Origin: Callorhinchus milii
Taxonomy: Eukaryota
Length of the DNA: 64,000 bases
Direction of reading: 5' to 3'
Assembly: GCF_018977255.1 (NCBI RefSeq)
Contig: NW_024704750.1
Location: forward strand, 8,184,001 to 8,248,000
A model generated the notes under the pieces. It saw only the letters and a list, made by a program, of their open reading frames with translations. It was not told the DNA's origin and searched no databases. Within the stretch, counting starts at the first letter, position 1, and each line of letters opens with the position of its first letter. Positions 1 to 64,000 of this stretch are shown one piece after another. A program made the position numbers and the translations under genes.

Positions 1-3000
1 TTATTCTGAATAATGTTAGGGAAAATATTTTTTAAATGTTGGTCTGGACTGCTTTTGAACATAGTCACTTATTAATTCGAGTCCGAAATGACATAGCAGC
101 TTGTAGGCTAAACCTGTTGAGGTGGTAAAATTATAATGATCTAGTGAGTGTGCTTTAGATTGTGCTTATAGTGTACCCACATTTAGAAGAATAGCAATGT
201 CATATGTCCAGCATTTGTTACTCAGAGTGTTTATATAGTGTTGAGTGATCTAAACGCCAAAGAATGTGGCTAACCAGTGTCATTTGGGATCTTCAGCACT
301 GCTACGGAAACTTCACATTCTTCAGACTAACTTGTGGTTTGCCAGCACATTCCAGAATCATGAGGTATAATTAATTTTGGAAGTGAGTACAGTGATCTGT
401 ACCTCACTAGTGAAGTTCAGGAAAAAATATTCATTGGGGCTAACTGTACAGCTCATTTTGATATTTCCACTATAAAAGTTTGAATGGAATTTTCAGCTTT
501 TTTTTAAAAAAAAGTTTGTAAAGTTTTCAGGAATCGTACAAATCCAGTGAAAGGAGCTTTAAAAGTTGACTTGATCCTTCCCTGCCTTTGCCAGGGCTGC
601 TGTTTTCGAATCAGGTCTCCAAATACTGTATTTTAGTATTTAGTATTAGAATTGTTGGGGGGGGGCTTCTTAATGGGGTGCACTTGAAAATACAATAACA
701 AGTTTTAGTTATGCAAATTTTAGCCCTTTAAGTACTACTAAAATAACGAGCTTTGAAGGCACTCGGTTCCTGTGCCGCCAGCATTATTGTTTCTCCACTC
801 ACCTTTGGCTGATGAATATCAACCTGAAAATTGCATCAAAGTTTGACTTCAACGCTTTAAGGAGGAACGTCCATTTTAAAACACCATATTTCAATGGAGG
901 CTCTAAATAAAACCAAGGCAAACAATTTTCTGGACAATATTGCCAAATTAGTTGAGTTCAAATGACTGTACGAATTGATTGTGGTATCGGAGCTCAGAAA
1001 CTCAATTTTTAATGTGATATTCCGCTTTTGGGTTGTATTTCTCAAACTGGGCACACTGATTGGAAGAATCAGGTTTACAAAAGATCACTTGAAACTTATA
1101 AACCAAAATGCAGACACTAAGTGTTAATCGTGTTCCCATTGAGTACTGAATGCCTTTAAATATAAATAGAGCAGCATTCGACAGGTTCAATTTTTTCAGA
1201 TAAAGCTGGAACAATGTGTGCTGCTTGATTGGATAGAAATCTTTAAATGGTTCAGGAGAAGGAATAACAGACCCAATTCCTGGCTGCAATGTTTTGTACT
1301 TTGCTTTTCTGTTCATACCCTGTTGTACAAATCCACATTTTAAAAAGAAACACTAAAACAAATTCATAAAAACTTCAAATCATTTATAGCCTTATTTAAT
1401 GTCCCAATAAGGACATCATCAGAGCTAAGAGTGATTCCTTGAAGAAGTATATTGTCACTGTGCCAATCTGATGGGAGAGTTCTTTATAATGACAGTGTAT
1501 TGATGAATGCAAAAAGTAATCTGAATGTATGGGCTGATATGTCAACAGCTGCATAGTCATAGGCTTAAAGTCGCTGGCAATATGAAACTTATTAATATGA
1601 ACAATCATACTAAATACTCCTAAGTATAAATGGACTAAACAAACAATGAAAGCTATCCTAGCTCGAATTGTACCCTGAGAACCAGTCCCCAGAGGTGGCT
1701 CAGGGACACATGAGCTGTAAAACTAAACCACGCTACTCTTGTGGCAGCAAATTTAGTGTTCAAGTATTCTCACTCAGTCCACAAACTAGTCCACAAGAAG
1801 GATTTTTTTGCCATCTTGAAATCCCACTGAATAATAGTGATTGATGCGTATCATCAAAAAATGGGGGGGGAAATTGTTCAGCTTTATTGTTGGGACACCC
1901 ATAGAATTATCAAAATTACTGTACTTCATTTCAAAAGGTCCAAAACCATCACGCAATTATTTTCATTCTATTGGTTGTATTAAAACATTAATACAGGACT
2001 TTTGTACACAGTAATTGTGTCTCATCACCTCCATTTCCACTCTATCATTATAAAGATTGAGCTTCAGATCTGAAAATTAGAAATCAGACATTTTAGGTTA
2101 AAATGAGCACCATATCTGAGAACTCGACCTAAATGATGAATAGTCTCGGCGCTGCTGCTATAAGCACTTACCTAAAGGTCCATGTCCTTAACCAGCATTG
2201 GATTTTAGAATTTGGAAACTTTTTTGTTTCCAGATGGAAGCATCTGCCACCAATGCATACACATTTTGTTCTGTTCAAGGATTAAGAAATGCTAGACAAT
2301 AGTAACTGTCAGCAAGTTATGCATCTTTCTCTAATTAAATATTGTAACTATATAAGTGAGCAAACCATGCAGGGCACAATAAAAAATGTTTTTCTGAATA
2401 TCTGCACTCAGCACTGACGAATCAAATTGAAAATGTACTGAATATTATCTTTATAGGAGCCAGGTTTTAGATTGCTATGTCCAGCCTAAATACCACAGGA
2501 ATGCTTTCTGGATATTGTAAGGAGGTACTGTGTGGAGAAGGAATAGTTCTGCTTGAAGATTGCAAAGGCACTGCACAGAAAGGGAAATCGGTGATGTGGC
2601 ATAGAAGGTGCTGTTTTCTTTACTGTCACAACCAATTGGAAACAGTTTGACTCTTGCAGATGTTTTTAAAAACGAGGACAATAACTTTTCTGTACTGCAC
2701 TTCAAGGAATCCAGTGCCCAGGATAATAAGATAACAGCGGATGGGTTCATTAGATGTTTCCATATGACTCAGATACATATTCTGGTGTAGCCAACCAAAG
2801 AAAATCAGATCATATTATGAACCTTCTACCTGCTAAGAAAGTTGAGGAAATGTGGATGATAATGAAAATGTTAGATAAATAATAAAATGCAAGAATGCCA
2901 AAACAAGGTGAGCTTTGAGTGATGATTGCACAAGCTAGGATTCTTCAGTCTTGAAGAGATGTCTCAGAGGAGGCCTTTGAGAACTATACAAGATACAAAA

Positions 3001-6000
3001 AACTTAGAACAATGCATTTGAATGCAGAACAAGAGATTACAGGTTTAGGTTTGCAAAGTACAATTTCAGAACAGACTGCAGCAGAGAGGATTTGTTTCCC
3101 CTGAGGATAATTGACAACTGGAACAAGTTAATCATAAGGATTGTTATGGCCAGGATGGTGGAATCATTTAAAAAGACAGCTCGAATCTGTGATGGAAAGA
3201 ATGGTAGGGTGGGTATTCTGGAGGGAAAAGAACAAGGGCTTTCTTCATTTAAACCTATCGAGAACTTGTGAAATTTGTTGGGGGTGGAGTTCTGGTTGAA
3301 GGAAATGATAACAGTGGATGAGATGAGAGATAAACTGACAAAAGAAACTAATGGTAACTGAGCTCAGTGGAAAGGCTATTGAATTGGAATCAGTAAAGGA
3401 CATGGATGTCATAGAAGAAAGCAATTTTGTATGTCTTGCAGCAGTGGTTTAAACAACCTTTACACAGCCATATGATTGATACTGTTTGGGCTATAACTTA
3501 AGGCAAGAAAGGTGACTAGGCCAACTGAGCCGGCTGAGTTAGTGAGAGATGGAGAGGTAAGTGATGTTTGAGGAAGTAGAACAGACATTAAGGCAGATAA
3601 AAAGAACCTTGGGCAGGTGAAGAATAACCAATTTTTGGTTGAGAGGAAAGTTGAAGAGCTTCAGTATGTTGTTCCATTAGTTGGGAGAACAGGAAACATT
3701 ACTGTACCTCTGGGTTGGAAACTGGCCATTTCTTTACATAAGAGAGGAACAAGGAATTCCAGAGCCAGTAGGCTGGGCAACGTAAGATAGTATGGTTATT
3801 CATGAAATATGTGTATTGAGGCAGTTACTGGAGTTTTGCAGAGAGAATAAATAGTGGCAGGATCCAGCTAACTATTGAAGAAAGTTCATGTTCTTAAGAA
3901 TGCCTCCTCCTCTCATTTTGACAATGGAATCCTATTGGTGTGGCTTTGAGATTCAGTATTGTACTTTGCCATTATGTTTCATACATTTGATCAAAGATAG
4001 ACAGACTGTCCTTTGAGCGTGCAAAATGATCAGAAAGGAATATTCTTTGTAAGCATGTTTCAGGATATTTTGATGGTGTGGGTATATCTGAGGATTGAAC
4101 TTGGTTGTTACGTCATAAATACAGTTTAAGTTAAACCCTGTGACATGAAATCCATGTCTCGACGTGAAAGGCACTATATCAAATGCAGGTATTATTATGA
4201 AAAAATAGCTTGCTGATATTTGCGGTCTAGGCTTACGCATGAAGATTGGCCACCAGCAGCATTCGTTTCCTGTGCAGCTATACACTAACACACCTCAGCC
4301 TATTTGGTAAAAGAGGTGAGTGAAATAATTGGGAGAGGAATAAGAAATAAATACTGTTCCTTTTGAAGCACTTAATTCGTTAGTTGTGAAGGAACAGGTG
4401 ACAAGATAAACAGGTTGTGTAGGTTTTATTTTGCACCCAAATTAGTAATTTTGGTTAGATCCAGGTGGATTGTGGTGCAAATACCAATCCTAAATTTTGC
4501 TGCTAATGTTTAATGTGTTTAAATAATTGTAAAAGCTGTGTTGCTGTCTTAATACCAAAGTTGCTCATTCAATTAAGAGCGTGTTCTCCCTAATAAAAAC
4601 TCCTGATGTAAGTGTACCTTTAAATGAGTTACAGTGGAACCTGTGCATTCCACTTAAGTTCTTATAGGTTCATATTAAGAATGGCTTTTGATGATCCTAG
4701 TGAAGAGGCTTTTAGGCTTTGTCACTCTTTCCACATTCAGCATATGCCTTAGAAGATTGCAAGAGCATGTGTAATTAATTATTCATTCCAGTTGCTCTGT
4801 AGCAAATCGTTGCTGTTCTGAGAAAACTAACTGCAGAACTCGGATATTTAAATTAGACCTCAAACACGAGTAGATTTTATCACTTCAGTACCCATTCATT
4901 CATTCACCTAAATTGTTACAGTTAAACCTCTACGTATATCTATTTTATAGTTCAAAGTAGTTAATATTTACTACTACAAACCAGTTGAAGTACAATATTA
5001 ATTCATCCAAAGTAATTATTTCTCAGTGTAGCCTGAAAGAGAATTGTATTGATCAGCCAGCAGTGATATTTGGGTTTGCAGTGCACCAATTTTTCAGGTG
5101 GATACGATCTTGCCTCTGAATCTTTGCAGCCGAGAGGAAAAGGGTTATTGTACAATAAATAACATATAACTGAGTGATCTGAATTTTTCACAATAACTCC
5201 TGAGTACAATTTGTAGTTTTTTTTTAAAAGAAGCTTTTGACTGGGTAAATGTTCAATATTGTTTTTAAAAAGCTTTTTTTTGAGTTGCAAATTTTTTATA
5301 ATAAAGTATTATGATTCAAAGGTAAAAGGTGTGTTTTAAACCACTTGCAAGTTGTTGGAAGTTAAATCCAAATGATTGTCTTTTCAAAACCTGAAAACGT
5401 CCCCTATTTCTATGCAACGCTGTTTCATTTAAGTGTATTTTGAAAAAGGGAATTTTTTGCTTCTAAGTGTGTAGTTTCCAATCCAATTACATTTCTAATC
5501 TGTTAATGGTATTGAGTTTTAGAGTGTAAATAATATGCTTAAGGAGTGTTAGTTTGTTAACATAGGAAAAAAAACTTTGGGAAAAAAAACACATTTTGTT
5601 ATCCTATACTTGAGTTGTACACATCCACCTGTCTATATAAAAGTAGAAATGGAGTATGCAGTTTGTTCTTGAGGATTATCCATTCCAATACTGTAATTAG
5701 TGTGCAGCTTTTTTACATTGTTTGTCCATGAATCATTTTGCTTTAGTGCTGGAATGAGTTATTTTATTTACATGAGTCATTAGGCATTACCAGCTGGATG
5801 TCACTCATTTGGGGTTTTCTTTGATTTGATTTTCAGTTTTGCTGATTTTTTTTTAAAAAAGCCTACAGTTGAATCTTTCGTAGAACTGCAGGAATGGAAT
5901 GTCCATGTTTTATTCTGCTGCAGGGGAGAGCGGGTCTGTGGTCACATCAAATTAATGCTCTAATTTTGAGGTACTCATACTAGAGGTCACAAGGACCTGA

Positions 6001-6904
6001 TTCCTAGCTGACATGGAAGAAGCAGATCATGTGTAGAAATTGCATGTTTTTTCCTCCAATTTTTTCATCTCTTAAAAATAACGTCTTGAAAACAAGTGTG
6101 TTATTCTATTGTTTTAAAGACTGCCAAGAGAATGCAAAAGTTTACACCCTGTTGCCACCTTTTCCGGAAACATTCATCTAAAATCAACATAAAGGAAAAC
6201 ATTTTGAACTCGTGATCAATCTGTATAGATTGTACACCTGCAAAAGGTCTTAACATAATTAGGATATGTTTTTCCTGTGCAAAACTAATATGGTCAAACA
6301 TGGAAATTTGAAAATAAGCTTGTAAAAAGAAAACTATCATCTAAAATATCAGGGAGTTCTGATCAACCTCATTCTAGCCATTTCTGCTGGTCTGTAGGTC
6401 AGGTCAAATGAATAATTAATTTATTATCACCTTAATTGTAGGAATGCCTTAAAGTGCTTCACAGGATTTACTGTAAATTGTAGTTTACAGTATAAATAGA
6501 CTACTATTTGTACTACTATTTGTAGTCAAACATAGCAGCCGGTTTGAGAACGGCAGAATCCCACAAACAGCCATGAACTGAGTGACCATTTTTATCTGAA
6601 GGATTGTTGGCTAAGGCCCTGGAAGAAACTCCCTTCTCTTTTCAAATGGGATCATTAATATCCCAATGGGCTATTGGATAAATATTACCTCCAGTAATCT
6701 GAAAATGTAAAGTTAAGTAATTTCTCAAGCTGTGAAGTGCAGTAAATTTGACCTGTTTGTGAACTGGAATCCCCTATTGACAAGCTTCATCTGAGCCACA
6801 GTTATCAGCATGAGTATTTTCTTATCATTTATATTGGATTTTTAATGCAGTTAGTGCTCTGTCAATCTAAAATCGTTAATTTTCCTGCTTTCATTTTTTT
6901 GCAG

Positions 6905-7417
6905 CATTCATCAACCAATGGCACCAAGAATCAAAGGACAAAGTGATAATGCTGTTGCTGACCCATCTCCCATTGCTGAAGCCAGGAAACATTGATGCAA
7001 AAATGGAGTACATGAAACTCTTACCTAAAATTTTGGCTCATTCAATTGAGAACAATCAACACATAGAAGAGAGTAGACAACTTTTATCCTATGCTTTGAT
7101 CCATCCTGCCACCTCACTAGAAGACCGAAATGCATTAGCCATGTGGCTCAACCACTTAGAAGATCGCACGTCTGGTTATGGAGGCCAGAGCAGAGGACGT
7201 CCAGACTCGATGGATTATGGGCAGACTCTCTATCACCAAAGACAAAACTCTGATGACAAGCTCAATGGATGGCAAAATCTTCGGGATTCTGGTATCTGTG
7301 TGTCTGCTTCTAATTGGCCAGACAAGAACCCGGCTTGTGAGAATGGACATTTGCCACTTTATTCTTCCGTATCTGTACCCACAACTATCAATACTATTGG
7401 GACTAGCACAACCACAA
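6905..7417 (+). CDS. SAMD4A: SAMD4A/Smaug1 exon 3 equivalent (513 nt, phase 1-1)
   Basis: ttttttgcAG acceptor and A|GTAAGT donor; encodes [28 protein letters not shown]...[23 protein letters not shown], matching vertebrate Smaug1. Confidence 0.96.
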
Positions 7418-10400
7418 GTAAGTATTAAACAAATGTTTTGTGAGTATATGTTTAGGAAACGTTTATTGTTCACTGTAGTTGCTTGTGATATTCAGTGGAG
7501 GAAAAGTACTTAAATGTATAACTGGTCACACCAGGCATTTCTGCTGTAGTTTTCAGAGGTGGATCAATATTCTGTTTTTGGTAATTTAATATACATGAAC
7601 AAACTATCCTAGAAAACACTATTGCTGTTTGATTGGGTTCCAATACCATATTCCTGCAGTTCTGTACCTTACATTGTGCACTAAGAATACACTTCTTGCA
7701 TTCTTTTAGTTTTTCCTATTGATACAGTGACTTATGAGTCAAGTCCTTTAGATCAGCTACATGGACACGATGGAAAAATCATTAAATTATACCAAATTGA
7801 GGTTATTCCGAGAGGAAAAACTGAAAAAATGGTGTGATACTAGTTTAATGGAAAAGTCATGTCTATGCATCCACTTGCACTTTATGATTTCTTCCATTTA
7901 CAGGAAATTTAGGTCAACAGAGAAAACCGAAGTGATGAATTGAAATGGCCTGTAGCACTCAAGTAAATAATCACCAGACCTTTTCTGAAATTTAAGAAAA
8001 CCCTGTAACTAATACTTAAACTCAGAATTCAAAGAAGCCTTATTACAGATAAATTGCCTTGATTTTTAAGATGCATCATGCTGAACTCAAATCCCTGTTG
8101 TCATTTTGTACAGAAACTGCTTGTATTCCTATCCAAAACTTTTGCTGGATGAGTGCAAATGTAAGCTCTTGCATGGCTAGAATAATCTCACCATTGAAAT
8201 GCTGTAAATGTCTTAGGTCCTGTAAAGAGTAACTTAGACTGTGACCTGAGTTCTGGCCTATTCTTCAAGGGAGATTTGTATTTTGGCAGTAATGTAGGAG
8301 CTTAGCACTGCCCAGACAATTGGGGAAATAGAAAAAGCATTTCCGCTTGAAGCACAGCAGTGTCAGTTCTTGCTGTAAGTACATCAGAATTAAAACATGT
8401 AGAAATGTATAATGTTTGAGACCTTTATTAAACGGGTACAGGCTATGTCAGCTGTTCCACTGAAATCCTGGAATCTGTTTCAAAGCTATCAGTTTCAGTT
8501 TAGTCCCTTCTCTGGTTTGTACTGAATTGTTTGATCTCAAATGGAGTACTCCAAATGACCTCACTTTAAGTTGGAGGGAAAAATCAGCCCGGGTTCTTGG
8601 CCTTAATTCCTATCGAGCGGTCCCACAAATGGGTTTATGTGGACGTCAGTTGAAGACTAGTTTGGCTGTGAAGTTTTCTATTCTCGTCTCCCATCTCTTT
8701 CCTTCAGATTTCCTTTTGCAGTCTTGCCAATTTCTTGAATTTTTGTGCTTCTGGCATCTAAGATTGTATAAGTACACTCACCGACTGTTAACTCGGTGTA
8801 CTGTATTCTTCAAGAGGTCAGTTCAAACCATTACCAGAATGGCTTTGGGTTTTTGTTTGAGATCAGTTATTCAGAATTTCTAAAATGAAGCTGGACTAGC
8901 TTGTTTATGCCAATCACGCTTGCGAGCAGGAATGGGGTTGGGGAGATGAAAAAATACTCCTGGATCTGAAGGCTACAGTTGGTACATCAGTATACCTGTA
9001 TAATCTAGGCTTGTGTGAAAAATAGGCACGAGAATGAACAGCACAGCACGTCACTTAATTTTGTTGCTGATTTGTGTTTTAACCCACCATTTTTCAAGCA
9101 TGTAACTATTGAACTTTTGATGCATTTTGATTAATTGAAAATCTGGTGTGACTGATCATTTAAAAATATTTTGCTTTTTGGCTGCTGTGTTTTGTGTCTT
9201 AAGAACTTGGTTATGATTTACTAGTGTAGAAATAAATTTTAGCATTTTAAAAAAAAGCATATTGTTGAGTCAGGGTTTGAATTTTTTTTCCTAAGCAGCT
9301 GTAATGTAACCCCTCATTTCACAAGCCTTAGTTCAATTACCGTTTATTTTGAGATGTGCTGTTAAATTTAGTAAAAATGCATTCTGTGGAAATTGTTTCA
9401 GTGAATATTCATACAGAAATGTTGTTAGTGAGACCAAATTTGAAGCGAAGTCTAAATTCAATAGTTAGTCCACTGAACTAAACTGTTCTTGTACTAAGGG
9501 TGGTTTGAGGTTAGCCATCGTAGATAGGTATCTCACCAAAAACTGAAATGCTGCTTTTAGTAACATTCTTATTATATTTTAAGCTGAATTCTTTACAGTT
9601 GGATCACATTATTTTTAGATAATGTACATATTTTTGCTCTCTGGGATAAAAGTGTTAACTTGTTTGCCACTGCAATTATCACTGGAGGTTAGTACAGATT
9701 TCATTGTTGGCTTTGAGGCCATAGAGAGAGTTGAGCAAAATTTTAAATTTGATAAATCATATTTCATGCTGGGAGGACATCTCAAGCACTTCAGAGATTA
9801 CTGTGGGGTGTAGTGACAGTATATTTTGCAGTGAATGCAGCAGCTGATTTAAGCATAGCAATGTCCTACAAACAGTTATGTAGAGAACGACCAATTTTAT
9901 ACACAGGCTTGTTTGTTGGTCAGGATATTGCGAGAAACTCCCTTTTCAAATAATGCCAAGGGATCTTTGCATTGTGGGGAGCAGTTTTCATCATTAATCA
10001 AAAATCCTTAACCAGCAAATCAAAATGGAAATGTTTTAGGTTGTAATTTGGTTCCAATTTGTTGAATTATTGTGTTGATCTTGCAAAAATCTAATGTAGT
10101 ATTAATCCTGAAATATGCTATTTATTTTTGATGCACTATTTATAGTTGTATTTGTGTTGGTTTTGAGGCTGGTTTAAGACATGGTTGTTGGAAAGTGGAT
10201 TCCTGTCATGCAGTGTGTTTTATCAATGACAATATTTCTAAGTAGCCAGATAAGGCTTGAATATATTGGGGATGACTCTGATTACTATCTATGTAAGGAG
10301 CATAACTGGGACTGAGTAACTATTGCCATATCAGGACATTGGCATCAATGTGTGTGTGTGTGTATCGTAATTGGAAAGATGAAGGTTTAACTTTATTATT

Positions 10401-11512
10401 GCAATTGAAAGTATTATTCTCTTTTGGGGGAATAGCATTATGATGCAGCTGATTACAATTGGCCAAAATTAGCATTTTTGTTCATTGTAAATAAAATCTG
10501 TGGATATGTAATAGTTTCATTCTTGCTCTGGCATTTCTGGAGACCAGGCGAGCTGGAGTATACCAATGCATCTGTTTGTACTGGTACTAAGCTTTTAACT
10601 GCATTTTTGCAGTTTTTGCTGTCTAAAGATAATGAAATGTATTGTATACTGTTTCTAGAAGCAAAGCAGCAATACTCAATATTGTGTATTTGACTTGTGG
10701 GAGGAAAAAAGGAAAGCTTAATGTGCAAGAGTAGATTTGAAGTTGAAATAGCAATACTGAGAAAGTAGGTCAAATTAATAATATTTTATGTCACATAACT
10801 TATGTAGATCAGAAATTCTTTGTTTCTTGAAATCAAAGTGCTGAATGAAGCAGTGGTCTGAATCTGGCAGACTGAAAAATAGGAGCACTTCCGGTGCCAT
10901 TCGTACCAGTATTGAGAAAAAGAACAAAATAAAATGATCAACAAAACCATCTCTGTTCCTCTGCCAAAATATCTTCCTTTGTGAAATAGCAGCTTTGCTT
11001 GACCAATGAATGCTCCTTTACAAGAACTCATGCCACAGTAGCTGTACAATGGTGAGCAAAGCTTACATTTACTTTAAAATATCTTTCTCCAAGACTGACA
11101 TGCTGGAAACTAATACACATTTTTATTTAGAAGCTTTAATGTTTCTCGTGAAAAGCTGTTGGAGGTGTTGATGTTTTGGTGAAAATTTCTAGGTGGGGAG
11201 AATACAAAGGAGCTAAGTTAGAGGCCAACAGTCTTTCAGTGAACAGTTAATTATTTTTTTAGAACTCTAGGCCATAAACATGCATTTATTGAATAAACAT
11301 GTATTTAACACTAAAATTACAGATTCACAGTTGTAAACTGAACAGGTTTTAAGCAGGTTCAGATGAAGACTGTCGATTGACCTCATTCTCTTAAATAGAG
11401 TGAGCCCCAGTGTCTTTCCCATCACTGAAGCAAGTACGAATTGCCATTTGCAATCCTAACCCAAACCTTCAATAAATGTAAGAATTTCACTAATGGTTGT
11501 TTATGTAATACT

Positions 11513-11615
11513 AATAATAATCCTTGCATTTGACATAGCACCTAATTGTGTCTTTGAGACGTCCCAAACCACTTCACAGAATATACTGTAAAGTGAATTG
11601 ACTGTATATTCTGTG
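11513..11615 (-). mobile_element. SINE 3' fragment
   Basis: (AAT)nCCTTGCATTTGACATAGCACC...GTAAAGTGAATTGACTGTATATT. Confidence 0.8.
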
Positions 11616-12494
11616 TGCCAGTAACCATGGAAGTGGTCCATAGTGCACTACCAATGTAAGTGATCAGATATGCATTATCTGAGCACTGAACACAACATGA
11701 ATGACTTTTGTAACAAATGCGTATTCTTACTGGAACCTGCAGGCAAGAAATTGTTCAGGTATGTAAAGTATGTTTAAATCTACAGAGCACGGACAATGTT
11801 TATAATAAGTATACCAAAGAATCATTGTATTATATTTAGTTCAAATAGCAGATCATGGCATTCAGGCAGAATGCATTTCTCAACTTTCACACTGATGAAA
11901 TACACACGAGTAACATCGAAACAGAGCAGCTTAATCATTTGAGTGTAGCTAAAGTATAACTTTTTTAAAAATAGTTCTTTCAATATTTGAATTTGTGCAT
12001 GTTCTGCTTGCAAGAAAGTACATGGTGTTTTAGGTTTGTTGGTATGGGCGTGCATATGTTAGCACAGTGTGCTTAAATTGGCATGAATAGCAGCAATGTG
12101 TATTGAAATGTTTGCTTTGTATAGGGTGGCATATTTGGCGCAACTGATATCCAAGTCTAGTTCTTTCCTGTTTTTAAGGATCTTGGAGTAAACTTGAATC
12201 GTAAAAGAATTTGAATGGCTGCTGATACTTGCATAAACTTGAACTAAAGTAGCAATTTCACATAGGTTGCATAGTCATGGTGGGTTTATTGGTAGGTGGT
12301 TGCTTGTTATGCTTCATAGTTTATCATGAGTTAAGTTTGGTGAATAACCTGCTCTGTTAATATAATGCTGCGGTACAGCAGAAAGCCATTTCACAAAAGC
12401 AGAAGCATTTGACTGATTAGGGATATTCTGCACCAAGCACAACGAAGACGTTTTAGTTTTCACTTCCAAATCGCAAATAGGAGTTTGCAGTTTG

Positions 12495-13920
12495 GCAGTT
12501 TGTATTACTGGATAACTCACTAACTACAGAGGGATCTCGCTGATTTCAGTGGATCTTAAAGTAGTGCTTAGTGTAGTCACTGCATGTATGGATGTGAGCT
12601 CCTGGGGATGCAGCGAAGAGGCTTTCTTTGACCCATCTGTAAAGTCCAGGATCAAGCAGTGAGGTGGATTTGTGGCAAACACAGGAAGCAACTACAGGGA
12701 GGGAGGGCTCTGCTCTACACTGACCTGTCTCTAAGCATCCTGGAGGTGGAGGTGACTTCACAGCGGGCACATCTATTTGCCAAGGCCCCTCACACGAGGA
12801 ACTGGATTGAGCAACTGGTTCTGAGTAAGGCTGGTACGCAGCATTGAACTTGGACCTCAAGAACATCAAGGTGGTTGGCATGTCACAAGCTGTCCTGTAA
12901 AGGTCTGTCCCATGCTGAGGGCAGGTGCCTGCCAGAGAGCTGATGAAGAAACTCTGAAGCTTGGAGCGACAGCTGCTGGAAGGCGTTACCTGGTGTTTGT
13001 GAGCACACGTTCATACGTCCAGTGCCTGGAATTCACCGTGATTGGCCTGCAGAGAGGCAAGCACCTGCTGCTTAACTCCGCACCTCCAACTGGTGGAACC
13101 ATCGCACGATGGGAAGGGATGTGTGCACAAGCTCAAACAGGAAGGGCCACTGAATTCAGGGAGATCCCTTTGTAGTTAGTGAGTCACCCAGTAGTACAAA
13201 TGCTCTCACGCATTTCATGCTGAGATGCATTGCCCAACGGGAAGCTCGTAGGGAATTCCTTGTACATACCATCCATCTAGTGAGGGCTCAAACCTGTGCT
13301 TCTCAGATGTTGAACGACCAACTAATGACTTTCCTCCGGGGGTGGGAGGGGAGGTAAGTGGGGTCTCCTTAGAGCTGAACTGGCTCTAAGGTGACATGCC
13401 TGGCACTGGAATGTTGGAATCGAGCCAGACCTCTTTGGTAGTCCCGTTCCTGAGCCAAGCGTGTCTATGGTATTCTTGGGCACAATTGATGACAGCACAA
13501 CCAGTCTGACTTATCGGTAGGACCTGGAAAGTTAGACCAATCACTGGGGGTAGGGCTTCATTCCACTTGGCTCCTATTAACCCTGCAAGCCCTAATGGAT
13601 AAGGGGTGGTCCTAGCTGGACAAACAGGGAGAAAACTTGCTGGGCAGCAATATCAATGGCAAGCTATGCAATTTTAGATGGTTAGACCCCAGCAGTACAC
13701 CAACGCATACTCTGGGGTCACCAAGCCTTGGCTCTTGCCAACCTGCACCTATTACTTTCCGAAATTAGGTAAACAGGATGCGTCCCTCCAGGGAAAGTGC
13801 ACATTCCATTCCAACAATCGATCTCTGGGATTTCCATGTATAGGGTGGGATGCATGGAAATCTCAGCTTGGTTTGGATACCCTTAAGAACGGTGATGGGT
13901 TTCCACATGTGTCAAAGCAC
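12495..13920. mobile_element. GC-rich decayed element, probably LINE-derived, with an internal inverted repeat
   Basis: Sharp GC shift against the flanks; NY(R/K)GISL motif on both strands; no intact ORF. Confidence 0.45.
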
Positions 13921-15314
13921 ATGGCTGGCACTCACCCCCCCCCTCCACCCCATCTCCAACTCTACTTTGCGCCAATGCTTACTTTGAATTACAGGAGTAA
14001 CTTGTACATCCCACTCTTGTTGAATATCACTGTTTTCTGATTGAAACACCAAAGAGCTTAAACTAGAGGATTCAATTGCAATCAACAGTAGTAGATTAAT
14101 AAGCAAACTGAAGTAATTTTATCTTGATTTCCCTTTGTCCACACAGTTTTGTGCTCTTAAATGACAAGGGGGGAGGGGCGCTGATCTATAGTACAACTTG
14201 TTCACCAATCTAGCATGCCCTTGATTCTGAATACCATAGACTTGTTCTAAGCTTTTGGCTCAATGTACGAGACTACAATATTTTGCATAGAAATACTACT
14301 GGCATGAATCTTAAATCTTTGTGTACAAACTAGTTATTTAAAAAATGTGGAAATTATAATCGAATAACATTTTGGCATTTATTTTGTACATCATTTTTAT
14401 TTGGTCTGCTTGTTTTTGCTGCTTTGCACAATTGAATACAAATATTTACTGTGTGGTTTAATGCAACAACTTGATCCATGTAATCAATTTACTAACTCCA
14501 GTAGATAAATAATTCATTATAAGTAGCAGTTTGTAAATAACTAAAATGTTGTCTTAATTTCAGCATGGGATCTGTTGAGTTGAATCTCTACATTATACAA
14601 TGGCTAGAGAAGAATAACTCTGTCTAGTTGGAACAAACCTCTTTGGTCCCATTTAGGGATGTTCACTTAGGTGCTTGCATACTGATGTTCAGGGTTAGCT
14701 GTGTATTCTGTGTTCCTGACTGGTCTTGTATTGTACAAGTGGGTAATTGAGAAAAGAAATCATGAGACTCTGTTAATTATCATATTTCATTGATAATTTC
14801 TGAAACATTTATAGCGCCAGCAACCATGGAAGTGTACTGTAGTGTTCTCTTTGTGCAGTACCAATCCTAAAGCAAATGCTTTGTGTTGCTGGGCATTAAA
14901 CTTATTCATTTGTGCATGCAGTAGGGTTAGAAGGTAAGTGAAAATGTGTACATGCATGACAGTTTTGTGTTTAGAACAAACTAATGACTCACATCAAAAT
15001 TGAATTTATGTTTATTGTAAACTTAATGTAAAATATATTCCCATAAGAGCAAGGGTCATGCGAGGAAAAATAGACCTGCAAGTGTGTTTAAGTGCATGTT
15101 TTAGCTGTTTGACACATCTTCCTGTATTTAAATAGTATCTAATTGTTTTGAATTTACCCGTGTACATTGTTTATTTACCCGTGTTCAGTAAAGATCTTTA
15201 GCTGACTTGTATTGCAAATGATACTGTTGTGTCCAAGTTTATGCAGTAACATTTTTTCCATTATGCTTTAACAAAAAAATCCATATTCTTCTGAATCTTC
15301 CAGTTGAGTTATCC

Positions 15315-15847
15315 CTCTTTTGCTCTGTTCCCCAGCTCCACTATTCAAAAAAAAATACAACTCATTCAGATCTCTGCTGCCTGCAGTCTCACCTGGATCA
15401 AACTCTGTACCCCCACCTCACCAGTTCCAGCCAGGCTCCACTGGCTCCCCGTCACTGAATGGATCGACTTCAAGATCCGCACACTCGAGTTCAAATCGCT
15501 TCACTCCCTGGCACTTCCCTACCTCTCCAACTTCCTCACTCCCCAATCTACCACCCAGCACCTCCACTCGACTGGCACCAGCCTCCTGCTTGTCCCTCGC
15601 ATCCTCCTCTCCACTATTGGAGGTCACGGTTTCAGCCACTACGCCCTGAAACTTTGGAACACTCTCCCTCAATCCCTCCACCTTGCCCCCTCGCTCCCCT
15701 TTTTCATTCCCACCTTAAAACCTTCCTTTTTGAACTGCTAACGGTCACCTCCCCCACCCCAGCTTGGAGTCCGGCTCCGCCATTGTTAAACGCTCTGAGA
15801 TGCTGCCATGGGTGGAGGGCGCTATCTAAGTGCAAGTTGCTACTGTT
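15315..15847 (+). mobile_element. L2-clade LINE 3' fragment
   Basis: PVPARLHWLPV...IDFKI...PYLS...LLLVPR...IGGHGFS...LWNTLP matches the L2 ORF2 C-terminus; 3' tail GGGCGCTATCTAAGTGCAAGTTG. Confidence 0.9.
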
Positions 15848-16992
15848 CTGATTAAAGCACTTAACGTATAAAACAGCAAACGCCTATATACCATAAGTAA
15901 ATAGTAAAGGTTCCCAGATAGTTTTCTTACCTCCTTCCTCTTCATTCCTCTCGTAGAGTAAGTTTGTAACATTTCCAGCTCAAACGTTTCCCATACATGA
16001 TATTTACCGATTGTCAATCAATGTGTATATCCAACACCATCCTTATTTTCATATTCCTTGACTGCTTATCAAAAGCATTAATAGCCCTTGGGGAAAATGT
16101 TTTCAAATACTTTCTGAAAATTCTATTCATTTAATGTTGACTGCACTTCCCTTATCCACCTACTAATATCTTGGAGAGATACAAATAGATGAGTTGAGAC
16201 TTGACATCCGTTTCCTGCAATAATTCTGACTGTCTTTCAAAACATTGTTCTTCCAGTTAACCTACAAATCACTTGGTTGTTTCTCAATGTTTTCTTTCAG
16301 CTGATTTTAAATTTACAGATTTACATTAATGTATTTGACGTAGAATTGCGTTACCAAGTCATAATCCTCAGTAATCTCTCTAAATGGAGTAGACTTCTAG
16401 GAATGCACTTAAGGCTTCAGTTTTTTCGTTACTTGTTAAATTTTGAAAGTTTTGGGAAGGAAATAAATGATTTTATTCTGATCACTGATGTCGCTCAGTA
16501 AAATCTTCTTACTTGACAATTAATAGTAGTATTTCAACAGCCAATCATATTTGATCTAAGGGTAAACAAATTAAGTAAATTCTGGATGTGTGAATGGTAC
16601 CAATATATTTTAACCCATATTAACATTGTTCAGTAGCGTTAAGTGCACCTATAAGCTAAAGACAAAGTTTATGTACTGTAGTTCCATTTGCCAATGACTG
16701 AACCATTGTTTTGAGTAATAATGTCACAGATGTTTTTGTTAGTTTCCACAGGTGAGGGAGGCATTAATCTACCCATTTCTAATGTCGTGTGTAACTTTCC
16801 AATAAAATTATAATCTTAGGTGAGCAGAAATCCTCATATCCTGACCTACTATCGATGAGTGAGTTTACAGGCATATAAATTTAATAAAGGGAATATATGT
16901 GTTTAAGCCTCGTATTTAGTAGGATTATGGCTTTTGGACCTTGTTGCTTAATCGCTTTCAATAACTATTTTATATTGCAATATGTTTTCTAG

Positions 16993-17256
16993 TTCTCTCA
17001 GGCCAGACACACCACAGTCCTCTGAAGCGTTCAGTGTCTCTTACCCCACCAATCAATGTGCCAAATCAGCCTCTAGGTCATGGATGGATGTCCCATGAAG
17101 ACCTGCGAGGAAGGGGGCCTCAATGTATCCCATCAGACCATGCTCCCCTTTCCCCACAGAGCAGTGTTGCTTCCTCGGGTAGTGGTGGGAGTGAGCATCT
17201 TGAAGATCAACCAGTGTCCCGTAACACATTCCAAGAAGAGGGCAGTGGCATGAAAG
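16993..17256 (+). CDS. SAMD4A: SAMD4A exon 4 equivalent (264 nt, symmetric phase 1-1)
   Basis: ttttctAG acceptor and G|GTGGGT donor; [20 protein letters not shown]...[22 protein letters not shown]...[12 protein letters not shown]. Confidence 0.95.
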
Positions 17257-18726
17257 GTGGGTAATTATTAGAATGGTATTCACTAGTTTAAAGGAAATTA
17301 AAATGCAAAGCAACTAGTGTAGTGGATAGTGAGGATATCTGGTTACTCTATATTGTAACCTTACTGATGATTTGATGGGCACAAATACTATGAGCCTGTG
17401 CTACTATGCTTTTCATCATTAACTTCTTAATGACCTGTATTCTGTTTTTTTTAAAAACTAAAATCTAGTTTTAGATTTATTTTCAGGAATATAAATTTAT
17501 ATTCCAGAAACAAAATCATTTTGTTTCCTGAAATTCATCAGCACTTCAGCTTAATCAAAATTTTAAATTTAGTGTTTTGAATAAAATCCAGAATGGATTA
17601 TGTGGCAATGGAGAAGATTAGTAATTGATTTTGTACTCTGTTCCTAATGATACTGATTCTCCATTCTTACTGATATGCAGCAGCACGTGCTGTATTATTT
17701 GTTCCTATCAGTTGTAGAACAAAGGGAAGCTGTTTTAATTTGTCAGAGAGTCTGTATTGATGTCCAACTACAGAGGAGTGGGAGAGAGGAAATTGCATGC
17801 TTAACTGCTCAGAAAGAACATTGCAAAATAAGCAGGTGAAATATACAAAACATTTATGATAACCTATGGAAAATCAATAGGACACTCCGAATCCCAGTAT
17901 TTTACTACCCTATGTTGTTTAAAGTCCTCCCAATAGCATGTAATAACGTGTTATTAATATGTGATGTTGGCTTATTGTGACATAAATATTTGTTGCAGAC
18001 TATTTGGAATTTTTTTGATATTGAATAGTAAATTAGCATTGAATACCTGCAGACTGGCATAAGGAAATGCTGCATATGTGCTAAATTTCCCCCAAACCAA
18101 GCATTCTACTCAATCTGTTGCCATCGGAAAGGCACGACTGAGAAACCTTGTTGAAAACAATCAATGTAAGGACCAATTTTCAAAGAAAAATCCCTGAGTG
18201 ATTTATTTGTTGGTGTGTGTGTGTTTGCATGCGTGTGAAAGAGAAAACTGTTGCTTTGTCAGAAGTGGATTTCTCACCATGAAGCTCCATTTGAGAGTGA
18301 AGATTGTTTCATGAGATCTACTTGTTGCAATTAATTTTTATACTAAGCTGTATGTGAGAAAGAGGTATAAAGAACTCTCAATTTAGAAAGGAATTCCAGC
18401 CTGAAAAATCAAAGCTATTTTATGAGTATTGAGCTGTCCAAACAGTTAAAATACCATTTGCCTTTATCTTGATTCTATCTATTTATCTTGAATATTGTGC
18501 CATTATTGGGTACATTTTATTGTAAAGGTGATATTCATTTCATCTTTAAACATCAGATCTGTGTGGTAACTTCCACCATTTTTGAAGTTTCTTTTTTAGC
18601 AAACTGTCGTGAATTAACTTAAAGTCCAATGCATTGATGGATAATTATGGGGTAATTGTTAACTCCTTGGTTATTCCCGCAGCAGAGGTAATACACCTAG
18701 TGTATGTTCCATAAGGTTTGTGTATT

Positions 18727-18971
18727 ATAATAATAATCCTTGCATTTGATATAGCGCTTTTCTCGTCTTCTAGACATCTCAAAGCGCTTCACAGAGTGAA
18801 GTGAATTGACTAATTGTCGGCGAAACATGGCAGCCAATTGTGCACAGCAGTGGCCCACAAACAGTGGATTGAAGTGACAAATTTTATTATTGTTTTTTTT
18901 TCTTGAGGGATTATTATTAGGCATGTGGAGTGAGGAAACTTGCCCAAGGTTCCTGAGCCTCAGGACTCCAC
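18727..18971 (-). mobile_element. tRNA-SINE with most of the tRNA head deleted
   Basis: Tail and middle match the family; CCCAAGGTT joins directly to CTGAGCCTCAGGACTCCAC. Confidence 0.85.
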
Positions 18972-20987
18972 ATTGCAGTATTGCAGAATTTTAGTTATAA
19001 GAGGGCACTATTGACTACACGGATTTCTACTTGTTTGCCAAAAGTAAAAAGAAAATCAAGAAATACTACAGTTGAGTGAAATTATGTGTTCCTGGGAAAT
19101 TCGTTGAGTTTACTTTGGGAATGGTGAGACGAAAATGCTTTGGTGAAGTGATTTGCAAATCCAACACTTTATTCCAATATTTTGAAATACAGCACAATTT
19201 ACATTTATATAGTGCCTTTCACATCAGGAGGACATCTCAAAGCGCTTAGCACTGCTGGGTGGGAGCCGAAGGGAGTGGGGAGGGAAATATAATCAAACTT
19301 GCAGTCAAAGAAGTACGTATTGAGACGGACCTGAAATGTTTACAATGGCAGATGCTTATGTTTTGCATGGACTACTAAATGTGAGTTCTGTAATAGTTTT
19401 TGGAATGATAGTCATTTTAAGTCAAGTGGGTGCTTGTTTTTTACATAGGTCCAAGTGTAATAGATGGAAGCAAAAATTGAGAAGGTTGATGTTGAGTTGA
19501 GCCTATGAAAGATTTGTCACTAGACACGTTCAATGTAAAGACCAAGAGAGGTGGAAGGAAATGTTCTGTGGGCTGAGAAGAGGTTTGGCGTAACTGGAGT
19601 AGTGGCTAACATTGTGATTGCCACCGAAATTGAGGGCTGGATCAGGCATGTTGCCACTGTCTAAACCAGGACTGAAGCTGACGGAAACTGAAGCAACTTT
19701 AGATTGTTTGCCACTTTTTGATGACTGTTCTTTCAGCAATAATAAATTAATTCTGATTAAATCTCCAATTGGACCCAACCTTTATTCAATATATTTTGTG
19801 TGGAAACACTGTACAAGTGAAAGTCTAGTATCTGTTAAGCATTCAGTGTTGAATTGGTGATTTTAGCCACCAACTCAGAAGTGAGTTTTTCAACTACGAT
19901 TTGCATTTATATAGCACACTTCATGCATCACTTCACTCTGAGATGTTCTAAGCACATCTCAGAGTGCTTTATGGTGGAATTAAGATTTAACAACCTTTTT
20001 TAAAAAAAATTACAACCAACATAATATTTTGCAATTTGTTTGCATTACTGAAATATGTTCTGTTATGTGGGGGACCAGGCTGAACATTGTTGTTGCTAGC
20101 TACATTGATCGTAGATTTCTTCTTAGCCATCAGTCCAGGCCAAGTTTCAGAGGAAAATTGTGGGATGAGAGCATACCAGTTCACATCAGGAGCTCTAACT
20201 GTTGCAAAACCTGACTATTAAAGAATTTGGAATGTAAATTTCTCATCTTCAATAACTGTTCTCAACAACAACTGGCACTTATGTAGCACTCTCCACCCAG
20301 GGTAGCATCTCAGAGTGCTTAAGCAATTACAACAATTACATTCATGCACGTAGTGTGAGAGATTCCCAAAACAGACAAGCTATATAAATAATGGGTGTGT
20401 AATGCTGAAGCAATTGAGTGAGAAGAGAAAATAACTAGTCAGCCACTAAACTTGGCAGAATGGTAGGTAGATTACATGCAAGAATACTTGCAGGTGATCT
20501 GTCTGAAATGCACACTGACTAACAACCAATGGTTAATTCTGTTGCAATGCCTTCTAAAGAGGACAAGGTGTCCTCACCGGGTCTGAGTAATTCAGACACA
20601 ATGATGTTGCTTGACTTTTTTGTGTGTCAGAGATCAGATTATTTAGAGAGGAATATTTTCCATGTGTTTGCAACAGAAAATTTAAAGCAAACATGTATGT
20701 TTACAATAAGATATGTATGTAACAATATAATTGCAATCAAGTAACTTTGACTCAAAGTGAAGACTTCAAACAAAATGTGAGCAGTCTTAAAAACTGCAGA
20801 CCTTTCTGTCACTCTCACTGTTATGCTACCATTATTGGAACCATGTCTATGTTTAGTTCATCTGACATCTAGCACCATGAGTAGTGAAATTGACACTGTA
20901 GTTAACACTGGATGAAACATTTCTTCATTCCTTGGTTAAAAAATATTGAAGGATGGTATGGACATTTGTAAAGAATTATGATGAATC

Positions 20988-21069
20988 AACAACAAGAATA
21001 CATTTGTATAGCGCCTTTCAAGTCGAGAGGACGTCCCAAGGCGCTGGATGGACAATGTACAGCATTTCA
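20988..21069 (-). mobile_element. About 80-nt L2-tail element
   Basis: (TTG)n end, GCGCCTT..AAGGCGC hairpin, flanked by GAATC on both sides. Confidence 0.75.
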
Positions 21070-21349
21070 GAATCGTACGTTTTCAAGATCTCATCATTGG
21101 GTGTTAAGAGGTGAACTCTCCAGTTGAAGTTGATTCATACATTAGGTCTGGAGAGTCAGAGTTCATATTCAAAAATTTAGCTTTGAGCAATGTAAATTTT
21201 TAATTGCTTAACCCTGAACAGTGAGTACCGGTTACTTGATCCAATTACGTTCTGTTCTTTGTGGACCAATTGGATTATTAAAGTCCCATAATGTGCAGTG
21301 TGGCATTAAAACTGAAAAAGACTGGCAAGAGGTTTGTGAGAAACGTTCA

Positions 21350-21532
21350 TAGAGCCATTTTGGTTAAGGTTGCTTGAACATATTCAAGACTAAGATTGAT
21401 AAATTTCTTGTGGATTAAGGGATAAGGCGGGTAGGTGGAGTTAGAATAGATCAGCCATGATCTTATTGAATGGCGGGGCAGGCTCGAGGGGCCGAATGGC
21501 CTACTCCTGCTCCTAATTCTTATGTTCCTATG
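21350..21532 (+). mobile_element. CR1 (shark HER1-type) LINE 3' end
   Basis: GATCAGCCATGATCTTATTGAATGGCGGGGCAGGCTCGAGGGGCCGAATGGCCTACTCCTGCTCC followed by a TTCTTATGTTCCTATG terminal repeat. Confidence 0.85.
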
Positions 21533-23728
21533 TTGCGAAGAGTTATAGAAGAAATGTGGCTACATAGTTCAAACTGTATTTGGAGATTGTTGAGTGTCCA
21601 AATAATGCCAGCAGCACCCAGTTCAGACTGCCAGGCTAGAAAAAATGCACATTTTTGAATTGAATGAAGGTTTTCACCTTTGAGGTATTCATCCAACGTG
21701 AAACTGCTATGAGTGCAAGAAGTTGTTTGACCAGAAGCTTGAGGGTAAATTTTTTTTTCAAATAATGGTATGACACATTTAATGCAATATTGTCTATTTG
21801 AAATGATCTGCTCAAAAAAATCTTTTACATTGATATTCTAACTCTTCCTAGACCATTTGCACTAAATCCAATTCCTGTTTGGAACACAGTTGCATGTTTA
21901 GGTTCTGAATTCTGTACAGCCCTCTGTGCATATAACATTTTCTCTTTAGAAATATTTTTTCCTATACCATTCTTTTTACAAGGTGTCCCTGTGCAGTAGT
22001 TAATGGCAGAAATCCTAAGCAATGAATTTCTGCCATTAACCACTGCACAGAACAACTGAAAGAAGATGGAAACAGGGCAATAATGGGCACTATCAGCTAT
22101 TTGATGGCTTATAAAACTGTCAAGTATAAACATTTTCCAAGCCAGCAACAAACGCTGCTGGTATTGGATAGCGCTGATTTTTATGTCCATTTAATTACCG
22201 AATTACTATTTTAGTTTTTTAATATAAAAGGCTCGTTAACAGGTACCTGGAAAAAAATACTGAAAAAAAGCTAATATTTACAGGATATTTTATTGACAAA
22301 TTTTTATTCTAAAATAACTGTATTGCATCGGTTGAGTTGCATTCCATAAGTATTCAGTTTCTAAATATTATGGATTTATATAAAAATATCCTGTATTTTA
22401 TTGCTAAACATGGTACATCATTCAATGGTTTCACATTGTGATACTGGTGCAGATTTATAATTGATTTCTGAAACTTTGATATGACGTAAATGATTTATTG
22501 AACTGTGCACAAGTTGAAGGAAATCCATTCTAAAATAAAATGCTGCCAATAAGCACCATGTTTTCTGTATTGTATTATTCATTTAAGGCTCTGTGAAATT
22601 GTTTCATTGAATTTTTTCCAAAGTTAACTTATCCTTTTGGTGTAAAATCTGGGTTCTGCCATAGTAGTGTTGTACATCCACCAGAATGCAGAATGGTTGA
22701 TTGTTCTAGTTGTATGTCAAAAATTGCAGAATCTCAGATAATGCCTCCTATTGTGGCATCTGTTTTTAACTATAATTTGTTTTGGTGATGTGAATTCCAG
22801 TCATCATTAGAGAAGGTTTAGAATGCTGGTGAAGATCTGCAATCTGAACAAATTCAAGACTCATTTGAATGGATCAAGAAAATTCATTTTTGTGTTTCGC
22901 ATGCATATACGGAAGTCCTTGTTTTACATTTAGATCTGTTGATTATTCCTTTCACATTCTTCTAACTAGAGAAAATTAATTTGTTCAGATTTTCAAACTT
23001 CTCTTATCTGAGAATTGTTCCCTCTGGTAAAATCAGTAACCTTACTCATTCAAGCCTTTTGAGCTTGAGCAGCCATAAAAATCATAGGTCAGATGAACGC
23101 ACTAAAGATACTGAAGCTAAACTGCTGCAACAATTTCAGGATTTTACCCAAAGCAAATGTCACATTAAATGACTCATTGATAATCAAACAGAATATGTTA
23201 ATATTGGGAAGACTGAAAAGAAAATGGGGAAATATTCCCTCCCCTTCTTGCTGAATCACACTGCAGTTGTGTTCTCGTCACAAGAAGTTAAACTGGATGC
23301 TATAAAATCTGTTTCTTTTGCAGAGATCGGTTTGCTGCATACAATGGAATTTTGTATTCACAGATTGTGTCAATGCAGCATACAGCTCACAATCCACCAT
23401 GCATGTTGAAGAAAAATTATCTTGTTTGTTCTTCTGTTGAATAAAGTGATTTGTTTCCTAAAAATTTGGTTGGCTATTTTACCAGAACTAGTCAACATTT
23501 AGGTTCAGGCAGAAGGCTTTATGTACTGTTAACTTGAATGGAATGTTGTGCCAAAATCTGTGAACTTGGTGAAGTGTTACAGCTTCCTGTCGGCCAAAAA
23601 TCCTTGTATGAAGAACTCTGAAATAGTTAACAATTTCTAGAAATGTGATGATAACTGGAATTTTCTACATTAACTGTCTAACATTAAAATATTTGTTTTA
23701 GCCAACATTTCAATTATGAGTATGAATA

Positions 23729-23907
23729 CAGTGAAATTCTGATGACTCTTCATCTAATGAAAGGATCTCCAATGTGTACTTATCAGAGTCGACTAGTTAT
23801 CCAAAGTACAGTACTCGAAAGTCCAAAGTATTCAAAAAGCTGGGATAGTGAGTAAGTGACTAGTTATGTGGGGTTGACAACTTATCCCAGTTATCAGAGT
23901 TTCACTG
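23729..23907. mobile_element. Tigger/pogo-like MITE (179 bp)
   Basis: TA|CAGTGAAATTCTGATGACT ... AGTTATCAGAGTTTCACTG|TA: 19-bp terminal inverted repeats (2 mismatches) and a TA duplication. Confidence 0.85.
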
Positions 23908-24745
23908 TAACAGTGTACTAGCAATATTCACAGCTATGAGTTTAGAGAAAACCGCCAACATGCCACCCACATGGTAAGTTTGTGGTGGTGAGGAAGGGGA
24001 GAGGGTGCTCAAGAAAGAAATCCTAGTGGCTGATCAAATTGTTTTTTTTAAACTAAGATCTCTGAGCAGAAATTCAAACCAGGAGTGAGGGTTTTTGATA
24101 TGTAACACAGAAACAAAATATGGAATCTCAAATATCTTCATTGAAATATTTAGAGTAACTTTAATATTATGGTACACCCTGTAATTTTTTTTTACTGCTT
24201 TTCAGCTTTAGAGTAGTCCATTTTTCCCACAGTTGTGTGGTTAAAAGGGGATTCAACAGTGAATTTTAGATCTCCAGTCATTTTAAATTACTGCAAATTG
24301 CTCCAAGATCAGGGAGGGGAAATCAGACAGTATACCCACTCTTACTCACTATCCAGGGAAACTTATTGAAAGTTTGTGGGTAACGAATGAGCACTAGATT
24401 AGGCTCACCAAGCAAGGCTCGAATGTGTGAATAGGCTGTCACAGCTCCTGTTTGAATTTTGGGCAGTGTGTCAGCAGGGCACACCCATAAAACCATATAA
24501 TTAAGCCATGTTGCATTCACAAGATTTTTCACCCTTTGGAAACTGCAAGTGAATCCAATTAAACTTTCACCTGAAAGGCATTGTTCATGCCTGAGAACAA
24601 AGCAGCCAAGAGCCGTCATTAAGTCGCTTGACTTCTGTACTGCTGAACAGCAATGTATGTACACTCGTAACACTAGTGCAGGTACTACATGTTGCTTTTT
24701 ATTCTGGTTTCATATGTAGTCTGCAGGTATTGTTTTTTTCTGCAT

Positions 24746-25051
24746 ATAATAATCCTTGCATTTGATATAGCGCTTTTCACGTCGGGAGGACGTCCCAATG
24801 CGCTTCACGGAACACACTGTAAAGTGAATTGACTGTATATTTGTGGGAGAACCCGGCAACCAATTGCGCACAGCAATGTCCCACAAACAGTTGTAGATTG
24901 AAAATGACCAATTTAATTATTGTTTTTGGAGGGATTATTATTAGGCGTGTGGAGTAAGGAAACTTGCCCAAGGTTTCGCCCTGCCTGGAATTGAGCTCAG
25001 GTCTCTCACTTGCAAAGCGAGTGGTCTAACCACTGAGCTACAGGACTCCAC
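24746..25051 (-). mobile_element. Full-length tRNA-SINE, same family
   Basis: Reverse complement of the 40107 element. Confidence 0.92.
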
Positions 25052-25816
25052 ATGATATGTTTACAAGAATATACAGTTGAATTTTCATATGCTTTATATC
25101 CTATTTCATTGTAGGTTTTCTGTGTCTTGTTATTCCTCTTTCATTAAACTGTTTTCATATATTGGTAAATAATAAATCACTGACAACATATTTTAACATA
25201 ACCCAAAATACTGAGAAATAATGGAATTTTGTATCCTTAAAGAACATCAGGAAACGCATAATTTTGTGTGTTGCACAATGAACCAAGGGAACAAGTTGTA
25301 GCTCACCATTATTGAAACTGTAAGGCAGCAATGAATGATAGGACAATAGGATACATTGTCAAAGAGTTCAGATCCCCAAGTTGTGCTTAAGCAATCGTAC
25401 TCTGAGGAGTACTCCCTACATGGAGTACTGCGTACCCCACAAGTCATCACAGCGTAAAGAGTTTGCACAGATCTGAGAGACTGGTGTACGCCAAAGCTGA
25501 TTCCTGTTGGAGAAACTAAGCTGATCTTAAGTATTTGAGCGTTATACTATTTGGAATTGCTAAATAAGCTAATCCTTTAAGAGATGTCTCTAAAGGAGCC
25601 TTATTGAAGTACATGAGAGAATATTTTTCATATGAACCAGGGCAGCAGGACAAAGCGGTTATGAAGAGCAATTTTGGACAGACTCCAGTAGGAATTCATT
25701 AGACCAAGGGTAATTACAGCTGGAATGAGTTACTAAGAAAGAAGGTAAAGGTCTGGACATTGGAATGATTTCCTGCTGCTGTAGTGGAAAGACTTAGGGG
25801 ACAGTATTCTGGAACA

Positions 25817-26215
25817 TAATAATCCTCACATTTGATATTGTGCTTATCACTTCTCAAAGCAATTCATAGCATATACAGTAAAGTGTAAGTGAATGCAACA
25901 GCCAGTTTTGTGTGCAGCAATTTCCCACAAACAGGTATGACCAATTTTATTTAGGGGATTTGGGGCCAGATCACCGGGAGAAACTTCCCTTCTCAAGCCA
26001 TATAATAGGATCTTTAATGTCCACCTCAACAGGCAGGTGGGACATTAGTTTAACGTCTCATCTGAAGGACAGCAACAACAACAAGATTGCGTTTATAGAG
26101 CGCCTTTCACGGCGGGAGGACATCCCAAGGCACCTCCAATAATGCATCACACTTCCAACACTGCATTGTAGGGTTAGCAACATGGGGCTTGAGCCATGAC
26201 CTTCTGCTGGAACAA
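25817..26215 (-). mobile_element. Old DeuSINE (SacSINE1/AmnSINE1-like) with a nested L2 tail
   Basis: GGATCTTTAATGTCCACCT...GTTTAACGTCTCATCTGAAGGACAGCA[...]CCTCC resembles the reverse-complemented Deu domain as I recall it. Similar decayed copies lie near 6420-6670, 9780-9970, 44640-44790, 54280-54590 and 63810-64000. Confidence 0.7.
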
Positions 26216-27455
26216 AGGGGCCAAAGGGTTGTTTTCACCAAAATCTTTGACTTTCTTTGCAATTCTTATAAGTTAAATAAGACACCCATTGTATTTTAGA
26301 TCTGGTACGTGCATTTTGGAAGGAGAACTAGTTTTTCTGAATAGAAGTGTCCATTAAGAATTTCTTTCCTCTGGAAATAAAAGTTGGGTTCAGAGATCTC
26401 TAAATTTGTGCACTTAAACAATGGTTTGGAAGAGTATAGTACATTTAAAAAAAAACAGAATCTCCTATATCTTCAAAAAAAAACTGGTCATCATAGTGCG
26501 AGGCAGACTTAAGTATACAGTTTATGTACCACCTAAAGGAAGAATGCTTGTTAAGCCCTGAGATGTGTGTTTAGGTCAATCTTCCCTCTTTCTCCCCCCT
26601 CCCCCTGAATTATAGTACACAGTGTGGTGTTCCATTAAGTGGCCTAGCCAGGAACTGAGGAAAGCTGGCTGCTGATGACAGGCAGACTTGAGTAAAGTGG
26701 AGCCCTGGGATTTGAACATTGGCCCATATGTTTGGAAGGCAGATGTTCAACTGGGCTATATTCCAACATTGCCCCTTTTATACAAAAATCTGAATGAGAT
26801 CATCAGCAATGGAGAAAATATTCTGCATTTTCCATTTAGTTCTCTAAAAGATGACTTTTGCTTTGTTGAAAAAAAATCCTGTGAATGATGTTTTGCGCAT
26901 TAAATACAAGCATAGAACTAATGTATCAGAATATTGTATGATATTTCAATATTTGTTCTTTGGAATCTGATAATTGAAAACTTAATCCTGTTACTATCTT
27001 GCTTGCCACGTATTTAAATGCAGTGATCACCAGATGGCTATCCTCTTGGTTTCTAAACATGCTTGTTGTCAACACTTAAGAAAAGCTCGAGTTGACAAGA
27101 AACAAACTACCAGTTCAATGCAGACTGGCTGTTTTACCAACACAGGCAGAACCTTGCCTGTGATTGAAGACAGCCCAACTAGTTTGATTTTAAGTGAAAA
27201 AGGAATTGCTACAGATGAACTGCCTTGCAAAAGTTTGCTATGCTGGTTAAGGTAATTAGTCAGTGAAATTGCATGCAAAATGAAGTTCGTGCACCTAAAA
27301 TTTAAAGGCATGTTTCAGGTAACTGAGTTCTACTGAATATGTAACCATAGTCAATTTTTTTAAAAAAAGATGCGTGATAGGAAACTATTTGTTCTTATTG
27401 GAAATATCCCAGGTATCACAATTCCATTTAACTTTGGTAACATTTTTGATTACAG

Positions 27456-27565
27456 ATGTCCCAGCTTGGTTAAAAAGTTTGCGCCTCCATAAGTATGCAG
27501 CTTTGTTCTCCCAACTAACGTACGAAGAAATGATGGGACTTACAGAAGTACAGCTTGAGGCACAG
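27456..27565 (+). CDS. SAMD4A: SAMD4A exon 5 equivalent, first half of the SAM RNA-binding domain
   Basis: tacAG / CAG|GTATAT; [37 protein letters not shown] is the Smaug/Vts1 SAM signature. Confidence 0.97.
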
Positions 27566-28025
27566 GTATATTTTCAATGGGTGAATTTCTGAGTGGTTGA
27601 CTTCTTTAAAGGTTAATATTATAGAAAATTATTTTTTCTACTGAGCTTGAACATTCGTTTCAAATAAATTTTATCCAGTGGATACTCAAAGTTCCTCATT
27701 TGTCTGTCCCCCTTCCTAAAATATTGCAAAAGACAATTTCCCGTGCAGTGAAATTCATATAGTGCATAGTCAGCATTTTGTTTTTCTGTGTGTGTGTATA
27801 TTAAAGGCTGCATTTCAAGTCATGCTGTCCATATCAATCATCAGTAGCAGTATCTCAAATGTAAAAAATTGCTTAAATTGCCATTAAGTTGTTTTTGTAG
27901 AAAAAACAAGGTAGAATAAATGCATCTTGGTTCTGCCAGAACTTTTTAAAAATTATTTTGTGTCTTGAGTTGTAAAGTTTTTCTCAAATAATTTCAGGAA
28001 AGTTTGCTCTTATTCGTTTAACTCA

Positions 28026-28192
28026 AATAATAATAATAATCCTTGCATTTGATATAGCGCTTTTCACGTCTTCTGAATGCCCCAAAGCGCTTCACAAAAT
28101 ATACTCTAAAGTGAATTGACTGTATATTTGTGGGTGAAACGCGTCAGCCAATTGCGCACAGCACTGTCCCACAAACAATCGAAGATTGAAAA
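28026..28192 (-). mobile_element. SINE 3' half
   Basis: Matches the family tail through CCCACAAACA. Confidence 0.85.
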
Positions 28193-29662
28193 TCTTTGCC
28201 ACCAACTGTTATTACCACCTGGATTCAAAATTAGCTTATTGGCAATGACTGGCACACTTCTGATGTGAATTTGAATGCCACGTAATTTCAAGTACTGATA
28301 CTCTAATTTAAACCCATTGTTTTTTGATGTGGTAGTAATTTCATTATGATGATGATAACCCTTACGTTTAGTATATCGCCTTTCACATCAGGAGGATGTC
28401 TCAAAGCACTTCACAGATTATACTGTAAATGGAGCAACAGATCGTCAAAATAAATACTGTAAAAAGGCTTGCTCTGATCTTACTGAGTTCACATTGCTTA
28501 AAATGTTGTCCTACCTTTCTGGGTAACATTATGTATAAATCATTTATGACAATCCATGTATTACAGGCTGACCCAGTTTTAAAGTGGTGATTTTGGTTCA
28601 TAAATTCAGACTTTGTGTTATGCCGGGGCGTGCTAAAAATAGGTCAGCATGGTCAGCACTTCTGAGTTATTGGGATATTGATCATTGACTTCCCTTCCTT
28701 TGTGATCTATGTACAGGATTCCTGCCAGTCAGAATTGGAAGAAGGAAGTTATGACACATCTATAGTGTTATACCTGTGCTCTAAATAGTCCTTTTATAAT
28801 AGGGTCAGCCTGTATGTAATATTGTCATCTCTTGGTTCTAGAACAGATCATTATAAGACAGAGCAAGCATGCTGGATTATAAAAAATTGCTGTGTTCTCA
28901 TATGTAGGAATGTAATACTGTAGACACTATAGCCCTAGTCAGACGCCCTGTTTTAAAATGTCTAGCATTGCTCATTATCTTTATCTCCAATTTCCATCAT
29001 CTAGCAGAGAGAGTATTGTAGACTTATTTTCCCTACAATTCTAAATCTTTGGAGATCAGCTTGCAGTTTGAATCACATGACTGGAATATTAAGTCAAACA
29101 CTTGACATAGAAAAATCTGACGTTGTGGTGAAACTTTGTCTTTGGTGACTTCAATTGTAAAAATAGAGATGCTTTAATGCTTTGGCTTTTCCCGTATTTA
29201 GGAATTAGTCTGAATTTCCATAAGATTTTGGGAGTGTCTGAATTTGGCAAAACTGGTTCTTACAACTCACAGAAGTATTTGTTAGTCACATTTGTTTTAC
29301 TTGTCGGATTGCCAAAGAATTCAGATCAAAGCCCACACATATGTTTTCAGTGGTTACAATAGCTGGATATTTTCAATGTATGACAAATCTTTAATACAAC
29401 TCTTGGCAACCTAATTTCAAGTAAACATCAATGTGGGTTTACTCATTTGTGCAGATAGTACAACAAAACATTTTTAACCAAATTACTCCTAAAAATCCTC
29501 AAACGGCTTGAACTTTTTTTTAATACATATGGGAGTCAGCCATCTGTTGAAGGACTAGAACTGGATCAACTTTTTGAGTCTTTTTGTTCAAAAGACATGA
29601 AATGCCTTGTATGCCTTTTAACACGTAATCTCATTCAGATTTGTTGTTTGCTTCTGCTGCAG

Positions 29663-29749
29663 AATGTTACCAAAGGTGCAAGACACAAAATTGTCCTCAG
29701 TATACAGAAATTGAAAGAGAGACAGAATGTGCTCAGATCCTTGGAGAAG
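29663..29749 (+). CDS. SAMD4A: SAMD4A exon 6 equivalent, second half of the SAM domain
   Basis: ctgcAG / AAG|GTAAGA; [29 protein letters not shown]. Confidence 0.97.
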
Positions 29750-30723
29750 GTAAGAAATCTGAAGATTCAAGTGTTATTTATGCCCCTTTAACTGTTTACT
29801 GCCACCTTCCTAAATTCTTCAATAGAGAAGCTAGTGCAGACTTCTCTCTTCCATCAGTTTTCCTTCTCTTCCTAGTCAGTCTGATAAGTGAATTGTGCAC
29901 AATTTTTCTTCATCACCTCTTCTTGCCTTTCACTCCATTGAATATTTTGCAACATCAAGAGCAAAGCTCGAGTTCCCAGTCAGCTGTGTGAAGCTCTTTG
30001 AGACGTCCTCCTGACGTGAAAGGAGCTATATAAATTGTTGATATACATTTGTTTAGCTCATCAATCTCCATTGAATATCTCCTTCAGACCTGAGTAAATG
30101 TCCTGTTTGAGATGCAGCAGAGCCAGGACCAAAAACAAATAATCTTGAAGAAATGCCTTAGATATTGAAAGTAAAACATAATTTGTTGGAACTGAAATAG
30201 ACAAGTGCAAAATCACCTGTAATTCTACCCTTGACTTGTATATATCCTTTAGATGAATCTGATTCTATCCTTGAAGTTTCTCTTGTGTTTAAATCTATTT
30301 ATGGGGAGTACAAACTTTTAAATAAACATGAGATGTTGAGATTATGATACTAAGTAGATTAATTGTATGTGCTGCTGCTTATTTTAACAATAAAATCCAC
30401 CTGCTTAATTGATGTGAAATAAATCATATTAAAAAGGACAAGAATGTGGCACCTTCTAATTTCTAATGAATGAACTCTGACTTTTCCTATGAATAGGGGG
30501 AGCAATCTGTGGGCAGATTTCAAGTTGTGGCATTTTACTTATGGATCAAAACTAACTTGTTGAATACGTTGACTTTCAAGACAAACTGCTAATTAAAGGA
30601 ATTCTTACCATATTCTATATTTAACACGTATTAATGCTTCACAAAACTGTTTATGTAGGTAGACCCAAAATTATTGTATCTATATATTTTTAGTGAATCG
30701 ACTTTTTATGTTGTATTGAACAG

Positions 30724-31027
30724 GATATTCTTGAAGGTGGTAATTTGCGCAATGCACTCCAGGAGCTGCACCAAATGATTCTTACCCCCATCAAAGCTTA
30801 CAATTTCCCTCAGACCCAAAACATTGATGAACAGAGGCAAGACTTGGACTCTCAGTCCTCCTTAATGAGCTCGGACAGCAGCATGGGAAATCGGCTGTCT
30901 GATGGAAAGGACTCTGCTACTGGAGGAATTCAACAACATAATGTGACTGGGTGTGAGGGGGAGTCAGGAGCTGCTCCTGTTCCAGAAGGGGATCTGCCTG
31001 GACAATTTACAAGGGTCATGGGTAAAG
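30724..31027 (+). CDS. SAMD4A: SAMD4A exon 7 equivalent
   Basis: aacAG / G|GTAAGC; [26 protein letters not shown]...[17 protein letters not shown]. Confidence 0.95.
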
Positions 31028-31618
31028 GTAAGCCTCTGTAACAAAGTAAGAATATGTACTCTAGGATGTATGCCATCTTTTGCCTTTGGCTGAACAAGCA
31101 GGTCTTGTCTACCTGTTTGGGTTCAGATGATCCCATGACAATAGTTGAGGATAGAGTTTAGCCTGGTCTCCTTGCCAACAGTCCTCTACATAAATTGTTC
31201 ACTCATTTTATGTTTGTGCGACCTTGACGTATGCAAATTAGGTCCCACTTTAACCTCAAATAAGCATCACACTTGACAACAATTCTGTGTAAAATGCTTC
31301 AATATGTTTGTTTACTGGAGCAGAATTGGTGTTGCAACATTTATGGACCTGGTGGCTAAAAAAGATATAAGGAGACCCCCCCCCCCCAAAAAAAAATGTC
31401 TCAACGTAGATTGGTTTCTGCGAGTTTCTTTGGTTTATGTCAAATTATTCCAAATGTATTCAGCAGACTGATTACATAACTAACATTTAAAATTTGGAAC
31501 TCAATAGAACTATATTTCTAATTTTTCACAGGCTTCAAAAAAGAGTCAAGTCATTTTATGTGAGAAACAGTCTAAGTCTAGAAAGCCTTTTGTCATTTAC
31601 CTACATTCTATTTTACAG

Positions 31619-31704
31619 TGTGTACGCAGCTCCTTGTATCCAGACCAGATGAAGAGAACATAAGCTCTTACCTACAGCTCATAGACAAATGTGTAGGTCA
31701 TGAG
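31619..31704 (+). CDS. SAMD4A: SAMD4A exon 8 equivalent
   Basis: ttttacAG / GAG|GTGGGT; [29 protein letters not shown]. Confidence 0.95.
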
Positions 31705-31785
31705 GTGGGTATAGTTATAGTAATTGAAGAAGATAAACTGTTTGAAACCAATCTTGAAGAGTTTCACCATTTAAAATCTAAATTA

Positions 31786-31881
31786 AAATATTATTCCCCT
31801 TCCCTCTACCCTACCCCAAATATTATTCCCCTTCCCTCCACCCTACCCCAAATATTATTCCCCTTCCCTCCACCCTACCCC
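31786..31881. repeat. Minisatellite, 32-bp unit x3
   Basis: AAATATTATTCCCCTTCCCTCYACCCTACCCC three times, with one substitution. Confidence 0.97.
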
Positions 31882-31914
31882 TTCTGTGGAGCAGTGAAAC
31901 TCTTAAAGATTGAT

Positions 31915-32028
31915 TTTGCCCACAAAATACAGAGTCATTACACTTTACAGTAAATTCTTTGAAGCACTTTGAGACATCTCGAAGATGTGATACGGTGCAG
32001 TATCAAATGCAAGGCTTTTTATTATTAT
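31915..32028 (+). mobile_element. SINE 3' fragment
   Basis: CACTTTACAG...GAAGCACTTTGAGACATCTCGAAGATGTGA...ATCAAATGCAAGG. Confidence 0.75.
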
Positions 32029-33656
32029 AGTTAGTTTGAATACTACCTATTGTGAACTATTTCTAAACTAAATATATTTAATCGGTCAAAACTACATTCA
32101 CAATGTTAATTTTGTTCACAGGAGTAGAGAGAAATGTTAAGATTATGTAGAGAAGAATACTTGCAGTGTAAAGTGTTTTCTTTTCAAAGTTGTTCCTTTG
32201 TTTTCTTATCTGTGAAGTCAAATTGCTAGTTTAGTCATCTCATCAGTATCCAGTCTCCAGCAGCCCCTGTGAATATTCCAGCTAGAACAGAGAGCTACAT
32301 TACTGATGAAGTCTATTAGCAGCATTTGTTATTGTAGGATGTGGTGTAATACTCTTCCAGATTTTGAATACTGATCCCAAAGTTCTGAATGAGTTTAAAA
32401 TTCATTATCAACCACTATGTGTTGTACTTACTTCCTTCTGGCTTGGAAACCCAATTAAAATTAGTTTGGCAGTATAGTGTCAGTGATGGGTATTGTGCAA
32501 TTTCTTCTTGTGAGCTGGAGATGATTTTTTTTAATAAACTATGAGTGAGTACTTTATATTAAAAGTACTTATCTCAAGTCTCCTTGTTTGTGTTTTTACA
32601 CTGATACATTTGTAATTTGGCCATTGAGAATATGATTTGTGGAAGCGTATGTCAAGCCATATGTAACAAAAAAATCTTAGACTGTAAATTGTGGTAGAAA
32701 TGCCAGATTTTCTCATTCATTTGCTCATCTTGGCCAGAAAATTCTATGATTTGTAGCTCTTACTAAATTTGATCTGTGCCCTTTCCCTTCCACAAAGAAG
32801 TATCCATTTTCCTTTGACATCTTTTACCAATTTTCCACACAAATGACTGCACTTCCTTTCAACTTTCTATTTAACGATCGAAAAAAAGTGCTTAGTATGA
32901 AATTATTGAAATTCTTTATTTAAATGGATAGTTTGGCTAACTATTGTGAAAGTTAACAGCTAAATTGTAAGATTCCTGTTTTGCCTTTCTAGTTCATACT
33001 TATAAAATCTTTTGTCTTCTCTTGTGCATCAAAATAATTTAAACAAGTTTTGAAAATCCAGGTAAATAGTGCAACATTACTGTATACCATAGATTTTTAT
33101 TTATATTTCAAATAAACTCCCCCGATATTTGATTTTTGAAATCTGAAATCTTATTCCACTCAAATAGTTCATTATATTCAATAACTCATAGAATGTTTTT
33201 TCAGACTTTGAAGGGCTGGCACCAGTGGGAGTGGGTTGGTCTAAAGAAACGCTTTTAGGGCCCTGGATCACTGGCTGACCATCTCTATGGGAATCATACT
33301 ATTTAGGGGCTTATCTTTGGCAGAGCTCAACGTTTAAAAAGAAACAATTCACCATTGTTTAATCATGCATTATGTTAAACATTCAATATGTTTATTGTAC
33401 ATTTTTATCATTTATATACTGTAACAAGCAGACATTTCTCACATATATAGTATTTTTTAAAAATGAATTTGTGGTAACCTGTTAATGTGTTTAATGGTCT
33501 TAAAATCCCAGTAATGTTACTACAAATCTTGTAATGCACATCAGCTGAAGAAATGCATGTTAGCTTGAGTATCAAAAGGACTGAATTCATAATCTTAAAT
33601 TGTATGCTGTTATTTAATAGCTATTCTAATTACAATTATTTGCTCTGTTCTCTCAG

Positions 33657-33775
33657 GCTTTTACAGAGACACAGAAGAAGCGAATGTTGTCATGGAAACA
33701 GCAAGTCCAGAAGCTCTTTCGATCCTTTCCTCGGAAATCCCTATTGGACATGCCTGGCTATAGACAGCAAAGAAA
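33657..33775 (+). CDS. SAMD4A: SAMD4A exon 9 equivalent
   Basis: tctctcAG / AA|GTATGT; [39 protein letters not shown] (reading frame not shown in the ORF track). Confidence 0.95.
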
Positions 33776-34571
33776 GTATGTTAATATTTTATCATTTCCA
33801 TTGACGGTTTGGTGGCTGTATTTAATTACATTCATAAGTTTTTAACGTGCGTATATTCGGAGTACTGGGATTGAGCAAAAAATATCTTGTGTTTACTGGA
33901 TTTGTTTAGCATACTTCATACTAATAGTGCAGACTCGTACAATTTTAAAATATTGTGAAGTCTCCCTGTGACTTGCTGGAGGTCCAAGGCTTGATATGAA
34001 ATCTTTCCAGTTTTTGTTAATTCCTGAAATATTTCTATGGACTATTAGATGTTACCATTTCAGATCTTTCTCAAAATTCATTGAGTTGTGTTCAGGTTGA
34101 GTAAAATATTTGGTCAGTTGCTCCTACTAAAAATGTGACGTTAATTAATAAAATCAAGTCTTTATTGCAGTCTTGGCTCTATAATGAACTGTTTGCTGCC
34201 AGGCAGTGTAAATACAGCAGAAAATGTTACAAAAAACTATATATTAAGGATGATGACTCCTTCCTTGTGTGCATTCATTCTTTCATTATTGGATGATGAT
34301 GTCAGTTGATCAACATTTTGGAACTAGTAATCGCAGTAATCCCTTCCTTGTTTTACTGTATCTTGATGACAAAACACAACTTCTCGAGGTGTCATACTAA
34401 TTAAGCATTTCCTGGTGATTAACTTTTATGGTTGTAGGCATTCTATTCAATCTCAATTTCAGTCCAGTTGATGTATTTTGAAAATAAGTTTATGTTTAGA
34501 CAAATAATTTTTTTTTGGTTGCAATATCCATTTATTAAACTGTGTTTGACTTGGATACTTTTGATCCACAG

Positions 34572-34773
34572 CTGGAGTTTTAATCAGTCCAACTCATTAC
34601 CAGCAGCTGGATCTGTTGGTGGAGGAATGGTCAGACGAACCCAACGCCAATTCCAGATGCCCCCTCGGAATCTGCCGACTGCTCGTCTGGGGTTAATAGG
34701 GCCCAGTGGACTTTTGGGTGCCTCACAGCGTAGTGCAACCAACAACCCTGCCCTATTAAAACAAGGGAGGCAG
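34572..34773 (+). CDS. SAMD4A: SAMD4A exon 10 equivalent
   Basis: ccacAG / CAG|GTTTGT; [35 protein letters not shown]...LLKQGRQ. Confidence 0.93.
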
Positions 34774-35338
34774 GTTTGTTCAAATATCTTTTTTCTGACT
34801 CTTACAATACATGTACGTCTAAGCCAATCGCCTTGGAAATTTGGTGTTAATAAAAAATAATTAAGCAGAACATTCCAGAAAGTACAGCGCGCCTACTTAA
34901 AATAAGTTGGGGGCTGTTTAAATGGATATGCCAAAGCTGGATTGGAACAATTTCTCAGATTTTCCTGATTTGAGTAACTTGTCTGGTTCCTTTTAAAAAG
35001 ACCCAGTGAGAACAGTCTGCAGGCATTTCCTGTTTTTGCTTGCTTTGGTGTGCAGAGGTACTGGAAAGGGACAAGGAAAATATGGAAGAGGGACAGACTG
35101 GGTTCACTGAGAATGAAAGAAGCCAAGAATTTTATGTACATATCAATGTGCATAACAGGTTCATTCAGAGTCAAACAATGAATGAAACTTAAAGGGGCGG
35201 CACACTTTGAAACGGTAGACATCGCAGCACAGTTTTAAAGTCTGCAATAGATTTCAAATACAAAATTATGGTTGTCCCCACATTAGATACCACATAATTC
35301 ACACTTGATTTACAATAGATGCCTTGTGTTTTTCATAG

Positions 35339-35465
35339 AACCTATGGTTCGCCAACCCTGGGGGAAGTAACAGTATGCCAAGTCGAACTCATAGCTCAGT
35401 CCAGCGTACACGCTCACTGCCTGTCCACACATCTCCGCAAACTATGCTGATGTTCCAGCAACCAG
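35339..35465 (+). CDS. SAMD4A: SAMD4A exon 11 equivalent
   Basis: tttcatAG / G|GTAAGT; [42 protein letters not shown]. Confidence 0.95.
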
Positions 35466-36611
35466 GTAAGTGGAAGAGAAATTTAAACAAAATGCTGTAG
35501 GTGAATTTATTTAAAAAAAGCTAGCTCCTGAAAATGGTAACGGAAATTTTTGATCCCAATTGTCACAATGCATTCCTCTCTACTTCTAAAAGCCCTTTTA
35601 TTTTCTCTAAATGCTGCATGGCCAGGACACACAGTGGCTGGCTGGCTAAAGGCCAGAGTATGCAAACCAGAGTCTGCTGTAGCCTGACCAAGATTTTTTC
35701 AAGACGCTAGTCAGATTACTGGATTGATTGAAGCACAGACAGGAGTAGTGAGATTTCCCCCTATAAATAACAGGTTGATTCTGCTAGAGATTTAGATAGT
35801 TTTCTACCCACTTGCCTTTGTTACACCTAGAATTTTACAGTTATGGGTTACAACTACAATATAGTGAACCCTTATTTTTTAAATGCTATATAGACCATAA
35901 CCTTGTAATGCAGTGGAAAAGCATTTTCATTTGCCTTAATGTTTTACAACAAGATTTTTTAATCAAATTATAAAAAAAATTGTGTTGGTCATTTATTCCT
36001 TTCAGAATGAGATATTCTGTAAAAGTTTTGTTTTTTTACTCTTGAATAGAAAATCTTTAAGCCGACCTACTTATGACCGATTTCTTGTACATTTAAATCG
36101 GTAGCTAATTTTAAGCAATTTCACTCATCAAACACTGGCTTCAAGTCTCTATGCCCTATTCACCCCACCAGTGTCGGGTCGGTTTTCAGCCATTCTGCTC
36201 TCTGGAATTGCATCCTAGTACTTAATACTTTCTTTGGTCTCTTAAATGCCATAGAAACGATTGCCCATTTAGAAAACGAGGATTATTAAGAGTTGCAGTG
36301 CTTATCATTTTCTAAATTAACTTCACTATAATTAACCTCATAATTTACCGATTAATTAAAAGTTTAAACACATCTTACATGTGTACTTTTGAACTCGAAC
36401 AAAGATTAAGAATAATACAACGAATAGCTTCAATTTAATACTTCCATGGTTCACACCTGCTTCTTGTCAGTTGTTTTTCTATTTGCTCACATTAAGCAAT
36501 TTTTTTTTNGAAATATGTTTCTCAACTTGCATTTCAAAATGTTTGTTTTCTTGGAAGTTTGCAAAGTTTCTGGTTGCTGTCTAGAAACCCACAGTAGAAA
36601 ATGAGTGAGTG

Positions 36612-36712
36612 TATGTCAATTCACTTTACAGTATATTCTGTGAAGTGCTTTGAACCGTCTCGAAAACGTGATAAGGCGCTATATCAAATGCAAGGATTAT
36701 TATAATTACTAT
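36612..36712 (+). mobile_element. SINE 3' fragment
   Basis: GTCAATTCACTTTACAG...AAGGCGCTATATCAAATGCAAGG(ATT)n. Confidence 0.82.
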
Positions 36713-36765
36713 TATAATTATTATAATCTCGGCATCTAGTAAGGACAAGAATTAGCCATGACTAG

Positions 36766-36832
36766 TCCTGCAATTCTTAATCAAATAGATTAAGAATTAC
36801 AGGATAGACCTAGTTTATCTATCCTGCAATTC
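36766..36832. repeat. Overlapping inverted repeats (A-A'-A)
   Basis: TCCTGCAATTCTTAATC/GATTAAGAATTACAGGA and GAATTACAGGATAGA/TCTATCCTGCAATTC. Confidence 0.9.
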
Positions 36833-36944
36833 GGAAACTTAAGCAGTGTTAATTTTTTTTATTTCTGTAAGCAATTAAGCCTACATATGACCAATTTCTT
36901 GTACATTTAAATCAGTAGCTAATTTGAAGCAATTTCTCTTTCAG

Positions 36945-37028
36945 AATTCCAAGTACCGGTGACGGAACCTGATATAAACAACAGACTGGAATCACTGTGT
37001 CTCAGTATGACTGAACATGCCTTGGGTG
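36945..37028 (+). CDS. SAMD4A: SAMD4A exon 12 equivalent
   Basis: tctctttcAG / G|GTAAGT; [28 protein letters not shown], the conserved Smaug C-terminal motif. Confidence 0.95.
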
Positions 37029-38646
37029 GTAAGTGTGAGAGATGAGAACTGAATGTAACAGCGAAAATCCATACCCAATAACTTAAGTAAAACTTCCTCA
37101 CCATTGGAATATTGAAGAAATGCCTTGCTGGTTTACCTATGACACCTTTGCTATTTATACTGAGGTGAATTTAGATTATGTATACAGCTCAGCTGCCTGT
37201 AAAATTGTTTCTTTATCCAATTTAAATGAACAGCATATGTGTTGGGTCCACGATTAGTAAGTTTACAGTTTCTGCTGAGCTGTTACTTCATTAGTTGGTC
37301 ACATTAAGCTTGCTGCGGTTAAGTTAGAATTGGCAATCTTTCTGTGAGGATTCCACCTTAAATTAATATTCTGGCTGCCACTGTCTGACTCAATAGTTTC
37401 TCCCAGCAAAATTTAAAACATCCTCCAGTTGCATACTATATATTCTTAAAATCAAATTGGATACGATATGGCAGAGATTTCCAGCCAGTCGTGTCATTTA
37501 AGTTCAGGTTATGCCATGTGATTTTCAAACTGTTTGACATCAAAAATTTGAGATTACTGCATAGTAAGCACTTGGTAATCACTCTAGCATATCTTCCTTT
37601 CTCTATTTAACAACAGGTCATTGATAAATTTAAATGGACTGTAAATCAAAAGCCATACTTCAGAATAAAGTGTCTTTGAATAGTACAAATGTTTTTTTCT
37701 GTTTGAGTTCAGTAGCACAACCCTGTTTTCAATTCATGAAATTGACTTGCTGTATTTAACAGTGCTGAAGTACCGTAGCCTTTTTTATTTGATTTTATCA
37801 AACTTTGCTGGTTTATAGGTTTTACTAACTAAAAATCCATGTTGATCCAGAATTCAAAAGCTTAATGATATCCGATGAATAGTATATCTTATCTAAGTTG
37901 ATGTGTTCTTGACTGGCATTTTATATTGTTTGATTTCATGGTGGTGTGAAAACCTGAACTTCTAATTAAACTTTTATATTCACAAGGAAGACTGTGTTAA
38001 AGTAATATATTGCTAATATTTTTGGAAAATTCAGAGCCAGTAATGTGGTGTACTTGGGTATTCAGGACTCCTGTTCATATGTTAGGCTCTAGAATTTTAA
38101 CAAAATGAACTGTGTCCTTGTGCCATCTGCTTTCCATGTCTGTTAAATAAAGTACTGTAGCATATTAGTGCAGCAAACCTTGAGGCATTTCCTTAAACAT
38201 TGCTTTCCCAGCAAAGTACACAGCGTTGGGTTGACTTATGATGGGATTTTATTTGCAGTTAGTCAGTCCTAGTTCAAATAAACCGAAACCTTCTCAAGCT
38301 TGCAACTGAATAGACAGTTTTATATTCACTTTTGATAGGCATGATTTAATATTTTTTTAACCCACTAAATAAGGTTAGTTACTCATGGTTTGCAAACCAA
38401 CTGCATAAAAACAATCTTTTAAATGCTAAGATTGCCTTCTAATTTTTTCAGAGTTTAGAGCTTCAGTGATTCAGTTATATGATGGCCCGGTTTAATATAG
38501 CAAAAGTGTAGAGCTTTTCTGGATTTTTGAATTAAAGACAGATATTGGCTACAGACACTTCTAAAGCCATTTACAGCATGGTAGGAATTTCTCATTGCTC
38601 CACTGAATCCTGAAAAAAATATTTATCTCAGAGTACGGTTTTCAAA

Positions 38647-38815
38647 TTTTAAAATAAATACTGATATAATAATCCTTTGATATAGCCCATTATCACATTA
38701 AAAAGGCTCAAAGTGCTTCGCAGGAATTTACTGAAAAGTGTAGTGATTGTATTTGTAGACCAACACAACGCTCAGATTGCACACAGCACTGCGCCACAAA
38801 CAGTCATGAATGATC
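38647..38815 (-). mobile_element. Decayed SINE 3' half
   Basis: ATAATCCTTTGATATAGC...TTGCACACAGCACTGCGCCACAAACAG. Confidence 0.7.
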
Positions 38816-40106
38816 AAATTTAACGTGGAGGATTCTACATGTTACTCTGTACAATTTACTATAATAATAAGGTACAGTGAGCGGAGGAAAAATATTTGCC
38901 TGGCAGGATGAAAGGCAAAACAGAAGATATGCCAACCTGGGCCACACTTGCATGTTTTTAGTAGTCACAGATGCGCTGTTTTTGTAGCCTGGAAGAGGGC
39001 ATCTGGTGTTTGATTTTGAGGAGGTATCTAAAAGCAGGATGGAATTTTTTTATTTTTAAAGTTAGGGCATTCAAAAGCTCAGATTCCCAAAGTAGATAAT
39101 CTTGTTTGAGTGAATTTATCTTTCAACCTTAATGTACAGGTGTTGATTTTGACGCTGTTGATCTTTTTTGTGAAATTTCACCCTTTTTGAAAATTTGTTT
39201 CAAGTTGAGAAAAGGAAAACCTGGGTATTTCTAATCTTGTGATTTCTGATTTGCCTCCTTGGACAAAAAAAGCTAGATAGTTAGATGAATGAGTAGTTGG
39301 GATGTATAAAGGCATAGGATCTGCATGCAAAATTCCTGAGGGATCAGGCGACTGTGTCATTGTTTCCAGTTGGTTAGGTTATGCAATGCATAAACTGAAT
39401 GTTGATTTAAAAAATGATGCACGCCACCTAAAGGCTAGCAATGTATCTTCAACTTAGCCACTGTGATTCGGAGAAGTTAAAATTACTTTAATATTGTCAG
39501 CATTTTCAAGCCAAGAGGATATCTCATTATATTTTGTGCATTTTTAATCCTGGAATTGTTATGTCATGTACACATTTCTTAAAGTGTTTGGTGTGTGATA
39601 CTTTTCGCTATATACAGTGGGAGTGTTCACTCTGAGTGTGTATCCCTGACGGGCCTCTCTGATCCAATGTTTGCCAGAGTAATTATCCACTTATGACTGT
39701 TTATAGAGCAGACTAAAGACACCTTGAGCCATTTTTTGAGAGATGATTTAAAAGGCCACAGATACTATATTTATTCCAGAATATTGATATAGGTGACATA
39801 ATCTATTGGCGCATCATACCTGTAATGTATTTAAAATTCAAAACTTAGCTTTTGGACTTTATTTGTAATTCATGTCATATGTTGGCACAGGAACCTCTGT
39901 GAGATCATCATGGTTGCCAAAGAGATCTTGTGAGGAAAATGATCCCTTGTGATTTTATTTTTAAATGAACATGCTGTCCTCTCTCAAGGAGCTTCAAAAC
40001 AAATGCAAACTTAATACTCTCTGAAGCTGCTGGATACTTCACTTTTAATTTTAATTCAGGCCTAGTTATTAAAATAATAAGCAAATATTTCAAATGGTTG
40101 ATCTTA

Positions 40107-40423
40107 GTGGAGTCCTGTAGCTCAGTGGTTAGAGCACTCGCTTTGCAAGCGAGAGACCTGAGTTCAATTCCAGGCAGAGGGCGAAACCTTGGGCAAGTTT
40201 CCTTACTCCACACGCCTAATAATAATCCCTCCAAAAAAACAAAACAATAATAAATTGGTCATTTTCAATCCACGACTGTCTGTGGGAAATTGCTGTGCGC
40301 AATTGGCTGCCGCGTTCGGCCACAAATATACAGTCAATTCACTTAACAGTATGTTCTGTGAAGCACTTTGGGACGTCTAGAAGACGTGAAAAGCACTATA
40401 TCAAAAGCAAGGATTATTATTAT
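40107..40423 (+). mobile_element. Full-length tRNA-derived SINE (short subfamily) with an L2/DeuSINE-type tail
   Basis: A box TAGCTCAGTGG, B box GTTCAATTCC and an Ala(TGC)-like loop; tail GCTGTGCGCAATTGGCTGCCGCG...AAAGCACTATATCAAAAGCAAGG(ATT)n; near-identical copies elsewhere in the window. Confidence 0.92.
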
Positions 40424-40744
40424 CTTCAATACAACCACTTTTCTAGTGTTAGCAAAATAAGATGGCATTTTGTTACAATCTGCCTGAGCAGCACTTATAT
40501 AAGAAAGCTGCATTTTATTACTTTCAAACAAATTTCCATTATTTCTCTTTATTTTAGGTAGCTAGTCCTAAAATACAAATGCTGGGTCAAGTATCTTTCA
40601 ATTTAATAAAGGATTGTGCTTGTGTAAAGGAGTATATGATTCTTCGTGAGTGGCGCTATACAAATGTAATTTTGTTATTGTAATTTTTTGTTAATGTTGA
40701 TGAACTTGCAGACTTTTAGTTATGGATTTTCTTTTAATTTTCAG

Positions 40745-40773
40745 ATGGTGTTGACAGGAACTCAACTATCTAG
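40745..40773 (+). CDS. SAMD4A: SAMD4A last coding exon
   Basis: ttttcAG acceptor; in frame with exon 12 it gives DGVDRNSTI*, resembling the mammalian ending DGVDKTSTI. Confidence 0.9.
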
Positions 40774-43735
40774 AAGCTTAAACTTACACTATCAGTGCTG
40801 GTTCTGAACTACAAAAATAGCTGCAGGTTCAGACTACAGAACACTGGTTCCAGTCCGAAGCCCTGGTACAGGATCAGCTGATATCTTGTGTCCAGTTTCT
40901 CCAAGCTGTAATGAACATTTTATTTTTTGTGCAAGAGTCTGGATTGTTACTGTCATCTACATCAGAAGTAATGTCAGGCCTTTACAAAAGTAATTCTGCC
41001 CGTGAAAAAGGTGCTCTGAAGAAGCATTCTTATATGCCTGATACTGAAATGGTCATAATTCAAGTAAGAGCTTCATTAGTCTCGGTAAAGCAAATTGAAA
41101 TAAAGAAGGTCTTTGTAGTGACTACAGAGGAACTGAACTTGAAGCAATGCAACAGTGGTTGATTACATTTTGGTTTTATGTATGAAAATAATAAGCTTGT
41201 ACTACAAATATGTAACCGAAAGAAGTAAAGGATGACATGTTGTAGGACATATTTCATATTCATCACATCCGACAGGGGATTATGAGCTCTTTTCAGAATT
41301 GAAGTACCATTGTTGTGAAGGGGAGCCTCCAATGAGGCATTTCAAGTTTATTAAAAAAATACATATTGTTTACATAAAACCAGTATAAAGGGTACATAAA
41401 AAATTAAACTTTTCAGGTATGCCATTGTTTCTCATATTGCCATTGTTAAAAGCATTTTAATTTTTCTTCTGCAATAGCAGCAGGTTTGCTTTATGAGTAG
41501 CAGCAAAGCTATGCTTCTAGGGGATATGTTTTGGTAATTTTTAAAAAAAAATGTAAACCTAAGTGTTAATCTTATATTTAGTGTTGAGGTACAGATGACG
41601 AGAAAGAGGATGAAATGTAGAGGGTGCTGGAATGTTGCTGATGGAGGAGATTTTGTGCGATATGGTAAGAGTTGAAGTTTTATTAGCCTTGCAGTCGAAG
41701 TTTAATTGTCATTGCAGAGCATGATGTCCACCCCTGTTTTGATGTATTTTGGTTTCCCCATAAGACACCGCCTGACATGTACAGTTAAAGCAAAGCATTG
41801 GTACAATTTGCTTGTCAGTTAGATCCTGAATTTCACCTGGCCCCCCCAAAAAACAAATAATAATAATAATAAACCCACCATATGTATTCCAATTTTATAC
41901 TGGATCTTCAACGTCAAAGAGAATGGGAGACAGTGTAAGTTGATAATGAGGTAAATCTAAGGAGGGGGAAATAAGCAAGAGCTGCGAAACTGCAGAAAGA
42001 AATGGGATGAGAATGCATAGATGTAGACCTAGCATTACAGGAAAAGGAATTAGGTGTGCAGTATTATAGATAATGCCTGAGAAAGAAGTGTTAAAGCCAG
42101 TTACACAAACAATGCATTTGTTTATACAGTGAATACAGCTTCAGAAAGGATAATGTGATTGCATTCACAGTAACAAGAATTCTGTTTAAGGAAAGTCCTA
42201 AAAGTATTTACAGATCAGAATTAATATTTATTCCTCCATTGATTATAGATGCAGAGGTTATCTATTAATTAGATGTATTATTTTAGATATGTATTAACTT
42301 GCTATGGCTGGTAACCATGAGTATGTTCTCAAAATATTAACATCCATTTAGTTAATTTTTTAATATTGCTTATTTCTATTGACAAGATATAGGTTGAATA
42401 TTTACATATCAACAAAAAGTTTGTTTTGCTAATAAGTGCTGTCTAGTGAATTAATTTTAACACATTGTGGCTTCTGTCTTGAGAACACGGATGCCATTCT
42501 TTGTTCTGTTGAGTCCTGTATTGACTGCAGGTGTAGAGCTTGATTAATACTATCCTATGTAAAATGAATTATTTATGAAATGATTGCATGCACAAGGCTG
42601 TGAAGTCAAATATCTAGAAATAAAGCGGCAGTGCCTTTCCTTTTGTACCTTCCACCAACCCCAAATGTTAACTGTTTTATACAGAGCAAAGGTAGCACCA
42701 TCAATTCAAAAACAAAGGTGAAAATAAATATTTCTTGATATTTATAGTCTTTGTTTTTGTTTTGTTAAATGATGTGGCGCACAAGAAACATCCCTTCAAG
42801 CCCAGCAAAAAGCCTGGTTTTGTAATTGCCTGTCCAAATGTGTGAGAAGTGATTGACTTCTTGTGCACATTGAAAACTTTATACTGGAAGAACCGCACAG
42901 AACATTTTTGTGCTGTGATTAAACCTATGCCAGGAATAGGTTTTTCCTGTAATTTGTGTCAGATTGGCCATGATGCCTTTAAGAGACGATGGCTGTAAGT
43001 AAGACACCAATTGTGGTAATTTCCTGTTCATGTACAAAGGCAGGTTTTGTCAGTGGATGTATGTGCACAGTGCTACATAACACTAAATAATACAAAAATT
43101 AAATTGTTTTGTATAAGTCATCAAAGTTTGCTAAGGTGGCTTTTATTTTTTGTATTTCTTTATCTTGACAAAAATGGTGAATGTTTATTCCTCTGGGAGG
43201 AATAGGAAGCAACAGCAACACTAGTAGTAATGACCTGGATACTTCCTCCCTCCTTTTATTATATAATCCCTATATATTTATGGACATTTTGTTAAATTTT
43301 GTTAAATGAGGAGTTCAGTATAGAACTCCTTCCTTTTTTTTGAAATACACAATCCCTTGTTGCTTTCTTTCCTTTGTTGCATGTCAGGCAGAGGCATCCC
43401 CTCATTGTAAATGCATGCATGCTTATGTTCTGGCTTCCCTCTGTAAAGAAGGTAGTGTACAAGAAATACTTTTCTTGCATAGTTATTGCTGCAAATAAAT
43501 GCATATTTTTACAGTTTATGTCATCTATGGAAAACAGCACATTTGTTACATGTTAAAGCTTTATGACAAACACTAATGCGTTTTACTTGCTGTTCTTTGC
43601 AAGTGTATAGTTTTCAAATGTTCTTGTTTAAAGTTACCAATGAACTACCCTTGTGACTTAAACTGCAAACTTGCTACAATGTATTTATTACTCCCATTTC
43701 TCTCATTTAATTAAAATGATGGTTATTTCATATCA
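40774..43735 (+). other. SAMD4A: Putative SAMD4A 3' UTR (about 3 kb)
   Basis: Repeat-free AU/GU-rich stretch after the stop. Candidate signals: AATAAA at 41868, 42619 and 43494, and ATTAAA at 43710-43715 followed by GU/U-rich sequence. The end is inferred. Confidence 0.55.
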
Positions 43736-44135
43736 GCATTATATTGAAAGTGAAGGGAGATGATTAATACAAGTTTTTGTAACACTGGTGTATGTTTGTG
43801 TGCTTTTTTTGTACTGCTTTAAAACTCGCACCTCCACAAACTGGGTTGGTCTGCACCATGGGTATCTCTTCATTGCCTCTAATGGTATTCAGGTAGTGTG
43901 TAAGAAGCTGAAAGAGGATGATGTGCATACTTTCAGAGGGTGAGAAGGGTGAAATAATGGAAACTCTTGTTTAACTCAAACCTTTGGAAAGGCAGGTTTT
44001 CTATAATTACTACTGTGCAGATGCAGTAGTTGTCAGCATCTGCCTCCCTGCCCTCCAGGTTTTGAAATATCAACAAGTGTGTTGCAAATGGATTCATGAA
44101 ACTTTGTGGAGTTTGACATTTTGATGATAACTGTT

Positions 44136-44452
44136 ATAATAATAATAATCCTTGCATTTTATATAGCGCTTTTCACGTCGGGAGGACGTCTCAAAGCGCT
44201 TCACAGAAGACACTGTAAAGTGAATTGACTGCAAATTTGTGGGCGAACGCGGCAGCCAATTGCGCACAGCAATGTCCCACAAACAGTCGTAGATTGAAAA
44301 TGACCAATTTATTATTGTTTTTGGTTTTGGAGGGATTATTATTAGGCGTGTGGTGTAAGGAAACTTGCCCAAGGTTTCGCCCTGCCTAGAAATGAACTCG
44401 GGTCTCTCGCTTGCAAAGCGAGTGCTCTAACCACTGAGCTACAGGACTCCAC
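44136..44452 (-). mobile_element. Full-length tRNA-SINE, same family, intergenic
   Basis: Reverse complement of the 40107 element along its whole length. Confidence 0.92.
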
Positions 44453-46279
44453 ATGACTGGACTGTTGACAACATTGAATGAGAAAAGCATCGTCTGGTAT
44501 GAACAGAACAACAGGATCAAAGTATATTAACTTTAGAGAGGTAGTGGCACAGCAGATAGCATGGACTAAATGGTCGAAGTTTAATTCTTTCCAGTGAATT
44601 AATTATTCAATACAAAGGAATGAAAATGACTCAGATATACTGTAGAGTGGATTAACTATTTTGCGGGCGAAACATGGCTGCAGTTCGCTCATAGCTTTGT
44701 CCCACAAACAGCCATGGAGTGAGTGACTTTATTTGGGGATTTTGTTGGCCAGGTCACTGGGAGATTCTCTTTTTAAGTAGGCATCGTCGATCCACTTTAT
44801 AGTATATCCTGCAAAGTGCTTTGAGACATCACAACAACTTGATGCAATTACATCAAATGCAAGGATCAGTAACTTGATTTATTTTGGTCAGCCAGGTGTC
44901 TGTCTGACACAAACAGAAACCTATCACCGTGCTTAAGAGTATCCAAAGCACACAGAATACAACATGCATTTCGCTTACCCATGGAAATTGTCCTGTGTCT
45001 GGAATGGAATAGCACACTTGCTCCCTGGAGAGGCGTACTCTGCTTACTGATTACACAGCTTTAGGTACGGATTGGCAAGAGGCAAGTCTTTGTAATCAGA
45101 ATGTGTGATGGGTGTTTGACCAGCTAAAACTGCATAGCTTCCCACAAAATGCAAAGACTGTATTTTTCTGTTGATTGGGAATGTAGCACATGTATGTCCA
45201 GCAGAGGGCATTCTATCCCAATCTGCTTATACTGCTCTCACTTTGCCATTGATGCAGTTATTTGCACCCAGGTTTTTAAAATGTCTACAAGGTTATTCTG
45301 TACTGCATTGCACTTACCAACCACTTTGGTACATTTACTGCCAAACAGAAAAAAAAAACTCTAGTGTCTAAATTGTGCTTTCGTGGTTGAAAACTGTTCA
45401 TGGGCCTATCTTTACTGTTCCTATTGCCATGGTAAAAATCAGTGTTGCTAGTACTTCCCTTGTTCGCTATCCCCCATCCCAGCAATAGTTCAATTTCTAT
45501 TTCCATCTTATTTGAAAGAGATGCGGTGAAGTTATTTATAATGCAATATCTTGTAAATCAGATTGCTATGATTTCCTTCTATTCTGTATTTTCTTCCTCC
45601 CACCCCACCCTTATTTGGAAGTAAATTTCATCAGTGCTCAAATCTGCCGTTAGACTGCTGCCCAGTGTTTCATGCCATAATCTTGCTTTATTTTCTGACA
45701 AAAAAAATTCCCAAGTGCAGGATAATTACTTTCACAAATTTCAAATGTTTGAATAAACAGGGACATTGTTTCTAATAACTCTTGTTGCATAGGTTTTCTG
45801 TTGAGGTGTCATCATTGGGAGTTTATTGTGCAAAAGGTGTTCAGCCTCAACTTATGCCCTGAATCTTAAATGCAACCTTCTCCAGGCTATAGGATTATAT
45901 GATCTAGCATTACTTCCTCTCTAATGCCACTGTAAATTGAAGGTAACTTGTTTTCAGATGACTCAAATTCGTGCCCAGAGAGCCTGCATAAAGTCAAAAT
46001 GATTTGATAAAAACAGAATTGGTCAGATAATTCATGCATTGATTTTAAGCAGCAGATATCCATACGGATGCTTATGAGCAAACAAACACTCGCTGAAGTT
46101 TAGCTCCAGCCTAAAAGCCAATTGGCTGATCATCATGCATCACACACCTGCTCAGGCTTAACAGCTAACAAATTCTGACACTGTACAAACCGCTCATTTT
46201 ATGCATTCAGCCCAGAGGTCAGAACAGCAATGCACAGGTACTCATGGGCACTCGATTGTAATTAATTGATACAAAACAT

Positions 46280-48497
46280 TGCAAAATCAGCACACTTAAG
46301 ATTTTAATTATAATTTAGAAATAAAATCTTAACAGTAAATTTCTTTGTGTAAATAATGTGCAAGACATATACACTACATTATTTGCAACAGAACACATTT
46401 CAAATGGCAATTTCAAAATGTGCAAGTAAAACAAACAAAATTCTGTTTGCCTGCAAGGACTTGAGGATACAACAGAGTCCAAGGCCACAATTTAATGTTA
46501 ACAGATTCTAAATTCCTTATACCATATGACTTCATATAACCAACACCAGTTACTCATTCTAAACAATTTCACTTTCCGCACAAGGCATTTATTTGCTTGT
46601 TGGAAATCTGTACATGATTCTGGTGTATTTTATACATTTTACAGCTAAAGGATTCAATCCAGAACCAGAAAGTTTTTTTAAGCAATACATTAAAAATACC
46701 AAGGAAATACAATAATATTTACTCAAGTGTTATAAGGCTATATAGAAATCATACAATTTTGACTTTTTTTAAAATCAACAATTGCTCTCAGTAGCAGAGT
46801 ACAAATTTTAGAACCAGACTTCAGCGGAGGAACAATCGCACATCTTTAACATAAACATTTCATGGTAATCTAACAGAAATTATCTTTATTAATATTTAGC
46901 AATGACATTCTTCATCCTTCAGTTCCATTGCTATCACACAAGGGGGGGCCAGTTATCAGCAACACTGAATCTCATTAAAAAAAATGGTATCCTGAAACAA
47001 TTTCAGATGATATAAATGACTTGAGCCTTGTTTGTGGATCAGAAATTCATCCTAATCCTTCAGTTAATTTACTGACGCTCCTTCACTGACAGTTGTTACG
47101 GTTATGCTCTCCTTTTTGAAATGTCGTCCTCAATGACATGAACTACACATTACCACAAGGTTCTTGCTGAAATAACTAGCTCAGGTACGGTTCAATTTGA
47201 AACATCAATTTAGCACCGATCAAATTAATACTTCATTGGTTTATAAAAGAACAATTTGGGCTTTTAAGTAGACGAAACACTTGACACGATGAGTTCAAAA
47301 AAACAACAAATCAGTTTTTCACACATTGTAGCAATGTGCATTTCCTTCACTGATTTGGCTCAAACCATCTTTCACACTTGACTGAATAATGATTTGGAAT
47401 TCTTACAGATGTATTGAATAAAACAACACATTAAAAGCCTTCACAAGGGAAGTTATCCTGAAATTGTATCACTAATTTATGCATTCTTCAAAGATAGGCA
47501 AAATACTGCAATATTTTACTCTTTAACCTAATTGTAATTAAACAATTTATTACCATTATAAACTTGGTTTTAGACTTTTATGGAAAATTATCCAATTTTG
47601 TAGACAATGACTTTAAAAATAAATAAATTTACACCAAAAGTAGAATTCAGTTTCAAACAACAACAAGATTACATTTGTAGAGCGCCTTTCACGTCGGGAG
47701 GACGTCCCAAGGCGCTGGTCAGTCAATGGTCAGGACCCGAGAATGGGGGAGGGGTGGGGTAGGCGTGAGGGAAGGCAGAGTGGTGGGAGAGCAACCAAAG
47801 GCACGATCGAAGAGAAAGGTCTTGAGACCGGCCTTGAAGGAGGCAAGGGAGGAAGCGAGGTGAAGGGACCGTGGGATGGAGTTCCAGAGTGTGGGGGCAG
47901 AGAGGCTGAAAGCCCGGCCACCGATGGTAGGACGGATCAGGTGGGAGACATGGAGCAGACCGGAGCCCGATGAACAGAGGGATATCAAACAGTGATATTT
48001 AGGTTTAACAATTAAACTTAGGGCTGTGCTGATTCATTGGTGAATAAAGCAATACTATATTTTTGAGTCTCTTAAGTTAAACCAGAATAGCATGGGGCTT
48101 CATGTGATTTGGAGAGAATGGTAAGAGTCTATGCAATAGAAGTCCTGAAATGAAAATGGAAACCTCTTGTGGAATGAAGTATTTTTATTAATTTTCTTTC
48201 TTGATTGTAAAATTGACCTGATTAATTTGCTTTAGATTGGATTGAATGCTAAAAAGCATTTCAACCACTCTTAACTACAGTGTTCAACCATGTTTGTGTC
48301 AATTCAGTGCATCCAATTACAGTAAATATATTAGCAAAGCCTCAAGTACAGAAATGTAAATTTTCTTCACATGTTCATATGAATTCCACACCAACACCTA
48401 TGCATACACAAGTGGTCTAAAACAGAGAGGTAAAGCGCATACTGAACATCTATTAGCAGCTTGTACACATATTGCACCTAAACTTAGGACTTTACTT
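46280..48497 (-). other. GCH1: Putative GCH1 3' UTR
   Basis: Minus-strand AATAAA at 48184, 46885 and 46588, and ATTAAA at 46303-46308 followed by a GU-rich tract. The extent is inferred. Confidence 0.45.
47660..47984 (-). mobile_element. L2-clade LINE 3' fragment with a 7-bp TSD, downstream of the GCH1 stop
   Basis: TIGGRAFSLSAPTLWNSIP...SFKAGLKTFLFDRAF; (TTG)n tail; TCAAACA at 47653-47659 and 47985-47991. Confidence 0.92.
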
Positions 48498-48624
48498 TCA
48501 GCTCCTAATAAGAGTCAGAAACTCTTCGCGGGTCTTTGGGTCTTCACGGAATACACCCAACATGGTGCTGGTTACTGTTTTACTGTTCATCTTCTGCACT
48601 CCTCTCATAACCATGCACATATGT
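48498..48624 (-). CDS. GCH1: GCH1 exon 6, coding part
   Basis: ccccctcccAG acceptor; [41 protein letters not shown] (TGA). Confidence 0.97.
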
Positions 48625-49118
48625 CTGGGAGGGGGAAAAAAAACACATTATAAACAATAAAGTGACACCTGTGATTTGCTGAAAGGTTGCCTGGCTTACA
48701 GAATATGAATCTCGCCTGCCTATTGATGTTGAGTCTACTGCAAATGCCATATGCTTTCTTACATCTAGTTTGCCAGTATTTATTAATCTTAAGAAAATAA
48801 CAATAAAGGCCTCTGTGATGGTCACAAAATAACCATAGTTTCAGCCACTCTAAACAGGAATGAACAAAGAAAACAAGAGCCTTTGAAAAACTCATATCAT
48901 CGCACATATTGCATAGATAACTTTACAGGGAACTAATGACACGGAGTTTCTTTACAAACCAACTAATTCAGCAAAGTAAGTTTCTTTAACAAAACTGTAC
49001 AATTATGTGCATCAAGTATGTTTGAGTAATAAGTTAAAGTTGGTTAATTTTGATCAGAAAAGTAAATTGTGGATGCAAACAGCATTAAAACGATGTGAAT
49101 TATTGATTCGGGACTCAC

Positions 49119-49203
49119 GTGGCTTCAATCACAACTCCCACACCGGAAGGCTTCAAGGCTTCTGTGATGGCTACAGCAATCTGCTTGGTGAGACGTTCTT
49201 GTA
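49119..49203 (-). CDS. GCH1: GCH1 exon 5 (85 nt)
   Basis: aacAG / AC|GTGAGT; [29 protein letters not shown]. Confidence 0.96.
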
Positions 49204-50465
49204 CTGTTCCCAGGAAGAAAGAGCAGCGTTACATGATTACATCGAGTGATTACGGCATGGGAACAGGCCATTCAACCCAAGTCTGTGCAGGGTGTATATG
49301 CTCCATACTTCAGAGCCTCACCCCTCCTATCCCTTCTGTTCCGTTCTCCCTCAAATATACCTCATGGATCACTGAGTGAAGCTGGTAACTTGGGAGGCAT
49401 ACACAAGGAAGAAGAGAATAGAGGGTAAATAGGAGGAAATCATGGGGAAAATCATTTGAAAAAAAANTCTGCCAAACTCATTTAACACTGGTAGATTGTT
49501 GAAAACTTGACAATTTATTTGTAGATGTTAAAATAAATATATCAATTGCTTAAGGTATAAAAAGCTTATTGATTTCTTTACAACTATTCCACCCTATGAA
49601 TACGTTACCACCATTCATAATTCTGCGAACAGCAATCTCTTAATTTAGACATCTATACAACAGTGTTATTTAAACATTTTGGTGTAATCCGAGTAAAATA
49701 CTTATTTACAATGTTTTATTGTAAATATTAAACAGAGTTCGCATTGTGTCATTGCTGAATAGGATTAGCACTAAGATGCTTAATTCCTCTTTAGTAACGA
49801 TAATTCTGCATCACACAACAGTGGCAGGAGTTCGTCCAGGCAAATCCACTTTAATGTAGCGCAAGTAGTGGCGTCAGAATTGTACAATAAACTGCTGCAG
49901 CTTTAGCCCAGGAGCACTGATATTGACCTGCTTTTAAAAAGGTCATGATGGTGCTGAGTGACTGGAACAGCTGGGCTGCAGTTCTGTTTAGTTGTTGATT
50001 GAAAATAGTTTTTCTTTTGAGGGGGTGGGAGTGATATAAAGAAAAAAGTCCACTTTACCACAGTGCAAAAAAAATTATCTTGCCACAATGGAGAAATCCC
50101 AATTTAAGTACACATCAAAATACATGTACTCAGCAGCAATAAGTCCCTCTTCCATGATCCTCTCTTAATGTCAGTGTGCCATTCTTCCAGCAAAACCAAG
50201 GTTGCAGTGAAATAAAACAGTGCTGGAAATGCAACTTAATTTCAAAGGCTTCAATAACCTCTGCTAAATCACGTTTTAAACTCCATCTCTTCTCCCACCC
50301 AATAAAAAGTAATTGTGGACCTGTGCTGAACTGTGTTGGCAGGACTGCTACGTATGAAAAACTTCACACTGAATGTAACAACTTAACATGAAGTCAGAAC
50401 TTAAATATAAATAAGTAAATAAAACATATATTGCAACTACCTACTCAATTCAGGCAAATGTTTAC

Positions 50466-50497
50466 CTTGGAGTCTCCTACTGTATATTTCAACAATC
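50466..50497 (-). CDS. GCH1: GCH1 exon 4 (32 nt)
   Basis: tttttcAG / G|GTAAAC; IVEIYSRRLQ. Confidence 0.95.
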
Positions 50498-52397
50498 CTG
50501 AAAAACAAAATCATATAAATATCTTCTTTAAACAAATATAAAAATATAGTGGATATCTCTGAAAAGCAAAAATTGTTCTAGATTTTCTGCCACCCAAAAA
50601 GTTACTCCAAGTTGACTATATTTTAGTATTCCACTTAGAGGCTATTTTACAATGTTGATCAATAGGAATAAAATAAATTGGAGACATTTTCTTTGAAAAT
50701 GTTACATGAAGGAAACGATTTTTGCGGATTCTGTTACTCTAAGCGTTAAAACCAAAGTTGAAATCATACGGCGTCTGAATGTGTGAAGTGCTTCAGCATC
50801 GCTCAGTTTTAAATTAATGCTTCTGTCTAATATGCTTTTACTTGGCAAGGGAGGGAGGGGGGAAACCAAATGTTGTAGATCATTACACTATCATCACTGT
50901 AGAACAGTTCCAGTCTCCTAATTGTTTGTCTAGGTGAATTTTCATTTCATGCTCAGGGAAGTACATGGACCTTTATCCTGAAGGTAATATAAAGTTCACT
51001 GCTCCATGGATGACCATCAATGTCAAAGGGACAAAAATAAAAATGCACAGATGGTTTCATTTTCCATATAATGTAATTTTGCTTCTTGAAATCTTTCTGT
51101 AGGCCAAATAACCTCTAACCACAATACTGTATTTTCACCATGGATTAGATCAGATTCTTTAAATGCAGGTTGATGTGTCGCAGTTGTGGCATTTATGTTT
51201 TATTCCATGTTTCTTAAAAAAAAAATGCATTTTGCACATTCAACACACCGTTGATAGTTTAACTTTATTTTCTAATCATGCAACAAGGGATTTTTTTCTG
51301 AGCATTTCCAAGCCAGTAAAGAACAACCTTACTTTATTCATTTCAATGAATAGCAAACGCTGGAATTCATTACTAAATTTAGGGTGTCCTTTTATTTAAC
51401 ATGAGACAATCACATTTCAATGATAAGCTTCAATTAAAACAGTTAAAATAAACACAGGACACATTAAAACAGGTGCAGAAAACTGGGTTCCTTTTAAAGT
51501 GTTTGAAAAGTTACATTTAAGCAGAGAAGTACATTAGCATTGGATTTAAGGCAGCTACAATACTGGGAATGTTAAAATTTAAGGTCATGTGTGCATGTAC
51601 CTCCTGCACTCCCTATCTAGTCAGTAGTCAAGAGTTGTGTGGGTGCTCTCTGTTGGTGTTCCCTCATTAGGTCACATCACAACAAGTGGTTAATAGATGC
51701 ACCAAATATTTCAAACAATGTTGACCTGCAGGGTTACATAAAAGCTCAGAACAATGACTCCCTAATGGAGTGTTACAATTGGAATTGAATTACTTACTCG
51801 TTTGGTTCAATACCCAGGAATTCGGTGACAAAAGGCAGAGCTATTATACGCTCAGCGGGTGCCATAAAAATAAAATGTCAGATTTATTGCAAAATGTCAA
51901 CTACAGTTATTCAAGCATTTGATTGACGTTGGTTAGCAAGGTTAGTAACATTCTGTTAGGAATGCGTGCACTGAACTGATTTTCTATGTGTTTATGCCGG
52001 GCAAATAAAATTACCTCCGTTGGGTTGATTATTGGTTTATTTTTTAGCTTTGCGTTTCACAAAGGGTAAATATACAAGAGTGCACTTTGACCATCTCTGT
52101 ATAACTTGTTCAAATTGAAACCGTGCTGTGATAAATGGCCAAACTTGCAGAACAGAGATGTGAGATGGGGCATGAATCCAAACAATTATCTGTTTAGACG
52201 GTTTGCATTTCAGTGATCAACCTCATTATTTAACAAAAAGTATACCAATGAACCTTGAAATAGCATTCAGAAAAATGCACTTAGCTTCTGGCCAACATGG
52301 TTTTAACATCTTCAAAAAAGTCAATTCTTTCAAGAAATAAAGTAAGGTTGCAAGTCACTGGTTTAGGGCAATCGCAGTCATCAGGTACTGCACTTAC

Positions 52398-52453
52398 CTG
52401 GCTAACTTGCTGAGGCCAAGGAGTCGCTTGTCAGGTAGATAACCTATATGTAC
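52398..52453 (-). CDS. GCH1: GCH1 exon 3 copy B (56 nt), closer to the canonical sequence
   Basis: ttctttccatcctgtAG / AG|GTAAGT; VHIGYLPDKRLLGLSKLAR (human VHIGYLPNKQVLGLSKLAR). Confidence 0.92.
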
Positions 52454-53144
52454 CTACAGGATGGAAAGAAAACATTGACTACACTTGACCGCACACAGTG
52501 GGACCAGGAGCCATCTCACCCCAAAATTCGAATATCTTTGGATTAGAGAAGTGCTGATGCTTTCCAACAGGTCCCAAATCAGTATGAGGCCAAATGTGTG
52601 CAATGGGATGACCATGCAATCATAGCAGCCTTTTGGAACAAACAGCAAGCTGTGACTAACATGACTTCAAGGAGGTCTGGTCATTCAACTACAAGCCAGT
52701 GAACTAAACTGCACAGAACTTTGGTCTCCTACGGTTAGTAGCAACCAGTGCTGTTTATCTCAAGTCTTTGGCAAAACATTAATCCCAGCAGTTCTCCAGT
52801 AATAAAATGATTATGTGAATCTTTGACTTGATTAGTGCACTCTGAGAGCATAAATATTTTGTATTTTAAAAAAACATTAAAATGTTTTTTGTAATTGTTT
52901 TACGAAAATAGCTTACAAGTACACATGCAACAACCATATTGTGATGGTTTAAATGTTAGTTTTCTACCTGCTGTTAACCAAAGACTTAGGATACTCGCCA
53001 CTGATACAGCAACAGGGGAAAAGCAGTCTTTGTTTCATTGCCTTTTCAACCCAATTGGAACGGTGAGCACTGAATTGAAACGAAAGGAGCACCAATTCCC
53101 ATGTGCTGTATCTGTGTCTCTAGCAGGCACTCATGCCCAGTTAC

Positions 53145-53200
53145 CTGGCTAACTTGCTCACTCCTATAACTGTTCTGTTAGGTAAATAACCAATTGAAAC
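53145..53200 (-). CDS. GCH1: GCH1 exon 3 copy A (56 nt), candidate mutually exclusive exon
   Basis: ctcctcttttgcAG / AG|GTAACT; VSIGYLPNRTVIGVSKLAR; phase 0-2, joins exon 2 to exon 4 in frame. Confidence 0.82.
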
Positions 53201-56200
53201 CTGCAAAAGAGGAGACAGTTTCAAAGACAAAGAATCTTACGCTCACAAAGTGTAGTCATTACAGGCTTTGAAGACGATCCTTGCAATATAGCCGAGGAGA
53301 TGGACAAGTAGAATTATTATTGCTATAGCAATAATTTGAAAAAGAACCACTTGCTACCCATTTAATGCACTGCTTGTGCTACCCTCACCCATTTACTCCG
53401 ATCTTTTTGGACTGTAAGGTGGAATCAAACAGAGGCAGTTAAGACCAACTGGAAGGCAAACAGATTTTATGAATGAACTCAAAGGCTTGCTGAGAGCAGG
53501 AGATCAAAGAATTCTAAGATGCCCAAGAATATTCGTGGCCTGATGCAAACTGCGAGAACCAAAGTTCAGCAGATAAGACTAACTCTGCATTACATTTCTC
53601 AGATGAATTATGATCCTCTATTAGTTTACCGCCAATAGTATTTAGTTAACAGGAGCATAACAGAGCAATAACAAAAGTGGACAGATAAAATGTGCAACAT
53701 AAACCACACATACTCTAAACAGTCATTTATAACAGACAATATTGAGAACACTGCAAAGAAAGGAACAACAGTAATATGTCATTTTCTGTTTAAGCCTGGA
53801 CTGTTTAATTATTATTGCAATACTCCCACTTGAGCACATACTTCAAACAACCTGCACAGAGAAAAATCAAGGATAAGCTGGTTAAATGAACAGCAGGGTC
53901 ATGGGTTAAGACATTTAATTGACTGGACAATCCTCAATCTGCAGTCAGCATGAGAACACATTATTGCTTTTCAATCAAATTGTCAAAATAGGGAAGAAAA
54001 AATGAAGATGAAGATCCTGGCTACAGATTTTGGTGTTTAATAAAAGTAATCGTTTCAATCTCCAGCTGGGAGCATTGCAGTTTCAGATCCACCGTATGAA
54101 GTTAGAATACAAATTTGATATTCAATACAAATTTACATGGTGCCTTTCACATCGAGGACATCTTAAGGCGCTTAACAATACTGGCTTCGCATCCGAGGTA
54201 GGGGTAGGAGACGAGGGGTGTGGGGAGGGGGCAGATGAAAGAGGGTTGAAAATGAAATTAAAATATCAGACCACTCTGTCAAAACATCTCAAAGTGTTTC
54301 AAAAAGTGAAGGTTACTTTGAAGTCTAGTGACTGTAACTATTAGTTGAGCATTTAACCTACACAAACATCGACCTGAACAAATGTGAGATGAACAACTAA
54401 ACTGAATTGCCTTTTTTATGAATTTGGATGAAGGAGGAATACTAGCCAGGAAAACAGATTTAATTCCTTGCTCATTTTTGAAATAGTGCTACGGGAGCTT
54501 TTGACATTGACCTGAAACCCTTCCTCCTCTTTCCCACGAGAACAAGTAGAGATTGCTTTGCTTTAACATCTCATGCCAAAAGAACGTCATTCTAAAGGTT
54601 TAAATACATGGAGATTTGTGGAAACCCATATTATTTAAAAAGAGGGTTCTTCACTTCCTACTTTGGTTCCTCGCATTGTAGCCAGCTGAGAGAATTGAAA
54701 CCAACCTGTTCTCAAACAACTAACTAAGTGAGGTCCCACTGTCGCACCTCCAAGGGAATGTGGCTTAGTTATTAACTTCAAGTGGGGAACAGTTCATGAT
54801 CATGATGCTTCCTACAATTATCCATTATTTATTGCAATGCAGAACAGGAGCAATGTTGTTGCGGGAGGGGGTAAGATTTGTGCAAGCATATAAGGATTCA
54901 CAAGTGAATCCGAGCTAATTTCCCCACTCACAACAAATCAAAGGCCCCACCTGCAACAGACAGCGACATGCCTTTGGCAATGAAAGTCACATTTGGTTGG
55001 TGCCTTCCAGGCGATACCTGATCAGGTTGGGTAGGAAGAGCAAAGCACTGAAACATGAGCTGCGTCAGTGTGCTGGAGATGTCCTTCAGTGGATTCTGAT
55101 GCAGGGGCGTTGAATTTGGGTGTACAGCTTGCACAGACATTTGTTGTCATATAAAGACTATACTGCTGACATCCTAGATGCTTAGAGTCAAATTGATGGC
55201 ATTGCTCATTTTAGTTTCCCATCCGTGAACTCCTCACACATAGAATTGCTTATAACGATTACAGTGGAGAAGACAGCAGAGGGTGTCACAGCAAGGAATG
55301 ATGCAATTAACTCTACATGGCTCATTCACTCAGCAATGTTCTTTTGTAGGGTAGGGCAAGATGGCTTTGGTTAGGATTTGTGAACAATGAAATACGGAGA
55401 AACAAGACAAAACATCCGCCTGCAGAGTTCAAAGGGTTAAATATAATGAAACATGTAAGCTGTTCTTGCAGATTACTGATGTAATCTCCAGTGTAGCCAA
55501 GCTGCTGTCTACTGTGATCTGCTTTAATACGGTGACGACTGGCCCGAAGCATTTCTTGTGCTCTGCAAAGTGTTTTGAAATAAATGTCAGGAACGATTTG
55601 ATTAGTCAAGCTGCTGAAGGATAAATCTTTCCATCTCTCTTTTCTGAAATTCATGCTTTTACCTTCTTCTACTTTTGGAGCATAGGTTTGAGTCATGTCC
55701 TCTGAAGGGCTTGTTTTTAAATAGAGTAAGTTTCTACTGAAGCGCTTTGATGGTCCACAGGAACTTCTGACAACTCACTCGAGTGGCCATAAATCCCAGC
55801 TGAGCCTTAACACTGGTATCAATGGGTGGGGGAGGAGAGAGAGCAAATCACACTTCACCTCAATATTCTCCTCAATTACTCTCTATATCTGCTGTGGTTT
55901 GTCAGCTAGAAATCAGAAGCAGCAAACCTCCTTGACTGAAATCATCTTATTATTCAGCTGGGTCGCGAAACAGAACCTGGCAGCTCCTCAGTCTGCATTG
56001 GTTCAGCTATTCATGGCATAAACCCACTTGAATGAGGCCATATGTTTGCCACTAAATTAGCTGCACTTTGCAATGCAAGTTTGACGACATTGGATAACAC
56101 TTGCCATATGTCCTTTAGCCAGACTGCAATATACACAGTACAAAAAAAACCTATCCACACAATTTACGACCAGGTATTTACAAACCTGATGTTTTGTGTT

Positions 56201-56816
56201 AATTGTGACCAGTGGTTGATTGAGAATATCAGAAGCTATTTGATTTACAACATTTAGGAAAGGGTTAATTGTGAAGCCAAAAAGTGGGAAAGTGTGGCAA
56301 GCTGTGGTGGAATATGAACCACGGTCTTCAAAAGAAGATTTACCAGAGAAGGATTTCTGAGTGGAGAGGATGTCTCGCAATTCTTCAGTCTTGCTGATCA
56401 CCTCTGTCCACAGCTACAGGGGTGTTGAACAGTAAAACCCACCAACTTACTGTAGAAGTAAGTCAGCCTCACTGTACACGCAGTATATGGGTGTCTGTAC
56501 TGTACACTGTATCTGCTATATGCCATCCTTGTGTGAAATAATAAGATTTATTTACCTGTTTGGTAGAATGAGGTACACAATGAACATTTCAAGGGGATAA
56601 TTTTAAACACGGTCTGCAGAGTTTCTGGGATTGGGCCTTACATTTTTCATGGTCCCAGGCTTTAGATCATGGTCTTAAAATTTAAGACGCAAAATATGGA
56701 AGATTCTTAAATTTTGAAGTCAGTTTTGCACAATACCAATTTAGAACTGCAGAAAAACAGTTTGATTTAAGGACGGAACTAAGGACATCCAACTAAGGAC
56801 GGAATTTGAGAATTTA

Positions 56817-57270
56817 TTAATAATAATCCTTGCATTTGATGTAGCGCCCTATCATGTCAACAAAACGTCTCAAAGAGCTTCACAGGATTGCAATGTAAAG
56901 GGATTAACTGTGTATTTTGTGGACGAAATACGGCAGCTGGTTTACGCACTGTTCCACAAGCAGCCATGGGAGTGATTGACCAACTCCCAAAATTTCAAAA
57001 GTTTAAAGACCATGAGGAATTTCAGGTCTCAGAGCACATAGCTCAGGGTGAACAAAAAGCCCTTTATAAAATAATCCTTGCATATGATATAACACCTTGT
57101 CTATATTTCGCCCACAAAATATATAGTCAGTTCACTTTACAGTATATTCTGTGAAGCGTTTTGAGACATCTCGAAGACGCAATAAGGTGCTACCTCAAAT
57201 GCAAAGATTATTATTAGTATTGTCACGTCATTAAGGCTTCACAGAGTATATTGTAAAGTGAATTGACTGT
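56817..57270. mobile_element. Cluster of SINE 3' fragments in opposite orientations
   Basis: Minus copy at about 56817-56985, plus copy at about 57105-57217, short minus pieces at about 57070 and 57235. Confidence 0.8.
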
Positions 57271-57694
57271 CCTTCCAGATCCCATTGTTAGCCATGGTAG
57301 ACAGTATCCAGGATTGAATGGGAGAAGCTCCTTGTGACAGGATAGTTGGGAGAACAATCGGAACAAAAACAAGTGACAAAAAGTTATTAAAAAAAAGCTA
57401 AATGTATGAATGTATCAAATCAGCCACAATTCCAGAGTGGATGGGGAAGAGATACACTCTCCACTTAGGTGCATTTCCCTGCGTCCAATACGCTAGTTAA
57501 TTTGCAGATGCAAATATTTTATTTGGACAGAAGTCTGCAAAGAAATTGTACAAATCATGCTTTGTACAAATTTGTACAAATCATACAACATTCCTTTCAT
57601 ACCTGATCCCACCCCACAATTTGTGTTTTGTTCCTTATTATATAATGTGTCTTCGTTGCTCCATCCAGAAATATCTGAGAGATCTGGTTTAACA

Positions 57695-57770
57695 ACAACA
57701 AGATTACATTTGTGTAGCGCCTTTCACATCAGGATGACACCCCGAGGCGCTGGACAGAGTACAGCATTTT
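57695..57770 (-). mobile_element. About 76-nt L2-tail element with a long TSD
   Basis: Flanked by AGATCTGGTTTAACA (57680-57694) and AGATCTGGGTTTAACA (57771-57786). Confidence 0.8.
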
Positions 57771-57800
57771 AGATCTGGGTTTAACAGGTCTGTTGATTCA

Positions 57801-58037
<237 letters not shown>

Positions 58038-59447
58038 TCATACTGCTATTTTCCCCATTTCTAGAAGCACATTTTTCTCCTTATTCAATATCCAATACAG
58101 GCTTATTCAAAATCTGGTCATTCCGTTTACATTTACAATTCCAATGCAAACTAATCTCAGGTCTCTCTAGACGAGCAATACATTCAAATGCAGATACATT
58201 TGTTCCTGATGTGGTTCTGCAGAAAAGGACTGGGTTTATTTCCATGCAATAATAGTCCATCTGATTCTTTTCTTGCAGAAAATATATAATGGTCAAGAAA
58301 ATGATACGAAGGGGAAACTCAAAAACCACCATTCCTTCAGCAGTTTGACACAGGACCATTTCATTTTCTCTTAGATATATAAGACTTCTGCATTACATTT
58401 CCACTCCACACACGAAAAAAAGCTGCTGAAATGATCCGAATATATTAGATTCACTCCCTCATTTCTTAATGGGATTAGAATTACAAATTTCTTCAATATT
58501 TTGTAAAAGGAATATTTCCCAATGTTTAGCCCTCACAGGCATTGTGAAGCATCCCAGTTTAGGTGTAGTACACTGGCTCTTACATCAATAACTTAATTAG
58601 AAAGGATCATTGCGGTGAGGTGAAGAAAATAATTGTCTTATGTCAGTGATCGCCCTAAATTAATGTTATACTTTGACAAAGGCAGGAAAGATTATAAAAA
58701 GAGATATCCTTGATACAATTTACATTGATATAACACCTTCCATGTTGGGAGGACTTCTAAATTTAATGATACTAAATACTAAATAAGATCTGATGAAAAT
58801 TCCCAGCTCATTTGTATACTGTATAAACCACAGTATTGAAGTGACTTGTTGCAGTGTAGAAATCTAACACCAAAAATCTATCTATAGTGATCAACCAATT
58901 AAACAGTAAATAAATATGGTCAGTTAAAGACTGATCAGCAAAAGCATTATGAAAGCATTATGATTTTTTCCTGTTGTTAAACCTGTGAACAAGTTGAAAA
59001 CATAACCATCTGTTGCTCACTGTATCCAGCACTGCCGTGGGTTGTTAATTTCCTGTATGTAGTCAGCTATCTATGTCTGCAATCCTGGAAACTTTGAAGT
59101 GTCCATCATTCTTTGTTCCTAAAGCAAGGCTTAAAGCAATGTTTACTCTTGCTTTGTAGATGTTTGTTTCATATTTTACATTTTAAAATATCTCATTTAC
59201 ACAATGTTCCTTTTTACATGTCACATCAGCACTATATTTAAGAATTTATTTCACATTGTAATTGCGTTCTGATTTATTCTCTCCCTTCCCCCTCCCTCGA
59301 TATTTTGTATTTTTGAGCAATTAAAGCTCAGATGTAGATTTCAACACGGCCTACACTGTTTACACTGTAGCCTTTGTTGCTTCTTGTTATCTCAGTTTAA
59401 ATCAGTATTAACTTTGTTAACTGCAAGCTTCCTAATAGATGCGAGTG

Positions 59448-59824
59448 TAATAATAATAATCCTCTCATTTGATATAGCACTTCATCACGCTTTTGAGACG
59501 TCTCAAAACTCTTCACAGAATATAATGTAAAGCGAATTGATTATATATTTTTGTGGGCCAAACATGGCAGTCAATTGCGCACAGCAGTGTCCCACAAACA
59601 GTCGTGGATTGAGTGACCACATTTTTTTTAATTAACTTTTTTTTTAAGGGGATTATTACCCCTGGAAAAGCAATCCGCCAACAACTGGGTTCCTACTTAC
59701 TCCTAGGTAAACAGAGGCACGTGGAATAGGAAACTTACCCAATGTTTCGCCCTGTCTGGTAATCGAACCCAGGTCCTCTTGGTTGCGTTGCGAGTGCTCT
59801 AACCAAAACGCTGCAGGACTCCAC
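59448..59824 (-). mobile_element. tRNA-SINE, long subfamily
   Basis: Same head and tail plus an internal segment of about 60 nt (CCTCTGTTTACCTAG...GGATTGCTTT). Confidence 0.88.
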
Positions 59825-60162
59825 TGAACGTCATGTTACATATTAACCTTTGGCTTGAATTGCCCCAATTAGAATGTTGAATAAGAAGTTGAGAAGTAGA
59901 AATCATGAACTCTGCAGTCAGGTGTAACTAGAATACTTTTTACAGCATGACAAAAATCACACCAGGATTGATTTTCAGTCTTTGGCTTGCAACATTTGAC
60001 TTGACAAAGCGTTATCTGTTCTTTTCACTTTTCTTTGATGGTTTTATGAAAAAAAGAATTATCTGACCTTAATGAGAAGTAAAGGCTGGTTTCTTGAGAT
60101 TATATGTCTATGTTACTTGGTTTCAAATTTAGATATCTGCAATTTTTCATCCAAATAAAGAA

Positions 60163-60325
60163 ATAATTTGGTCACTCAATCCAGGACTGTTTGAGGAACA
60201 CCGTTGTGTGCAATTGGCTGCCACATTTCACCCACAAAATTCACTTAGACTATATTCTTTGAAGCGCTTTGAGACGTCTCGGAAACATGATAAGGCGCTA
60301 TATCAAATGCAAGGATCATTATTAT
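60163..60325 (+). mobile_element. SINE 3' half
   Basis: GGTCACTCAATCC...CAATTGGCTGCC...AAGGCGCTATATCAAATGCAAGG. Confidence 0.85.
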
Positions 60326-60639
60326 CTATTGACTCGTGAGCAAAACTGTAGATTCTGGTCTATGTCTGTGTGCTGCCAATGACTGATGAGCGTTAAAGGA
60401 CAATATCTAACGGCAACGTTAAACATCATATCTTCAGTGCCAGTTAGCATGGCGGAGTGGCAGCTGTTGCTGGGAAGATCTAACAGCTTCTGGGAAGTGT
60501 ACAGCGGCCTTTGATGTGCTGAATTTCAATCACATTCGGACACAACATGGGCACTGCTGACGACACTCAGATTGCGAGGAAATGATAAATCCCGAGTTAG
60601 TAGCCACTTCTCAGGAAGCTACAACCGCACAAACAATAT

Positions 60640-60653
60640 GTTGCTGCGGCAAC
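60640..60653. promoter_or_regulatory. Candidate RFX X-box in GCH1 intron 1
   Basis: GTTGCTGCGGCAAC fits GTNRCY(N)nRGYAAC and lies in a locally CpG-rich patch. Confidence 0.3.
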
Positions 60654-61570
60654 TGTCTGGGTTGCTCCGGTTGTCTCGCCACCTCGGTGATGGAAAGCTC
60701 CAATACAAATGATCATTGTGAAGACCTTATCAACAATGTTGTTTAATCGGGGAGAAGGGTGGGAGGAAACACAAATGAAAAGCTGATATTAAATGAACAC
60801 GTCACTGTGAAGAAGTAGATGTTGAAAGATAAAAATGATTTACTCCTTCATTGCCTGACAGTTTCATTGCACAACAAACATCCACCACCTGCTTTACATT
60901 CTCTGTTTCAGTGAAGCTGTGAGTGATCAAACACATCCATTAAGGAAACATTACTGCCTCACCACACAGTCCAAATACAAACCTTTACACTTGAGGTGAC
61001 AGATATTCAAGGTGTTTAATGATAGAACCACTAGCAAATTCATCTGGTCAGTAAACACCCTCCGTCCAGAGTGGGCCTTTATCAAGTTAATCACAGCAGG
61101 TTAAGCAGCCGCCCAAAGGTAGGAAAAGAACATGCGCTTCAACTACTTTAAAGCCTAAAACTATAATATAGATAAAGTGAAACTTATTTTCCATTTCCAT
61201 TACTGTTTTCCAATAAACACTATACAAGGTAGAGGCACACTTCATTAATTAAGAATCATGGTTCCAATTACTTTCGAATTACATTTTGCTGTCAAAATAT
61301 ACAGTCAATTCACCTTACAGTATATTTTATGAAGCTCTTTGCACGTCTCAATGACGTGAATGCAGGATTTTATATATTAGAGGTTCAGCTTTTTTTTTTG
61401 AAAGAACAGACTGTATTTGTTTTTAAATAGCAGACTACTGAATTTCAGCCACTTCTGATAAATCGGATTTCTACAAAACTGATCTTGCTCTTCAAAGGCA
61501 AGATTCACAGTGCAGATACAGACAACAGTTCTCTTCCCAGGGGGACGATGTGAAGAGGATGGAAGACTCA

Positions 61571-62165
61571 TAGAGTCCTGTAGCATATTGGTTAGAGCAC
61601 TTGCCTCTCAAGCGAGAGAATACAGGTTCAATTCCCAGACGCGGTGAAAACGTTGGTAAATTTTGTTACTCCGCACGCCTCTGTTTACCTAGCAGTAAGT
61701 AAGACCCGGTTGTTAGTTGATTGGCAGATTGCTTTATGGGAGTAATAATCCCATCAAAAAAAATTTTAAAAAATAATAATTTGGTCACTCAATCATAAGA
61801 AATGCTAGACGAAAAAAAAAACAATGTCCATCTAGTTCGCCTTCCTCTTTCCCAGCAATCACCTGCACATACGTCCCGAACTACCAATGTACTATATCCC
61901 ATAATGTTATTTCCTAAAAGAAAATGATCTAATCTGTGTTTGAAGGAATCAACATTTCCTGCTTCAACCATCTCCCTAGGGAGCCCATTCCACAGGTTTA
62001 CAGGTATACAATCCATGACAGTCTGTGGGACACTGCCATGCGCAAATAGCTACCATGCTATGCAGTCAGTTCACTTTACAGCATATTCCAGAAAGTGCTT
62101 TGAGCCATCTCAATGATATAAGGCGCTATATCAAATGCCAGGATTACTATAATATTATTATTATT
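61571..62165 (+). mobile_element. tRNA-SINE, long subfamily, interrupted by a CR1 insertion
   Basis: Head and internal segment at 61571-61794; tail resumes at 62014. Confidence 0.85.
61795..62008 (-). mobile_element. CR1 LINE 3' fragment nested in the SINE
   Basis: VNLWNGLPREMVEAGNVDSFKHRLDHFL is the CR1 ORF2 C-terminus; ends TTCTTATG; CAATC duplicated at both ends. Confidence 0.88.
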
Positions 62166-63114
62166 ATGGTATATGGTGGGGGACAGGGAGAAGGGAGGGA
62201 GAGAGAGAAAAGGGGGTAAATGCCCAGGACAGGCAGAAAAGGTTATTAAACACCGTTTTCCTAGTAAACATTTATTACAGAAGATATGAGTATATCCACC
62301 TTTGAGGTGCATTTATGCAAGCTGAACACTATAAGCGCATCCTAAACTGCTTCAAGGGAGTGGTATAGGTAGTTTTTAAAAGGACAAAAGCCTTATTACA
62401 ATGCCTCAGACGCAACCCAATACATTTTATAATAGTAATGATTGCACTTCATATCCGAAGATGGCCGTTCACACAATGTGAACACCTTGATGCGTGAATT
62501 TGTTTATAGGGTAGAAGCTGCTGCCCGCACTGCAACAACACTCTTTAGATAGCAAGCAGTGTAACCTGGTGTCAATGAATATCTAAGAAAACCAGACCAC
62601 TTTCTAACCACACTTGCAGAAACCGTAACCTCTGTAAAGTGATCTGCGATCTGCTATCACTGGCCATATTCTCCTTCTGGATCCACCCATCATCCCATAT
62701 AAATTCATCTGCTTACACATTTCTTATTCAGGAAATCGGGACAAGTAAAGCAGTCTCTAAGACCTGAGACAGTGTGTATATATCACAATAACATATATAA
62801 TATATTTACACACACACATATATTGGTGAAGTTAAGTATCCGCTTGACTGAATGGAGAACCACTGTAAGAATGCACAGTATCATTATAGTATCATTGCAA
62901 AAAAAAACAGAAATAGTAACATTGCAAAAGAAGGGTGTTTCCTGATCTTTCCCAACATCTTCTGATTCAAGTTTGTTTTGCCTCTTTGTGGCACAAATCG
63001 AGTATTACTCACAGTGTCTCATGGGTCCTTCACAAATTTAAGTTACAAAATCAAATCCAGGAAACCAAATCAGAATAAAAATTCCCCAAGATCACAATTA
63101 AATCTGAAGCCAAG

Positions 63115-63118
<4 letters not shown>

Positions 63119-63151
<33 letters not shown>
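63119..63151. repeat. (TA)n microsatellite
   Basis: About 16 perfect TA units. Confidence 0.95.
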
Positions 63152-63154
<3 letters not shown>

Positions 63155-64000
63155 GTAAGAATTGCTCTGACCTGGACAATTCCCTGTGACAAGCTTGTCT
63201 ACAAAATGTATAGTCACCACACTTTTATTCTAACTTCTGTAATCCTGTGAAGCCCTTTGAAACATTCTCCCATTGTGAAAGACACAGTATCAAATGTAAG
63301 GATTATTATTATTGTTATAAAAAGGCATTCATGTGTTAGTCAAGAATCCAAACAAAACCAAGTCATGTCAAATGGATCTTGTCAAAACAAAATGTACTCT
63401 ACCAAATTAAGCAGCCTTGCTAAATTGTGTTAGCGTGAGCTAACATCTTTCAGTTGTGCATCAACCACTTTGTACTTTTTGCTGCATGCCGTGCTGTTAC
63501 GAATGGGTGAGAGGCAGGTGACTCACAGAGTGCTTGTTGGACAGCAAACACTACACTCTAAGCAGCATCAGTAATGACACATTAGAGGCAACACATTAAA
63601 ATTATGCACCATAATGACCATAATTTTGCATACACAAATGTGAACATACACACCCCAAAATGAGCCATGTATGTAAATCCTCATTTGTATCTTACAGTAT
63701 TTGATTAAATCAGACGGAGTGGAGCATCTTATCTCCTAAAAACACATCAGTTTATTCTCCCCCACCCCCAGTGCAACAGCAGTTTGATGGGATCACATAT
63801 TTAAATTATAAATGCTCTTTGCATTTGATATGAAGTCTATAATATTGAAATATTTCAAAGGCAATTGCTGTAAAGTGGAGCGATTGTATATTTGTAGGAC
63901 AACCAATTTATGCACAAAAAGGTCCTCCAAACAGCCATGAAGTGAATAATCAATTGATCTAGAGCACTGTTGGGCAAGACAATGGGAGAAACTCGATTTG

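What the first reader, a model, noticed from the sequence alone, without database searches (positions are those of the whole stretch)
53145..53186. The swapped GCH1 segment alters the GLSK active-site motif (VIGVSK versus LLGLSK)
Seen: copy A has PNRTVIGVSK, copy B has PDKRLLGLSK. Established, from memory of E. coli FolE structures: the I-G-L-S-K-x-x-R segment lines the GTP site, with Ile132/Leu134 at the guanine pocket and Ser135/Lys136/Arg139 near the ribose-triphosphate. Both copies keep S, K and R but differ at the two hydrophobic positions and in loop charge. Copy A's VIG matches the bacterial SVIGLSK, while L to V in GLSK is atypical. Each copy keeps a different subset of the human residues (A: N, V; B: H, K, L, L). 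Inference: the isoforms may differ in Km, cooperativity or GFRP/BH4 feedback.
Basis: partly seen in the sequence, partly recalled or inferred. Interest (0 to 1): 0.7.

Follow-up and report, generated by a model that had tools for sequence, protein, structure and literature searches.

The report
Ancient swappable active-site exon in GCH1
In the elephant shark, the gene for the enzyme that starts making the cofactor tetrahydrobiopterin has two alternative copies of one active-site exon; the copy not seen in its transcripts here is almost unchanged in sharks, rays and sturgeons, so it likely encodes an overlooked second enzyme form with a slightly different substrate pocket.

Summary
Observation confirmed. 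GCH1 (minus strand, elephant shark) has two tandem 56-nt copies of exon 3, A (53200-53145) and B (52453-52398), both AG/GT-flanked. Using both or neither shifts the frame. All 4 informative transcript assemblies, of 6 laid, splice exon 2-B-exon 4; none shows A. An A-type exon is annotated in 6 of 20 cartilaginous fishes and 2 of 5 sturgeon/paddlefish species seen. It differs from the paddlefish copy at 1 of 19 residues but from its neighbour B at 7, which points to one duplication before cartilaginous and bony fishes split. The lasting A/B differences are Ser/His153, Lys(Thr)/Arg161 and Val/Leu165. The loop-charge and Val/Leu162 differences are drift of B in cartilaginous fishes, and Ile163 is common family-wide. 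Val165 is rare (1 of 150 diverse homologues) yet occurs in intact bacterial genes. Leu165 borders the GTP pocket; the mutationally proven BH4/GFRP residues lie outside the exon. Likely a minor, conserved isoform with altered GTP handling; kinetics untested. Known kind (tandem-exon substitution), auto-annotated in RefSeq, not found in my paper searches. The scan noted it before in a shark genome (e1-8160800).

The parts
53145..53200 (-). GCH1 exon 3 copy A (56 nt; human-numbered residues 152-170; S153, T161, I163, V165)
   Evidence: Sequence with AG/GT ends. A-type isoform records in 8 other species. No spliced A contig in the 6 runs laid.
52398..52453 (-). GCH1 exon 3 copy B (56 nt; H153, R161, L163, L165), the default exon
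   Evidence: Joined to exons 2 and 4 in runs X1-X4. Used in the species' only listed protein record, P0045. Consensus donor CAG|GTAAGT.
52454..53144 (-). 691-nt intron between A and B; holds GCATG at +9, TGCATG at +216 and +527, ACTAAY at +185, +309 and +406 (candidate RBFOX and QKI sites)
   Evidence: Motif scan. At least 3 of both motifs in 2 of 1268 overlapping 691-nt windows. Picked post hoc from 7 motifs; conservation not testable.
57828..57937 (-). GCH1 exon 2 (110 nt; CEHH zinc motif, F122 loop)
   Evidence: spliced to B
50466..50497 (-). GCH1 exon 4 (32 nt)
   Evidence: joints
49119..49203 (-). GCH1 exon 5 (85 nt)
   Evidence: joints
48498..48624 (-). GCH1 exon 6, coding part to the stop codon (R235, R241, E243)
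   Evidence: joint 48624-49119

Best explanation
GCH1 exon 3 is tandemly duplicated, copy B is the one spliced in the transcripts seen, and copy A is likely an ancient, rarely used mutually exclusive alternative whose enzyme is predicted to be active but to handle GTP differently because Val replaces Leu165 at the pocket. Shown: two in-phase 56-nt exons; only one-exon products keep the frame; B is spliced here; A-type isoforms are annotated in sharks, rays, skates, sturgeon and paddlefish with near-identical sequence. Inferred: one duplication before the cartilaginous/bony fish split (about 450 million years, recalled), with later loss or non-annotation in teleosts and tetrapods. Inferred: B is the default through its stronger donor, A is switched on in some tissues (likely brain or muscle, by RBFOX/QKI sites just downstream of it), and double or no inclusion is removed by nonsense-mediated decay. 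Inferred and untested: Val165 changes Km or cooperativity, and Ser153 in a barrel strand may secondarily shift the BH4-driven compaction. I put about 0.85 on A being a selected coding exon and about 0.55 on a measurable kinetic or regulatory difference centred on residue 165.
For: Exon anatomy and frame test. A-type records: Pristis pectinata, Chiloscyllium plagiosum, C. punctatum, Scyliorhinus canicula, Leucoraja erinacea, Amblyraja radiata, Acipenser ruthenus (two loci) and Polyodon spathula. Five X1/X2 pairs compared differ only within exon 3. Mean differences over 19 residues: A-A 1.8, B-B 2.2, A-B 6.6; window A versus paddlefish A 1, versus window B 7. Val165 is in 10 of 10 A rows but 1 of 150 diverse homologues, and in 5 of 80 bacterial folE loci picked with a GVSK query, so it is rare but tolerated. 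S166, K167 and R170 are kept. An AlphaFold model of a shark A isoform matches rat GCH1 (target TM 0.94, rmsd 1.8, pLDDT about 90 over the exon). L165 borders the GTP pocket (PMC7750480). U1 pairing: B -13.2, A -8.0 kcal/mol. A GFRP gene is present in the genome.
Against: No A-containing spliced contig in the 6 runs laid; the 4 informative ones, from 2 studies, all use B. 8 of 8 unnamed Logan proteins in shark, skate and sturgeon clusters are B-type. 14 of 20 cartilaginous species seen, including this one, show no A record. RefSeq X isoforms are automatic models whose read support I could not see. Val-for-Leu is a conservative change, and PMC7750480 found L165 not displaced between states. The proven allosteric residues lie outside the exon. 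One sterlet copy of A carries G164C at a position invariant in 150 of 150 homologues, so A can decay. A's donor is no weaker than those of constitutive exons 4 and 5 (-6.8, -5.8), so donor strength alone does not explain its rarity. AlphaFold is insensitive to point changes. The splicing motifs were chosen post hoc.
Confidence: 0.6

Rival explanations
1. A is a real, translated alternative exon but the two enzymes are nearly equivalent; A is conserved only because any working GCH1 exon 3 is tightly constrained.
For: All A/B changes are states seen elsewhere in the family: S153 in 33 of 150, I163 in 41 of 150, V165 in 1 of 150 and in 5 of 80 bacterial loci. Catalytic and allosteric residues are shared. 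No A-type exon in 179 of 179 mostly teleost and tetrapod proteins checked, so those lineages seem to do without it.
Against: A redundant exon should be lost or drift back to Leu, yet Val165 and Ser153 are fixed in 10 of 10 A rows across chimaera, sharks, rays and sturgeons.
Confidence: 0.17
2. A mainly changes BH4/GFRP feedback rather than GTP handling: Ser153 in the barrel and Val165 at the pocket uncouple inhibition, giving a feedback-resistant form.
For: The earlier rat model had L165 moving into the pocket on inhibition (as described in PMC7750480). The 20-stranded barrel contracts on BH4 binding, and residue 153 lies in a predicted strand. A His153Tyr variant is listed among GCH1-deficiency patients (PMC13147586, table passage).
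Against: PMC7750480 saw no L165 shift. Its named switch residues (F122, H126-E128, R235, R241, E243) are outside exon 3 and shared by both forms. I had no coordinates to test contacts.
Confidence: 0.12
3. In the elephant shark itself A is a relic no longer spliced, or works only as a poison exon whose co-inclusion with B sends the mRNA to decay.
For: No A joint; a 4.4-kb unspliced contig of run X1 runs through A without a break. The species has one listed protein, B-type. A has a private T161 and a non-consensus +5 donor base. A+B gives a premature stop.
Against: Open frame, intact AG/GT and a 14/20 pyrimidine tract. Only 1 residue of 19 differs from shark and paddlefish A, which a dead or purely poison exon would not keep. 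Contigs drop rare forms.
Confidence: 0.08
4. A encodes a weakly active subunit that mixes into the decamer and damps total activity.
For: GCH1 active sites are shared between subunits (recalled). One sterlet A copy tolerates G164C.
Against: S166, K167 and R170 are kept in every A, and GVSK occurs in intact bacterial genes.
Confidence: 0.03

Closest known systems
Tandem exon duplication-derived substitutions / mutually exclusive homologous exons (PKM exons 9/10, PFKP; catalogues PMC8373072, PMC9741552)
   Same: [quoted passage not shown]
   Different: GCH1 is absent from the human catalogue (0 hits in the one supplementary table, PKM present; 0 in the main text of PMC9741552). The event is kept in cartilaginous fishes and sturgeons and was not seen in tetrapods. 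The exon length, 56, is not a multiple of 3. No protein-level evidence.
SCN-alpha exons 5a/5b (PMC12772994, abstract only)
   Same: Ancient duplicated mutually exclusive exons with RBFOX sites in the intron and regulation traced to elephant shark.
   Different: There conserved RNA structure was shown and NMD is not the main factor. Here no helix above background was found, frameshift makes NMD plausible, and motif conservation is untested.
Human and rat GCH1 with GFRP (PDB 1is7, 6z86, 7alb; PMC7750480)
   Same: Same fold and all named catalytic and allosteric residues; B matches the human H153/L163/L165 state.
   Different: The mammalian variants among my hits are truncated or frameshifted after exon 2 or 3. 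None swaps a homologous active-site exon, and none of the five solved chains whose alignments I saw has Val165.
E. coli FolE (NP_416658.1)
   Same: VIG at 131-133 and S135, K136, R139 as in copy A.
   Different: Leu134 is kept; Ile at this position is common across the family, so the match carries no special bacterial signal.

Membership tests
Mutually exclusive homologous exons from tandem duplication | Two homologous neighbouring exons of like length and phase with intact splice sites | tested here: met
   56 nt each, 38/56 identical, AG/GT
Mutually exclusive homologous exons from tandem duplication | Only one-exon products keep the frame; transcripts hold exactly one copy | tested here: met
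   Frame test; contigs of X1-X4 carry one 56-nt exon
Mutually exclusive homologous exons from tandem duplication | Both exons are used in this species | tested here: inconclusive
   Only B seen; contigs drop rare forms
Mutually exclusive homologous exons from tandem duplication | Both exons conserved and annotated as isoforms in other species | tested here: met
   A-type records in 8 species; 5 isoform pairs differ only in exon 3
Mutually exclusive homologous exons from tandem duplication | A mechanism enforcing exclusion (steric, U2/U12, RNA structure or NMD) | tested here: inconclusive
   691-nt intron with a 23-nt AG-free zone (no steric block), GT-AG throughout, no helix above controls; NMD inferred from the frame
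Mutually exclusive homologous exons from tandem duplication | Tissue-regulated use and distinct protein function | not testable with these tools
   No raw reads, tissue labels or assays
GTP cyclohydrolase IA (GCH1/FolE, PF01227) | T-fold with CEHH zinc motif and C212 | tested here: met
GTP cyclohydrolase IA (GCH1/FolE, PF01227) | G-x-S-K-x-x-R pocket motif | tested here: met
   Both copies keep G164, S166, K167, R170; x is Val in A (1 of 150 homologues)
GTP cyclohydrolase IA (GCH1/FolE, PF01227) | Catalytic activity of the A form | not testable with these tools
   Needs an assay
GFRP/BH4-regulated animal GCH1 | Allosteric residues F122, H126-E128, R235, R241, E243 and a GFRP gene | tested here: met
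   Present in P0045 outside exon 3; PF06399 match in the genome

The most novel reading that the evidence does not exclude
Early jawed vertebrates evolved a splice switch in the rate-limiting BH4 enzyme: a brain- or muscle-specific exon that swaps the pocket residue Leu165 for Val and barrel His153 for Ser, giving a GCH1 with different GTP affinity and reduced BH4 feedback, in the manner of PKM1/PKM2. It has been kept for some 450 million years in cartilaginous fishes and sturgeons and lost in teleosts and tetrapods.
Probability: 0.3. Interest if true: 0.72.

Novelty: new member of a known kind. Interest (0 to 1): 0.5.

Why it matters
GCH1 sets BH4 supply for dopamine, serotonin and nitric oxide, and is a disease gene and drug target. 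No swap of a homologous active-site exon turned up in my searches. A natural, long-conserved Val165/Ser153 variant gives a ready pair of enzymes for testing the disputed role of Leu165 in substrate binding and feedback. It also adds a case of an ancient vertebrate splice isoform apparently lost on the line to mammals, which human-centred catalogues cannot show.

Tried and rejected
No RNA holder was on record among the 13 runs listed; the runs laid are guessed RNA and are contigs, so lack of an A joint is not proof of silence. X5 and X10 do not reach exon 3. Steric exclusion rejected: 691-nt intron, 23-nt AG-free zone before B. Docking-site RNA structure not found: best perfect helix -21.2 kcal/mol (both arms in intron 2) against -16.8 to -46.8 in 8 control stretches. 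Third copies or remnants of exon 3 in the GCH1 introns and in the paralogue's introns 2 and 3: none clearly above reversed-sequence controls (scores 24-41 against 24-44; A versus B 58). Assembly artefact rejected: the copies differ at 18 of 56 nt and A is conserved in other species. Independent duplications rejected on distances; no tree was built because 19 residues are too few. Gar, bowfin and coelacanth did not come up, and no other fish DNA could be fetched, so intron motifs, exon order and loss in teleosts/tetrapods are untested. The E. coli guanine and phosphate contacts could not be read: two structure papers were not held and three keyword searches gave nothing usable, so those roles remain recalled. 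No complex was predicted, since it would pass by likeness to solved decamers. Searches for a description of this event listed none; I saw listings, plus passages of PMC7815744, which is unrelated. Subscription papers and bioRxiv supplements are not covered.

Full report
Gene and observation. The window holds exons 2-6 of GCH1 on the minus strand: exon 2 57937-57828, exon 4 50497-50466, exon 5 49203-49119, exon 6 from 48624. Exon 1 lies about 2.7 kb beyond the window's end. The named record P0045, Callorhinchus milii GCH1, matches these exons, and its listed contig length equals that of G000:C9. Between exons 2 and 4 lie two 56-nt exons, A (53200-53145, VSIGYLPNRTVIGVSKLAR) and B (52453-52398, VHIGYLPDKRLLGLSKLAR), both AG/GT-flanked, 38/56 nt identical, 691 nt apart. 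Either alone gives a full protein; both or neither gives a premature stop. The second GCH gene of the genome (C3) has one exon 3, VHIGYLPNKKVVGLSKLAR, and no remnant of another.

Use in this species. Six coded runs were laid, all as contigs and only guessed to be RNA. X1 and X2 show the exon 4-B joint and a loose end matching exon 2. X3 and X4 have one contig each whose spacing fits exon 5 + exon 4 + one 56-nt exon, with depth over B and none over A. X5 and X10 do not reach exon 3. So 4 of 4 informative runs (2 studies) use B, and none shows A. An unspliced 4.4-kb contig of X1 passes through A. Contigs drop rare forms, so this shows that B is made, not that A is silent. The species' cluster lists one protein, B-type.

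Conservation. A-type exons appear in records named for Pristis pectinata, Chiloscyllium plagiosum, C. punctatum, Scyliorhinus canicula, Leucoraja erinacea, Amblyraja radiata, Acipenser ruthenus (both duplicated loci) and Polyodon spathula. That is 6 of 20 cartilaginous species and 2 of 5 sturgeon/paddlefish species whose records I saw. Five X1/X2 pairs compared differ only inside exon 3. Over 10 A and 10 B rows (one catshark B row is from a sister species), mean differences are A-A 1.8, B-B 2.2, A-B 6.6 of 19. The window's A differs from paddlefish A at 1 residue and from its own B at 7. One duplication before the cartilaginous/bony fish split (about 450 million years, recalled) explains this best. 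No A-type exon was found in 179 other, mostly teleost and tetrapod, proteins with a readable exon 3 (P0269-P0459 less 9 rows set aside as cartilaginous, one of them wrongly). These are partial cluster listings, so loss is not proven. All 8 unnamed Logan proteins in shark, skate and sturgeon clusters are B-type, fitting a minor A form. That RefSeq X isoforms usually rest on transcript alignments is recalled; I could not see their support.

Which residues matter. In human numbering, only 153 (S/H), 161 (K or T/R) and 165 (V/L) separate all A from all B; 163 is I or V in A and L or V in B. Among 150 homologues clustered at 50% identity, 165 is L 143, I 6, V 1; 163 is L 74, I 41, V 33, T 2; 162 is V 106, I 41, L 3; 153 is H 105, S 33; G164, S166 and K167 are invariant and R170 is in 144. 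In 80 bacterial folE loci chosen with a GVSK query (biased), 165 is L 72, V 5, I 3. So Val165 is A's rare, fixed signature and is tolerated in intact genes. The acidic loop residue and Leu162 are changes of B in cartilaginous fishes; sturgeon A and B differ at four positions only.

Structure. An AlphaFold monomer of a bamboo-shark A isoform has pLDDT about 90 over the exon, places residue 153 in a long strand and 165 at the start of a helix, and matches rat GCH1 (target TM 0.94, rmsd 1.8). This is weak evidence, as such models ignore point changes. In PMC7750480 (passages and parts 3-4 of the text) an earlier rat model had L165 shift into the GTP pocket on inhibition; the authors found no such shift. 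They name F122, H126-E128, R235, R241 and E243 as the switch, with contraction of the barrel and five-helix bundle. Those residues are outside exon 3 and common to both forms. Docking simulations in PMC9862521 (passages) place S166, K167 and R170 in the binding pocket. A His153Tyr patient variant is tabulated in PMC13147586 (passage). A GFRP gene is in the genome. A change in GTP handling is therefore the more direct prediction, and a change in feedback the less direct.

Splicing mechanism. No steric block, no U12 site and no helix above controls were found. B's donor pairs best with U1 (-13.2 kcal/mol against -8.0 for A, though exons 4 and 5 are weaker still). The A-B intron has three GCATG (two as TGCATG) and three ACTAAY; at least 3 of each occur together in 2 of 1268 overlapping windows, probably this intron itself, and singly in 37 and 18. 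RBFOX and QKI bound downstream of an exon promote it (recalled), which would make A a brain or muscle form. These motifs were picked from seven after the fact and are a lead only. NMD would clear double and null inclusion (inferred).

Known or new. The kind is well known (PMC8373072, PMC9741552, PMC12772994). GCH1 is absent from the human catalogue table and text, and five searches listed no paper on this event. The isoform exists as automatic annotation in other fishes, though not in the record seen for this species. This scan noted the same exon pair in a shark genome (e1-8160800); I had reached my reading before seeing it, and it is not independent support.

Verdict. A real and ancient alternative exon; new member of a known kind; the functional difference is likely but untested. 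Interest 0.5.

Noticed in passing
P0257 versus P0258 (Acipenser ruthenus, two loci): One of the sterlet's two duplicated GCH1 loci has an A exon with V152A and G164C, the latter at a position invariant in 150 of 150 homologues: A seems to be decaying in one copy after genome duplication.
   Followed up: partly
P0001 (Polyodon spathula gene model): The model carries exon 2 twice, followed first by A and then by B; probably an assembly or prediction artefact, but it shows both exons in paddlefish.
   Followed up: partly
G000:C3:96015300-96026400 (L003-L005): Second GCH gene (gch2-like) with six exons and a single exon 3; intron 2 is only 228 nt.
   Followed up: yes
G000:C9:20234172-20238280 (L090, L091): GFRP (PF06399) exons on the same contig as GCH1, about 12 Mb away.
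   Followed up: partly
window 6880-7428 (+): Large open exon that resembles SAMD4A/Smaug, the tail-to-tail neighbour of GCH1 in human (both recalled, not tested).
   Followed up: no
window 52740-52734 (-): Perfect TACTAAC branch-point/QKI motif in the A-B intron, about 280 nt upstream of B, followed by an AG a few bases later.
   Followed up: no
alignment A1: Ser153 of exon A matches the invertebrate state (amphioxus, starfish, scallop), whereas lamprey, gch2 and exon B have His. Either a reversion or a duplication older than the gch1/gch2 split.
   Followed up: partly
window 44130-44840, 47650-47960, 56800-63830: Many dispersed copies of short repeats with very high contig depth, probably SINEs, in GCH1 introns 1-2 and the 3' region.
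   Followed up: no
window 49200-56850, run X1: Extensive unspliced intronic contigs of GCH1 in one run (pre-mRNA or DNA carry-over).
   Followed up: no
window 36509 and 49467: Two single N bases; neither is in an exon discussed.
   Followed up: yes
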